Shown: positions 1 through 64,000 of the stretch, piece by piece
Position numbering within the stretch: the stretch's first letter is position 1
Layout of the letters: each line of letters begins with the position of its first letter
Assembly (NCBI GenBank): GCA_030390025.1
Contig: CM059432.1
Span: 4,464,001 to 4,528,000, forward strand
Reading direction: 5' to 3'
DNA length: 64,000 bases
From: Squalus acanthias
Lineage: Eukaryota
Notes under the pieces: model-generated
The model's input: only the letters and a program-made list of their open reading frames with translations
Told to the model about the DNA's origin: nothing
The model's database searches: none
Made by a program: the position numbers and the translations under genes

Positions 1-774
1 TCAAGCCAGAGGTAACAAAGGCATGGATGAGGGTTTCAGCAGTGATGGGTCTCTAGAGCAGGGCTTGAACCCACCACCTACTGATTGACTGAAAGAGTGA
101 GAGTGGTGATCATACCCCCACTGAGCTAAGGCTTGCTTCGTTTAAGAAGGTAGATAAGCATTGCCTGCCATTCTCTTTTCTCTTTTGTGAGTTCAAAGAT
201 TGAGCATGACTTTGGTAAGATTGACTCCGGATGTTTTTTTTTTAGTCCGGTTATTATTCATGTCTGGTTAGATGAAGGAAGAAGAGTTGAATGAGTCAGA
301 AAAGACTTATCATAGTGTTGCAATGAAAATTAATGATGTAGGTGTTGCGAAAATGTATAAATATCAAAACCTGTCAATGTGTCATCCTAAATGATATGGA
401 GCAGCTGTTGAGAAGCATAGGAATTAGGTGCCGGGGTTTAGGATCTGACAGATATCCCGATGCATAATTGAAGGGTTGCTGTGTGCGTTGGGCACTGGGG
501 GCAGAAGGGACTATACCCAATCAATCAAAGAATGATTCTATCTATCATAGTAACTTACTTTTTTCCATGTTTTAATCTGTTTTGTAAATTACTAGCATTG
601 TTTTTATCACATTTGACGAAATCGATTGACTACTACATAATATACAACAGCAAACGGGACAAGTAACGGACAAGCTCTGCCCAAAACAGACTACACAGGT
701 TCAAATTTAACTTTTCTAATTAATTCAAGACCTTTCTGAGCTTTATAAACTTGCCATAAAAAATGTTAAGGATA

Positions 775-965
775 GCAAGAAAGATTTGCATTTATATAGC
801 ACCTTTCAGGGCATCACAGAGCGCTTTGCAACCAATGAAGTACTTTTTTTAATGCAAGTGGAGTCACTGTTGTAATGTGGGAAACGCGGCAGACCATTTG
901 CGCACAGCAAGCTCCCACAAACAACAATGAGACAAATGACCAGGTAATTTGCTTTAGTGATGGTA
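775..965 (-). mobile_element. Deu-domain SINE, 3' fragment
   Basis: Reverse complement of the SINE 3' half (gcgcacagcaagctcccacaaac..., ttgcatttatatagcacc), matching the other copies. Confidence 0.8.
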
Positions 966-1171
966 GTCTATCACTCCAAACGAGATCTGTGCCTGACTGA
1001 AATTAATGGCTGATCCACACTAAAGTAATGTGAAAGGAATTCACGGTTCCTCAGTGGAAAGCTACTCTGACTTTCCCCCAAGCATCTCATTGTCTAGTGT
1101 GAAGTATGGTAAACTCAAAAACCATCCAGTAGTCAAATAAATGCATTCTCTGAAAAGAGTAGACTAAGAGG

Positions 1172-1638
1172 AAAAGAAAGAAAGACTTGCATTTCTACAG
1201 CGCCTTTCACACATCCCAAAGCGCTTTACAGCCAATGAAATACTTTTGGAATGTAGTCACTGTTGTAATGTGGGAAACGCAGCAGCCAAATTGCGCACAG
1301 CAAGCTCCCACAAACAGCAATGTGATAATGACCAGATAATCTGTTTCTTTTAGTGATGTTGATTGAGAGATAAATATCGGCCAGGACACTGGAGATAACT
1401 CCCCTGCTCTTCTTCGAAATAGTGCCATGGGATCTTTTATGTCCACCTGAGGGGGCAGACGGGGCCTCAGTTTAACGTCTCATCCGAAAGACGGCACCTC
1501 TGACAGTGCAGCACTCCCTCAGCACTGCACTGGGAGTGTCAGCCTAGATTTTTGTGCTCAAGTCTCTGGCGTGGGACTTGAACCCACAACCTACTGACTC
1601 CGGGGTTAGAGTGCTGCCCACTGAGCTCCAGCTGACAC
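1172..1638 (-). mobile_element. tRNA-derived Deu-domain SINE (SacSINE1-like), full length
   Basis: On the minus strand: tRNA-like head with box A (GCTCAGTGG) and box B (GGTTCAAGTCC), central GATGAGACGTTAAACTGAGGCCCC...AAAGATCCCATGGCAC domain resembling the DeuSINE core, and 3' tail ...GGCGCTGTAGAAATGCAAGTCTTTC. Confidence 0.85.
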
Positions 1639-1639
1639 C

Positions 1640-2110
1640 CTTATAACCTGGAAACCTGATAGAGGTCTCCAAAATTATGAAGTGGTTTGATAGGGTGAGT
1701 AGAATTACATAGAATGTACAGCACAGAAACAGGCCATTCAGCCCATGCCGGTGTTTATGCTCCACACGAGCCTCCTCTCAGCTCTCTTCATCTCACCCGA
1801 TCAGCATAACCTTTTATTCCGTTCTCCCTCATGTACTTATCTAGCTTCTCCTAAAATGCATCTTTGCGATTTGCCTCAACCACTCCATGTGGTAGCGAGC
1901 TCCACATTCTAACCACTCTCTGGGCAGACGTAGAGAAGATGTTTCCCCCTTGCAGGTGAGTCCAGAACAAGGGGACATAAATATAAGATAACCATTAATA
2001 ACCAACTTCGGAGGAATTTCTTCACACAGAATGGTGAGAATGTGGAGCTCGCTGTCAGATGGAATGGTTGAAGCAGAAAGCATTGATGCATTTAAGGTAG
2101 GCTTGATGCA
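1640..2110. mobile_element. Cluster of CR1 3'-end fragments in both orientations
   Basis: NFFTQR-type coding remnants; minus-strand 3' UTR and tail at ~1705-1925. Confidence 0.75.
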
Positions 2111-2112
2111 AA

Positions 2113-2770
2113 CAGTAATATTACTGGACCAGTAATCCAGAGACCTGAACTAATACGCCAGAAAACATGGGTTCAAGTTCCACTTTGACAGTTTGAGGAT
2201 ATGAATTCAATTTTTAAAAAATCTGAGAATAAATAAAAAAGTTATCAGTAAAAGTGACCGTGAAGCTGTCGGATTGTCGTAAAAACCCATCTGGTTCACT
2301 AATGTCCTTTAGGGAAGGAAATCTGCCGCCCTTACCCGGTCTGGCCGATATGGTGAGAATGTGAAGGTTTAGAGGGGATTTGAGGAGAACTTTGTTCACC
2401 CAGAGGGTGGTGGGGGTCTGGAACTCACTGCCTGAAAAGGTGGTAGAGGCAGAAACCCTCATCGCATTTAAAAAGTACTATGGATGTGCACTTGAAGTGC
2501 CGTAACCTCCAGGGGTACGGACCAAGAGCTGGAAAGTGGGATTAGGCTGGATAGCTTCTTTGTCGGCCGGCACAGACAAGATGGGACGAATGGCCTCCTT
2601 CTGTGCTGTAAGTTTCTATGATATGTGACTCCAGACCCACAGCAAAGTGATTGACTCTTAACTGCCCCTCTGAAGTGTTCCAGCGAGCCACTCAGTTTCA
2701 GGGCAACTAGGAATGGGCAATAAATCCTGGCCTTGCGAATGACGCCCACATCCTGAGAAGCATTTTTTTT
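2113..2770 (+). mobile_element. Second SINE family (tRNA-type head), interrupted by a CR1 3' end at ~2353-2620
   Basis: Head ...actggaccagtaatccagag...gggttcaag; core aaaaacccatctggttcactaatgtcctttagggaagg; tail gggcaataaat...gacgcccacatcc. The CR1 insertion is flanked by GATATG on both sides. Confidence 0.75.
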
Positions 2771-2774
2771 TAAC

Positions 2775-3200
2775 TGAGGGAGCAATTGAGGTTTTTAAGA
2801 CGATTAAAGAATTTGATAGGATAGGTAGAGAGAAACTATTTCCTCTGGTTGGGGGGGGGGCGTCCAGAAACAAGGGGGGCATAACCTTAACATTTAGAGC
2901 CAGGCCATTCAGGGGTGATGTCAGGAAGCACTTCTTCACACAAAGGGTGGTGGAAATTGGGAAATCTCTCCCCCAAAAAGCTGTTGAGGCTGGGGGGTCA
3001 ATTGAAAATTTCAAAACTGAGAGTGATAGATTTTTGTTGGGTAAGGGTATTAAGGGTTACCGCCTGCTGCCCTTGTCCCTCTCGGTGGTAGAGGCCGTGC
3101 GTTTGGGAGGTGGGACGAGGCGTGTGAGGATTATAAACACTGGCATAGACCACTTGGGCTGAATGGCCTGTTCCAGTGCTGTAAATTCTATGTATGTGAT
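2775..3200 (+). mobile_element. CR1 3' fragment
   Basis: KHFFTQRVV...WK-type remnant followed by the CR1 3' UTR (gggctgaatggcctg...ctatgtatg). Confidence 0.8.
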
Positions 3201-3414
3201 GCTTCGACTTAAAATTGTGACGCATCTCTAATCAATAATTAAAATTATCACCGACAACTATCAGATCAACTGGAACTGATGAACAAAGCAGAAATGTCGG
3301 AGCTAAGGACTGGATGGTGGGACAGAAGCTGCATCGTGTTAACATAAATGGCCAAATTGTGATTCACCAACATTTTCAGTGAAACTCCTTCTGGATAACA
3401 GACTATCACAGATG

Positions 3415-4815
3415 AATATGGTGTCCAATTCTGGGCACCGCAGGTTAGGAAGGATGTCAAGGTCGTGGAGAGGGTGCAGAGGAGATTTACTAGAATGGTA
3501 CCAGGGATGCAGGGACTTCAGTTACATGGAGAGACTGGAGAAGCTGGGGTTGTTCTCCTTGGAGCAGAGAAGGTTAAGGGGAGATTTGATAGAGGTGTTC
3601 AAAATCACGAAGGGTCTTGATAGAGTAAATAAGGAAAAACTGTTTCCAGTGACAGAAGGGTCGGTAACCAGAGGACACAGATTTAGGGAAATTGGTAAAA
3701 GAACCAGAGGGGAGATGAGGAGAATTTTTTTTACGCAGTGAGTTGTTATGATCTGGAACGCGCTGCCTGAAAGGGCGGTGGAAGCAGATTCAATAGTAAC
3801 TTTCAAAAGAGAATTCGATAAATACTTGAACAGGAACAAATAGCAGGGCTATGGGGAAAGAGCAGGGGGAGTGGGACTAATTGGAGAGCTCTTTCAAAGA
3901 GCCGGCACTGGCACGATGGGCTGGATTTTCCAAGCCCCGAGGAGGCGGGCATGGAGGCGGGACAGCCGGTAAACTCGGAGAAAGTGGGGGCGGATGGCAA
4001 ACCCGCCCCCATCCCGCCTCCGTGCCCTTTTGCCAGGAGGCGGGAAGATGTGCAGCTTCGGGTCCCGTCTCCTGGAGGCGGGAAAGGCATTTAATCCTTT
4101 TAACTGCCTGTTAACAGGTAGATAACAGGCAGAAAAAAGGATTAGTGCCATTTTACCTTCACAGGTGAAGGCTTCCCGACCTCGGAGAACCCCGCCAGGT
4201 TGGAGGAGACATGGAGGAGGTCTGCGGCGGTCGGAGGCACCTGGAAGTAAGGTGTAGAGGTGAGTGATGGGTGCAAGTGTGGAGTGGTAAGTATGTACGG
4301 TGAGTGATACGTTTTTAAAAATGTTCACTTACCTTGTTTTCTTCCTACAGCCTTCATCCACCCTGGATCGGGAGAGCCGACATCCTCCTTGTCGATTTCA
4401 CAGACTGGCTGTTGGATCCTCCGAACCAACAGCCATCTGAAATTTACAAAGTTGAAAGGTTTGATGAGTCCTGAAAACAAGGGCTCATCAAACTACAGAG
4501 AATGTCAGCGTTTGACAGCTTCACAGTGCTGTCAAATGCTGACCTTTCTTCTTTCAAGAAGTCTTGACAGATAGCACGTCTGACGTTGACGTGATCTGTC
4601 AGTGACTTCCTCCTTAATTGGCCTGCTGAGCCCGCAGGGCGGGCTTAACAAGCTCAATCAGGGGAAAATCCCTCTGGTTGGTCAGGCGAGGATGGAGGCG
4701 GGACATTGACATGACAAGCAGCAGTCCCGCCTCCAACTCACCTCCATTCACAAAATCCAGCCCAATGGGCCAAATGACCTCCTTCTGTGCTGTAGCATTC
4801 CATGACACTATGATA
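3415..4815 (+). mobile_element. CR1 3' fragment split by a MITE at 3918-4763
   Basis: ORF ...ERLEKLGLFSLEQRRLRGDLIEVFKI...FFTQ; the 3' UTR resumes after the MITE (gggccaaatgacctcc...catgacactatga). Confidence 0.9.
3918..4763. mobile_element. Non-autonomous PIF/Harbinger-type element (MITE)
   Basis: Perfect 12-bp TIR GGGCTGGATTTT...AAAATCCAGCCC; 3-bp TSD GAT/AAT (1 mismatch); repeated GGAGGCGGG subterminal motifs; related to 40697-41538. Confidence 0.85.
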
Positions 4816-4889
4816 ATATAACAATAAGTTTCTCACACAAAGCAACTCTTTCAGTGTAGGATATATCTACGGGTCCCAACTAATCGTTT

Positions 4890-5430
4890 CCACCATCTAC
4901 AAGACACAAGTAAGGAGTGTGATGGAATACTCTCCACATGTCTGGATGAGTGCAGCTCCAACAACACTCAAGAAGCTCGACACCATCCAGGACAAAGCAG
5001 CCCGCTTGATCGGCACCCCATCCACCACCTTAAACATTCACTCCCTCCACCACCGGCGCACCGTGGCTGCAGTGTGTACCATCTACAAGATGCACTGCAG
5101 CAACTCGCCAAGGCTTCTTCGGCAGCACCTCCCAAACCCGTGACCTCTACCACCTAGAAGGACAAGGGCGGCAGACGCATGGGAACACCACCACCTGCAA
5201 GTTCCCCTCCAAGTCACACACCATCCTGACTTGGAAATATATCGGCCGTTCCTTCATCGTCGCTGGGTCAAAATCGTGGAACTCCCTCCCTAACAGCACT
5301 GTGGGAGCACCTTCACCACACGGACTGCAGCGGTTCAAGAAGGCAGCTCACCACCACCTTCTCAAGGGCAACTAGGATGGGCAATAAATGCTGGCCTTGC
5401 CAGCGACGCCCACATCCCATGAAAGAATTT
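4890..5430 (+). mobile_element. 3' end of a CR1-group non-LTR retrotransposon (distinct from the main CR1; clade uncertain)
   Basis: ORF MEYSPHVWMSAAPTTLKKLDTIQDKAARLIG...HSLHHRRTVAAVCTIYKMH resembles an RT C-terminus; near-identical inverted copy at ~19715-20168; fragments at ~5900-6110 and 56603-56840. Confidence 0.8.
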
Positions 5431-6344
5431 TATTTTAAATCCCTTTATTTAAATTCTTATAAAATGCACTCCCTCTTGGGCTACATAGGTTTACACCACA
5501 AAAAATGTATTAACCAAATTATTCAGTGTAAGATTGGTTCCAGGCACATGTCTAAACATGCTGCACTGTTGCTGACCCTATTCATTCCAGAAATGTGCCT
5601 GGCTTCGGTCATGTACTTGTGATGGACTACGTATCTTTTAATGATATCCATGAGAGTTCACCAGCACCATTATGGGATGGCGCCAAGCCCCATGACTTGA
5701 GGTCACAATATTTCTTGTGCAGAGCTAAGAGGAAGCAAACTATGGAACAGTTTCTGTTGGAGCCGCGAATGAAACGAGGAACTAATTATGAGAAGGGTCC
5801 CATTAGGGAATGGACGTTCCTACTTAAAGGAAGACTTGCATTCCTACAGCGCCTTTCACAACCTCAGAACGTCCCAAAGCACATTACGGCCAATGAAGAA
5901 GGATCAAACCGGACGGACCACCCGGCATTGACCTCGGCACCAGATTCGGACACGACAAAGGCACAGCCAGCCCTGCAAAGTCCTCCTCACTCCTTCACCG
6001 CATGGACTGCAGCGGTTCAAGAAGGTGGCTCATCACCACCTCCTCGAGGGCAGTTAGGGATGGGCAATAAATGTCGGCCTTGCCAGTGACGCCCACATCC
6101 CGTGAATGTACTTTCGAAGCGCCGTGACTGCCGCAATGTACGATAGTCGGGTCAAAGGCATTTACTGGCTTTCATAGGGAGTAAGCATACAATGATAACT
6201 ATTATTAATAATAATTACACCTGTACTTAAGAGCACACTTATGATAAAATGAGTTACTGGAAAATTCACATGTTACACTTCACAAACTCAAGAGGTACGG
6301 CTGACTAGGCCTTGTCGAATTCTGAAGTATTTCATAGAGTCATA

Positions 6345-7235
6345 GGGGTAAAAATTCACTTGGTTGCGCCTCCCGTTAGCGCCTTAAGAGGGCGCTAATG
6401 GGGCGCAAAGCCGCTAACGCCCGGGCGCAGCGATGTTTGCGCCGCTCGAGAACTTAACTTGAGATTGTGCGGCGGCGCTAAAACTTACCGCTGCGACCAC
6501 CTGCGCGCGCAGATTGTGACGTCATTCCATGGTGCAACGCCCTTGGGGCGCCCCAGAGCGGAAATTGAGTGGCGCCCCCTGCCTTACAGCCTGGCGCTTC
6601 CAACGACCAGAAGACTGGAACGCTATCAATCGCTGTGGGGCTGGGGGGGGCGCTATTTAAAGGGGGCCTCTTCCGGTCTTTTATTGTTGGTGGCATTTTT
6701 GAACTACGCATTCTGAGAGAGAGAGGGAGAGACTTCTGGAGAGATTCAACGTTGTGTGAAGGAGTTTTGGGTACTGAGCAGCACTTTGCAGGTTCATTTT
6801 GATTTGCCATTCCTTGTATCGATTTAGCAGAGACCGTGGGAGCTGCACTCTGAGCTCTTTGCCTGGTACTCTCCATTGTTCTTTCCAGCACATTTGATGT
6901 GCAAGTCTCTCCAGGCCGAGATTCAAGGCAGCAATGAACAGGATGTGGATGGAAAGCAAGATTAACCATCCCTTTAAGAACTGGCCCATGCCATTGTGTG
7001 TGTGTTCCATTGCTGACTGACATTACATGAGCTTCGCCAGCGCTCGAGTTAGCGCCTCACTCCTTGGCCTTTGCGCCTTAAGAGAGGTGTGCAGCGCCTG
7101 CTTTAGCGCTCCACTCACCTCCCGGGGCGGTAAAAGTGAAGTTTCCTGTCAGTGCCGATAATTAGCGCCAGGCGCTAATATTTGCGTCCGGACGATATTT
7201 GCGCCCCAAATGGGGCGCGACCTAATTTCTACCCC
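6345..7235 (-). mobile_element. ~890-bp Harbinger-type MITE, family A, copy 1 (orientation relative to the other copies)
   Basis: TIR GGGGTAAAAATT...AATTTCTACCCC, TSD ATA; highly similar to 7247-8142, 31454-32346 and 34634-35526. Confidence 0.9.
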
Positions 7236-7246
7236 ATAGAGTCATA

Positions 7247-8142
7247 GGGGTAGAAATTCAGTATCGCCCCATTTGGGGCGCAATTATCGGCCGGGCGCAA
7301 AGTGTAGCGCCTGGCGCTAATTATCGCCTCTGACTGCAAACTTGACTTTTATCGCCCCGTGAGGTGATTGGAGCGCTAAATCAGTCGCTTCACACCTGTC
7401 TTAAGACGCTAAGGCCGAGGAGCGAGGCGCTACCTCAGAGCGCTGGCGAAGCTCATGTGATGTCAGTCAGCAATGGAACACAGACACACTGGCGCCGGCC
7501 AGTTCTTAAAGGGGAGGGTTGATCTTGCTCTCCATCCACATCCTGCTCATTGCAGCCTCGAATCTTGTCCTGGAGAAACCTGTACATCAAATCTGCTGGA
7601 AAGAACAATGGAGAGGCCCAGGGAAAGAACTCAGAATGCAGCCCCCAAAGTCTCTTCTAAATTGAATAAGGAAGGTCAAATCAAAATGAACCTGCAAAGT
7701 GCTGCTCAGTACCCAAAACTCCTTCACACAGCGTTGAATCTCTCCAGAAGTCTCTCTCTCTCTCTCTCTCAGAATGCGTGGTGCAAAAATGTCACCGACA
7801 AAAAAAGGCAGGAAGCGGTCGCCTTTAAATAGCACTCCCCCAGTCCCTTCCCGACTGCAAAACGTTTCCCTCAACCTGTCATTGCTAGCGGCAGGCGGTA
7901 AGGCAGGGGGCGCCACTCAATATCCGGTCCGGGGCGCTACCGGGGGCGTTGCACGCTCGACTGACGTCACGATCTGCCGGCGCAGGAGATCGTGGCGGTA
8001 GTGTTTAGCGCCGCCGCAAAATGTCTGGTCAATTTCGCGAGCGGCGCAAACATCGCTGCGCCCGGGCGCTAGTTGCTTTGTGCCCCATTAGCACCCTCTT
8101 AAGGCGCTAACGGGAGGCGTAAACCAACCAAATTTTTCTCCC
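7247..8142 (+). mobile_element. ~890-bp Harbinger-type MITE, family A, copy 2
   Basis: TIR GGGGTAGAAATT...AATTTTTCTCCC, TSD ATA; inverted relative to copy 1 with an 11-bp spacer. Confidence 0.9.
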
Positions 8143-8235
8143 ATAGAGTCATAACGGCACAGAAGGAGGCCATTCGGCCCATCGAGTCCGTGCCAGCTCA
8201 CTGTAGAGCAATCCAGTCAGTCCCATTCCCCCGCT

Positions 8236-11000
8236 CTATCCCCGCAAGTTTATTTCCCTCAAGTGCCTATCCAGTCTCCCCTTGAAAACTTTGAGTGTCT
8301 CCGCTTCCACCACTTCCGTCGACAGCGAGTTCCAGGTCCTCATCACTCGCTGCGTAAAAAAGTTTTTCCTCACATCCCCCCTGTATCTCTTGCCCAAAAC
8401 CTTAAATCTGTGTCCCCTAGTCCTTGTCCCATCAATTAGTGGGAACAGCCTTTCACCATCTAGCCTATCCAAACCCGTAATAATCTTGTACACCTCTATC
8501 AAATCACCCCTCAACCTCCATTGCTCTAATGAAAACAAATCCAGCTTCTCCAATCTGTCCTTGTAGCTAAGATCTCCCATCCCCGGAACCATTCTGGTAA
8601 ATCTCCTCTGCACCCTCTCGAGGGCCTTCACATCCTTCCTAAAGTGTGGTGACCAGAACTGGATGCAATGCTTCAGTTGTGGCCTAACCAGCGCTTTATA
8701 AAGGTTCAGCATAACTTCACTACTTTTGTACTCAATACCTCTATTTATGAAACCCAAGATCCCATTTGCTTTGCTAACCACTCTCAATATGTCCCGCCAC
8801 CTTCAGGGACCTATGCACATTAACTCCCAGGTCCCTCTGTCCCTGCACACTCTTTAAAACTGTGCCATTAAGTGTACATTGCCTCTCCCTGTTCCTTCTG
8901 CCAAAATGCATCATCTCACACTTCTCTGTATTAAATTCCATCTGCCACCTGTCTGCCCATTCTGCTAGCCTTTCTATGTCCTGTTGCAGTCGATTGGTAT
9001 CATCCTCACTGTATGCCACACCCCCAAGTTTGGTGTCATCAGCAAATTTAGAAATTCCACTCTGTATTCCAATATCCAGGTCATTTATATCTATCAAAAA
9101 AAGCAGTGGCCCCAGCACTGACCCTTGGGGAACACCACTGTCTACCATCCTCCAGTCTGAAAAACAGCCATTTACTACAACTCACTGTTTTCTGTCCTTA
9201 AGCCAATTCCTTATCCAAGCTGCCACTGACCCACCTATTCCATGAGCCTCAATTTTCTTAACCAGCCTTCTATGTGGTACTTTGTTAAATGCCTTCCTAA
9301 AATCCATGTAGACAACATCCATTGCATTCTCTTCATCAATCCTCCCTGATACTTCATCAAAAAATTCAATTAGATTATTCAAACACGATCTGCCTTTTAC
9401 AAATTGTGTTGGCTCTCCTTAATTAGCTTAAACTTCTCCAAGTGCCCGTTAATTTTTTCCTTGATTATTGTTTCTAAAACTTTACCCACCACTGATATTA
9501 AACTGTAGTTATTAGGATTGTCCTTACACCCTTTCTTGAACAATGGTGTCACATTTGCCACTTTCCAATCCTCAGGCACCTCCCCCGCATCTAGGGAAGA
9601 TTGGAAAATTATGGTAAGCCCTTCCTCTATCTCCTCCCCCAATTCCCTTAGCAACCTGGGATGCAAGCCATCTGGACCAGGCGACTTATCCACTCGAAGC
9701 ATACCCAGCCTTTCGAGTACATCCTGTCTATCAATTTTCACCCCTTCCATTGCTTCTACTTTTTCCACTTCTACCGATATTTTGTCAGCATCTACCTCCT
9801 TAGTAAACACCGATACAAAGTACTCATTGAGTATTCTAGCCTTGCCCTGCGCCTCTAAGCATGTATCACCTTCTTTGTCCCTAATAGGCCCCACCCCGCC
9901 TCTTACTACCCGCTTACTGTTAACATGCCGGTAGAAGATTTTTGGGTTCCCTTTTATGTTAACCGCCATTCTACTCTCATATTCACTCTTTGCCAATCTT
10001 ATTTTCATCTTCACTTCCCCTCTCAACTTATTGTATTTGGTCTGGTTCTCCCTTGAAGAATTCACCTGACATTCATCATACACCCTCTTTTTTTGTTTCA
10101 TCATCTTCTCAATCTCCCTCGTCATCCAAGGAGCCCATGCTTTGGTTCCTTTACCCTTCCCTCTTGTTGGAATGTACCTAACCTGTACTTGGAACATCTC
10201 CTCCTTAAAGATCACCCGTTGTTCCATTACAGTTTTTCCTGTCAGTCTTCGGTTCCATTTTACCCTGGCTAGTTCCTTTCACATCCCATTGAAGTTAGCC
10301 CTATTCCAGTTTAGAAGTTCCACTCTAGATTGTTCCTTGCTCCTCTCCATTGCTAATCTAAATCTTATGATACGATGATCTGTTCTCCCACAGACACTTG
10401 GTCAACCTGGCAAACCTCATTCCCCAGCACCAGATCCAGCAATGCCTCCTTCCTAGTCGGGCCAAGAACATACTGGTCAAGGAAGTTCTCCTGAACACAT
10501 TTCAGAAATTTCTCCCCCTCCTTTCCCTTTACCCTAGCATTATCCCAATCAATATTTGGGTAATTAAAGTCCCCCAATATCACCACTCTATAGCTCTTGC
10601 ATATATCTGTGATTTCCCTGCAGATTTGCTCCTCTACCTCCCTCTCACTATTTGGAGGCCTGTAGAATACCCCCAATAGCATGATCATACCCTTTTTGCT
10701 CCTCAACTCTAACCAAATGGATTCTGTCCTTGTCCCCTCAAGAACATCCTCCCTTTCCAACACTACAATGTCTTCCTTCATCAGCACTGCCACCCCACCT
10801 CCCTTTTTTCCTTCCCTTTCTTTTCTGAACACCTTTTACCCTTGAATATTAAGTGCCCAGTCCTCACCGTTTTTAAGCCACGTTTCCGTTATTGCCACAA
10901 CATCATATTGCCACACAGCTAATTGTGTTTGTAGCTCACCAACCTTATTCACCACACTTTGTGCATTTACGTACATGCATTCTAAACCAATTTTTGAATT
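8236..11000 (-). pseudogene. CR1 ORF2 (AP endonuclease + reverse transcriptase), frameshifted
   Basis: Broken into ORFs 10836-11153, 10365-10832, 9397-10227, 9182-9382, 8774-9148 and 8236-8787, with the EN and RT motifs in order. Confidence 0.92.
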
Positions 11001-11058
11001 TTTCGTAGTCTTTCTTAGTCTGTTCCTATCTAATATGGCACTACTTCTGCCTCCAGCA

Positions 11059-13465
11059 CTACCTTCCCCTCCAGTACCATCCAACACACTCACTCTTCCA
11101 TGCACCCCATTCCTCCCCTCCACACCTACAAGCTGGTGCCCATCCCCTGCCAAGCCAGTTTAAACCCTCCCTAACAGCACTAGCAAACCTCCCCGCGAGA
11201 ATATTGGTCCCGGCTCTGTTGAGGTGTAATCCGTCCGGCTTGTACAGGTCCCAACTTCCCCAGAAATGGTCCCAATACCTCAGGAATCTAAAGGCCTTCC
11301 TCCTGCACCATCTCTCCAGCCACGCATTCATCTATTCTATCCTCCTAATCCTGTACTCACTAGCATGTGGCACCCGGAGTAATCCGGAGATTACTACCTT
11401 TGAGGTCCTGCTTTTTAATCTCTTTCCTAGCTCCCTAAACTCTGCCTGCAGGACCTCATCCCTTTTTCTGCCTATGTCGTTGGTACCCTCCCCCCTCAGA
11501 GTGTTCTGCAGCCACTCAGTGACATTCTTGACCCTGGCACCAGGGAGGCAACATACCATCCTGGAGTTACATCTGCGTCCACAGAAACGCCCATCTGTTC
11601 CCCTAACCAATTAATCCCCTATCAGTATTGTGTAGGCTTCGCAAAATCCCCCAGAAACTCGAACAGAACCCTAAAGGGAGTGATTTTTGGATTTTTCATA
11701 CAAATTTGGGACGATGGGACCTAAGTGAAGTGATTTGAGGTAAAAACCTCAGTTTTGGACATTCTTAAGGACCAGGGAAGAAAAAACCCTGAGGAAATGA
11801 CTTTTGGATATTGCTGTTGGGAAAAACACCTTTCACAGACACAAGACAGGCTGCGGTGGGGTGTGGCGAGGCAGTGGACAGCTTTTGGGTATTGGGGCCC
11901 AGTCAAGCTGTCTGGGAATTGTTTACACTGCAATCCAACCAAGGAGGAAGAGACAAACCCAAAACCTCACATACACATCCAAATATGAATAATCCAAGAC
12001 CCCTTTTGAAATTCCCAGGCCCAAACAGGATGCTAGAAGCCTGAAAACAATCGGAAGCCATCAGGACAAGTTAACACCAATTTAAAATCATCAAACTTAA
12101 CGAGCCCGCCAAAACCTAAGACAATAGAATGAACAGGCCTCAACTGAAACCTAAATCACTTCAACACGAAACCAATCACCTGTAATCAACCACAGAGATC
12201 GACAGGACGCAAGCCATTTGACACTTAGTAAAGTCGTTACTGTTAACGAGGTCTTACAATGACCAAGATTTGATTTGGGGTAGATAAGGCCACTTCAATT
12301 TAGTATAATTGAAGGCCCATCAAGCAGTTACAACAGTTCAGTAAGAAGACAGTTCAAGTTCAACAGAATTGAAAGCCTGTGTTGAACAGAAGTCAGGGCT
12401 GGAGTTACAGAGTTCAGGACAAGCAGGCAGAAGGCAGTTCCACAGCTCGGAAGAAGACGGTTTAAACAGAGGCAGAGTTGCAGCAAGAAGTTAAACAAAG
12501 GCGGCCAACAGCTTCACAAGCAGACCGACACGCAAGAAGAGACCAGAGCGACTGCCTCAGTGACCATCGGACACCTCGCGACAACAAGGGCCTTACGAAA
12601 CCTTTTACTCAAAAGACTCTAAACCCTAACTCTCAACTGTCAAGGATTCGTTTGGTGAGCATTATCCCTGGTTCTCCAGAGTCCCAACCTAGCTAGTGAA
12701 GTGGGATTGGGAGGGGTGAAGTATTCTTCTAATGTTATTTCCCTCGCTTGTACCGAAGTGTTCCCCACCTTTAGAGTGATAAGAGTGTTTGTGTTGTGTT
12801 TTACTTCCTTTAATAAAAGTCAAAACTCTTTCATCCAAACCTGTTGTCTACTGCATCTTTGTTCACAACCCCCAAATAAGTCCAAGGTCTAGAACCAGGG
12901 GCGTGGGAGCGATTCGAACCGCTCACTGAGTCAGAGGTGAAGCTGACCCCACACACCACCCCCTACAATTGCTCTTCCACTCTTCTTCCTCCCCCCGTGC
13001 AGCTGAGCCACCCGTGGTGCCGTGGCCTTGGCTCTGGCTGCTCTCCCCAGAGGAGCCATCACCCCCACCAGTTTCCAGAACTGTGAACCAGTTAGCAAGT
13101 GAGATGCACTCTGGGGATTCCTGCCCTACCTGCCTGGTCCTCCTTCTCTATCTGGCGGTCACCCATTCCCTCTCTGCCTGCACATTCTGAGGCTGCGGGG
13201 TGACCACTTCTAGAAATGTGCTTTCCAAGTATTTCTCAGCCTCGCGGATGCACTGTAGTGACTCCAGCTGCCGCTCAAGCTCCGAAACCCCGAGCTCGAG
13301 TTGCTGCAGTTGGCGACACTTCCTGCACACGTCGTCGTCCAGGCCGCAAGAAGCGTTCAGGATTTCCCACATGGCACAGGATGTGCAAATCACGGGACTG
13401 AGCTGCCCTGCCATGCCTCTATTTACCAGACTATGGAGGTAATTTAGCAGAAATAAACTTAACAA
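11059..13465 (-). pseudogene. CR1 ORF1 (zinc finger, coiled coil, SGNH esterase), disrupted
   Basis: ORFs 13148-13465, 11332-11610 (VCCLPGARVKNV, GTNDIG) and 11059-11331 (DGLHLN); split by the solo LTR. Confidence 0.88.
11631..12967 (+). mobile_element. Solo LTR (1337 bp), family 1
   Basis: Inverted termini TGTAGG...CCTACA, exact 4-bp TSD ATTG, TATA-like TATAA at ~12305, AATAAA at ~12812; CR1 ORF1 continues on both sides. Confidence 0.9.
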
Positions 13466-14294
13466 GAAACACTCAACAGCTGCCCACCAATCAGCACCTC
13501 CCTCTAGTCGATAGGCTATGAACTACTTAGCAGAAATATACTGAAAACAGAACAAAAAAAAACTTACCACAAATACTCACCCTATACTCACCTCTCAGCT
13601 CCCTTGTGCCAGCGACACCTTTGAATTCTGACGTCACTCCTTCGTTGCGTCGCTTGCCGACTGTCCCCCTCGCAGGTAGTCCGCTGGCTCAGACTGTTCT
13701 AATCCCCCCAACTTTTCATCCTTTCTTTCACTCTGGCTACGTGAGGTTCCGCAAGTTTCTACATTGCTTCATCCAATTAGCTGCCGTAACTTCGGTTTTG
13801 ACAAGAATCGCTGCCCAAGCCTTTCAGCTTGACTGAAATTGGAGAGCTCGACCAAAGAGCCGGCACCAGGCACGATGAGCCGAGCGGCCTCCTCCTGTGC
13901 TGTGTCCATTCTACGATTCCAGCTGTCAATCAAGTCATTCAACTGCAGACAGGGAACAGAGGCCCTCCTGGGGGCCATTACACAGCAGTCCTCGGAGGGT
14001 TCACTATCTGAAGCCATAGCTTCTCGACTTGATGGTCCAAGCATGTCCACAGATATCTCACCGCTGAGAGATCTATGGAGCTCCCAAGGCTGGGTAAACA
14101 AAGACAGTGTGTGGCCTGTCCTTATCAGCTAAAATATTGTCTGGCAGGAATCCATTTTACTGACTGTAAACATCACTCACAGAAACTCACGTCAAAGCTG
14201 AAGAATTAACCCTTTCCTTACATTCCCAGCACAAAATTGGGAATTAAAAACCATTTAAAAAAACTCGAGGCACACTGAAGTGCACCCTCATGTT

Positions 14295-14815
14295 GTGAGC
14301 CTTGGCTCAGTGGGCAGCGCCCTTGGCCTATCGCGTTAGAAGGTTGATTGGTGCAGGTCCCACTCCAGCGGACTTGAGCACAAAATCCAGGCTGACACGT
14401 CAGTGCAGTACTGAGGTGCCGCCTTTTGGCTGAGATGTTAAACTGAGGCCTCCTCTGCCTTCTCAGGTGGACGTCAAAGATCCCATGGCCACTATTTCAA
14501 AGACGAGCAGGAGCGTTTTTTTTTTATATTAGTTCCTGTGATGTGGGCGTCGTTGGCAAGGCCAGCATTTATTGCTCATCCATAATTCCCCGGTGTCCTG
14601 GCCAATATCTATCTCTCAATCAACATTACAAAAACAGATTATTTGGTCATTATCACATTGCTGTTTGTGGGACCTTGATATGCGCAAATTGGCTGGCACA
14701 TTTCCTATATTACAATAGTGACTACACTTCAAAAGAGTACTTAATTGGCTGTAAAACGCTTTGGGACGTCCTGAGATTGTGAAAGGCGCTATAGAAATGC
14801 AAGTCTTTCTTTTTA
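14295..14815 (+). mobile_element. Deu-domain SINE with a short internal LINE-tail insertion
   Basis: Head ggctcagtggg...; tail aaaggcgctatagaaatgcaagtctttc. Confidence 0.8.
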
Positions 14816-14944
14816 TTAAAATGCGACAGCATATTGATTACAGGGAGATTTATAAAATAGAAGTTATTACTAAACATGCGATAATGAGAGACAGGAAAAG
14901 ACCAACTGATCCAATGAGCTTGTCCCATGTATTTGCCACATCTC

Positions 14945-16196
14945 ACCATTGACAGATCGCTTCTGTCATCTCTACTCCACCTACCGTCTATTCCATCAGC
15001 CTTTATCCACTCTCACCTTGGTCCTCAGAATCCCACCATGATCAGCCCCAACACCAGCAGCACCAGGCACACCAGCAGCACCAACAACAACACCAACCTT
15101 CTCCGCAATCACCTGATGCTGTAAAGGACAGAGGGCATCAGCACCCGACCACATTGCTGCCCGGGAGGTCAGGGATGGCCTCATCATGGCTGGATTTACT
15201 TCACTTGGCGCTGTACACTCTGGCTGCCACATGATGCGCCACCCCACACCAACACCACAAAGCATCCCTACAATGCCCAAACCATTCCTTTCACACTCAT
15301 CGCCATTGTGGGGGGTACCGTTATGTCTCACCATTCACTGCAACTCTCTAAGCCACTTCCAAAGGTGCACACAAATCTGTCCAAGAACGGAAAGTGTTGA
15401 AATTAAAGGTTTCAATGTTTGACACCACATGAACAGAAACTTTACGTGAACATTGGCTAAACCACCCAAGTGCCTACCCTTGTGTGTTGTTAGTTGGTAT
15501 GATTGCACTAGGATGAGGGTGAGTGTGAGGGGTGGCTAGTGTGATAAGGATGTGATAATATAGATAGAGAGGGATGGGTGGAGGTCCAAGGTAAGTTGGT
15601 GTGAGTAAGGATGTGCAGGAGTAGGGTAGGGAAGGCAGAGTGATGGGAATGTGATGAGAGGCACAGTAGGATGAGATTGAGTGTGGCTTTGTACTAACGT
15701 TTCGTGATCTACTGAGATCATTGAAATGTTTGCGGCACTGTGCCCAGGTCCTCCTGACGACATCCCTGCTGATGACCTCCTCTGTAATGTGCAACCAGGT
15801 TGTGTTGATCTCCTGGGGAGGTCTCTTCCGCCCATGGGAAGGGAAGAGGACCTCCCTGCGTGCTGTGACTCCCTCCATAAGCATATGGAGGGAGTCATGG
15901 GAGAGCCTGGGTGCAGCCCTGTGCCTTTGTGCAGTGCTTGTCAGTGTTTGCAGCACCTCAATGCTGTACAACACTGACAGCACAAATGTCAAAATAAATG
16001 TGGCCATGGTCCCTTTAAGGAATCAACTGATGTCACCAGACCCACTTCCTCTAATTGGCCAGGAAACGTGCTGGGCGGGGTTTAACAAGCCCAATCAAGT
16101 GATATTCATTCTACACAGTGTGCTGGAGCCAGCAGCGGGGTTGGGACCCGCCACCGACGCCCGCCACAGACCCACCGAGGTTGGTAAACTCCCAGC
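14945..16196. mobile_element. Internally deleted Harbinger transposon remnant (Myb/SANT gene on minus; putative transposase ends on plus)
   Basis: Myb-like ORF on minus; plus-strand AAREVRDGLIMAGFT at ~15156-15200 resembles a Harbinger transposase C-terminus; homologous to 63085-64000 and partly to MITE 47228-48083. Confidence 0.75.
15700..15935 (-). pseudogene. Myb/SANT-like (trihelix) DNA-binding domain exon of a Harbinger element
   Basis: RAAPRLSHDSLHMLMEGVTARREVLFPSHGRKRPPQEINTTWLHITEEVISRDVVRRTWAQCRKHFNDL fits the Harbinger Myb / NAIF1-like pattern (R.P.F...L...V......LF......W.........RT..QC.K.F.DL); a donor-like GTTAGT follows. Confidence 0.8.
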
Positions 16197-16590
16197 TTTG
16201 AGCACCAAAATCCAGGCTCACACTCCCAGTGCAGTGCTGAGGGAGTGCTGCACTGTCGGAGGTGCTGTTTTCGGATGAGATGTTAAACCGAGGCCCCGTC
16301 TGCTCTCAGGTGGACATAAAAGATCCCATGGCCACTATTTCAAAGAAGAGCAGGGGAGTTATCCCCCGGTGTCCCTAGGCCAATATTTCTCTCTCTGTCA
16401 ACATAACGAAAGCAAATTATCTGGTCATTATGACATTGCTGTTTATGGGAGCTTGCTGTGCGCAAATTGGCTGCCGCTTTTCCTACATTACAACAGTGAC
16501 CACACTTCAAAAAGTACTTCATTGGCTGTAAAGCATTTTGGGATGTCTGGTGGTCGTGAAAGGCGCTATAGAAATGCAAGTCTTTCTTTC
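16197..16590 (+). mobile_element. Deu-domain SINE, 5'-truncated
   Basis: Core and tail match the other copies. Confidence 0.82.
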
Positions 16591-16693
16591 ACAGGATCTT
16601 TATCACACCTTGCAACCATTCCTAATGCTTTCAAAGCTAATTCACACCCGACATAAATTTCAGACGCAATCGGCATATAGGCATCAACACAAT

Positions 16694-18218
16694 GGGCCAG
16701 ATTTTGCTGTAGTGGGGCATCAATCAGCATAAAAACATAAGAGTCAGGAGCAGGAGTCGGCCATTGGCCCCTCGAGCCTGCTCCGCCATTCAATGAAATC
16801 ATGGCTGATCTTCGACCTCAACTCCACTCTCCCGCCCGATCCCCATATCCCTTGATTCCCCTAAAGACCAAAAATCTATCAATCTCACTCTTGAATATAC
16901 TCAACTATTTAGCATCCACAGCCCTTTCGGGTAGAGCAACGCCTCATTTTCAAAATTATCATCCTTGTTTTCAAATCCCTCCATGGCCTCACCCCTCCCT
17001 ATCTCTCTAATCTCCTTCAGTCCCACAACCCCCCCGAGATATCTGCGCTCCTCTAATTCTGGCCTCTTGAGCATCTCCGATTATAATCGCTCCACCATTG
17101 GCGGCCGTGCCTTCAGCTACCTGGGCTCTAAGCTCTGGAATTCCCTCCCTAAACCTCGCTACCTCTCTTTCCTCCTTTAAGACGCTCCTTAAAACCTACC
17201 TCTTTGACCAAGGTTTTGTCATCTGCCCTAATTTCCCCTTTTGTGGCTCGGTGTCAAATTTTTGCCTTATGAGAATCGTGTGCAGCGCCTTGGGACATTT
17301 TGCTACGTTAATGGCGCTATATAAATTCAAGTTGTTGTTGTTGTAGAGAATTCCAAAGATTCAAAACCCTCTGAGTCAAGAAATTCCTCCTCATCTCAGT
17401 CTTATAAGGCCGTCCCCTTATCCTGAGACTGTGACCCGAAGTTCTAGACTCTCCAGCCCTGTCAATCCCCCTCAGAATCTTATATGTTTCAATGAGATCT
17501 GCCGTTAGGTAGACTTGCCCCCTGCCCGTTTAGGATTTTACATTTTTTGCGTGACAAGTTGCTGAGAGTGTGAGCTGATAACGGCGCAGCGAGGGGAAAC
17601 TGGGCATCTGGGACCTGAGTGAACAGGACAAGCAACAGGGTATCTCCTTCACCAATCAGATTGAAGGATTGTGAAACAAACAGAGCAAGGACTGAGAAGG
17701 AAGTGTAAGTTAGAGTGGGTGAATTCAATGTCAAATCAGGTACAGGAAAGAGAAATAAAGAGAGGGAAAGAAAGATTGAATTAAGAGTGAGACAGACAGA
17801 CAGACAGATAGAAAGGGAAAGTAAAAAATAATTACATTTTACATTTTTTAAATCTCCAACAACAATTAAAAGTTGAAGGAATGAGACTCCACATTTGTTG
17901 TAGTTAATTTTTAGTGCCAGAGAGGTTGATTGGCAGTAATTAACATGTATCACTTGAATTAACTTTCTGTGGCGAGTTTAGTTCGTATCTGCCGCGCCAA
18001 TACAGCAACTTCACGCTGTTGAGTGCATTTCAATGGTGAGCCAGACGGTGAGATGCCGTTTTCGCGAAGCTAATGGCGAAGCAACTCGGACAGCAACTTT
18101 TGGATATTTGAGTTTAACCGCCCATCTGCCCCTCGCCTGAAGTTGCTGCACCATTTGCACATAAATAACGACGAGCGCCGTTAGCCTCACCGTTATTTTG
18201 ACAGCAAAGTCTGGCCCC
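16694..18218. mobile_element. Harbinger-type MITE with a nested CR1 3' end (~16727-17497, minus) that itself contains an L2 3' end (~16940-17345, plus)
   Basis: 17-bp TIR GGGCCAGATTTTGCTGT...ACAGCAAAGTCTGGCCC (1 mismatch); TSD AAT/ATT; L2 fragment with GGRAFSYLGSKLWNSLP and a (TTG)n tail. Confidence 0.8.
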
Positions 18219-18577
18219 ATTGTGTATCAACCAGGGAATAGAAAAATACATTTCTGTCACAATGCTGAGGCAAAATCTGCTAATGTGTAATCTGTCAAAT
18301 ATTCTTCCGTACAACTGAGAACTATTTAGTCCCCGCTGAGAGGCTGGAGCTTTTCTGTATAATGTATTCTATTCCTGCGGCAAAACTTTAGTCTCATACA
18401 TTTCAGTGCTCCTGACGTTAAGATGCACTGGGCATGAAGATGTCACAAGAAGGAGGTCTTTTGCCGAGGTCCGATAATGCAGGTTTTTCATGGAAGAATA
18501 GACAGGATTTGGAATTTAACACTGCCAGAAATTAAGGAAATCCATGTAATAAAAACAGATTTTGACTTATTTACTTA

Positions 18578-19331
18578 GGGCCAGAAATTCGGCTCTCCGG
18601 CTTCCCGTGGGTGCAAGGATCGCGCGCGTACTTACCCACCGCACCTTCGGGCCCACGAGGACTTCGGCTCCTGGGCCTCCTCCAGCTGCCGGCGCGCAGT
18701 GCTTGCGTATCCCAGGGGCGCAGTTAGTTCGAAGCGTCCCCTGGGATCACGTGGGCCATGGAGAGCCAATCGGAGCAGGGAATCTCCATTCATAGATTTT
18801 GACAGGAAGACCTGTCAAATCTATGAATAGAGATCGGCCCCAAAACCTCACTAAAACTTCAAATAAATTAAAAAAAAACATCACATTTTTAAAATAACTA
18901 TAAATTACATAAATTAACTACTTTAAACAAAAATTTTAATTTTTGAAAAAATTAATTACAGTTTTTAACGGTGATAAAAATAAACTTACCTTTCTTTAAA
19001 GTATGTAAAAAAGATAAACCTGTTGAAAAAATGTTTAAATTCTACTTAATTCACCACTTACCTTGTTAAAAGCAGGCTTTGCGCCTCCTTTTTTCCTGCG
19101 CAGCTTCTCCATACTTACCCTCACAGAGAAACCGGAAAAAAAACCTGAAGTTCGCTGCGTGCGCGCTGCCTCTCCGGCGCACGCGGTTGACCCTTGAACC
19201 CCTTCTTTCACGAGACCGGAAGTTCCGGTTTCCCGTGCATGTGCAGTGCATGCGCGAAACCGGCACTTCCGGTGGCCCTACGGGTGAGTACACAGCGCGT
19301 ACTCACCCGTGGAGACCCGAATTTCTCCCCC
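18578..19331. mobile_element. Harbinger-type MITE, family C
   Basis: TIR GGGCCAGAAATTCGG...CCGAATTTCTCCCCC, exact TSD TTA; CpG-rich ends and AT-rich core; related in reverse to 34270-35922. Confidence 0.85.
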
Positions 19332-19334
19332 TTA

Positions 19335-19640
19335 GTATTTACAGCACAGAAAGAGGCCATTCGGCCCAACTGGTCATGCTCCACACGAGCCTCCTCCCAC
19401 CCTATTTCATCTCACCCTCTCACCATATCCTTCTATTCCTTTCTCCCTCATGTGTTTATCCAGCTTCCCCTTAAATGCATCTATACTATTCGCCTCAACA
19501 ACTCCCTGTGGGAGCGAGTTCCACATTCTCACCACTCTCTGGGTAAACTCTCCTGAATTCCCTATTGGATTTATTAGTGTCTATCTTATATTTGTAGTCC
19601 CCTAGTTTTGAACTCCCCCGCATGTGGAAACATCTTCACT
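19335..19640 (-). mobile_element. CR1 3' end
   Basis: Same family as 1705-1925, 37265-37487 and 60745-61060. Confidence 0.8.
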
Positions 19641-19714
19641 GCGTCTATGCTCTTGTTACTGATTTCCCAACAGTAGAAAAGGATCAATTGCAAATGGACA
19701 GAATTTTTTTTAAT

Positions 19715-20168
19715 TATTATTCATTCACAGGATGTGGACGTCGCTGGCAAGTCCAGCATTTATTGCCTATCCCTAATTGCCCTCGAGAAGGTGGTGGTGA
19801 GCTGCCTTCTTGAACCGCTGCAGTCCGTGCGGCGAAGGTACTCCCACAGTGCTGTCAGGGAGGGAGTTCCAGGATTTTGACCCAGCGACGATGAAGGAAC
19901 GGCCGATATATTTCCAAGTCAGGATGGTGTGTGACTTGGAGGGGAACTTGGAGGTGATGGTGTTCCCATGCACCTGCTGCCCTTGTCCTTCTAGGTGGAA
20001 GAGGTCGCGGGTTTGGGAGGTGCTGCCGAAGAAGCCTTGGCGAGTTGCTGCAGTGCATCTTGTAGATGGTGCACACTGCAGCCACGGTACGCCGGTGGTG
20101 GAGGGAGTGAATGTTTAAGGTGGTGGATGGGGTGCCAATCAAGCGGGCTGCTTTGTCCTGGATGGTGT
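19715..20168 (-). mobile_element. 3' end of the CR1-group LINE seen at 4890-5430
   Basis: Near-identical reverse complement (IGTPSTTLNIHSLHHRRTVAAVCTIYKMHC). Confidence 0.85.
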
Positions 20169-20489
20169 GAAAGAATTATAGAACACAATTGTTCAAAACA
20201 CCAGAAAATATCCCAGAACCTCATGCAGCAAATTGGAATTTAATTTTTTTCAGTCACTGTAAATCAGTGTCCCTTTCTGTGGTTCCTCAGACTTGTGAAA
20301 ATAGTTTTAATAAGCTGCTCTGTGGCTGATTCATTCCCTTGTCTTCAAACCAGGAGCTTGAGTGATGGACAAGCGGGGTCAGAATATCCGTGGGCCATCG
20401 ATCCCAGTGTAAATGCCAGGATCCATCCGCTGGGAGCCTCGGCCGCAGACTACAGTGGAGTTTGCTGGGTCAGGGGCAAGCAAGTGATT

Positions 20490-20840
20490 GTCAGCCGTGA
20501 CTCAGTGGGCAGCAGTCTCTTGCTTCAGTGTCAGAAGGTTGTGGGTTCAAGTCCCACTCCAGAGACTCAAGCACAAAAATCTAGGCTGACACTCCCAGTG
20601 CGGTGCTGAGGGAGTGCTGCACTGTCGGAGGTGCCGTCTTTCGGATGAGACATTAAACCAAGGCCCCGTCTGCCCTCTCAGGTGGATGTAAAAGATCCCG
20701 TGGCGCTATTTCAAAGAAGAGCAGGGGAGTTCCCCCTGGTGTCCTGGGGCCAATATTTATCCCTCAATTAACATCACTAAAGCAGATTATCTGGTCATTA
20801 TCGCATCGCTGTTTGTGGGAGCTTGCTGTGCGCAAACCTA
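20490..20840 (+). mobile_element. Deu-domain SINE lacking its 3' tail
   Basis: Head with box B GGTTCAAGTCC and the central domain. Confidence 0.82.
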
Positions 20841-21644
20841 CAACCATTTGACTCCGAGGCAAGAGTGTCCACTCAGCCACAGCTAATAAGATAGCTCTTC
20901 AAAGAGCCGGCATAGGCATGATGGGCCGAATGGCCTCCTTCTGTGCTGTATGATTCTATGATCCCTTTAATTAGAATTGAGTCATCTGAAAAGTTTTTCT
21001 GTCAAAGCTTACCTGTGAAAGGCTTAAAAGTTCACGTTCTGGTTTGTTTGGAAATCATTTGAAAAAAGATCAAACACAATGGAAAGACATACTTCCATTT
21101 ATTTCATAGATGAGGTGAGCGTTGGGAATTTTTCCACACTCTACAGACTCAGACCGTGGAATTTTGGCAATCGCAGACACAGCTGTGTGTTGTCGTCCTC
21201 CGCTGGCAAACTGCCCTGAGCAACGCATGGAAGGCCAGGGAGGAACAGGCGGCTATTGTGTTCAGTGCTGTTACGGCACAGATGTCGGGATATCGGTTTT
21301 CCCGAATTACCTTATCAAAACCCCCATCAAATCTCCTTGTAACATTCCTCAGAAAGCACAGGGAGACTACCACTGAAGCCATCAGAGGGGGCTGAATGGC
21401 CTACTCCTGTTCCTAAGTTCCTAAATTAATTAAAATTCCAAAAACGTCACTGTGCCACTTGCCAATCAGTTCTATTATTGATACTATCACTTGGTTATTT
21501 ATAGAGGTCAAAGGCGTCACTCCTAGTTGCTTAGCTGCAGGTTATTTTGGAGCATTGAATTCTTTGCCACAAGGAATAGTTGAGGCAGAAACCATGGCAA
21601 CTTTTTAAGGGAAAGCTGGATAAAGACTTGAAGCAGAGGAAGAT

Positions 21645-22927
21645 AGAATTATAGAATCATACAATTTTAGAAATTTACGGCACAGAAGGAGGTCATTCTG
21701 CCCATCGTGTCCACGCCGGCCGACAAAGAGCTCTCCAGCCTAGTCCCACTTTCCAGCTCTTGGTCCGTGGCCCTGCAGGTTACGGCGCTTCAAGTGCATA
21801 TCCAAGTACTTTTTAAATGTGATGAGGGTTTCTGCCTCTACCGCCCTTTCAGGCAGTGAGTTCCAGACCCCACCACCCTCTGAGTGAAAAAAGTTCTCCT
21901 CAACTCCCCTCTAATCCTTCTACCAATTACTTTAAATCTATGCCCGCTGGTTATTGGCCTCGCTGCTAAGGGAAATAGGTCCTTCCTATCCACTCTATCT
22001 AGGCCCCTCATAACTTTATACACCTCAATTAAATCTCCCCTCAGCTTCCTCTGTTCCAAAGAAAACAACCCCAGCCTATCCAATCTTTCCTCATAGCTAA
22101 AATTCTCCAGCCCAGGCAACATCCTCGTAAATCTCCTCTGCACCCTCTCTAGTGCAATCACATCCTTCCTGTAATGTGGTGACCAGAACTGCACGCAGTA
22201 CTCTAGCTGAGGCCTAACTAATGTTTTATACAGTTCAAGCATAACCTCCCTGCTCTCATATTCTATGCCTCAGCTAATAAAGGCAAGTATCCCGTATGCC
22301 TTCTTAACCACCTTATCTACCTGTCCTGCTACCTTCAGGGATCTGTGGACATGCACTCCAAGGTCCCTCTGATCCTCTGCACTTCTCAGTGTCCTACCAT
22401 TTATTGTGTATTCCCTTGCCTTGTTAGACCTCCCCAAATGCATTACCTCATACTTCTCCAGATTTAATTCCATTTGCCACTGTTCCATCCACCTGACCAG
22501 TCCATTGATATCTTCCTGCAGTCTACAGCTTTCTTCTTCATTATCAACCACACGGCCAATTTTTGTATCATCTGCAAACTTCTTAATCATACTTCCTACA
22601 TTCAAGTCCAAATCATTGATATATACCACTAAAAGCAGAGGACCCAGTACTGAGCCCTGCGGAACCTCACTGAAAACAGCCTTCCAGTCACAAAAATACC
22701 CTTCGACCATTATCCTTTGTTTCCTGCCTCTGAGTCAATTTTGGATCCAATTTGCCACTTTGCCTTGGATCCCATGGGCTTTTACTTTCGTGACTAGTCT
22801 GTCATGCGGGACCTAATCAAGAGCCTTGCTAAAATCCATACAGACTACATCAAATGCACCACCCTCATCGATCCTCCTTGTTACCTCCTCAAAAAATTCA
22901 ATCAAGTTAGTCAGACACGATCTTCCA
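21645..22927 (-). mobile_element. 5'-truncated CR1 (RT domain to tail)
   Basis: ORFs with VPQGSVLGP, KFADDTKIG and [18 protein letters not shown]. Confidence 0.92.
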
Positions 22928-23337
22928 TTTAGGCTGGGGTTGTTTTCTTTGGAACAGAGGAGGCTGAGGGGAGACTTAATTGAGGTGTATAAAATTATGA
23001 GGGGCCTAGATAGAGTGGATAGGAAGGACCTATTTCCCTTAGCAGAGGGGTCAATAACCAGGGGGCATAGATTTAAAGTAATCGGTAGAAGGATTAGAGG
23101 GGAGTTGAGGAGAACTTTTTTCACCCAGAGGGTGGTGGGGTCTGGAACTCACTGCCTGAAAGGGTGGTAGAGGCAGAAACCCTCATCACATTTAAAAAGT
23201 GCTTGGATATGCACTTGAAGTGCCGTAACCTACAGGGCTACGGACCAAGAGCTGGAAGGTGGATAGCTTTTTTCGGCCAGCACTGACATGATGGGCCAAA
23301 TGGCCTCCTTCTGTGTTGTAAATTTCAATCACTCTAT
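22928..23337 (+). mobile_element. CR1 3' end, head-to-head with the preceding copy
   Basis: LGLFSLEQRRLRGDLIEVYKIMRG...FFTQRVV followed by the 3' UTR. Confidence 0.9.
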
Positions 23338-23424
23338 GCAGGGCCCTCGGGGATTTCTCTAGAAACGGGCTGGCACACACACCATGGGCAGAATGGCCTC
23401 CTTCCGTGCTGTAAACCTATGTGT

Positions 23425-23780
23425 CTGAGGGAGTGCTGCACTGTCGGAGGTGCCGTCTTTCGGATGAGACGTTAAACCGGGGCCCCCGTCTGCTCTCTCA
23501 GGTGGATGTAAAAGAACCCATGGCACTATTTCGAAGAAGAGCAGGGGAGTTATCTCCAGTGTCCTGGCCAATATTTATTTCTCAATCAACATAACAAAAA
23601 CAGCTGATCTGGGTCATTATCATATTGCTGATTGTGGGAGCTTGCTGTGCGCAAATTGGCAGCCGTATTTCCTACATTACAACAGTGACTACACTTCAAA
23701 AAGTACTTCATTGGCTGTAAAGCACTTTGAGACATCCGGTGGTCATGAAAGGCGCTATAGAAATGCAAGTCTTTCTTTCT
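23425..23780 (+). mobile_element. Deu-domain SINE, 5'-truncated
   Basis: Core and tail match the other copies. Confidence 0.82.
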
Positions 23781-24585
23781 TATGGTTCTACAGACTGTGA
23801 TTGTAATTGGTCTTGGATGATTGGTTAGGTGAGACTTGCCTTGACTTTCCCTTCGAAGATGTTCAGTGACCTGCTGAGTATTCCCGGAATTCTCTGGTTT
23901 TATTTTCAACTCCCAGCTTTTTTTGAAGTTTTTTTCCTTTTTTATTGGCACTGTTTCAGGTCGTGTTTTATACCAGCATCAGGACAAGATATTAATGAGG
24001 ATATGCAATGGGAATACTTTAGAAACTAGGGCTAGTCTTTTTAAGTAGCTAGGAAATGTCGAACAATTTTTTTTCCCCCGTTAATTGCTTTCTAGTCATT
24101 ACTCCATTTTGTGTCGCGTTTTCTCCATTGTCAATGATGCTTCATGTAGTCTGCTTTTTGTGATAACAACCAGCCCGCTGTGGGCAAAGAATGAGTAATC
24201 ATCTATTACCGCACGGCAGTTAGCGTTTTCAAGAAGATATAATGAAATCCTAAGAGACCGCTTTCATGCTCTGAGACTGAAGCCCCATGTCACTGGCACA
24301 TCAATGTGCAAATGACACTGGAAGGCTGATTGCAGAACATTACCTTAATTTGTGAGGCACCGGGCTAAATGGTTCTGCTTCACTTATTCATCCAATTCCA
24401 GCAGCGGATGAGATGTGCAAAGGTGGCTTGTGAACCCGTGTCCACAGGGGGATTGTCTTGGTCCTGCCCAAACTGGTTTCACTTAACAGCCATCAAAAGG
24501 GAGGAGCCCATCTGTCTGCGTTAGATATTTTCGAGAAAATGTTGTCCTTTCAATAACCCGAGGACCTATTTGAGTAAGGCAAAGG

Positions 24586-25030
24586 TTGTGGCTCAGTGGG
24601 TCCGCACTCTCGCCTCTGAGTCAGGAGGTTGCGGATTCACGTGCCCACTCCAGAGATAAGAACGCAAAGTCCAGGCTGACGTTCCCAGTGCGGTACTGAG
24701 GGAGTGCCGCACTGTCGGAGGTGCCGTCTTTTGGGTGAGATGTTAATCCGACTGCCCTCTCGGGTGGATGTAAAAGATCCCGTGGCACTATTCGAAGAAG
24801 AGCAGGGGGGAGTTCTCCCCGGTGTCCTGGGGCCAATATTTATCCCTCAATCAACATGACTAATACAGATTATCTGGTCATTATCACATTGCTGCTTGTG
24901 GGAGCTTGCTGTGCGCAAATTGGCTACATTACAACAGTGACTAGACTTCAAAAAGTACTCCAATGGCTGTAAAGCGCTTTGGGACATCCTGAGGTCGTGA
25001 AAGGCGCTATAGAAATGCAAGTTCTTCTTT
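24586..25030 (+). mobile_element. Deu-domain SINE, full length
   Basis: Head gtggctcagtggg...; tail aaggcgctatagaaatgcaag. Confidence 0.85.
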
Positions 25031-25611
25031 ACCTTAGCATGTAAAGATCTGGAAGACTGCAGGGCGCATTTTCGCATCAGTTTTTCACCTGGAATTATTC
25101 TGTAAATTTGTTTACAGCGCAGTCCAGTTTGGACCCATCATTAGGAACAATTTTATGGTCAGGCAAATCTGTGGGAAGTTACCACGTATATTGTCAGTAA
25201 GATACCTGTTTGACTTACTTGTTTTTTTTTAAAAAGCTGGAAGAGCAATGATGCAGATATTTGGGGCTTTTATTAAGCATCGCCACTGGGAGCTTCCTCC
25301 GGGGTTCTCCCCATCAGCCCCTGTATCTTCACCGGAACGTCAACATAAACCCCTGTCTGTCTGGAGTTTCCGTCGATCTTACGCCAAAGTTACGACGGCT
25401 GATCAGGTGATCTCCGGAGGAAATTGCCTGCCGGCGCACATCTTTTAGGAGGGTGTCAGACTCATCCTACTATTTCATTATCCCAGTCTGCCGGATTGAA
25501 TTGTTGAATCTATATTGGCGAATCGCCAGGTGAGTCAAAATACCAGACTGTCTGCAATTGCATGCACGGGAACTATATGGACCACCTGGAATTATTGATA
25601 AACACCCCGAA

Positions 25612-26197
25612 GTTAGGAACATAGGAACAGGAGGAGGCCATTCAGCCCCTCGAGCCTGTTTAACCGTTCAATGAGTTCAATGGCTGATCTGCGACCTAAC
25701 TCCATATACCCGCCTTTGGCCCATATTTCTTAATACCTTTGGTCAACAGAAATCGATCAATCTCAGATTTAAAATTAACAATTGATCTAGCATCAATTGC
25801 TGTTTGTGAAAGAGAGTTCCAAACTTCTACCACCCTTTGTGTGTAGAAGTGTTTCCTAATTTCACTCCTGAAAGGTCTGTCTCTAATTTTTAGACGATGC
25901 CCCCTAGTCCTAGAATCCCCAACCAGCGGATATAGTTTATCTCTGTCTACCCTATCTGTTCCCTTAATATCTTGAAAACTTCAATCAACCTTCTACATTC
26001 CAGGGACTACAACCCTAGTTTGTGTAATCTCTCCTCGTAATTTAACCCTTGGAGTCCGGGTATCAGTCTGGTAAACCTACGCTGCACTCCCTCCAAGGCC
26101 AATATATCCTTCCTAAGGTGTGGTGCCCAGAACTGTTCACAGTGCTCCAGGTGTGGTCTAACCAGGGCTTTGTATAGCGGTAGCATAACTTCTACCC
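25612..26197 (-). mobile_element. CR1 3' end
   Basis: [24 protein letters not shown]; (CCTATGTT)-type tail. Confidence 0.88.
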
Positions 26198-26742
26198 CAG
26201 TTAGGCTCCAGCTGGAGTATTGTGTCCAATTCTGGGCACCGCACTTTAGGAAGGATTTCAAGGCCTAGGAGAGGGTGCGGAGGAGATTTACTTGAATGGT
26301 ACCGGGAATGAGGGACTTCAGTTACATGGCGAGACTGGGGAAGCTGGGATTGTTCTCCTTAGAGCAGAGAAGGTTAACAGGAGATTTAATAGAGGTGTTC
26401 AAAATCATGTGTGGTTTTGATAGAGTAAACAGGGAGAAACTGTTTCCATTGGCAGGAAGGTCGGTAACCAGAGGACACAGATTTACGGCAATTGGTAAAA
26501 GGACCTGTGGGGGAGATGAGGCAAATTTAATTTTACACGGTGAGATGTTATGATCGGAAAAGGCGGTGGAAGCAGATTCAGTCGTAACTTTCAAAAGGGA
26601 ATTGATTAAACACTTGAAAAGGAAAAATTTGCAGGGCGATGGGGAAAGAGCGAGGGGTGTGGGACTAATTGGAGAGCTCTTTCAAAGAGCCGGCACAGGC
26701 AAGATGGGCCGAATGGCCTCCTCTGTGCTGCATCATTCTAAC
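26198..26742 (+). mobile_element. CR1 3' end, head-to-head with the preceding copy
   Basis: [16 protein letters not shown]...LGLFSLEQRRL, then the 3' UTR. Confidence 0.88.
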
Positions 26743-27404
26743 GGTACCTGTGTTTTTGATGTTGCAGCAGCCAAATTAATCCAGATTCATTGGGGCAAGA
26801 TGAGAATGATGGGAGTTATAATGCCATAGTGTTTGTTATTTGAAATATGCGTCCTGCCAGAGAAACAAGAGGGGAGATATTCAACTGCCAGCCAGGAGTC
26901 AATGTCCTGTCCTCCCAGAACTGAGAGTGGTGAGAATGTGGAACTCGCTACCGCAGGGAGTGGTTGAGGCAAATAGTGTAGATGCATTTAAGGGGAAGCT
27001 GGATAAGCATATGAGGGAGAAGGGAATAGAAGGTTATGTTGCTGGGGTGAGACATTTTTGTTTTATTATTCGTTCACAGGATGTGGGTGTCGCTGGCAAG
27101 ACCAGCATTTATTTGAAGGGATATTTACTAGTCCTAGCCCCTTTGGGGCTATCCCGGATCAGACGCATTTCTCAGACGTTCACTTTCAACTAAAGTTTGA
27201 GGTAGCCGAATCCTAAAGATGCTTAATTGGATCTAAAGGTCTGGGCTATCTCTCCCTAAAGGAAAGGAACAACCCGAGAATGTTACCGTCCTCCAGATAG
27301 CGCTTTTAATAAGTTTAGCTAGATTGTAACGTCCCGGATATTATGAAGGTCCAGAGAACGCCTTCAGAATTATGTAACTCTTCACCAAAGAGTGTACAGA
27401 GATT

Positions 27405-28164
27405 GGGCTGGATTTTCATTGACCCGTGGAGGTGGGTTTGGAGGCGTGTGGGGGGTTAAAATTGCGAAAACTGGCGGGTGGGGGGTTAAAATTGCGAAAA
27501 CTGGCAGGAGGGCACAAGCCCGCCTCCACGCAATTTTCATTAAATCGTGTCTGCTGGTCCCGACTCCGTCCCACCTCTCAGAGGCGGGATAGGCTGTTAA
27601 GGCCCTTAACAAGCACTAAATTGGCTCTATAATGCCATTTTGAAAGGCCTTTGTGATTTTAACCCTTTTTCTATGTGAAGCACGCCTGTTCTGAACCACG
27701 AATGTGAAACCTGGTGGGAGCACATTTGGATGGAGATGGAGATGATGATGGAGGTGGAAGTGGAGGTGGAGGTGGAGGTGGAGGAGGAGGAGGAGGAGGA
27801 GGAGGAGGAATAATGATAATAATAATAATAATAATAGACATATCTGGGAGTGGTGGTGGTGGTGGTGGTGCAAAAATATCTGGGAGCAGACTTAGGGCTG
27901 CTGCTGCTCATTTTGCATCCAGGTCCTCTTACAGCAAAGGCCAGGCAGTCTTTGCAGACCTTCAATGCAGCAGCAATGATGACATCATCAGAGGTGACTT
28001 TCAGACTGAAAACACTAATTGGGTCATAGGTTCCCACATGCTGGAACTCAATTGCTCAATTAGATGAAAATCACATCAATCTCCCACATCCAATTGCAGT
28101 CGGGTGGATAACACGAAAAGTGGATGACACGACCCCAACCCGCCCCAGTATCAAAATCCAGCCC
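27405..28164. mobile_element. Harbinger-type MITE, family D
   Basis: Perfect TIR GGGCTGGATTTT...AAAATCCAGCCC; homologous to 55349-56017. Confidence 0.85.
27729..27870. repeat. Compound microsatellite (GGAGGT)n(GGA)n(AAT)n...(GGT)n
   Basis: Directly visible; the source of the spurious poly-G/H/S/I ORFs. Confidence 0.95.
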
Positions 28165-29049
28165 AGAGTTTGTGCGTTATTGATACAGAAGACTTATGTG
28201 AGACAATTCTAAAAATATATAGAGATTGATTAAAAGAACCGACATCCAATTTACAGTTGGTGAATCAGTCAATCGCAACATTAACAGTTCCAAAAACAGA
28301 AAAAATGCTATCTTATTATTAACAGGAAATCTTACTTTTAAATCTTAACTTTGCTACAGTATTACAGTTCTTAAAGTTTTCTATACAGGATATCCATCAA
28401 TATCAAATACCTTTGATCCCCAAGGTACAAAGAGTTGGAGACCACAGAGCCGCCTCTGTGGTCGAGAATCGCTTTGCCCGATTAAAGCGAGTATGCTATC
28501 TCATTTGAAACTTCAATATTTATACCCTTTTCCAGTTGTATTTCCTTTAAAGTTTCTGCTGATGCAAGTTAATTATCCCTATTCATCTTTCTGCTGACCT
28601 CTGCATTTCTTTACTGCTACATCAGCTTGTAATATTCCAGAATCTTGTCTTTCTCCAGGTTTTCTGGGTTCACCATATAAAACAGTGTGAAGGGCAGGTG
28701 TTCCTTATTTTATGTCATCTTTATGAGGGCAGATGTTCCTTATCTTATGTGCTATACGAAGTTTAAATTAAAGCACCTTATCCAGGGTGGACCATTGTTT
28801 TGTTCCCAAAAGGTCAGCCTGTCGGAGCCATGCACCCTCTGTTTCAAGAAGGTTATTTATTCAGGGTCAACAACTGTCTTATCTCAATAGCCAGAATTCT
28901 TTCATAGCTATTTCTAAATATCCAAACCCAGTTTGTCATGTTTTAATAAATATATACAGTAAAGTTCCTTATATAGTATCACATATTGCCCATCAGAAGG
29001 TGGCAGTGAGCCACTGCAGTTAGGGAGGGAGTTCCAGGATTTTGACCTG

Positions 29050-29360
29050 ACGATGAGCCACCTTCTTAAGAACTGAGTGGCTTGCTAGACCAATTACAGA
29101 GGGGAAGGTAAGAGTCAACCATGTTGCTGTGGGTCTGGAGTCACAAAGAGGCCAGACCAGGTAAGGACAGCAGATTTCCTTCTACTGAATCAGATGGGTT
29201 TTTACAACAATCTGGTAGTTGCATGATACTGATACTAGCTTTTTTTTATTATTAACTGAATTATAAATTCCCCAGCTGCCGTCGTGGGATTTGAACTCAC
29301 AGCATTAGTCTCTGGATTACTAGTCCAGTAACATTACCACTACACTGCCTTACCCAAGCA
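29050..29360 (-). mobile_element. Second SINE family copy
   Basis: Reverse complement of the 2113-2770 family (gggtctggagtcaca, cagatgggttttt, ctggattactagtccagtaaca); a further copy lies at ~44635-44925. Confidence 0.75.
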
Positions 29361-29689
29361 AGGGGTGGGAGAAAGCTCATGTGGAACATAAACACCGGTA
29401 TAGACCTGTTGGGCTGAATGGCCTGTTTTTGTGTTGTAAAGACTTTGTAATACTTTGCAACTGACGAGCTGTAGCGTGGCGCCCATTTGACCCCTCCTGC
29501 AGTTCATCATCGGATCACTTTGCTAATTTATTGCGTAGAAACATTTCATTCAGTTGAACCTTCAATGCCTGAAGCTTTCATACATTAACGTGATTGGCAA
29601 AAGAGCCAGAGGTGAGATGAGGAGAAATTATTATTTTAACGCAGCGCGTTGTTATGGTCCGGGAAGGGTGGTGGAAGATTATAATTATA

Positions 29690-30150
29690 TGCCAGCTGTG
29701 GCTCAGTGGGTAGCACACTCGCCTCTAGAGGGTAGAAGGTTGTGGGTTCAAGTCCCACTCCAGGTACATTAAAGCTAGGCTGACACTCCAGTGCAGGGCT
29801 GAGGGAGTGCTGTACTGTCGGAGGTACCGTCTTTCGGATGAGACATTAAACCGAGGCCCCATCTGCTCTCTCAGGTGGATGTGTAAGATTCCACGGCACT
29901 ATTTTGAAGAAGAGCAGGGGAGTTCTCCCTGGTGTCCTGGGCCAATATTTATCCCTCAATCAACATCATTAAAAACAGATTATCTGGTCATTATAACATT
30001 GCTGTTTGTGGGAGCTTGCTGTGCGCAAATTGGCTGCCGCGTTTCCAACATTACAACAGTGACTCCACCTCAAACAGCACTTCATTGGCTGTAAAGCGCT
30101 TTGGGACGCCCTGTGGTCGTGAAAGGCGCTATAGAAATGCAAGTCTTTTT
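29690..30150 (+). mobile_element. Deu-domain SINE, full length
   Basis: Box A TGGCTCAGTGG, box B GGTTCAAGTCC, core and tail. Confidence 0.87.
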
Positions 30151-31039
30151 TAATGTAGGAACAAAATGCTTTCACTTTATACTTAATCAAATTGATTGTC
30201 TTATAAAACCAAATGTATGCACATGATCAATATAGGTGTAATATTTGTGTCCTTCTGGAGATTTATTTGAATGAATGTTACCACAACATATTAATTTTAT
30301 CCAACACTTGCACCATTACCTTGTACAGTAAATTAATCATGTCACAGACAGATTCACAATAAAGAACAATCTCTCATTCATTATTATTTAATTGTTTAGC
30401 AGCCCTCCACGATCCACTGATAATGTATCGTTAAATCAAGTCAATTCCAATAATGTGATGCATCGCAGTCAATCTCTGGAAGGGGTGGCTGTGAGATTTA
30501 AAAAAAAAAAATCCTTTCAATTCCCTTCAAAAATAAAGGAAATAAAAATGTAATTCACAGTTGGAGAGGTTATATAGAAAGTAAACAGGGCACGGGAACA
30601 GCTCCATAAATAGGCAGTAAATCGAACTGTCACATTGATACCCTGTGAGCACTCGAGCTGAATAATGTTACTTTATCTGACAATTTACAGTCATTATATC
30701 AATTCTGTGTTGCTGCCGTTCCATGTTAAGCAGAGGGGTCAAATCGTGACCTCCAGTCCAACTCAAAGGCCACTTGCGACCTTAACGAGGATAGTGATCT
30801 GCCATTAAATATCCCACCCGTCCAATTTCGCATGGCTAATCAACAGCATCAGTTCTCAGCGTGTATTAGACTAATATCAGGTGGGTTTAAACAATATCAG
30901 ATTACAGTAGGGCAGCCTGCGAAAGTGCAGCCCACACAAAAAGTAGTTGTTTGTACAGTGGCGGTTACAATGCATCAGTTTCTGCTAAAGCAAGAACCAA
31001 GAGGAGGGAGCAATACCCTCAAAACACAATTCACAGGTT

Positions 31040-31453
31040 GAAAAAAGAATTTGCATCTATATAGCGCCTTTCATAACCTCAGGATGTCCCAAAGCGTTTT
31101 ACAGCCAATGAAGTACTTTTTGAAGTGTAGTCACTGTTGTAATGTAGGAAACGCGGCAACCAACAGCCAACAGCAATGTGACAATGACCAGGTAATCGGT
31201 TTTAGTGATGTTGGTTGAGGATAATATTGGCCAGGACACCGGGGATAACTCGTCTGCTCTTCTTCGAAATAGTGGCCGTGGGATTTTTTACTTCCACCTG
31301 AGAGAGCAGACGGGGCCTCAGTTTAACGTCTCATCCAAAAGACGGCACCTCCGACAGTGCAGCACTCCCTCAGCACTGCACTGGGAGTGTCAGCCTAGAT
31401 ATTGTTCTCAAATCCATGGAGTATTACTTGAGCCCACAACGTTCTGACTCAGA
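31040..31453 (-). mobile_element. Deu-domain SINE
   Basis: Reverse complement of the family consensus; its head abuts MITE 31454. Confidence 0.82.
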
Positions 31454-32346
31454 GGGGGAAAAATTCAGTCGCGACCCATTTGGGGCGCAAATATCGTCCG
31501 GGCGCAAAGATTAGCGCCTGGCGTTAATTATCGCCACTGACTGGAAACTTCACTTTTAACGCCCCGGGAGGTGATTGGAGCGCTAAATCAGGCGCTGCAC
31601 ACCTGTCTTAAGGCGCAAAGGCCGAGGAGTGAGGCGCTAACTCAGAGCGCTGGCGAAGCTCATGTAATGTCAGTCAGCAATGGAACACACACACAATGGC
31701 ACGGGCCAGTTCTTAAAGGGGATGGTTGATCTTGCTTTCCATCCACATCCTGCTCATTGCAGCCTTGAATCTCGGCCTGGAGAGACCTGCACATCAAATC
31801 TGCTGGAAAGAACAATGGAGAGTACCAGGCAAAGAGCTCAGAGTGCAGCCCCCACAGTCTCTGCTAAATCAATACAAGGAATGGAAAATCAAAATGAACC
31901 TGCAAAGTGCTGCTCAGTACCCAAAACTCCTTCACACAACGTTGAATCTCTCCAGAAGTCTCTCTCACTCTCTCTCAGAATGCGTAGTTCAAAAATGGCA
32001 ACAACAATAAAAGGCAGGAAGCGGTCACCTTTAAATAGCGCTCCCCCTTTCCCTTCATGACAGAAGAACGCTCCTATCAACCTGTCGTTGCTAGCGTCAG
32101 GCGGTAAGGCAGGGGGCGCCACTCAATATCCGCTCCGGAGCGATACAGGGGCGTTGCACACTCGTCTGACGTCACGATCTGCCGGCACAGGAGATCGTGG
32201 CGGTAGTGTTTAGCGCTGCCGCAAAATGTCTAGTTAATTTCGCGAGCGGCGCAAACTTCGCCGCGCCCGGTCGCTAGCTGCTTTGCGCCCCATTAGCGCC
32301 CTCTTAAGGCGCTAACGGGAGGCGCAACCAACTGAATTTTTCCCCC
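31454..32346 (+). mobile_element. Harbinger-type MITE, family A, copy 3
   Basis: Perfect 16-bp TIR GGGGGAAAAATTCAGT...ACTGAATTTTTCCCCC, TSD AGA. Confidence 0.92.
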
Positions 32347-32807
32347 AGACAGTCTTATTTTCACATAAATAATTGACTAATTTATGATTGGAATGGAGTA
32401 TACCAGAACTCACTCCACGTGAGACTGCTGAATGAAGTAACTTGCTGTAACACACCGGCAATTTACTGGAGTCATTGCAAAACTCCTGCCAAAAAAACAC
32501 CTCTCCTACGTCCCGAGTGGGAAAACAATCTTTCAAGGACAAACAATGTTTTTCTACGCCATGTATTTTCTAAGATTATACTCTGCAACCCTTTGGAAAC
32601 TGACTGTTAATTTACATCATTCAAGCAGATGCTGCCGGGATTATTTCAATCAATTCATACAATGCTACAGTGCAGAAACATCTGGCCCTCCAACTGAGTG
32701 AGATTAAGAAAGAAAGAAAGAAAGAAAGAGAGACTTGCATTTATACAGCACCTTTCACAACCTCAGGACGTCCCGAAACGCTTTACAGCCGGTGAAATAC
32801 TATTTAA

Positions 32808-33152
32808 ACAAAAGCAAAATACTGCGGATGCGGGAAATTTGAAATAGAAATAGAAAATGCTGTAAATACTCAGCAGGTCAGGCTGCATCTGTGGAGAGAG
32901 AAACAGAGTTAACGTTTCAGGTCAATGACCCTTCGTCAGAACTGGATAAAGTTGGAGATGGAACAGGTTTTTAAGCAAGTGTAGGGGCAGGGAAAGCGGG
33001 GAGGGGAGGAAAGAACAAAAGGGAAGGTCTGTGATAGGGTGGAAGGCCGGAGAGATTAAGAGACAAAAGGGATGATGGTGGTGAGGCAAAAGGAGATGGT
33101 AATGGGACAAGTTAAGAAACAAAAGATGGCAGGATGATCAACAGCTGCCAAG
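32808..33152 (-). mobile_element. Penelope-like element 3' fragment (family P1)
   Basis: Flanked by a 10-bp TSD TACTATTTAA; carries a hammerhead motif; homologous to 47010-47227 and 33440-33585. Confidence 0.75.
32907..32943 (-). ncRNA. Minimal type-I hammerhead ribozyme motif
   Basis: Minus strand reads AGUU CUGACGA A GGGUC AUU GACCU GAAA CG U U AACU: stem I, core, stem II, GAAA, palindromic ACGU stem III, UH cleavage site. Confidence 0.8.
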
Positions 33153-33256
33153 TACTATTTAATGTGTTGTCACTGTTCTAATGTAGGAAACACGGCAGCC
33201 AATTTGCACACAGCAAGCTCCCACAAACAGCAATGTGATAAATGACCAGATAATCT

Positions 33257-33585
33257 CCACGGATGTTGCCTGGCCTGCTGAGTGTTTCCAGTGTTTTCTG
33301 TTGTTATTTCAGATTTCCAGCATCCGCAGTATTTTGCTGTTGTATCAGTGTTTGGTTCGCTGCCAACTCTCTTCTAGGAATGCCCACCTTGAAGAATTTC
33401 TGCTCTTCTCTCTGACGGGATTTCCGTTTGTCTCTTCAACCTTGTTTTCCAGTTCTGATGAAGGGTCCCAGACCTGAAACGTTAACTCTGTTTCTCTCAC
33501 CACGGATGCTGCCCGACCTGCTGAGTGCTTCCAGCATTCTCTGTTGTTATTTCAGATTTCCAGCATCCGCAGTATTTTGCTATTG
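33257..33585 (+). mobile_element. Mini Penelope-like / retrozyme-like element with a terminal direct repeat
   Basis: TSD TAATCT; 33257-33342 is repeated at 33500-33585 (period 243 nt); hammerhead at 33451-33487. Confidence 0.75.
33451..33487 (+). ncRNA. Minimal type-I hammerhead ribozyme motif
   Basis: AGUU CUGAUGA A GGGUC CCA GACCU GAAA CG U U AACU; predicted cleavage after 33483. Confidence 0.8.
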
Positions 33586-34269
33586 TAATCTGTTTAAGCT
33601 GTTGGTTGAAAGATAAATATTGGCCAGGACACCAGGGAGAACTTCCCTGCTCTTCTTCAAATAGTGACTCGAAATCTTTTAGATCCACCTGAGAGAGCAG
33701 ACAGGGCCTAGGTTTAACATCTACATCTGAATGACAGCACCTCCGACAGTACAGCCCCAGAGTGTCAGCCTAGCTTTTTGTGCTCAAGTCTCTGGAGTGG
33801 AACTATGCAACCCACAACCTTCTGATTCAAAGGCGAGAGTGCTGCCCACTGAGCCATGGCTGACAATACATCTGTTGCGCTAACGCTACCCTTGTAAGCT
33901 TACTTGTGGTGTCATGAGGAGGCAGCACAGTGTTGGGACAACCGTAAGCAATTCCAGAATTAACCAGACATGCAACGTATTTCTGAATATCACTGTCAAT
34001 CAAACAAACTGACTTAATTCATGTTCCTGGCCAATAATGTACAGTGCAATCGATATTATGATAACATATGCTATGAATTATTCTGTAATTCGCTGTAGTA
34101 AGATTTTTTAAAAAGGCTGTCAATAATATAGGCCCTCTGCCACCTTAAGGACCTAAAACAACAACAACTTGTATTTCTATAGCGCCGTTAGCGCAGTAAA
34201 ACGTCCCAAGGCGCTGCACAGGAGCGATTATCGAACAAAATTTGACACCGAGACACATAAGGAGATATT

Positions 34270-35922
34270 GGGCCGTAATTTGCGGCCCCTACAGGGTGCG
34301 TACGAGGTGTGTACGCGGCCGTAGGGGCCGCGCAAGTTCTGGGTTTAGGCGTGCGAAGCGCATGCGTGGAAATCCAGAACGTGCGACCGGTCAAGAAGAT
34401 CACCCGCATCCCCAGGAGACGGGCCTCCGCGGGCGGGGAGTTGTGCTATTTGCCCAACCTCCGCCCGCTGAATGTCCGTGAAACTCTTACGCCGGGTAAA
34501 AGTAAACGTAGGGCCTGCTTTTACCAGGGTAAGAGTTTTAAAAAATAGAAAAACAAAATGTTATCACTCATTTATACTTTAAAAACCCAGTCCAATAAGG
34601 TAAGTTTATTTTTAGCCCTATTAGAATATATATGGGGGAAAAATTCAGTCGCGCCCCGTTTGGGGCGCAAATATCGTCCGGGCGCAAAAATTAGCGCCTG
34701 GCGCTAATTATCGCCACTGACTGGAAACTTCACTTTTAACGCCCCGGGAGGTGAGTGGAGCGCTAAATCAGGCGCTGCACACCTGTCTTAAGGCGCAAAG
34801 GCCGAGGAGTGAGGCGCTAACTCAGAGCGCGGGCGAAGCTCATGTAATGTCAGTCAGCAATGGAACACACACACAATGGCACGGGCCAGTTCTTAAAGGG
34901 GATGGTTAATCTTGCTTTCCATCCACATCCTGCTCATTGCAGCCTTGAATCTCGGCCTGGAGAGACTTGCACATCAAATGTGCTGGAAAGAACAATGGAG
35001 AGTACCAGGCAAAGAGCTCAGAGTGCAGCCCCCACAGTCTCTGCTAAATCAATACAAGGAATGGAAAATCAAAATGAACCTGCAAAGTGCTGCTCAGTAC
35101 CCAAAACTCCTTCACACAACGTTGAATCTCTCCAGAAGTCTCTCCCTCTCTCTCTCAGAATGCGTAGTTCAAAAATGGCACCAACAATAAAAGGCAGGAA
35201 GCGGTCACCTTTAAATAGCGCTCCCCCTTTCCCTTCATGACTGCAGAACGCTCCCCTCAACCTGTCGTTGCTAGCGTCAGGCGGTAACACAAGGGGCGCC
35301 ACTCAATATCCGCTCTGGGGCGATACCGGGGCGTTGCACACTCGAGTGACGTCATGATCTGCCGGCGCAGGAGATCGTGGCGGTATTGTTTAGCACCGCC
35401 GCAAAATGTCTAGTTAATTTCGCGAGCGGCGCAAACTTCGCCGCGCCCGGGCGCTAGATGCTTTGCGCCCCATTAGCGCCCTCTTAAGGCGCTAACGGGA
35501 GGCGCAACCAACTGAATTTTTCCCCCATACTTTTTTTTCAAAAAATTACATTTTTGTTTAAAATATTTAATTAAATGGCATTTTAATTAATTTTAAATAT
35601 GTAATTTTTTTAACTTATTTTATGTGTTCGTGTATTATTTAAGTGATCTCCATTCATGCTTATGACAGTTCTGTACATACGGAATCCACATAAGTATGAA
35701 TGCGGATTCCCTTCTGTCATTGGTTGGGCCAGCCCACATGATCCCAGGGGAGCTCACGAACCGCCTGCACCCCTGGGGTATGTGGGCCTCGACCTGCAGG
35801 TACCCGGAGAGGCCCAGGAGCGCGAGTCTACGAACCTCCCGGACCACCAGGTAAATTCGTAGATTTGTTGCAGGTTGGAGGCCTCCGCCCGCGGGAAGCC
35901 TCCGACCGCAAATGGTTGGGCC
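34270..35922. mobile_element. Harbinger-type MITE (family C-related) hosting family A copy 4
   Basis: Imperfect TIR GGGCCGTAATTTGCGG...CCGCAAATGGTTGGGCC; TSD ATT/AAT; GC-rich ends around an AT-rich core. Confidence 0.78.
34634..35526 (+). mobile_element. Harbinger-type MITE, family A, copy 4
   Basis: Perfect 16-bp TIR GGGGGAAAAATTCAGT...ACTGAATTTTTCCCCC; nearly identical to 31454-32346. Confidence 0.92.
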
Positions 35923-37264
35923 AATAGGACAGGTGACCAAAAGCTTGGTCAAAGAGGTAGGTTTTAAGGAGCGTCTTAAAGGAGGAAAGAGAGGTAGCGA
36001 GGCGGAGAGTTTTAGGGAGGGAATTCAAGAGCTTAGGGCCCGAGGCAGCTGAAGGCATGGCCGCCAATAGTGGAGCGATGGAAACCGGGGAAGCGCAAGA
36101 GGCCAGATTTGGAGGAGCGCAGAGATCTCGGAGGGCTGTAGGGCTGGAAGAGGTTCCAGAGATAGGGAGGGGGCGAGGCTATGGAGGGATCTGAACACAA
36201 GGATGAGAATGTTAAAATTGAGGCGTTGCCAGACCGGGAGCCAATGTAGGTCAGCGAGCACAGTGGGTGATGGGTGAACGGGACTTGGTACGAGTTAGGA
36301 CACGGGGGCAGCCAAGCTTTGGATGAGCACGAGTTTACAGAGGGTGGAAGGTGGGAGGCCGGCCAGGAGTGTGTTGGAATAATGGAGTCTGGAGGTAACA
36401 AAGGCACGGATGAGGGTTTCAGCAGCGGATGGGCTGAGACAGGGGAGGAGAGGGGCGACAAAATCAAATAACAACCTTCATCTTGTGTTGCATCTCATTC
36501 CAATAAAGCAGAAATGTGGCCCTGCAACAGCAAGAAAGGTCATTTCAAAGAAACTTCACAACCTGAAGCAGCTCATACACAATAATGAATCCAGCTCAGA
36601 GAATTTAAGGCAGCAATCAAACTTCAGGGACTCATGCCACACACATCAATCAGGAGCACAAAGCTCAAGTGATTTTTGACGTCACTGCAAGCTCTCAGCT
36701 GGACTATTGCACTGTAATTCACTGGAAAGCAGCTATTATCCTCTAGACGTAAGTAGATAGATTGAATCCTTGTAATTTTATTGGTTGAGAGAGCAAACAT
36801 TAACACATGGACAGATTCTATCTGGCAACGCTCCTAATCGCCATTCCAGCGCAATTTATGTTGAAATGAGGAAAAACAAAATTCAGGAAGCCCCTTAATT
36901 CTAAATATAATTATGCACAGCTTTCCGACTGCCGTTGATATATATTCCCCAGTTAGGAATTAACTTTCCGTCGCACAGACACAGTTGCTGAGGTGAGTTT
37001 TCAGGTTGGTCCAGAGCGTCTGGTTCTTAATCTTGAAGAGCGTTTGCAAACCCGGAGAGCTGTGTACGAACCTCTCTCTAGGTTCTCGTGATTGGGCTGT
37101 ACGGGCCGTGACAAAAATGAAGCGCGTTCGTCCGTGCTAGTTTATCGACTGGTTTATTTACTCTTGGCCACAGAGCACTGGGTTCTGTTGGTTATTTCTG
37201 CAAAGTACCGGAATACAGATTTCAGCCACTGCGGTTGCATGGACACTGGGATCAGTACCCTGAC

Positions 37265-37487
37265 AAGAATGCTACATAGAATGTACAGCACAGAAACTGG
37301 TCCGTGCCGGTGTTTCTGCTCCACACGAGCCTCCTCCCACCCCTCTTCATCTCACCCTATCACCCTGTCCTTCTATTCCTTTCTCCCTCATGTGTTTATC
37401 GAGCTTCCCCTTAAATGCATCTATACTGTTCGCCTCAACCACTCCCTGTGGTAGCGAGTTCCACATTCTCACCATTCTCTGGGTAAC
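37265..37487 (-). mobile_element. CR1 3' end
   Basis: Same family as 19335-19640. Confidence 0.8.
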
Positions 37488-37739
37488 ACTTGGAGTTAAT
37501 TGCATCGCAATGCCTTGGTTTTAAAAAAATAACTACCATTGTACATTACAATGGCCTTATTTTACAGCTAACTATGCCACAGGGTTAGCTTGAACACATG
37601 TTGTTTACCTCATTATAAGGGTACACTTGCTCTGTACTGACAAAAATAGGAAATATTAGTGCCTTACTCTTACTAATACTAATACTGCACAATGCATTAT
37701 TGGGAACTCATAACATACTGCTGTTGGCTTAGATGAGCC

Positions 37740-38150
37740 AATGAAAGAAAAAAGAACGAAAGACTTGCATTTCTACAGCACCTTTCACGACCACCGGACG
37801 TCCCAACACACTTTACAGCCAATGAAGTACTTTTTGAAGCGTAGTCACTGTTGTAATGCAGGAAGCGCAGCAGCCAATTTGCGCACAGCAAGCTCCCACA
37901 AACAGCAATGTGATAATGAGCAGATAATCTGTTTTAGTGCTGTTGATTGAGGGATAAATATTGGCCCCAGGACACCGGGGATAACTCCCCTGCTCCTCTT
38001 CAAAATAGTGGCCGTGGGAGCTTGTACCTCCACCTGAGAGTGCAGACGGGGCCTCGGTTTAACGTCTCATCCGAAAGACGGCACCTCCGACAGTGCGGCG
38101 CTCCCTCAGCACTGCACTGGGAGTGTCAGCCTAGATTTTTGTACTCAAAT
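37740..38150 (-). mobile_element. Deu-domain SINE
   Basis: Reverse complement of the core and tail. Confidence 0.85.
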
Positions 38151-38624
38151 CATTAAGAATGCAGCAAGAGTGGATCACTCTCAGCCTAGAGTGTGAGAAA
38201 GGGCGTTGGATGGATCCTTGACGGTTCAACTCCTTGTCAAGGAACCAATAAGGTTCACGAGCCAGCTCGGTGATTTTAACCCTGCCCGGTGGTCAGTTGA
38301 TATTGCCCAGGCTACTTAGCCGCCCTGGAGCTGCTGGGACCTGATGGTTTCCCCATTTTAAACTGCTCAACTGAACAGGGGGGCAAGCACACTCGCCCAA
38401 AACTCGGTGAGGTCCTTTTCTACATGTGGATGACAGCTTCTGATGATGTCATCGGGACCCGACTGCAATTTTAACTCACCGGCCTGAAGGGGAAGACACA
38501 GCGGCCCTCCAATTCTGGCCTCTTGCGCATCCCCGATTTTCATCATTCGACCATTGGCGGCCGTGCCTTCAGCTGCCTGGGCCCTAAGCTCTGGAATTCC
38601 CTCCCCTAAACCTCTCCCCCTCTC

Positions 38625-38966
38625 TTATAAGAACATAAGAACATAAGAAATAGGAGCAGGAGTCAGCCATACGGCCCCTCGAGCCTGCTCCGCCATTCAG
38701 TGAAATCATGGCTGATCTTCGACCTCGACTCCACTTTCCCGCCCCATCTCCGTATCCCTTGATTCCCCTAGAGTCCAAAAATCTATCGATCTCTCCTTGA
38801 ATATACTCAATGATTCAGCATCTACAACCCTCTGGGGTAGAGAATTCCAAAGATTCACCACCCTCTGAGTGAAGAAATTCCTCCTCATCTCAGTCTTAAA
38901 TGGCCGACCCCTTATCCTGAGACTATGCCCCCTAGTTCCAGACTCTCCAGCCAGGGAAACAACCTG
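38625..38966 (-). mobile_element. CR1 3' end with (CTTATGTT)n tail
   Basis: MRRNFFTQRVVNLWNSLPQR; a short L2 fragment precedes it at ~38510-38625. Confidence 0.88.
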
Positions 38967-39301
38967 TTAAAATGTTTAAATGTTAAACTAATTTCACTTT
39001 TTACATCTACTACTTACCCAATACTTACCAGAAATTCCCACTCTTTCCAAATTCCCAAATAAAATACTCTGTTTAAGAACACTCCGTTTTAATCCCACTC
39101 TGTGCTCTGCAGACCTGCTTACTCTTAAACATTTTTACTCTAGGAGCCTCACCCAATTTACAAGTGTTGACTCAGCTCCCCTGCTCCTGGTGATTAGCGT
39201 CTATTCAAGACAAACACTTACAGCTGATTGACAGTTAACTACCACTGGCAGGCAGCTTCTGTTAACTACAGTTTTTAACAGTTTTTTAACTACAGTTGAC
39301 T

Positions 39302-39338
39302 TTACCTGACGAAGGAGCAGCGCTCCGAAAGCTCGTGA
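39302..39338 (+). ncRNA. Minimal type-I hammerhead ribozyme motif in a ~95-bp Penelope-like fragment (family P2, ~39291-39385)
   Basis: UUAC CUGACGA A GGAGC AGC GCUCC GAAA GC U C GUGA; palindromic AGCU stem III; predicted cleavage after 39334; followed by AATAAA and ctgttggactataacctggtgttgtg. Confidence 0.8.
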
Positions 39339-39557
39339 TTTCAAATAAAACTGTTGGACTATAACCTGGTGTTGTGTGACTTCTCACAGTTTTTAAAGTT
39401 CGAGGTTGAAATCAAAATGTTAAACTAAATTTCACTTTTTACATCTATTACTTACCCAATACTTACCAGAAATTCCCACTCTTTCCAAATTATCAGATAA
39501 AACACTCTGTTTAAGTACACTCGATTTTAATCCTGCTCTGTGCAGACCGCTCTGTGC

Positions 39558-42500
39558 AAGAAAAGCAGTGGTCCTAGAACCAACCCCTGGGGAGCACCGC
39601 TGTGTACCTTCCTCCAGTCTGAAAAACAACTGTTCACCACTAACTCTCGGTTTCCTGTCACTTAGCCAATTCTGTATCCATGCTGCCACTGTCACTTTAA
39701 ATTCCATGGGCTTCAGCTTTGCTGGCAAGCCTATTATGTGGCACTTCATCAAATGCCTTTTGGAAGTCCATGTACATCACATCAACTGCATGGCCCTCAT
39801 CAACCTTCTCTGTTACCTCATCAAAAAACTCAATCAAGTTAGTTAAACATGATTTGCCTTTAACAAATCCATGCTGGCTTTCCTTAATTAATCCACACTT
39901 GTCCAAGTGACTGTTAATTTTGTCTCGGCTTATCGTTTCTAAAAGTTTCCCCACTACCGAGATTAAACTGACTAGTCGCTGGATTTATCTTTACACCCTT
40001 TTTTAAACACGGGTGTAACATTTGCAATTCTCCAGTCCTCTGCCACCACCCCCGTATCTAAGCAGGATTGGAAGATTATGGCCAGTACCTCCGCGATTTC
40101 CACCTTTACTTCACTCAGCGTCCTAGGATGCATCCCATCTGGTCCTGGTCACTTATCTACTTTAAGTACAGCCAGCCTTTCTAATACCCACCCAGTATCT
40201 CAACTACCTCCTCTTTCACTATGACTTTGGCAGCATCTTCTTCATTGGTAAAGACAGATGCAAAGTACTCATTTAGTACCTCAGCCATACCCTCTGCCTC
40301 CATGCATAGGTCTCCATATTGGTCCCTAATCAGCCCCACCCCTCCTCTTACTACTCATTTACTATTTATATGCCTATAGAAGACTTTTGGATTCCCTTTT
40401 ATGTTAGCAGCCATTCTATTCTCATACCCTCTCTTTGTCCCTCTTATTCTCTTTTTCACTTCCCCTCTGAACTTTTTATATTCAGCCTGATTCTCACTTG
40501 TATTCTCAACCTGACATCTGTCATACACGCTCTTTTTCTGCTTCATCATATTCCCTATCTCTTTTGTCATCTAGGGAGCTCTGACTTTGGTTGCCCTACC
40601 TTTCCCCCTCGTGGGAATGTACCTCGACTGTTCCCGAACCATCTCCGCTTTAAAGGCAGCCTATTGTTTGAATTACGGTTTTGCCTGCCAATCTTTGGGG
40701 CAATTTTGCAAGCCCTGGGGAGGCGGGTATGGAGGCGGGACTGCCGGGAAAATGGCAGAATTTGGGGGCGGGTGTCCATCCCACCCCCAACCCACCTCCA
40801 TGCCATCTTCCCAGGAGGCGGGTAGCTGTCCCGCGTTGGGTCCCATCTCCTTGGAGGCGGGATGGGATTAAAGCCTATTAACTGCCTGTTAACAGGTACT
40901 TAACAGGCAGAAAATAGGATTATCCCCTTTTTGCCCTCAAGTGCGGGCTTCCCGAAGGCTCCAAAACACGCCAGGTCAGCGAGGCGAGTACTGGGTCTGC
41001 GGGGGTTGGGGGGGTGCAAAAGTGTGCTGTGGAGGTAAGTGATGGGTGCAAGAGTGTAGAGGTGAGTATCTGAGGTAAGTGCAAAGTGTTATTAAAAGTG
41101 TACTTACCTTTGTTTCTCCCTGCAGGCTTCAGTCGGTGTGTTTGCGGAGAGTCTCGGACCTCCGTGTTGCAGATGACAGATGGCCGTTGCATTCTTAGAT
41201 GCAACAACCATCTAATTTCTGCTAAAGAAAGAGGTTTGATGAGTCTTGAATTCAAGACCTCATCAAACTACAGAGAATGTCAGTGTTTGACAGCTTCACA
41301 GAGCTGTCAAACGATGACAATTCATCTGTCAAAAATTTTTGACAGATGAAACGTCATACGTTGACGTTCTCTGCAACCGGCTTTCCCTTAATTGGCCTGC
41401 TGAGCCCGCTAGGCGGGCTTAACAAGGTCAATCAAGGGAAAATAGCGTGGGTTGGCCACAAAATCGAAGGAGGCGGAACTAAAACCCGACAAGCAGCAGT
41501 CCCGCCTCCAACGTGCCCCCATTAACAAAATCGCCCCCTTTGATTCCAATTTACCCGGGCCAGATCCATTCTCAACCCACTGAAATTGGCCTTCCTCCAA
41601 TTAAGTATTTTTACTCTAGATTGCTCCCTGTCCTTTTCCATAGCTAATCTAAACCTTATGATACTATGATCACTGTTCCCTAAATGTTCACCTACTGACA
41701 CTTGCTCCACTTGACCTACCTCATTCCCCAGAACCAGATCCAGCAATGCCTCCTCCCTCGTTGGGCTGGAAACGTACTGATCAAGAAAGTTCTCCTGAAC
41801 TCACTTCAGAAATTCTCCCCCCTCTCTGTCCATTACACTATTACTATCCCAGTCTATATTAGGAGAGTTGAAGTCTCCCATTATCACTACTCTATAGTTC
41901 TTGCACCTCTCTGTAATTTCCCTGCAAATTTGCTCCTCTATATCCTTCCCACTAGTTGGTGGCCTATAGAATACACCTAGCAATGTAATGGGACCTCTAT
42001 TGATTCTTAACTCTAACCAAATAGATTCAGTTCTTGACCCCTCCAGGACATCCTCTCTCTCCAGCACTGTAACATTCTCCTGAATCAATACTGCCACCCC
42101 ACCTCCTTTCTTTCCTTCCCTATCATTCCTGAACACCTTATAACCAGGAATATTTAAAACCCACTCCTGCCCTTTTTTGAGCCAGGTCTCCATTATCGCC
42201 ACGACATTATATTCCCTTGTGGCTATTTGCGCCTGCAGCTCACCAACCTTATTTACCACGCTTCGTGCATTTACACACATGCACTGTAAACCTGTCTTAG
42301 ACATTCTTGTATTCTCTCTTAGTCTGACCCCACCTAATATTTTCTATTTCTTACTCTACTGCTATCTGCCTCTCCCAATCCTTTGTGCACCTTGTTTCTC
42401 CTTTCTAATGCCACATCCTGGTGCCCATCCCCCTGCCAAATTAGTTTTAACCCTCCCCAACAGCAATAGCAAAAACCCCCGCGAGGACATTGGTCCCAGC

Positions 42501-43030
42501 TCTGTTGAGGTGCAACCAGTCCGGCCTGTACAGATCCCACCTCCCCCAGAACCGGTCCCAATGTCCCAGGAATCTAAAGCCCGCCCTCCTGCACCATCTC
42601 TTCAGCCACGCATTCATCTGTTCTATCCTCCTATTCCTGTACTCACTAGCATGTGGCACCAGGAGTAATCCAGAGATTACTACTTTTAAGTTCCTGCTTT
42701 TTAATCTCTTTCCTAGCTCCCCATAGTCTGCCTGCAGGACCTCATCCCTCTTTCTGCCTATGTCATTGGTACCGATATAGACCACAACCTCTGGCTATTC
42801 GCCCTCCCCCCTCAGAGTGTCCTGCAGCCGCTCAGTGACATCCTTGACCCTGGCACCAGGGAGGCAACATACCATCCAGGAATCACGTCTGCGGCTGCAG
42901 AAACACCTGTCTGTTCCCCTAACTATCGAATCTCCTATCACTGTTGCTTTCCCAATCTTCCTCCTCCCCTCCTGTACAACTGAGCCACCCATGGGGCCAT
43001 GGACTTGGCTCTGGCTGCACTCACCAGAGG
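39558..43030 (-). mobile_element. Large internal CR1 fragment (ORF1 esterase, endonuclease, N-terminal RT) with a MITE at 40697-41538
   Basis: VIGDSIVRGTD, YIGTNDIG, DWLHLNRAG, CVNARSV, ETWL, GDFN, QHGFVKGKSCLTNLIEFF, YMDFQKAFD. Confidence 0.93.
40697..41538. mobile_element. Harbinger-type MITE (related to 3918-4763)
   Basis: TIR GGGGCAATTTTG...CAAAATCGCCCCC, exact TSD TTT; CR1 is continuous across it. Confidence 0.88.
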
Positions 43031-43074
43031 AACCATCGTCCTCACCAGGCTTCCCGACACGCTTCCAATTATTC

Positions 43075-43928
43075 CCATAGAAACATAGAAACATAGAAGA
43101 TAGGAGCAGGAGTAGGCCATTCGGCCTCTCGAGCCTGTTCCGCCATTTAATGAGATCATGGCTGATCATCCAAATTCAGTACCCTGTCCCTGCCTTCTCC
43201 CCATATCCCTTGATCCCTTTAGCCTTAAGAAATATATCCAACTCCTTCTTGAATATATTTAATGAATTGGCCTCAACTGCCTTGTGTGGTAGAGAATTCC
43301 ACAGGTTCACCACTCTCTGGGTGAAGAAATTCCTCCTCATCTCAGTCCTAAATGGCTTACCCCTTATCCTTAGACTGTGACCCCTGGTTCTGGACTCCCC
43401 CGCCATCGGGAACATCCTTCCTGCATCTAGTCTGTCTCGTCCTGTTAGAATTTTATAAGTTTCAATGAGATCCCCTCTCATTCTTCTAAACTCTAGCAAA
43501 TATAAGCCTAATCAACCCAATCTCTCCTCATACGTCATTCCTGCCATCCCAGGTTTCAGTCTGGTGAATCTTCGCTGCACTCTCTCCATGGCAAGAACAT
43601 CCTTCCTCAGATAAGGTGACCAAAACTGCACACAATACTCAAGGTGTGGTCTCACCAAGGCCCTGTACAACTGCAGCAAGACATCCTTGCTCCTGTACTC
43701 GAATCCTCTCGCTATGAAGGCCAACATACCATTTGCCTTCTTAACCGCCTGCTGCACCTGCATGCTTACCTTCAGCGACTGGTGCACAAGGACACCCAGG
43801 TCTCGTTGCACTTCCCCTTTTCCCAATCTATTGCCGTTCAGATAATAATCTGTCTTCCTGCTTTTGCCACCGAAGTGGATAACCTCGTATTTATCCACAT
43901 GATACTGCATTTGCCATGCATCTGCCCA
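43075..43928 (-). mobile_element. CR1 3' end with (CTATGTTT)n tail
   Basis: ORFs 43512-43910 and 43176-43499; near-identical to 53000-53850. Confidence 0.92.
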
Positions 43929-44064
43929 TTTAATCCCCCATCTGCGCCCACTCTCACCCGCTCACTTATGTTAAAATTACCCCCTTTCTTTCAGATTGGA
44001 GAAGGTAGAATTTTAGAACAAATTTTAGAATGGCATAAAAAGGCCATTCAGCCCATCAAGCCTT

Positions 44065-44535
44065 TATGAGGATGTTGCCTGGGCTGGAGAATTTTAGCTA
44101 TGAGGAAGGGTTGAATAGGCTGGGTTGTTTTCTTTGGAACAGAGGAGACTGAGGGGAGATTTAATTGAGGTGGATAAAATTATGAGGGGCCTAAATAGAG
44201 TGGATAGGAAGGACCTATTTCCCTTAGCAGAGAGGTCAATAACCAGGGGGCAGAGATTTAAAGTAATTGGTAGAAGGATTAGAGGAGATTTGAGGAGAAC
44301 TTTCTTCACCCAGAGGGTGGTGGGGGTCTGGAACTCACTGCCTGAAAGGGTGGTAGAGGCAGAAACCCTCACCACATTTAAAAAGTACTTGGATATGCAC
44401 TTGAAGTGCTGTAACCTACAGGACCACGGACCAAGAGCTGGAAAGTGGGATTAGGCTGGATAGCTCTTTGTCGGCTGGCACAGACACGATGGGCTGAATG
44501 GCCTCCTTCTGTGCCGTAAATTTCAATGATTCTCT
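44065..44535 (+). mobile_element. CR1 3' end
   Basis: FSLEQRRLRGDLIEV...FFTQRVVGVWNSLP. Confidence 0.9.
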
Positions 44536-45294
44536 GAAGCCACGACACCCAATGAGTTGTGGGATTTTCCAGCGCTGGCCCTTTCCTGGCACAAAGTATT
44601 TGCAAAATATATGATTGTAATTATTTATTTTTTATTCATTCACAGGATGTGGGCACCGTTGGCAAGGCCAGAATTTATTGCCCATCCCTAATTGCCCTTA
44701 AGAAGATGGTGGTGAGCAGTTAAAGGATAGTAGTGAACCAGATGGGTTTTTACAACAACCCAGCCATTTCATAGTCACCATTACTGATCCAGATTTATTT
44801 AATAACTGAATTCAAATGCCCCAGCTGCCAGTGGTGGGATTTGAACTCACGTCTATACCGCATCAGTAGGCCAGGACCTAGAGGATTACTCGTTCAGTAA
44901 CATACCCACTATGCTACCCTACCCCTATGCTGATGTCAGGAAGCACTTCTTCTTCACACAAAGGGTAGTGAAAACTTGGAACTCTCTCCCCCCCCAAAAA
45001 AAGCTGCCGAGGCTGGGGGGTGGGGGGTCAATTGAAAATTTCAAAACTGAGATTGATAGATTTTTGTTCGGCATTATAAATCAGAAAAGAAAACATAGAA
45101 TTTAAATTCTAAAGGAAAATAATGGTACCACAGCATCAGTCATCACAAAATAAGCATAACCCTGCATGACTGGAAATGCAAATTTACTTTTAGAATAAAT
45201 ATAGACACAGTTCGCTGGGGCCAGATAACTATCTGAATGCCTTGAATGCCTGGGAATATGGCACAAAGGTGGAGTTAGCTACACTACTCAGACA

Positions 45295-45760
45295 AAGCAA
45301 AGAAAAGACTCCCATTTCTTCAGCGATTTAATGACCTCAGGTCGTCCCAAAGCACTTTACAAACAATGAAGTACTTTTTGAAGTGTTGTCACTGTTGTAA
45401 TGTAGGAAACACGGCAGCCAATTTGCGCACAGCAAGCTCCCACAAACAGCAATGTGATAACGACCAGATAATCTGTGGGGTTTTTTTTAGTGATGTTTGT
45501 TGAAGGACAGTGATGTTGGCCCAGGACGCCGGGGATAACTCCCCTGCTCTTCTTCGAAATAGCGGCCATGGGATCTTTTACGTCCACCTGAGAGGGCAGC
45601 GGGGGCCTCGGTTTAACATCTCCTCCGAAAGACGGCACCTCCGACCGTGCGGCGCTCCCTCAGCACCGCACTGGGAGTGTCAGCCGAGATTTTTGTGCTC
45701 AAGTCCCTGGAGCGGGACTTGAACCCACGACTTCCTGATTCAGAGGCGAGCGTTGTAACC
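45295..45760 (-). mobile_element. Deu-domain SINE, full length
   Basis: Reverse complement of the family consensus, including the head. Confidence 0.85.
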
Positions 45761-46108
45761 CATAATCTTCTGAATTTATGTTCTATTGTTTTTGAATTTA
45801 CAATTTTATTCATACTTTCTCTGGTGAAGTCAGACTAAAAACTACAAGCATAAACAAAATTAGATCGTAACATAAAATATAGAAGACCTGAAGTTGTTTA
45901 GTACATCTTTATAGTCTTGGTTGCATTATTTCTATTTAAAGAAGTTTATTATTATGTTGCCACTTTGTTCCTTTTACTTTGAATTATCTCCTGGTTCTTC
46001 TCAATGCACCCTCTGTATCTACACTAATGTTCCATGGACCATCTGTGTGTCTTAATAAAATTAGAAGTCGCACAACACCAGGTTATAGTCCAACAGATTT
46101 ATTTAATT

Positions 46109-46147
46109 TTACAAGCTTTCGAAGCAGTTCGCTCCTTCGTCAGGTAA
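46109..46147 (-). ncRNA. Minimal type-I hammerhead ribozyme motif in a Penelope-like fragment (family P2, ~46062-46150)
   Basis: Minus strand reads UUAC CUGACGA A GGAGC GAACU GCUUC GAAA GC U U GUAA; downstream aataaatctgttggactataacctggtgttgtg matches the 39302 copy. Confidence 0.8.
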
Positions 46148-46394
46148 GTTAGCAATGAGAGAATCTCCCAGAATTCACAATTTAAACCCAGACAAAATCT
46201 ATTCACATTATTCCCTACAACAAAGAGCACAGCCAAGACAATGAGATGTGTCCCAGGGGGTCCAACGTGTCAAACCACCTGCTGGCTGCATATCCTGTCA
46301 ATTTGTGTTCTTGTGTTAGACTTTTTTTAAAAAAAACACCTGGGAAGACCGGCCATGATGTCAAGTCACGTTCTGTATTAATAAAATTATGCAG

Positions 46395-46845
46395 GATCAT
46401 AGCAGCAGGAGGAGGCCATTCTGCCCCTCGAGCCTGTTCCACCATTCCATGAGATCATGGTTGATCTGTATCTCAATTCCATTTACCCGTCTTGGTTCCA
46501 TAACCCTTAATACCCTTGCCTAACAAAAATCTACCAATCTCAGTTTTGAAATTTTCAATTGACCCCCCCCAGCCTCAACAGCTTTTTGGGGGAGAGAGTT
46601 CCAGATTTCCACCACCCTTTGTGTGAAGAAGTGCTTCCTGACATCACCCCTGAATGGCCTGGCTCTAATTTTAAGGTTACGCCCCCCTTGTTCTGGACTC
46701 TCCATCTACCCTATCAACTCCTTTTAATCATCTTCAACACCTCAATCAGATCACCCCTTAATCTTCTATATTCAAGGGAATACAAGCTTAGTCAATGCAA
46801 CCTGTCCTGATAATTTAACCCGTTTAGCCCCGGTATCATTCTGGT
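46395..46845 (-). mobile_element. CR1 3' end
   Basis: RKHFFTQRVVEIWNSLPQKAVEA. Confidence 0.85.
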
Positions 46846-47227
46846 GTGTGCCTGCTTTGCAAATTCTGATCATTTTACGTTGTTTTGTGATTTATTTTTT
46901 AATTTACTTAATTTTAACTTCCAATTTCATTGTACTGTCCTGATAAATGCTCCAATATTTATGAAATTAGTGGTGCATATTTTAGCTACCATAAGTCGCA
47001 TCAAGCACCTACATTTGCTTCTTAACTTGTCCCATTACCATCTCCTTTCACCTGGCACCATCATCCCTTTTGTCTCTTAATCACTCCTGCCTTCCATCCT
47101 ATCACAGACCTTCCCTTTTGTTCTTTCCTCCCCTCCCCCCTCTCTCCCTGCCCCTACACCTGCTTAAAAACCTGTTCCATCTCCAACTTTTTCCAGTTCT
47201 GACGAAGGGACACAGACCTGAAACATT

Positions 47228-48083
47228 GGGGGCGATTTTGCCGGCGCTCAGGGGTCGGGTTTGGAGGCGGGACTTCTGGCAAAATCAAAAAGGTTGGCAG
47301 CGGGTCCCGAACCCGCTTCCAACCCGCCTCCAATCAATCTTCTCGGGAGTCGGGTCCCGGATTTGCACAGGGACCCGACTCCTAGCGGCGGGAAGAAGAT
47401 TATAGCCACTTAACTGCCTGTTAACAGGTAGTTAAGAGGCTTTTTCCAATTTTGACACTTGTACTGCGGGCTTCCTGATGTCGGGAAACCCCGTCAGGGT
47501 AAGTGTGGCGTGCTGTGGGTCTACTGTAATGTTTGTGTATAGATGACAGCTGCAGAAGTGGTGTGAAGGATCCAATGGGACACTGGTGAGTTGCAGAGGT
47601 AAGAAAATGTTGGGAAAGTCATTTTTAATGTGTTTAGAATTTACTGTACGTGACAAGCTTTGAAGTGTTTGTGTAGTCCCACCTCATTGGGAGAACCTCA
47701 CTCACCAGTGACAGATCACTTCTGTAACCTCTGCCATCTGTTTTAGCCTAAGGAGAGAGTCACTGGAGAGCCTGGATGCAAGGGCTCACCTTTATACAGT
47801 GATTGTCAGTGTTTGCAGCACCCCAATGCTGTCAAACACTGAAAAAATCTTGTCAAAAAGAAATGGTGGTGACCCTTTACGAAAAGCGGCAGATGATGCG
47901 TCATCAACTGGCGTCATCTGACACCGGCTTTCTCTTAATTGGCTGGCAAGCCTGCAGGGCGGGCTTAACAAGGCCAATTGACGCAAAATAGCGTCTGTGC
48001 GTCGGACGTCGCTGGGGGCGGGACTAGAACCCGAAAGGCAGCAGTCCCACCCCCAGCATGCCTCTTCAGGTAAGATCCTGGCC
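47228..48083. mobile_element. Harbinger-type MITE, deletion derivative of the Myb-encoding element
   Basis: TSD ATT; degenerate TIR GGGGGCGATTTTGCC...GGTAAGATCCTGGCC; internal gtcagtgtttgcagcaccccaatgctgtcaaacactga is shared with 15940-15980 and 63720-63765. Confidence 0.82.
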
Positions 48084-48090
48084 ATTGACT

Positions 48091-49580
48091 TGAAGGGATA
48101 ATTACAAGTCCTAGCCCTTTCGGACTACCCCAGATCAGGCGTATTCCCCAGACGTTCACCTTCAACTAAAGTTAGAGATAGCCGAATTCTATAAGACGCT
48201 TAATTGGGTCTAAAGGTCAGACTATCTCTCCCTAAAGGAAAGAAATGGTCTGAAAATGTTACCGTCCTCCGGATAGTACTTTTAATAAGTTTAACTAGAC
48301 TGTTAACCTTCCGGATATTATGAGGGTCCGGAATACCCCCCCCCGAATTCTGCAACTCCTCTCTGAAGAGTGTACAGAAATTGAGTTCGCGAGTTTATAC
48401 AGAAATACCCTATGAGACAATTCTAAAAATATATAGATTTATTAATGAACCGACATTTAGTTAACATCTGTTATGGCAATCGCAACTTTAACCGTTCAAA
48501 ATACAAATAGCTTACATTTCTTATCAGGGATCCTTATTCTCAAATCTTAACTTCGTTACATTTCCACACTTCTACTTATTTCTTCATCCAGAATATCCAC
48601 CAAAATCAAATACCTTGATTACCCGAGACTCAGAGTTGTAAACTTACAGAGCGTGCCTGTGAAGTTGAGAAATGCTTGCCTTCCCAGCGACTTCTGACTT
48701 TCCAGCTGAAAAGCTCTTATTTTTATTTATTTTTTTGGTGATTTATCCTTTGAAGTTTTCCTGCTGATGTAAGCTAATTGTCTCAAGTCATTCTTTGCTG
48801 ACTTTCTTCTATTCTTTATTGTCATTTCAGCTGTTAGCTTTTAGACTTGTCTCCTGTTTAGGTGTTTAATAAACCATCATAAAAAACAATATGACAGTAG
48901 TATTTATTTGATGTGATTCTTAGGAAGTCTTTCTGTTGAATTTCTAATATTACTTAACTACTTGTAAGCCAGACGTCGTGTCTCCTAACTATTCCATTTT
49001 CAATACAAACACAATGTAATTGCTTGGTGTCATCTCTTGATATTATATTTTCAAAGCCTTTCTGTAGGTATATTTTACAACTTGTAAACTGAAAACACTT
49101 CTCTTAGGGTGTTTACTTGCTTTCTTTCTATCTCAATTGGTTGCATATTTAATCGTGTTTCCTGTTTCTAAGTTTAACATAAAACTATTTTACGACAGGT
49201 ATTTCTTTTACTTGATGTCATTTTTTCAAAGGCACTTGTTTTTTTTAATGTTCTGTGCACCTGTTCGACGTGTTAGATTATAACACTTCACTTGGGTCAC
49301 CTCCTATTGTCTTGTTCCAAACTCTAGACATTCTGGAAGCGCCAATGGTTTGCTTCAATAGGGGCCTTGTCTCTGTATTTACAAACCAATTCCCATTTCA
49401 AAGCTTGTTTTCACAGCTTTGTGTTAACAAACCAGCTTATCTCAGAAGCCTGTATTTCTGTTTTACGGCCTGTGTCGCTGAGGCTTTCAGATTTTTAACC
49501 CCAGTTTGTCATGTTTTAATAATATCAAAAATCTGTTTATAGGATGTTGTATTTTTCTGAAATATGGCTATTCCTTCACA
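48091..49580 (-). mobile_element. Solo LTR (1490 bp), family 2
   Basis: TGAAGG...CCTTCACA termini, exact TSD GACT; minus-strand AATAAA at ~48438-48443; homologous to 27114-28983. Confidence 0.85.
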
Positions 49581-49959
49581 GACTCTGTTTCTCTCTCCAC
49601 AGATGCTGCCCGGCCTGCTGAGTGTTTCCAGCATTTCCTGTTTTTGTTACATTGAAAGCAGACTGTTTCCGAGACACACGCTCACTATTTTGATTTGGGC
49701 AATTGTGGAGGGAATTGCCAGGAACGTCATTTTCATCAAAGCTAATCAGGATGCGACTTTAAATAAGCAGCACTGGCATTTAGAAATGATGTACGTATTG
49801 ATTTTGTTTTAATAACATGTTTTGCGATATTTAATAGTATTTAAACAAACATCAGTGTGATCGACATTCAGCTTTAAGCTAATCAATGAAAGAGAATCTT
49901 CTTTAATAATTGCGGCTAGATTTCCTAACTGTGAAACATCTTGTAACATCTTTGTTACG

Positions 49960-50420
49960 TTGTGGCTCAGTGAGTAGCAGCCTCACCTGCTGAGTCAGAA
50001 GGTTGTGGGTTCATAGTCCCACTCCATGTGACTTGAGTACAAAAGTCTCGGCCGACACTCCCGGTGCAGTGCTGAGGGAGTGCCGCACTGTCGGAGGTGC
50101 TGTTTTTCAGATGAGATGTTAAACCGAGGCCCCGTCTGCTCTCTCAGGTGGACGTAAAAGATCCCGCGGCACTATTTTGAAGAAGAGCAGTGGAGTTATC
50201 CCCAGAGTCCTGGGGCTAATATTTATCCCTCAATCAACATCACTAAAAAAACGGATTATCTGGTCATTTTCACATTGCTGTCTGTGGGAGCTTGCTGTGC
50301 GCAAATTGGCTGCCACGTTTCCTACATTACCACAGTGACCACACTTCAAAAAGTACTTCATTGGCTGTAAAGTGCTTTGGGACGTCCTGTGGTCGTGAAA
50401 GGCGCTATAGAAATGCAATG
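49960..50420 (+). mobile_element. Deu-domain SINE, full length
   Basis: Head, core and tail are all present. Confidence 0.85.
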
Positions 50421-50647
50421 CCTTTGTTCTTGTGTCATACGGCGATGAGAGATATTTGTGATTTCAAGTCCCGTAACTGCTCAAAGGAGTTCGTAATAGG
50501 TCGAAAATTCACAGGCTTCTGACAAACCAATTAGCTGGTACATCACAATAGCACTGAAGTCTTTCAAAGCTGTCAGATTGGTGGGGTCTACAATTGATTT
50601 GAAACAAGATAGTGAGGAAAATGAGGGAGGAATCTTCTCCAACCTGG

Positions 50648-51349
50648 TGTACGAAAGACTGATACTTGGATGTTTTTAGGAATAACATGTATAAGTGTGA
50701 GTGTAGAATAGTGAACTTCACATTAACCAAATATCTATATTCTATATGACCTGCAATGACTTGTGCATAAATTGCTAAGACTTGCTCAAAATGTAACTGT
50801 CAAGACTAGTTCTGATAACGGACTGTCACACAGCCTATGCAGCTTACGAGACCTTGTACTGCCTGAAGCTAGAAATAAAAAAGATAAGGTAAATTCCAAA
50901 TGAGGTGAAGAACGTATAAACAAGATAACGATGAACAGGGTAGAGTTGTTGGAAAATTACTGAGCCAGGAGGAGTCAGGATGCTAACCTTAATCTGAGTG
51001 ACAATGGTATTTTGACCATTAGAACCAATTAAAAAAAGTGATTTTGTTAAAGACCATATATGGACACCGGCCAAACGAACTGTTGATAAGAAAAGGGTTA
51101 AATCCTCGATACTCAAAGAACAACTTCGCACAGAGATACTGTGAAGACAAAGGAACAGACTGAAGACGAGGTCACCGGTGTCCGAGAGGCTCCAGAGACC
51201 AAGGGCTGTGAGCTACTCGTTGAACTATCGCCTGTTGTTAAGTATATTACGCTGTAAGCTTAATAAATCTCGATCTATTGCTCAAACATACTGGCTGCTG
51301 CCTATTGGTGTCTTGTCCAAGAACTCTGAGAGATCATTAAGATCTTACA
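50648..51349 (+). mobile_element. Solo LTR (702 bp), family 3
   Basis: TGTACG...CTTACA termini, TSD CTGG/ATGG, AATAAA at ~51262; reverse-homologous to 61604-62995. Confidence 0.82.
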
Positions 51350-51744
51350 ATGGCTTTAATGCCCAAACTGCTACTCAGTTGGAGGAGGGCATCAAGCGCG
51401 CCACATTAAAATGCGTATAAGACAATTATGAAATATGTAACACTCATGTAGGGCTACGAACTATTAATATATTTTTATCGCTCGACAGTCTATCATTTGC
51501 ATAATTTATTCAGGATGGCAGCTAGGACTTTGCATGAGTGTACAATACAGCGTCAGTTAATCCTCCCAAACGAGAATATTTTAATAATTTATCTCAAAGC
51601 TAGCCTTAGTTTCTATCAAGGTGACACATTTTCATTTAAATTGCAAATCTATATATAAGTTAGGAGCAGGTCTGACTCCGTAGTGCAATAAGTATACATA
51701 GGGCGTGAGAAATGTTCTTAGCCCACAAACCGTTTATGATTGCT

Positions 51745-52612
51745 TTTACATCCACCTGCGAGGGCAGGCGGGGCCTCGGTTTAACATCTCATCTGAAAGA
51801 CGGCACCTCAGGCAGTGCAGCGCTCCCTCAGTACTGCACTGGGAGTGTCAGCCTAGATTTAGTGCTGAAGTCTCTGGAGTGGGGCTTGAACAGCAACAAC
51901 ATCTTGTATTTATAAAGCGCCTTTAACGTAGTAAAACATCCCAAGGCGCTTCACAGGAGTGTTATAAGACAAAAAATTCGACACCGAGCCACATAAAGAG
52001 AAATTAGGGGAGATGATCAAAAGCTTGGTCAAAGAGGTAGGTTTTAAGGAGCGTCTTAAAGGAGGAGAGAGAGGAAGCGAGGCGGAGAGGTTTAGGTAGG
52101 GAATTCCAGAGCTTAGGGCCCAGGCAACAGAAGGCACGGCCACCAAAGGTTGAGCGATTACAATCAGGGATCCTCAAGAGGGCAGAATTAGAGGAGCGCA
52201 GATATCTCGGGGGATTGTGGGTCTGAAGGAGATTACAGAGATAGGGAGGGGCGAGGCCATGGAGGGATTTGAAAACAAGGATAAGAATTTTGAAATCAAG
52301 GCATTGCTTAACTGGGAGCCAATGTAGGTCAGCGAGCACAGGGGTGATGGGTGAACGGGACTTGGTGCGAGTTAGGACACGGGCAGCCGAGATTTGGATC
52401 ACCTCAAGTTTACGTAGGGTAGAATGCGGGAGGCCAGCCAGGTGTGTTGGAATAGTCAAGTCTAGAGGTAACAAAGGCAGGGATGAGGGTTTCAGCAGCG
52501 GATGAGCTGAGGCAAAGACGGAGACGGGCGATGTTACGGAGGTGGAAATAGGCGGTCTTAGTTATGCCACGGATATGTGAACCCTCGGCCTTCTGACTCA
52601 GAGGCGAGAGTG
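51745..52612 (-). mobile_element. Deu-domain SINE 5' half interrupted by an L2 3' fragment (51892-52577)
   Basis: L2 ORF AARVLTRTKSRSPITPVLADLHWLPVKQCLDFKILILVFKSLHGLAPPYL; the SINE head resumes at ~52578. Confidence 0.87.
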
Positions 52613-52904
52613 TTGGATAAAGTCCTCTCTTGCCAAGGTTGTGCACTAGCATTGATAAAACTTGTGCTGTTCTTGTAGCAGTTACAATGCTGAAAAGTTG
52701 GAGTGCTAGAAATTTAAACAGGGGTGATGACAATTTTTGTTAAAACCTATTATGTGTTTATGTGGAGCATAAACACTGGCATGGACTAGTTGGGCCACAT
52801 GGCCTGTTACTGTGCTGTACGTCCTATGCAATAGTTGCTCAGACTGCCTCTGTGTTCTCATTGTTAGCCCAAGACTGATTTCTTCAATATCTTCCTCACC
52901 AGCT

Positions 52905-54262
52905 TAAGAACATAAGGCAATAAGAATTAGGAGCAGGAGTAGGCCATTCGGCCTCTCGAGCCTGCTCCGCCATTCAATAAGATCATGGCTGAACTTTTAC
53001 ATCATAGAAACATAGTAACATAGAATATAGGAGCAGGAGTAGGCCATTCAGCCCCTCGAGCCTGCTCCGCCATTCAATGAGATCATGGCTGATCATCCAA
53101 ATTCAGTACCCTGTCCCTGCCTTCTCCCCATATCCCTTGATCCCTTTAGCCTTAAGAAATATATCTAACTCCTTCTTGAATATATTTAATGAATTGGCCT
53201 CTACTGCCTTCTGTGGTAGAGAATTCCACAGGTTCACCACTCTCTGGGTGAAGAAATTCCTTCTCATCTCAGTCCTAAATGGCTTACCCCTTATCCTTAG
53301 ACTGTGACCCCTGGTTCTGGACTCCCCCACCATCGGGAACATCCTTCCTGCATCTAGTCTGTCTAGTCCTGTTAGAATTTTATAAGTTTCAATGAGATCC
53401 CCTCTCATTCTTCTAAACTCCAGTGAGTATAAGCCCAATCAACCTAATCTCTCCTCATACGTCATTCTGCCATCCCAGGTATCAGCCTGGTGAATCTTCG
53501 CTGCACTCCCTCCATGGCAAGAACATCCTTCCTCAGATAAGACGACCAAAACTGCACACAATACTCAAGATGTGGTCTCACCAAGGCCCTGTACAACTGC
53601 AGCAAGACATCCTTGTTTCTGTACTCGAACCCTTTCGCTACGAAGGCCAACATACCATTTGCCTTCTTGACCGCCTGCTGCACCTGCATGCTTACCTTCA
53701 GCGACTGGTGCACAAGGACACCCAGGTCTCGTTGCACTTCCCCTTCTCCCAATCTATTGCCATTCAGATAATAATCTGCCTTCCTGTTTTTGACACCAAA
53801 GTGGATAACCTCACATTTATCCACATTATATTGCATCTGCCATGCTTCTGCCCAATCACCCAACCTGTCCAAATCATACTGGAGTTTCTCGGCATCCTCC
53901 TCACGGCACACACTCCCACCCAGCTTTGTGTCGTCTGCAAACTTGGAGATGTTACACCCAATTCCTTCGTCTAGATCATTAATATATATTGTGAATAGCT
54001 GGGGTCCAAGGACTGATCCCTGCGGTACCCCACTAGTCACTGCCTGCCACTCGAAAAAAGACCCATTTATTCCAACTCTTTGCTTTCTGTCTGCCAACCA
54101 GTTCTCTATCCAAGTCAATACCTTACCCCCAATCCCATGTGCCTTAACTTTACACGTTAATCTCTTATGCGGGACCTTATCGAAAGCCTTCTGAAAGTCC
54201 AAATACACCACATCCACTGGTTCTCCCTTATCTATTTTACCAGTTACTTCCTCAAAAAATTC
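52905..54262 (-). mobile_element. 5'-truncated CR1 (RT domain to tail), with an extra tail fragment at 52905-53000
   Basis: ORF 53462-54217: YLDFQKAFDKVPH, SGVPQGSVLGP, KFADDTKLGG. Confidence 0.93.
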
Positions 54263-54850
54263 AACTTTCCCGCCCTATTCCCATATCCCTTTATTCCCCT
54301 AGAGCCCAAAAATCTATCGATCTCTGTCTTGAATATACTCAACGACTGAGCAACCACAGCCCTCTGGGGTAGAGAATTCCAAAGATTCACCACCCTCTGA
54401 GTGAAGAAATTTCTCCTCATCTCAGTCCTAAATGGCCGATCCCTTATCCTGAGACTATGCCCTCCCCCTAGTTCTAGACTCTCCAGCCAGGGGGAAACAA
54501 CCTCTCAGCATCTACCCTGTCAATCCCTCCGAGAATTTTGTACGTTTCAATGAGATCACCTCTCATTCTTCTAAACTCCAAAGAATATAAGCCTAGTCTC
54601 CTCAATCTCTCCACATAGGACAGCCCTCTTATCCTAGGAATCAATCTAGTGAACCTTCGTTGCACCCCATCTAAGGCAAGTATATCCTTCCTTAGGTAAA
54701 GAGAACAAAACTGTGCACAGTACTCCAGGTGTGGTCTCACCAAAACCCTACATAATTGTAGCAAGACTTCCTGACTCTTATACTCCAAGCCCCTTGCAAT
54801 AAAGGCTAACATACCATTTGCCTTCCTCATTGCTTGCTGTACCTCCATGT
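54263..54850 (-). mobile_element. CR1 3' fragment
   Basis: KANGMLAFIARGLEYKS...LVRPHLEYC. Confidence 0.88.
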
Positions 54851-54967
54851 TAACTGGTCCCAATGATGGGACTAGATGAAGTAGGGTGGGAGGAGGCTCG
54901 TGTGGAACATAAATACCGGCATAGACCAGTTGGGCTGAAGGGCCTGTGGATTTGCTGTAAATACTTT

Positions 54968-56097
54968 GAAAGAAAAAAGACACTTCTATAGCGCCTTTCA
55001 CGACCACCAGACGTCCCAAAGCACTTTACAGCCAATGAAGTACTTTTTGAAGTGCAGTCACTGTTGTGATGCAGGAAATGTGGCAGCCAATTTGCGCACA
55101 GCAAGCTCACACAAACAGCAATGTGATAATGACCAGACAGTCTGTTGGTTGAAGGATAAATATTGGCCAAAGACACCAGGGATAACTCCCCTGCTCTTCT
55201 TCGAAATATTGCCATAGGATCTTTTACATCCACCTGAGAGAGCAGATGGGGCCTCAGTTTAACGTCTCATCTGAAAGACGGCACCTCCGACAGTGCAGTA
55301 CTCACTCAGCCCTGCACAGGGAGTGTCAGCCTGGATTTTGCACTCACAGGGCTCGATTTTGCCAGGCCCGAGGAGGCGGGAATGGAGGCATGTGGGGTGT
55401 TAAAATTGCAAAAAATGGCGGGAGGGCCCGACCCCGCCTCCATCCCGCCTCCGAGCAATTTTCCAAAATGCGTGGTTTGTGATCCCGTCTCTGTCCTGCC
55501 TACAAGAGGCAGGACAGGCCCTTAACAACCACTTAATTGCCTCTATAATCCCATTCTGAGAGGCCTTTCTGATTTTAACACTTTTCTGACATGATGCACG
55601 CCTCCTCTGAAACACGACGGTGAAACCTGGCGGTAGCACACTTGGATTGCTGACTATCAGCTGCAGGTCCACCATTAAGAAGGAGATTTAGGAGGTGGTG
55701 TTGGTGGTGGTGGTACAAAAAATCTGGGAGCAGACTTAGCTCTCTTGCTGCTCATTTTGCTTCCAGGTCCCTCTCACAGCAAAGGCCAAAAGCTTCCCAG
55801 TCTTTGCAGACCTTAAATGCAGCAGCGATGATGACATCATCAGAGGCGACTTTCAGACTGAAAACACTAATTGGGTCATGGGTTCCCACATGCTGGAACT
55901 CAATTGCCCAATTAGGGGAAAATCGAATAATTCTCCCACATCCAATTGGAGTCGGGTGGCTAACACGAAAAGCGGATGACACGACCCCAGCCCACCCCCA
56001 ATGACAAAATCGAGCCCACAGTCTCTGGAATGGGACTTGAACCTACAACCTTCATGACTCAGAGGCAAGGAGTGCCACCCACTGAGCCACGACTGAC
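54968..56097 (-). mobile_element. Deu-domain SINE split by a MITE at 55349-56017
   Basis: The SINE is continuous across the ACA TSD. Confidence 0.85.
55349..56017. mobile_element. Harbinger-type MITE, family D
   Basis: Perfect 13-bp TIR GGGCTCGATTTTG...CAAAATCGAGCCC, exact TSD ACA. Confidence 0.9.
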
Positions 56098-57361
56098 CCA
56101 TGCTTTGGAATACTTTGTAGATGGAGTGTAGTCCGAATACTAAATAGGAGCCATAGTAAATCACTGAATTTATCCTGCTAAATTTAATCCTATTTCTTGC
56201 CAAACAATTACCAGATAATCTTGTCACAATTGTGCGTTTAAAAAAAAATCCAGATTCTTAACACAGAATGGATTGAATACACAGAACACACTTCTGTTGT
56301 CTAGCTCCTGTCTAACCTTCATTTTTAGGAGTATATAGGAACAGTCTGAGCTGTGAAAAAGCCATTCATCGCACTGAAGCTCATTTTGCTGCAACATTAA
56401 CTCGTATCTAATTGTATTCTGAATGACCTCACTCCATTATTTTGCTTCGTGAATTAATTCAAACCTGTGTTACTCTGTGAGTAAAGGAGCTATTCCTCGA
56501 TATCTGTTTTAAACTTACTTTTCACGTTTAAATTTAATCTTCTGGTTCTACTCTCCTAGAGAGAGAGAAGCTTTTACTGCTGGTGGGGGAGTCTAGGACT
56601 AGTTCCCCTCCAAGTCACACACCATCCTGACTTGGAAGTATATCGGCCGATCCTTCATCGTCGCTGGGTCAAAATCCTGGAACTCCCTCCCTAACAGCGC
56701 TGTGGGAGCACCTTCACCACACGGACTGCAGCGGTTCAAGAAGGCGGCTCACCACCACCTTCTCGAGGGCAACTAGGGATGGGCAATAAATGCTGGCCTT
56801 GCCAGCGACGCCCACATCCCAGGAACGAATAAAAAAAAAAGGGGACATAGCTTTAAAATCAGACTCAAGACATTCAAATGAGAAGTTAGGAAACTTCTTA
56901 AAATAATTGGCAAAAGAACTAGAGGGGAAATGAGAAGAATTTTTTTCACACAGAGGGTTATGAAGATCTGGAACGCACGATCTGAAAGAGTGGTGCAATC
57001 AGTTTCCAGAGGAACTTTCAAAAAGCAATTGGACATGTACTTGAAGAGGAGCAATTTTCAGAGTTATGAGGAAAAAGCTGGGGAGTGGGACTAATCGGAG
57101 AGCTCTTTCAAAGAGCCGGCACAGGCACGACGAACCGAATGACCTCCTTCTGTGCTGTAAGATTCGATGATTCTAACTCATTAACATCAGTCGGGCAGGC
57201 CAGACATCCGCCAAAAAACTGCCAAAAAACACCCCGCTTGCCCATTTTGGGGTGGGGAGGCAGGGGGTGGGGGTGAGCCCAAGACCTTCCCCTCGCACCC
57301 CACAAATGGTCCCATTGGTCTTCGGAACAAAGGGGCTAATCCCTGCAGAATTTTGTCCCAT

Positions 57362-58310
57362 TGAGTAGGGGGTATGATTAAGAAGTTTGCAGATGATACA
57401 AAAATTGGCCGTGTGGTTGATAATGAAGAAGAAAGCTGTAGACTGCAGGAAGATATCAATGGACTGGTCAGAGGGGCAGAACAGTGGCAAATGGAATTCA
57501 ATCCGGAGAAGTGTGAGGTAATGTATTTGGGGAGGGCTAACAAGGCAAGGGAATACACAATAAATGGTAGGATACTGAGAAGTGCAGAGGTTCAGAGGGA
57601 CCTTGGAGTGCATGTCCACAGATCCCTGAAGGTAGCAGGACAGGTAGATAAGGTGGTTAAGAAGGCATACGGGATACTTGCCTTTATTAGCCGAGGCATA
57701 GAATATAAGAGCAGGGAAGTTATGCTTGAACTGTGTAAAACACTAGTTAGGCCACAGCTAGAATACTGCGTGCAGTTCTGGTCACCACATTACAGGAAAG
57801 ATGTGATTGCACTGGAGAGGGTGCAGAGGAGATTTACGAGGATGTTGCCAGAACTGGAGAATTTTAGCTATGAGGAAAGATTGGATAGGCTGGGGTTGTT
57901 TTCTTTGGAACAGAGGAGACTGAGGGGAGACCTAATTGAGGTGTATAAAATTATGAGGGGCCTAGATAGAGCAGATAGGAAGGACCTATTTCCCTTAGCA
58001 GAGAGGTCAATAACCAGGGGGCACAGATTTAAAGTAATCGGTAGAAGGATTAGAGGGGATTTGAGGAGAACTTGTTTCACCCAGAGGGTGGTGGGGGTCT
58101 GGAACTCACTGCCTGAAAGGGTGGGAGAGGCAGAAACCCTCATCACATTTAAAAAGTACTTGGATCTGCACTTGAAGTGCCGTAACCTACAGGGCCACGG
58201 ACCAAGAGCTGGAAAGTGGGATTAGGCTGGATAGCTCTTTTTTGGCCGGCAGAGACACGATGGGCCGAATGGCCTTCTTGTGTGCCGTAAAACTTCTGTG
58301 ATTCTATGAG
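57362..58310 (+). mobile_element. Young 5'-truncated CR1 with an uninterrupted 283-aa RT C-terminal frame (57374-58225)
   Basis: KFADDTKIG...[15 protein letters not shown]...FTQRVVGVWNSLP; (CTATGATT)-type tail. Confidence 0.93.
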
Positions 58311-58725
58311 TTCAACGGGACATTTAACGGGCAGATGGATTTGACTGATTTCAGTTTCACTGCGCATGTACTGGGATGTGAATTTACAAAAAAGTTGAGT
58401 GCTTAAAGAGGACATTAGCATGCATCTGCCTGGAGCAAGGTTTCATAGCTAAGCTGTTATTTATTAATGGCATAGAATGGCTCTAAATAAAAAAGTTAAC
58501 AGGGAAAACTGCTACATTTAAATTATTGGTGTAAATAATGCCGACATCAGACAGACAAGCTGTTTCTGAACATAATGGGAGGTGCGCATATTGTTCAAAC
58601 ACACTGGTAATTAATTTTCGCAGCCTCACAATTAATTAGAACCTTCAAAAGTCTTTACGGTCGTGTCTTCTTATGATTGAAAATCTTGAACATTGATTAG
58701 GACAAAATTTTGCTTTAGATAATAG

Positions 58726-59170
58726 GTGTCAGCCGTGGCTAAGTGGATAGCACACTTACCTCTGGGGCAGACAATTGCACGAAAATCTAGGCTGACACTC
58801 CCAGTGCAGTGCCGAGGGAGCGCCGCACTGTCAGAGGTGCCGTCTTTTGGATGAGACGTTAAACCGAGGCCCCGTCTGCCCTCTCGGATGGACGCAAATG
58901 ATCCCGTGGCTCTATTTTGAGGAAGAGCTGGGGAGTTCTCCCCGGTGTCCTGGGGCCAATATTTATCACTCAACCAACATCATTAAAAAACAGATGATCT
59001 GGTCATTATCACATTGCTGTTTGTGGGAGCTTGCTGTGCGCAAATTGGCTGCCACGTTTCTCACATTACAACAGTGACCACACTTCAAAAAGTACTTCAT
59101 TGGCTGTAAAGCGCTTTGGGACGTCCTGATATTGTTAAAGGCGCTATAGAAATGCAAGTCTTTCTTTCTT
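58726..59170 (+). mobile_element. Deu-domain SINE
   Basis: Head (partly deleted), core and tail. Confidence 0.85.
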
Positions 59171-59419
59171 ATTTCTTCTGTTGTAGCGGAGTACAGGTTA
59201 ATGGCCTGGGTTTAACAGAATTTGATGGAGGAATTTGAAGATATTTGTTGAGTGCCATTTTGTGTGGATAGTCTTCATGATTTTCCAATTCATGGAAATG
59301 AAGGCGCCACCTCTGGTCATGGTACATCTCACTAGTTATTTAAATTCTCATTTCCTTGTTAGAAATAAGGAAGTGGTCTTGCATCCGGTTGTGGAGTATA
59401 CAAAATCTTCAAGGACTGA

Positions 59420-60205
59420 ACGTAAGAATGTAAGAATTAGGAGCAGGAGTCGGCCATTGGGCCCCTCGAGCCTGCTCCGCCATTCAATAAGATCATGGCT
59501 GATCATCGACCTCAACTCCACTTTCCCGCCCGATCCCCATATCCCTCGATTCCCCTAGAGTCCGATGCAGCGTCTTGGGATGTTTTACTATGTTAAAAGC
59601 GCTATATAAATACTAGTTGTTGTTGTTGTTAAAGGAACAGGAGCAGGCCATTCAGCCCCTCGAGGGGTCACAGTCTCAGGATAAGGGGTCGGCCTTTTAA
59701 CACTGAGATGAGGAGGAATTTCTTCACTCAGAGGGTGGTGAATCTTTGAAATTCTCTGCCCCAGAGGGTTGTGGATGTTGAATCGTTGAGTATATTCAAG
59801 ACAGAGATCGATAGATTTTTGGACTCTAGGGGAATCGAGGGATATGGGGATCGGGCGGGAAAGTGGCGTTGAGGTCGAAGATCAGCCATGATCTGATTGA
59901 ATGGCGGAGCAGGCTCGAGGGGCCGAATGGGCTACTCTTGCTCCTATTTCTTACATTCTTATGTTCATGGATGAGCTGAGGCAAGGGTGGAGACGGGCGA
60001 CGTTACGGAGGTGGAAATAGGCGTTCTTTGTTACGCTGCGGATGTGTGGTCAGAAGCTCATTTCAGGGTCAAATATGACACCAAGGTTGCAAACAGTGTG
60101 ATTCAGTCTCAGACAGATGTTAGGGAGAGGGATGGAGTCAGTGGCTAGGGAACAGAGTTTGTGGCGGGGACCGAAAACAATGGCTTCGGTCTTCCCAATA
60201 GTTAA
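59420..60205. mobile_element. Patchwork of CR1 tails (minus 59420-59565; plus 59660-59968) and L2 fragments
   Basis: CR1 3' UTRs in both orientations; L2 tail (TTG)n at ~59620; L2 internal piece at ~59968-60205. Confidence 0.75.
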
Positions 60206-60744
60206 TGTTGTATGTATGTTCATATGTTCCTATGTTCCTATGACAGGGTTACCACTAAAACATTAACAACCTATCTTTCTCTCGGTGAATTTTCTGCTTT
60301 CGTTTCAGATTTTCAGCCCCTCTCTAAGGGAACTGCCTTCAAGTGTAGGAGCTTTGATTTAGTTCCACAGGAGACACCCCACCTGAAAACGACGCAAGAC
60401 ATATTTAAAAGTGCAACACTGTACAATTAACCCCTCCCCAGTTTCATTTTTTAATTTTATTCTGCTGAAAAACCATCAAGAGGAAGCATCAGAATCAGCC
60501 GACTCCTGCTCGTCAGGCAGAAGAGAAGAAATCAATTTAATAAGGTCTCGTAAGGATTATAACTGACATCTGGTGCCATTTCCGTGACGGCAGCGGTGAT
60601 GGTTGGCGTGTAATGTTGTACAACTGCACAGCCACAATTCAGAAACCGCTGTAAATTACAGCAAGAGCTGGGGAGAGAGCCGCAGAACTGACAAAAAAAA
60701 AGAAGCAGAGAGAAGAGACAGAGAAACACAAAGAGAGGGGAGAA

Positions 60745-61060
60745 CGACAGAGAATTTACAGCACAGAAACAGGCCATTCGGCCCAACTGCTCCGTGCCGG
60801 TGTTTCTGCTCCACACGAGCCTCCTCCCACCCCTCTTCAACTCACCCTCTCAGCATATCCTTCTATTCCTTTCTCCCTCCTGTGTTTATCCAGCTTCCCC
60901 TTAAATGCATCTGTGCTATTCGCCTCAACCACTCCCTGTGGTAGCGAGTTCCACATTCTCACCACTCTCTGGGTAAAGAAGTTTCTCCTGAATTTCCCAT
61001 TGGATTTATTAGTGACTATCTTATATTGATGGCTCCTAGTTTTGGTCTCTACCCACAAGA
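60745..61060 (-). mobile_element. CR1 3' end
   Basis: FRRNFFTQRVVRMWNSLPQGVVEA. Confidence 0.85.
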
Positions 61061-61244
61061 GAGAGAGCATAATCTCTGATTTAACCGTGGGCAATGTGAT
61101 GGGAGATTCACTAGTGTGAGTAGGTTCACAGTTCATTAATGGCGATGTAATAATTAGTCAGTTTACACCTGATGTAAAATATCAGGCATCTCCCCAGTTC
61201 ATTCTATTGTGTATCATTAATTGCTTTAACTTGTTTTGCCATAC

Positions 61245-63080
61245 AAAAGAAAGACTTGCATTTCTATAGCGCCTTTTATGACCACCGGACGTCTAAAAGC
61301 GCTTTACAGCCAATGAAGTACTTTTTTTGGAAGTGGGGTCACTGTTGTAATGTGGGAAACACGGCAGCCAATTTGCGCACAGCAAGCTCCCACAAACAGC
61401 AATGTGATAATGATCAGATAATCTGTTTTTAGTGATGTTGATTGAGGGATAAATATTGGCCCAGGACACTGGGGGAGAACTCCCCTGCTCTTCTTCAAAA
61501 TAGTGGCCGTGGGATCTTTTATGTTCACCTGAGAGAGCAGATGGGGCCTCGGTTTAACGTCTCATCCGAAAGACAGTGCGGCACTCCCTCAGTACTACAC
61601 TGGTGTAAGATCTTAATGATCTCTCAGAGTTCTTGGATGAGACACCCAAGATATGAACAAACATACAAATATACGAATTAGGAGCAGGAATAGGCCACTC
61701 GGCCCCTCGAGCCTGCTCCGCCATTCAATAAGATCATGGCTGATCTGATTACTCCACATTCCCACCTACCCCCAATAACCTTTCACCCCCTTGCTTATCA
61801 AGAATCTATCTACCTCTACCTTAAAAATATTCAAAGACTCTGCTTCCACCGCCCTCTGAGGAAGAGAGTTCCAAAGACTCACGACCCTCTGTGAGAAAAA
61901 AATTCTCCTCATCTCTGTCTTAAATGGGCGAGCCCTTATTTTTAAACAGTGGCCTCTAGTTCTAGATTCTCCCACAAGAGGAAACATCCTCTCCACATCC
62001 ACCCTGTCAAGACCCTCAGAATCTTCTATGTTTCAATCAAGTCACCTCTTACTCTTCTAAACTCCAGCGGATACAAGCCTAGCCTGTCCAACCTTTCCTC
62101 ATAAGACAACCAAATAGGCAGCAGCCAGTAGTACATGGGCAATAGATCAAGATTTATTACGCTGACAGCGTAATATACTTAACAACAGGCGATAGTTCAA
62201 CAAGTAGCTCACAGCCCTTGGTCTCTGGAGCCTCTCGGACACCGGTGACGTTGTCTTCAGTCTGTTCCTTTGTTCTTGTGGTAGGTCTGTGTGAAGTTGT
62301 TCTTTGAGTATCGAGGTTTTAACCCTTTTCTTATCAAAAGTTCATTTGGCCAGTGTCCATATATGGTCTTTAACAAAATCACCTTTTTTAATTGGTTCTA
62401 ATAGTCAACATACCATTGTCACTCAGACTAAGGGTAACATCTTGGCCCCACCTGGCTCAGTATTTTTCCGACAACTCTACCATATTCATCATTATCTTGT
62501 TTATACGTTCTTCACCTCATTGGAATTTACCTTATCTTTCTTATTTCTAGCTTCCCTGGTACAAGCAGTACAAGACCTTTCTGTACCAAGGGGCCCATGT
62601 CAGCGCTGTCTCGCTAGTCTTGACGGTATCCAGACTATCTCACTTCAGTCTACCAGATGGATACCTTAACTCCCATGATCTCTCTCATTTTAATTTCCTT
62701 ATTCTAATTAACTTTTAATTATCTTTGCCATTAGTTTTGTTAAGCGAACTCTAATTCCTACTTAGCATTATAATGTTATTTAACAATTTAACCTTCACTC
62801 GCAGCCTGTGGCTGTTTGTTATCAGAGCTTAGTCAAAACTGCTTCTAACTGTCCTTGCGACTACATTCGAACAAGCCTTAATGTTTCCATACCCACAGGG
62901 AATCATGGGTAAGATTAGTTGGTCAATGGCTGCACTTAAATTTATACATATGATTCTCATCTACTAAGAATCTCTAAATACCAATCTTTCGTACACTGGA
63001 GTGTCAGCCTAGATTTATGTGCTCGAGTCTCTGGAGTGGGACTCGAACCCACAACCTTCTGACTCAGAGGCGAGAGTGCG
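61245..63080 (-). mobile_element. Deu-domain SINE split by a solo LTR
   Basis: SINE 61245-61603 and 62996-63080 join across the CTGG TSD. Confidence 0.85.
61604..62995 (-). mobile_element. Solo LTR, family 3, with a nested CR1 3' end (~61650-62110)
   Basis: TGTAAG...CGTACA termini, exact TSD CTGG; reverse complement of 50648-51349. Confidence 0.85.
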
Positions 63081-63084
63081 ACTG

Positions 63085-64000
63085 CACTGGACACAGGGCA
63101 TCACCCCTACCCGCTGTCAATCTTTGCGATTTTGACAGCGGACCCGCCTCCAACATTGCTGGCCAGGAGGCCAGCGATGGCATCACCATGGCCAGATTTA
63201 CTTCACTTGACGCTGTAAACCCTGGCTGCCACATGATGCGTCAGGTTGACACCATCCCACGCCAGCACCGTGAAGCATCCCTTTAATGTCCAAGCCATTC
63301 CATGCACACTCATCAATATAGTGGGGCGGGGGAAGGGGAGTTATGACTGAACAATCACTGGAACTCAGATCTGTCCAATAAGGGGCACTTTTGGAAAAAG
63401 ATATTACACTGTATGACAACACATTACCAGAAACTTCACATGGACATTGGCTAAACCTCTCAAGTGCCTACCCTTGTGTGTTGTTAGTTGGTATGCTTGC
63501 AGTAGGATGAGGGTGAGTGTGAGGGGTGGCTAGTGAGATGGGGAAGTGATAAAGTAGATAGAGAGGGTTGGTGGAGGTGCAAGGTAAGTTGGTGTCCTGG
63601 GGAGGTCTCTTCCACCCATGGGAAGGGAAGAGAACCTCCCTGCGTGCTGTGACTCCCTCCATAAGCATATGGAGGGAGTCATTGGAGAGCCAGGGTGTAA
63701 GCGTCCACCTTTGTGCAGTGATTGTCAGTGTTTGCAGCACCTCAATGCTGTCAAACACTGACAGATCAACTGTCAAAATAAAATTGTGGACGTGGTCCTG
63801 TTAAGGAAACCGGCAGATGACGCGTCATCAAATGACGTCATCAGACCCGCTTCCTGCTAATTGGCCAGGAAGCCCACAGGGCGGGGCTTAACAAGGCCAA
63901 CAAGGAAAAATCACGTCTGCAGAGCGGAGGCAGCTGGGGGCGGGACCAGAACCCGGAAACCAGCTCTCCCGCCCCCATCCTGCCTCCAGAATTAAATTCA
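63085..64000. mobile_element. Second Harbinger remnant with a partial Myb/SANT exon (minus)
   Basis: LSNDSLHMLMEGVTARREVLFPSHGWKRPPQ; homologous to 15120-16196; runs off the end of the window near its TIR. Confidence 0.78.

Follow-up and report, generated by a model that had tools for sequence, protein, structure and literature searches.

Minimal type-I hammerhead motifs of two Penelope-like element families in a stretch of the Squalus acanthias genome

Five hammerhead motifs lie in a 64,000-nt stretch of the Squalus acanthias genome (contig CM059432.1, positions 4,464,001 to 4,528,000), to which I will refer as the window. I read them as minimal type-I hammerheads within short 5'-truncated pLTR insertions from two families of Penelope-like elements (PLEs), here called F1 and F2. 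The fold was likely selected in the source elements, and the lone copies are likely inert passengers; I would give this reading a probability of about 80%. The motif class, its extra nucleotide, and its link with PLEs were published in 2014 (Cervera & De la Pena, PMC4209133). No cartilaginous fish appears in Table S1 or the Fig. S3 text of that paper, and a literature search that covered few subscription journals and ran without Repbase and Dfam found no description of a Penelope-like hammerhead ribozyme in a shark.

Motifs in the Window

The motifs lie where the earlier note placed them and on the same strands, four intact and the fifth broken; the stems, the palindromes (ACGU and AGCU), and the cut sites predicted after 33483 and 39334 likewise agree with it.

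32907..32943, minus strand: intact F1 minimal hammerhead with AGUU/AACU as stem I, GGGUC/GACCU as stem II, and ACGU as its palindrome; cleavage predicted between 32911 and 32910
33451..33487, plus strand: intact F1 minimal hammerhead; predicted cut after 33483
39302..39338, plus strand: intact F2 minimal hammerhead with UUAC/GUGA as stem I, GGAGC/GCUCC as stem II, and AGCU as its palindrome; cleavage predicted after 39334
46109..46147, minus strand: intact F2 minimal hammerhead with UUAC/GUAA as stem I and GGAGC/GCUUC as stem II; cleavage predicted between 46113 and 46112
47195-47227, plus strand: broken F1 motif ending at the N-U-H triplet, its stem II interrupted by an A.A mismatch and its palindrome degraded to ACAU

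All five have the core CUGANGA ... GAAA ... N-U-H, and a strict descriptor (4-bp stem I, CUGAnGA plus one nucleotide, 5-bp stem II, GAAA, self-complementary NN, U-H) finds four matches in the window as against none in 300 order-3 Markov windows of the same composition. Positions 15.2-16.2 are palindromic in the four intact copies (ACGU or AGCU) and read ACAU in the fifth, with no monomeric helix III. The motifs do not fit the canonical type-I hammerhead of the curated Rfam model, which has a monomeric helix III, and an Rfam scan of the window at E<=5 gave nine matches, none to a hammerhead family. The extra A after CUGAnGA is present, as the earlier note said, but it is no peculiarity of this genome, belonging as it does to the published consensus CUGANGAH-G... 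(PMC4209133, Fig. S3 and Discussion).

Folded as monomers, the window motifs do no better than shuffles (z between -1.47 and +0.62), and the MFE structure of both intact F1 motifs is an alternative long hairpin that lacks stem I. In local context, stem I is predicted to be unformed in three of the four intact copies (P<=0.08) and formed in the 39302 copy (P~0.87), which would therefore be at least pre-folded. Helix III pairing between F1 and F2 palindromes is impossible, and no intact pair of the same family occurs on one strand of the window. Other F2 copies carry the motif type of 39302..39338; the type at 46109..46147 recurs identically in 2 of 77 sampled F2 copies.

pLTR Fragments and Inserts

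Each window motif sits in a 5'-truncated pLTR fragment of one of two Penelope-like elements. The fragments and the inserts that interrupt one of them are listed below, with pLTR positions of F1 pieces numbered from the hammerhead C3.

32808..33123, minus strand: F1 Penelope-like pLTR fragment, 5'-truncated, within a SINE-like repeat; 80-84% identity to the pLTR of F1 elements L252/L254
33257..33585, plus strand: F1 partial-tandem insertion, pLTR +42..+234 joined to pLTR -10..+134
39296..39386, plus strand: F2 pLTR fragment of ~91 bp, beginning ~10 nt upstream of the core and stopping at the short tail; 96% identity to the L066 pLTR
46057..46378, minus strand: F2 pLTR fragment of ~320 bp, of a different subfamily
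47014..47227, plus strand: F1 pLTR fragment, left part, bearing the broken motif
47228..48083, strand undefined: DNA-transposon-like insert with ends GGGGGCGATTTT ... GATCCTGGCC
48091..49580, strand undefined: second insert, TG...CA ends, with a 4-bp duplication GACT (48087-48090 and 49581-49584)
49581..49651, plus strand: rest of the split F1 pLTR (+30..+99)

The extent of the first fragment was set by its match to 47014-47227 and 33445-33586. The partial tandem, whose first piece (+42..+234) runs ~65 nt into the ORF start, is flanked by a 6-bp duplication, TAATCT (33251-33256 and 33586-33591). The fragment at 39296..39386 lies inside another repeat and has a duplication of ~10 bp, ACAGTTTTTA; the empty site is seen in 27 other copies of the host repeat.

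The fifth motif had been described as broken, which it is, but not through mere decay: two nested insertions split it. The cleavage triplet, ATT, occurs on both sides of the first insert as a 3-bp duplication (47225-47227 and 48084-48086), the second is probably LTR-like, and the pLTR picks up again at 48084-48090 and 49581-49651. The idea that this copy records the end of a ribozyme-cut RNA was rejected, since the pLTR continues past both inserts. Genome-wide, the same insert junction at the cleavage triplet has 918 matches, against 49 across 21 downstream positions; the triplet is a genome-wide hot spot for this transposon-like insert.

Repeats cover 78% of the window. Neither the ORF listing nor tblastn revealed a Penelope ORF body there, the coding remnants being the first ~30 F1 codons at 33380-33445 and 16 codons at 39339-39386. 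None of the 53 unique segments in the window and 10 kb to either side is an evident exon, a weak test that is compatible with an intron.

Animal non-LTR retrozymes (PMC7229834; bioRxiv 10.64898/2026.07.22.740005) likewise have type-I hammerheads, very high copy number, and a relationship to pLTRs, and they are reported there for one chondrichthyan (the bioRxiv source). Retrozymes consist of short tandem units with a hammerhead in each, whereas every window copy has a single motif in a pLTR fragment that is either solo or a partial tandem; short tandem units each with a complete hammerhead are absent from the window. Its sole direct repeat (33254-33344 / 33497-33587) contains one motif, and its first unit begins at +42; 33254-33587 was considered as a retrozyme dimer and rejected on account of the single motif.

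Source Elements of the Two Families

The assignment of the motifs to type-I minimal hammerheads of two Penelope-like families, made in the earlier note, is borne out: each family could be traced to full-length elements encoding reverse transcriptase (RT) and GIY-YIG, with the motif in the pLTR. F2 is represented by 921-codon open frames that follow one another head to tail every 3,142 bp, each unit with one motif (L246/L248). Adjacent units are 100% identical, and a read-through transcript would thus carry several motifs with matching palindromes. The F1 element L252 has the motif in both pLTRs (1982 and 5181) around a 916-aa frame, and 14 of 15 fetched F1 long-ORF loci have the motif. The F2 protein matches RVT_1 (E=2.9e-8) and, in its C-terminal part, GIY-YIG (E=1.9e-4), and the L252 protein matches RVT_1 (E=1.2e-5) and GIY-YIG (E=7.6e-4), the Pfam scores for GIY-YIG in both families and for the F1 RT falling below the gathering cut-offs.

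The two proteins are 32% identical. Both have a linker before the C-terminal GIY-YIG (CHGKLCKTC in F2, CTRRRCNTC in F1) of the CX2-5CxxC form that, according to Craig et al. (2021, PMC8557442), is common to Neptune and Nematis. The Neptune-clade elements described in that paper resemble F1 and F2 also in their single ORF, an RT with a DKG motif, the CX4CxxC linker, a C-terminal GIY-YIG with internal cysteines, partial tandems, inverted 5'-truncated copies, and tails. The Poseidon element PAc of Anolis carolinensis (Frangieh et al. 2024, PMC11167929) is similar in having the hammerhead in the pLTR near the ORF start and discrete tail ends. It belongs to a different clade, however, and its ORF begins inside the ribozyme, whereas the start codon lies downstream of C3 by 126 nt in F2 and 168 nt in F1, whose proteins have the CX4CxxC linker (Neptune/Nematis type).

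The motifs share with the published PLE minimal hammerheads (PMC4209133) CUGANGA plus one extra nucleotide, a short helix I, a 5-bp helix II, palindromic 15.2-16.2, and N-U-H. They are likewise found in both pLTRs, mostly as single copies scattered from truncated elements, with several families per genome. In F1, helix II is closed by G.U (33 of 51 copies) or A-U (18 of 51) instead of the usual G-C; G.U closures also occur in the published list, in S. mansoni 1 and in cichlids.

Genome-wide Abundance

The core pattern has 100,803 matches genome-wide against 59 for the control, and the exact motifs have 33,401 (F2) and 15,456 (F1), with none for the reversed controls. Since 100,803 matches in 3.71 Gb correspond to 1.7 expected per 64 kb (P(>=4)=0.10), four motifs in the window are ordinary, not above the genome background. 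The total of about 100,000 is among the highest counts within the papers compared: ~4,000 in coelacanth and ~9,000 in Xenopus (PMC4209133), with descriptors and assemblies that differ from those used here, and 126,247 hammerhead motifs in axolotl (PMC7229834; bioRxiv 10.64898/2026.07.22.740005).

Conservation and Covariation

A joint alignment of F1 and F2 shifted F1 helix II by one column, and pairs were therefore counted for F2 only. Across 19 F2 motif types, 97.7% of cells are paired, as compared to 25-50% in slid controls, the G10.1-C11.1 pair that closes helix II is present in all 19, and one stem I pair varies as CG:10/UA:8/UG:1. Double changes are seen in two of nine pairs, one of which rests on a single type, and no shuffle of 500 reaches the score, for sequences that are related. 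The covarying stems proposed earlier thus stand to the extent that F2 subfamilies show compensatory changes; with only two such pairs in related sequences, the covariation is modest.

In 77 whole-motif F2 copies, 9 of 11 core columns are invariant. N7 occurs as any of the four letters, loop II varies from 2-9 nt, and H17 is either U or C; one subfamily (5 of 77 copies) carries U4C in the core. The extra A is found in 51 of 51 parsed F1 copies and 76 of 77 F2 copies, the exception being a shifted parse. An excess of core conservation across copies had also been anticipated. It holds in that the F2 subfamily changes spare the core and fails in F1, whose core decays like its flank (non-consensus bases 23/561 and 36/612, respectively, P=0.18). 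The motif remains intact in 71 of the 100 F2 copies sampled and in 22 of 79 F1 copies.

Insertion Ends

Few copies have a 5' end within 3 nt of the cut site (2/100 F2, 3/79 F1). The 5' ends are instead in excess over a 16-nt stretch that comprises C3 and the positions just upstream: of the copies that extend this far, 23 of 83 in F2 and 15 of 57 in F1 end here (binomial P=4e-6 and 4e-4), as against 8/60 and 1/42 over the following 35 nt. When the junctions are divided by type, the excess is found in F2 inverted (P=8e-6) and F1 other junctions (P=2e-4) and does not hold in F2 other (P=0.13) or F1 inverted (P=0.12). An intron ending at F1 stem I, considered in view of a pyrimidine tract and CAG just upstream, gained no support, as copies ending at -2..-5 have no common upstream sequence. 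Palindromes at inverted junctions have been described before, with self-priming proposed (PMC3846280). In 28 of 30 F2 inverted pairs and all six F1 pairs, one tail is long and the other short, which matches two RT start sites.

These ends bear on the possibility that the fold persists chiefly as a structural signal rather than for cutting, marking the RT end or the cDNA join that gives head-to-head inverted insertions. The pile-up at and upstream of C3 in both families speaks for it, as do the 29 of 39 F2 inverted-junction arms that end in the core or the C3 upstream zone, and catalytic mutants have no effect on insertion in vitro (PMC11167929). The two arms of a pair are not independent, however, and the excess appears in only two of four junction groups; it could mark the RNA 5' end (a pLTR promoter) or reflect junction microhomology and palindromes. 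That unpaired catalytic bases are conserved in two families whose proteins are only 32% identical argues for catalysis, and I consider the structural-signal explanation unlikely. That the fold, in both families, sets the RT end point or the joining of cDNA arms, rather than cutting the template, is a somewhat better prospect but still doubtful.

Discussion

The preferred reading, that of hammerheads likely selected in active source elements, may be spelled out as follows. The motif of a source element would cleave only when dimeric or when assisted by the protein of that element. Reverse transcription probably begins at set positions in the tail, downstream of the motif, mostly passes through the uncut motif, and often may stop or switch template just past it, a process that would have scattered about 100,000 motif-bearing fragments, the window's lone copies among them as likely inert passengers. 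For comparison, the Anolis Poseidon ribozyme cleaved only with its own protein, cleavage was dispensable for insertion, and RT starts were internal (PMC11167929).

The earlier note suggested that dispersed motifs could cut host pre-mRNA, and this found little support. Cutting by chaperone-helped monomers, or by trans-dimers of separate RNAs, might be expected from the intact motifs that many sampled copies retain (71/100 F2, 22/79 F1), from about 100,000 motifs with two palindromes in common, making trans partners plentiful, and from the activation of such a motif by protein help (PMC11167929). Against this, S. mansoni monomers showed no detectable cleavage and dimers little (PMC4209133), and zero RNA-seq reads ended at the Anolis site (PMC11167929). 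The window lacks an intact pair of one family on one strand, neighbours on the same strand seldom lie within 3.5 kb (6 among 100 F2, 0 among 79 F1), the F1 core is not conserved after insertion, and stem I is predicted unformed in three of the four intact window copies. Four sequencing runs (contigs of uncertain type) searched with window positions 31500-50500 and an F1 element showed, among the matches listed, neither molecule ends nor a GT..AG joint, a result that speaks neither for nor against expression or cleavage. I judge cutting of this kind improbable, slightly more so than the structural signal.

That the motifs are chance look-alikes, or non-functional sequence hitch-hiking in a repeat, is barely credible despite the Rfam scan and the monomer folding, given the empty simulated windows, the genome-wide excess over the control, the compensatory changes in F2, and the same position in two distant families with a fit to the published consensus; as chance look-alikes they are already refuted.

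With so many motifs, cutting of host RNA by lone copies would have consequences for gene expression, but the present evidence points against such cutting. As a discovery the finding is modest, and its value lies in the material: about 100,000 motifs and a family that is intact and has identical units in tandem. What PLE hammerheads do is still described as unclear (PMC8557442), and junction statistics together with an active element could test it. If the fold does set the RT end, tens of thousands of 5' junctions would represent uncut RNA, clustered at the 5' edge of the ribozyme; in that case junction statistics would reveal what the PLE hammerhead does, and a very young element that is still intact would allow a test.

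Hammerhead motifs in the window and in the genome

The five hammerhead motifs that the earlier note had placed in the window are all confirmed in the sequence, and its reading of them as minimal hammerheads of Penelope-like retroelements (PLEs) proved correct: the architecture, extra nucleotide included, is that of the 2014 consensus as it appears in the available text of PMC4209133, and the source elements are of the RT plus GIY-YIG kind. The motifs belong to two families, F1 and F2, with self-complementary stem III palindromes ACGU and AGCU, respectively. In the following list, + and - numbers on the terminal repeat (pLTR) are counted from hammerhead position C3.

32907-32943, minus strand: F1 motif
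33257-33585, plus strand: second F1 insertion (motif 33451-33487), a partial tandem with +42..+234 joined to -10..+134; duplication TAATCT
39296-39386, plus strand: F2 copy (motif 39302-39338), a ~91-bp insert in a repeat, with the empty site at 27 other loci
46057-46378, minus strand: F2 copy of another subfamily (motif 46109-46147)
47195-47227, plus strand: fifth motif copy (F1, broken), split by two inserts; pLTR resumes at 49581
within 47225-48086: 856-bp transposon-like element with the cleavage triplet (ATT) duplicated at its flanks; ends of GGG...ATTTT type
48091-49580: 1.5-kb LTR-like insert, 4 nt beyond the first insert; TG...CA ends, 4-bp duplication GACT

A strict descriptor found four motifs in the window, against none in 300 simulated windows. 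An Rfam search of the window gave no model matching the motifs, and the motif monomers folded no better than shuffles, as expected of motifs without a monomeric helix III. In the whole genome (3.71 Gb), the exact F2 and F1 patterns have 33,401 and 15,456 matches, with none in the reversed controls, and exact markers downstream of the motif have 99,980 (F2) and 45,699 (F1). A general core pattern has 100,803 matches versus 59 in the control, a lower bound since it misses an F1 variant with A at 10.1, with a few double counts possible; of the first 100 matches listed, 99 are F1- or F2-like by eye. The genome-wide core density predicts 1.7 motifs per 64 kb, so the four in the window are ordinary (P=0.10).

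The 2014 counts reported in PMC4209133 were ~4,000 for coelacanth and ~9,000 for Xenopus, and 126,247 canonical motifs, in retrozymes, are reported for axolotl (PMC7229834). Retrozymes and PLEs are described across vertebrates, one chondrichthyan included (bioRxiv 10.64898/2026.07.22.740005). The window motifs are real, and a fresh instance of an already described kind.

Source elements

PLE content of the window is limited to pLTR fragments; the full elements were found elsewhere in the genome. F2 has many 921-codon open frames in head-to-tail arrays with a spacing of 3,142 bp. At one such locus (L246) neighbouring units are identical, each with the motif 126 nt upstream of the start codon. 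In F1, one locus (L252) carries the motif in both pLTRs (1982, 5181) flanking a 916-aa frame, and the motif is present in 14 of the 15 fetched long-ORF loci. The F1 and F2 proteins, 32% identical, both match RVT_1, match GIY-YIG below the gathering score, and have DKG, YIDD and a CX4CxxC linker, the last a Neptune/Nematis feature according to the available text of PMC8557442.

A very young F2 subfamily (L246, L248 and L249, at G000:C2:175562000-175571900 and on contigs C225 and C26) is built of 3,142-bp units that are identical, lie in tandem and keep their frames intact, with as many as five consecutive units on C225; its loop II is extended to 9 nt. About 700 bp from another F2 insertion lies a 275-aa open frame of TPR-like look (L068:2263-3087, minus strand), possibly a host exon or part of another element.

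Anatomy of the insertions

Two F1 insertions lie ~100 bp apart in opposite orientation within one SINE-like repeat. I rejected their reading as a dimer: being only 87% alike, they are independent events. The junction of the transposon-like element exactly at the F1 cleavage triplet, as in the fifth copy, has 918 matches genome-wide (seven double counts among the first 100) versus 49 summed over 21 downstream positions.

Several other features were observed. The 48091-49580 insert has partial relatives at 27106-27405 and 28199-28627. A ~1.8-kb element at 6345-8153 is made of ~900-bp inverted halves, and single halves, 89-96% alike, recur at 31445-32357 and 34631-35529. The 3' ends of F1 recur near +96 and +132 and, in addition, at ~+234, ~65 nt within the ORF (the last in window 33254-33446 and L002, L004, L008, L013, L017 and L026, from a genome query enriched for such ends). 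In F1 pLTRs generally (window 33440-33454), a pyrimidine tract plus CAG, resembling a 3' splice site, ends within the 5' arm of stem I; no spliced copy was seen. In D. virilis Penelope, helix I is described as the place where an intron ends (PMC4209133).

Covariation and selection

From the marker matches on contig C1, I took the first 100 for F2 and, of the 100 listed for F1, the first 79. The marker itself is not part of the motif, but requiring an exact match favours young copies; five places in the F1 sample fall into two groups with shared flanks. The intact motif is retained in 71 of the 100 F2 and 22 of the 79 F1 copies.

In the 77 F2 copies that span the entire motif, nine of 11 core columns are invariant (the exceptions are U4C in five copies and G8A in one), N7, H17 and loop II are free to vary, stem I alternates C-G, U-A and U.G, and stem II C-G and U-A. 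The covarying stems claimed earlier hold up across 19 F2 types (18 recurrent plus the window 46109 copy): 97.7% of cells are paired, with two double-change pairs, against 25-50% in slid controls, figures to be taken as support and not as a probability, since the types are related. F1 non-consensus bases number 23/561 in the core versus 36/612 in the flank (P=0.18; 51 of 55 copies parsed, the 4 unparsed excluded). This pattern fits selection in the source elements and neutral decay once inserted. The U4C copies (L123:2258-2299, minus strand, and four more) form an F2 subfamily that spread despite this core change and whose stem II has acquired a compensatory pair, U-A.

Insertion 5' ends

Only 2/100 F2 and 3/79 F1 5' ends fall within 3 nt of the predicted cut site, no excess (P=0.72, 0.63). 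Frequent starts of copies 5-12 nt upstream of C3 were noticed first and then tested on the marker sample, with the bin widened slightly to run from 0 to -15. Of the F2 copies at risk, 23 of 83 end in this bin versus 8/60 in the next 35 nt; for F1 the figures are 15/57 versus 1/42. Most inserted copies therefore appear to come from RNA uncut at the motif. In F2 most of the excess is due to inverted junctions (the two arms of such a junction do not count as independent), in F1 it is due to ordinary ones; the F2 ordinary and F1 inverted subgroups are not significant.

A transcript start, a reverse transcriptase stop at the fold, or junction microhomology could each explain the clustering, and it is rather unlikely that the hammerhead fold marks where reverse transcription ends. 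A narrow literature search did not find the same pattern. Palindromes at inverted junctions are described, and self-priming is proposed, in PMC3846280. Of the head-to-head pairs, 28/30 in F2 and 6/6 in F1 combine a long tail with a short one, as predicted by two RT start sites.

Cleavage of host RNA

According to the available text of PMC4209133, a minimal hammerhead monomer did not self-cleave, and dimers did so weakly. For Anolis, that of PMC11167929 has the ribozyme cleaving only with the element's protein, insertion unaffected by catalytic mutants, and no RNA-seq read ends at the ribozyme site. The plus strand of the window carries an intact motif of each family plus the broken F1 one, the minus strand one F1 and one F2; with one intact motif per family per strand and ACGU and AGCU mutually unpairable, a cis-dimer is impossible in the window. 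Stem I is predicted to form in context only in the 39302 copy (P~0.87; other window copies <=0.08); in intact elements P is 0.06-0.31. The copies in the window are probably inert remnants, at a confidence of roughly 0.8.

Follow-up and report, generated by a model that had tools for sequence, protein, structure and literature searches.

A probable internally deleted Penelope-like element copy with a single hammerhead motif in the genome of Squalus acanthias

Layout of the insertion and of its host repeat

The window analysed here, a stretch of 64,000 nucleotides of DNA from Squalus acanthias, contains at positions 33257–33585 an insertion of 329 bases inside a SINE-like repeat, with TAATCT duplicated on either side as a TSD (Table 1). 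The insertion carries two direct repeats of 86 nt, offset by 243 nt and identical at 78/86 positions; all eight mismatches between repeat A and repeat B are transitions. In contigs, this 86-nt repeat corresponds to the high-copy end of a family. A 329-bp insertion bounded by this TSD, with an 86-nt terminal redundancy at 243-nt spacing, had already been described in a sequence-only reading made without database searches, and its coordinates, sizes and order of parts hold.

Table 1. Features of the insertion, its host repeat and the neighbouring stub (positions in the window).
Feature	Position	Strand	Remarks
Left TSD TAATCT	33251..33256	+	Last 3 nt also match the element's upstream sequence; family contigs start at 33254
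Repeat A, pLTR tail, 5'-truncated	33257..33342	+	Begins 16 nt (13 with microhomology) beyond the predicted cleavage-site position
Parent-element head	33343..33446	+	Leader 33343–33379; likely ORF start with ATG at 33380, ~22 codons, TGA at 33413–33415
Internal fusion point	33445..33446	+	Exact shared TT; imperfect similarity over ~14–18 nt upstream
Minimal type I hammerhead motif	33451..33487	+	Full-descriptor match; definition as given in PMC4209133
Repeat B, pLTR tail	33500..33585	+	3' end falls in the zone usual for the family (corresponding to 33581–33588)
Right TSD TAATCT	33586..33591	+	Matches the left copy
Host SINE-like repeat	32721..33865	+	Pieces ~32721–32807, 33153–33256 and 33592–33865; split by the element and a second Penelope stub
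Independent 5'-truncated Penelope 3' stub, same family	32808..33152	-	Own hammerhead; TSD of 10–13 bp

The host repeat has many copies within the 64-kb window. Twelve others were examined and the anchor motif was found in eight, where the site is single and unbroken in 8/8 (five exact and three with one substitution). Furthermore, contigs from four public sequencing runs pass from 33256 directly into the empty-site sequence (1474, 1294, 1664 and 130 records). The TAATCT TSD is therefore real, because empty host copies carry the site once and without interruption; at the borders, TCT (5' end) and TA (3' end) fit target and element alike. The evidence supports 33257–33585 as a single TSD-bounded insertion of a Penelope-like element (PLE) derivative. 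It has a direct redundancy of the pseudo-LTR (pLTR) type, a minimal hammerhead motif in the pLTR, a TSD at an AT-rich target and a 3' end in the zone where the family's reverse transcriptase (RT) starts, and the Penelope origin proposed from the letters alone is supported.

In principle, a Penelope piece carrying the head and a separate 3' stub could have inserted side by side on two occasions, or an assembly artefact could have joined them. The same host repeat did take a second, independent Penelope insertion ~100 bp away, and the two 86-nt repeats differ by 9.3%; nevertheless, one TSD encloses both parts, the internal join is without duplication and the divergence of the repeats is what age predicts, and we regard this explanation as very improbable. 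The 9.3% divergence is twice the distance of the element's head from the family majority (at least 5/104 sites), which is the age expectation, and the two repeats may therefore have started out identical when the element inserted. The value fits one old event, and it does not separate a circular from a linear template.

Several other repeats were noted in the window. The host copy at 32721–33865 was hit twice by the same Penelope family, ~100 bp apart and on opposite strands, with TSDs of 10–13 bp and 6 bp; the pair forms a 142-nt inverted repeat (87%) with two hammerheads. At the TAATCT site, the insert is absent from all other aligned host copies. Another Penelope 3' stub, at 47014–47227 (+), is 91% identical to the 32911–33123 part of the neighbouring stub, and its hammerhead stops just after GAAAC at other sequence, near the predicted cut site. 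Short fragments of the pLTR tail without the hammerhead core lie at 49582–49651 and 23858–23905. A family of ~900-bp repeats has an apparent inverted (palindromic) pair at 6345–8153, and two single copies that are mutually 96% identical (31445–32357 and 34631–35530) flank the region of the element.

Hammerhead motif and middle segment

The hammerhead motif consists of a 4-bp stem I (33451–33454/33484–33487), the core CTGATGA (33455–33461), a 5-bp stem II (33463–33475), GAAA (33476–33479) and a palindromic ACGT, with an unpaired A after position 9 and a G–U pair at 10.1–11.1; cleavage would be predicted after 33483. The full descriptor has four matches in the window, compared with a mean of 0.19 (maximum 2) over 100 approximate dinucleotide shuffles. 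By itself, the loose motif lacks significance, with three matches in the window and 18/100 shuffles reaching three. Rfam gave no match at gathering score in the whole window, and at E up to 10 within 32700–33900 it gave two chance matches, neither of which is the hammerhead.

In the folding calculations, the minimum-energy fold of the monomer differs from the hammerhead (z = 0.46 and -0.36), the fold of the whole element has z = -1.64, the co-fold of two copies yields a plain duplex and not an active dimer, and the fold of the 243-nt circle is no better than those of shuffles (z = -1.16; 15/100 equally good). These model results neither back nor rule out hammerhead activity. In the predicted folds, whose overall stability does not exceed that of shuffles, the head sequence before the junction also pairs with the core and stem II of the hammerhead (33427–33471), which would block the hammerhead. 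According to PMC4209133, the minimal hammerheads of Penelope pLTRs did not cleave as monomers and cleaved poorly as dimers. The hammerhead had been called intact in the sequence-only reading; through the full descriptor this stands for the sequence motif, and it goes too far if taken beyond sequence.

A second, unrelated family of minimal hammerheads is present at 39306 (+) and 46143 (-), with the core CTGACGA, a different stem II, the palindrome AGCT and a common downstream tail. The two copies span ~83 nt at 86% identity and are likely to be the ends of another Penelope family.

For the middle of the element we used contig mapping onto 33200–33499, which drew on 4/24 listed runs (three from other organisms as DNA-type runs and one possible RNA run); the best share of query words was 0.47, and the species itself is probably outside this sample. 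No RNA run is listed as carrying the sequence, a result that does not bear on expression. The 104-nt middle (33343–33446) is multi-copy in 4/4 of these runs, and its depth relative to the pLTR tail is 1/44, 1/128, 1/32 and 1/278, values of summed contig depth and not of copy number. Frame 1 is open from 33257 up to the TGA at 33413–33415. The element had earlier been said to have no ORF, which overlooked the ATG at 33380, opening ~22 codons with this one stop. Position 33413 is C in ~87–99% of the contig depth of the family, so the TGA is private decay. Among the variants listed, the common ones (33385 and 33412) affect third codon positions and are synonymous, and the indel at 33395 is 3 nt long.

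The ATG at 33380 and the following ~22 codons are thus likely, on these sequence features, to be the start of the parent's presumed RT–GIY-YIG ORF. The middle segment also fits the ORF start of shark Penelope elements. Its assignment to the beginning of a Penelope ORF draws on its position, the synonymous variants and this resemblance, because the protein searches gave no tie. The first search, with the internal stop read as X, had no candidate, and the second, with the stop read likewise, had 17 candidates and none at E up to 10. A third search returned seven weak matches, five of which cover the pLTR/hammerhead frames only. The match P0001 was rejected as an unrelated repeat protein, and P0002, which overlaps the junction region weakly, was not taken as a second copy of the junction. 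The middle had been described as ~105 nt of different sequence; it is a multi-copy family head that in contigs of three other organisms goes over into unlike sequence at 33446, and it is not retrozyme-specific.

Internal junction and origin of the copy

Among the 32 pieces listed of 177,379, all from other organisms, six reach 33446; all six stop there and 0/6 cross, and the unlisted pieces could include short junction-bridging contigs. Unaligned letters, 17–137 of them, are left in five of the six: two plus-strand pieces continue past 33446 with 51 and 137 unlike letters, and three minus-strand pieces have 17, 23 and 38, read as on the 33446 side (one other piece has 1). From the opposite side, records with a loose end enter at 33445 in four runs (193, 282, 266 and 30), and the loose ends match the stretch that precedes the hammerhead in the stubs at 32808–33152 (-), which shows the usual sequence upstream of the family's hammerhead, and at 47014–47227 (+). 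Contigs leave the head at 33446 and enter the tail at 33445 from a normal Penelope 3' region; head and tail are therefore fused in this copy.

Tandem arrays or differently permuted copies of the 243-nt unit had been proposed as a check; the junction occurs once in the window, without a second copy, and no tandem array was found in 32000–35000. The sequence-only reading had also allowed that a junction unique to this locus would mean a one-off deletion of a full Penelope copy, and such uniqueness is now favoured on the basis of the window and of the contigs of other organisms. In DNA pattern scans, 7/7 loci from metagenomes were chance matches of 20–22 nt, and there were no matches in viral contigs or prokaryote genomes. 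Contig joints that go back 243 nt, a candidate sign of circles, occur in DNA runs and equal hammerhead-to-tail read-through of any pLTR; they were discarded, because the query ended at 33499, so that any pLTR produces them.

We consider it probable that the locus is a lone or rare internally deleted Penelope-like copy, made probably by a template jump of the RT. It is likely to be a by-product of an abundant Penelope-type parent, dead and not a self-spreading RNA circle, and is likely unable to propagate itself. In the proposed sequence of steps, the parent's endonuclease would nick the AT-rich target site, and the RT would start within the tail, copy 141 nt and stall (other family members in the window have been shortened to about 70–345 nt). 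The RT would then re-prime on the ORF-start region through short similarity, skipping the coding region, and continue to 13–16 nt from the hammerhead-cut 5' end of the RNA, after which the cDNA end would be joined to the target through TCT. Among 600 random breakpoint pairs, 5.5% equal the similarity seen at the junction; this microhomology is borderline (p about 0.055) and suggestive only. A later DNA deletion in a full-length copy would yield the identical sequence, and we lean only slightly towards the template jump. A TSD-bounded Penelope derivative with a microhomology-mediated internal deletion is on record in PMC3846280.

The ends of the element bear on its template. In contigs, the 3' ends of the family pile up at 33338 and 33345, equivalent to 33581–33588 in repeat B, and the 3' end of the element at 33585–33587 is at most 1 nt from the corresponding end of the neighbouring stub. 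Internal RT initiation with pLTR redundancy is known for linear or tandem PLE templates from the anole element, as described in PMC11167929, and the 3' end seen here follows the same pattern. We infer mobilization by a Penelope RT, as had been suggested from the letters. The 5' end lies 13–16 nt beyond the predicted cut site, a position with a 7% chance if stops were uniform on a circle, which mildly favours a linear template ending there.

A feature that counts against the by-product reading is that the unit at 33257–33499 has 243 nt, or 81 codons, and that the junction neither breaks the hammerhead nor shifts the frame; selection for a working unit would have the same effect. In one alternative, the locus would be a dispersed copy from a small family of non-autonomous mini-Penelopes, similar to R2 SIDEs or Chlamydomonas MRC1, in which the linear RNA of a deleted master was copied in trans by Penelope protein. 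Parts likely to be needed in cis are kept, namely the RT-start tail and the beginning of the ORF, which the anole protein requires (PMC11167929); the TSD is clean, the 3' end is standard, and non-autonomous PLE derivatives exist (PMC8557442). Against this, 0/6 junction-reaching pieces from other organisms cross (among the 32 listed of 177,379), the 64-kb window has one copy only, and the ORF start is retained over ~67 nt only, compared with the 172 nt needed in the anole assay, made on a different family (PMC11167929). We regard such a family as rather unlikely, though worth keeping in view.

A true non-LTR retrozyme would require a 243-nt tandem array elsewhere, giving a self-cleaved circular RNA, and a 1.35-unit copy made by RT round the circle. 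The permuted layout had been read as the trace of such a 243-nt circle, but any copy arranged as pLTR tail, head, deletion, hammerhead and pLTR tail gives the same redundancy. The unit is 243 nt long with 46% GC and carries a dead ORF start, and metazoan retrozymes are non-coding units of 220–350 nt with GC under 50% (PMC7229834); retrozymes derive from PLE pLTRs, with one cartilaginous fish reported to have them (bioRxiv 10.64898/2026.07.22.740005), and more-than-unit copying of circles has been proposed for PLEs (PMC4209133). However, the bioRxiv preprint works with a definition by which an active non-LTR retrozyme has two consecutive hammerhead units, and the locus has 1.35 units and one hammerhead, on the strand of the element. 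With one hammerhead of the dimer type, unit-length RNA is not releasable, so no circle arises from the locus alone. Furthermore, no array was found in 32000–35000 and no second junction in the window, no junction-bridging piece is among the 32 listed of 177,379, 15/100 shuffles fold as well as the circle, and minimal hammerheads cut poorly and not as monomers (PMC4209133). A true retrozyme is accordingly improbable.

Read as a circle, the unit has one stop in frame 1, at the position that is C in relatives. Another frame likewise has one stop only, so composition partly explains the low counts. It is similarly improbable that the locus is a lineage-specific shark retrozyme at birth, in which an in-frame deletion created a circle-copied 243-nt unit with hammerhead, RT start and ORF start, whose 81 codons, now broken by one stop at a sense codon of the relatives, might once have allowed endless translation.

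Comparison with known Penelope-derived and related systems

We found no paper on this shark element in the literature searched. Among the closest known systems are endonuclease-bearing PLEs (Cervera & De la Pena, 2014, PMC4209133; PAc of Anolis, PMC11167929), with which the element has in common pLTR redundancy, an AT-rich target, a TSD, a minimal type I hammerhead, a palindromic stem III and a 3' end downstream of the hammerhead. In contrast to them, it is without an RT/endonuclease ORF and its 5' repeat is without a hammerhead; the pair 10.1–11.1 is G–U, whereas G–C is usual in Penelope hammerheads (PMC4209133). The Adineta vaga derivative (Arkhipova et al., 2013, PMC3846280) is likewise TSD-bounded with a microhomology-mediated internal deletion, although its pLTRs are inverted and more of the element survives in it, whereas the shark element has direct repeats and ~22 codons. 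The R2 SIDEs (PMC6765202) also have a head-to-tail fusion with the ORF lost and the ribozyme kept; they form families replicating in trans, with an HDV-like ribozyme and an rDNA target, whereas the shark element is known from one copy in the window.

The metazoan non-LTR retrozymes (Cervera & De la Pena, 2020, PMC7229834; Li et al., 2026, bioRxiv 10.64898/2026.07.22.740005) share with the shark element a non-coding unit of ~250 nt, a type I hammerhead and derivation from PLEs. They are tandem with at least two hammerheads, and those of coral, mussel and axolotl make circular RNA, whereas the shark locus is known from DNA, with 1.35 units and one hammerhead, and at best resembles their 'monomer' class. 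If it is a lone by-product, its importance is small: it neatly illustrates how Penelope copies become shortened, and the kind of material thought to give rise to retrozymes. Were the junction amplified or circular, it would mark out a minimal cis-acting RNA for a Penelope RT and would trace to the base how an autonomous Penelope element turned into a vertebrate retrozyme, a connection that has so far been argued from co-occurrence and pLTR trees (bioRxiv 10.64898/2026.07.22.740005).
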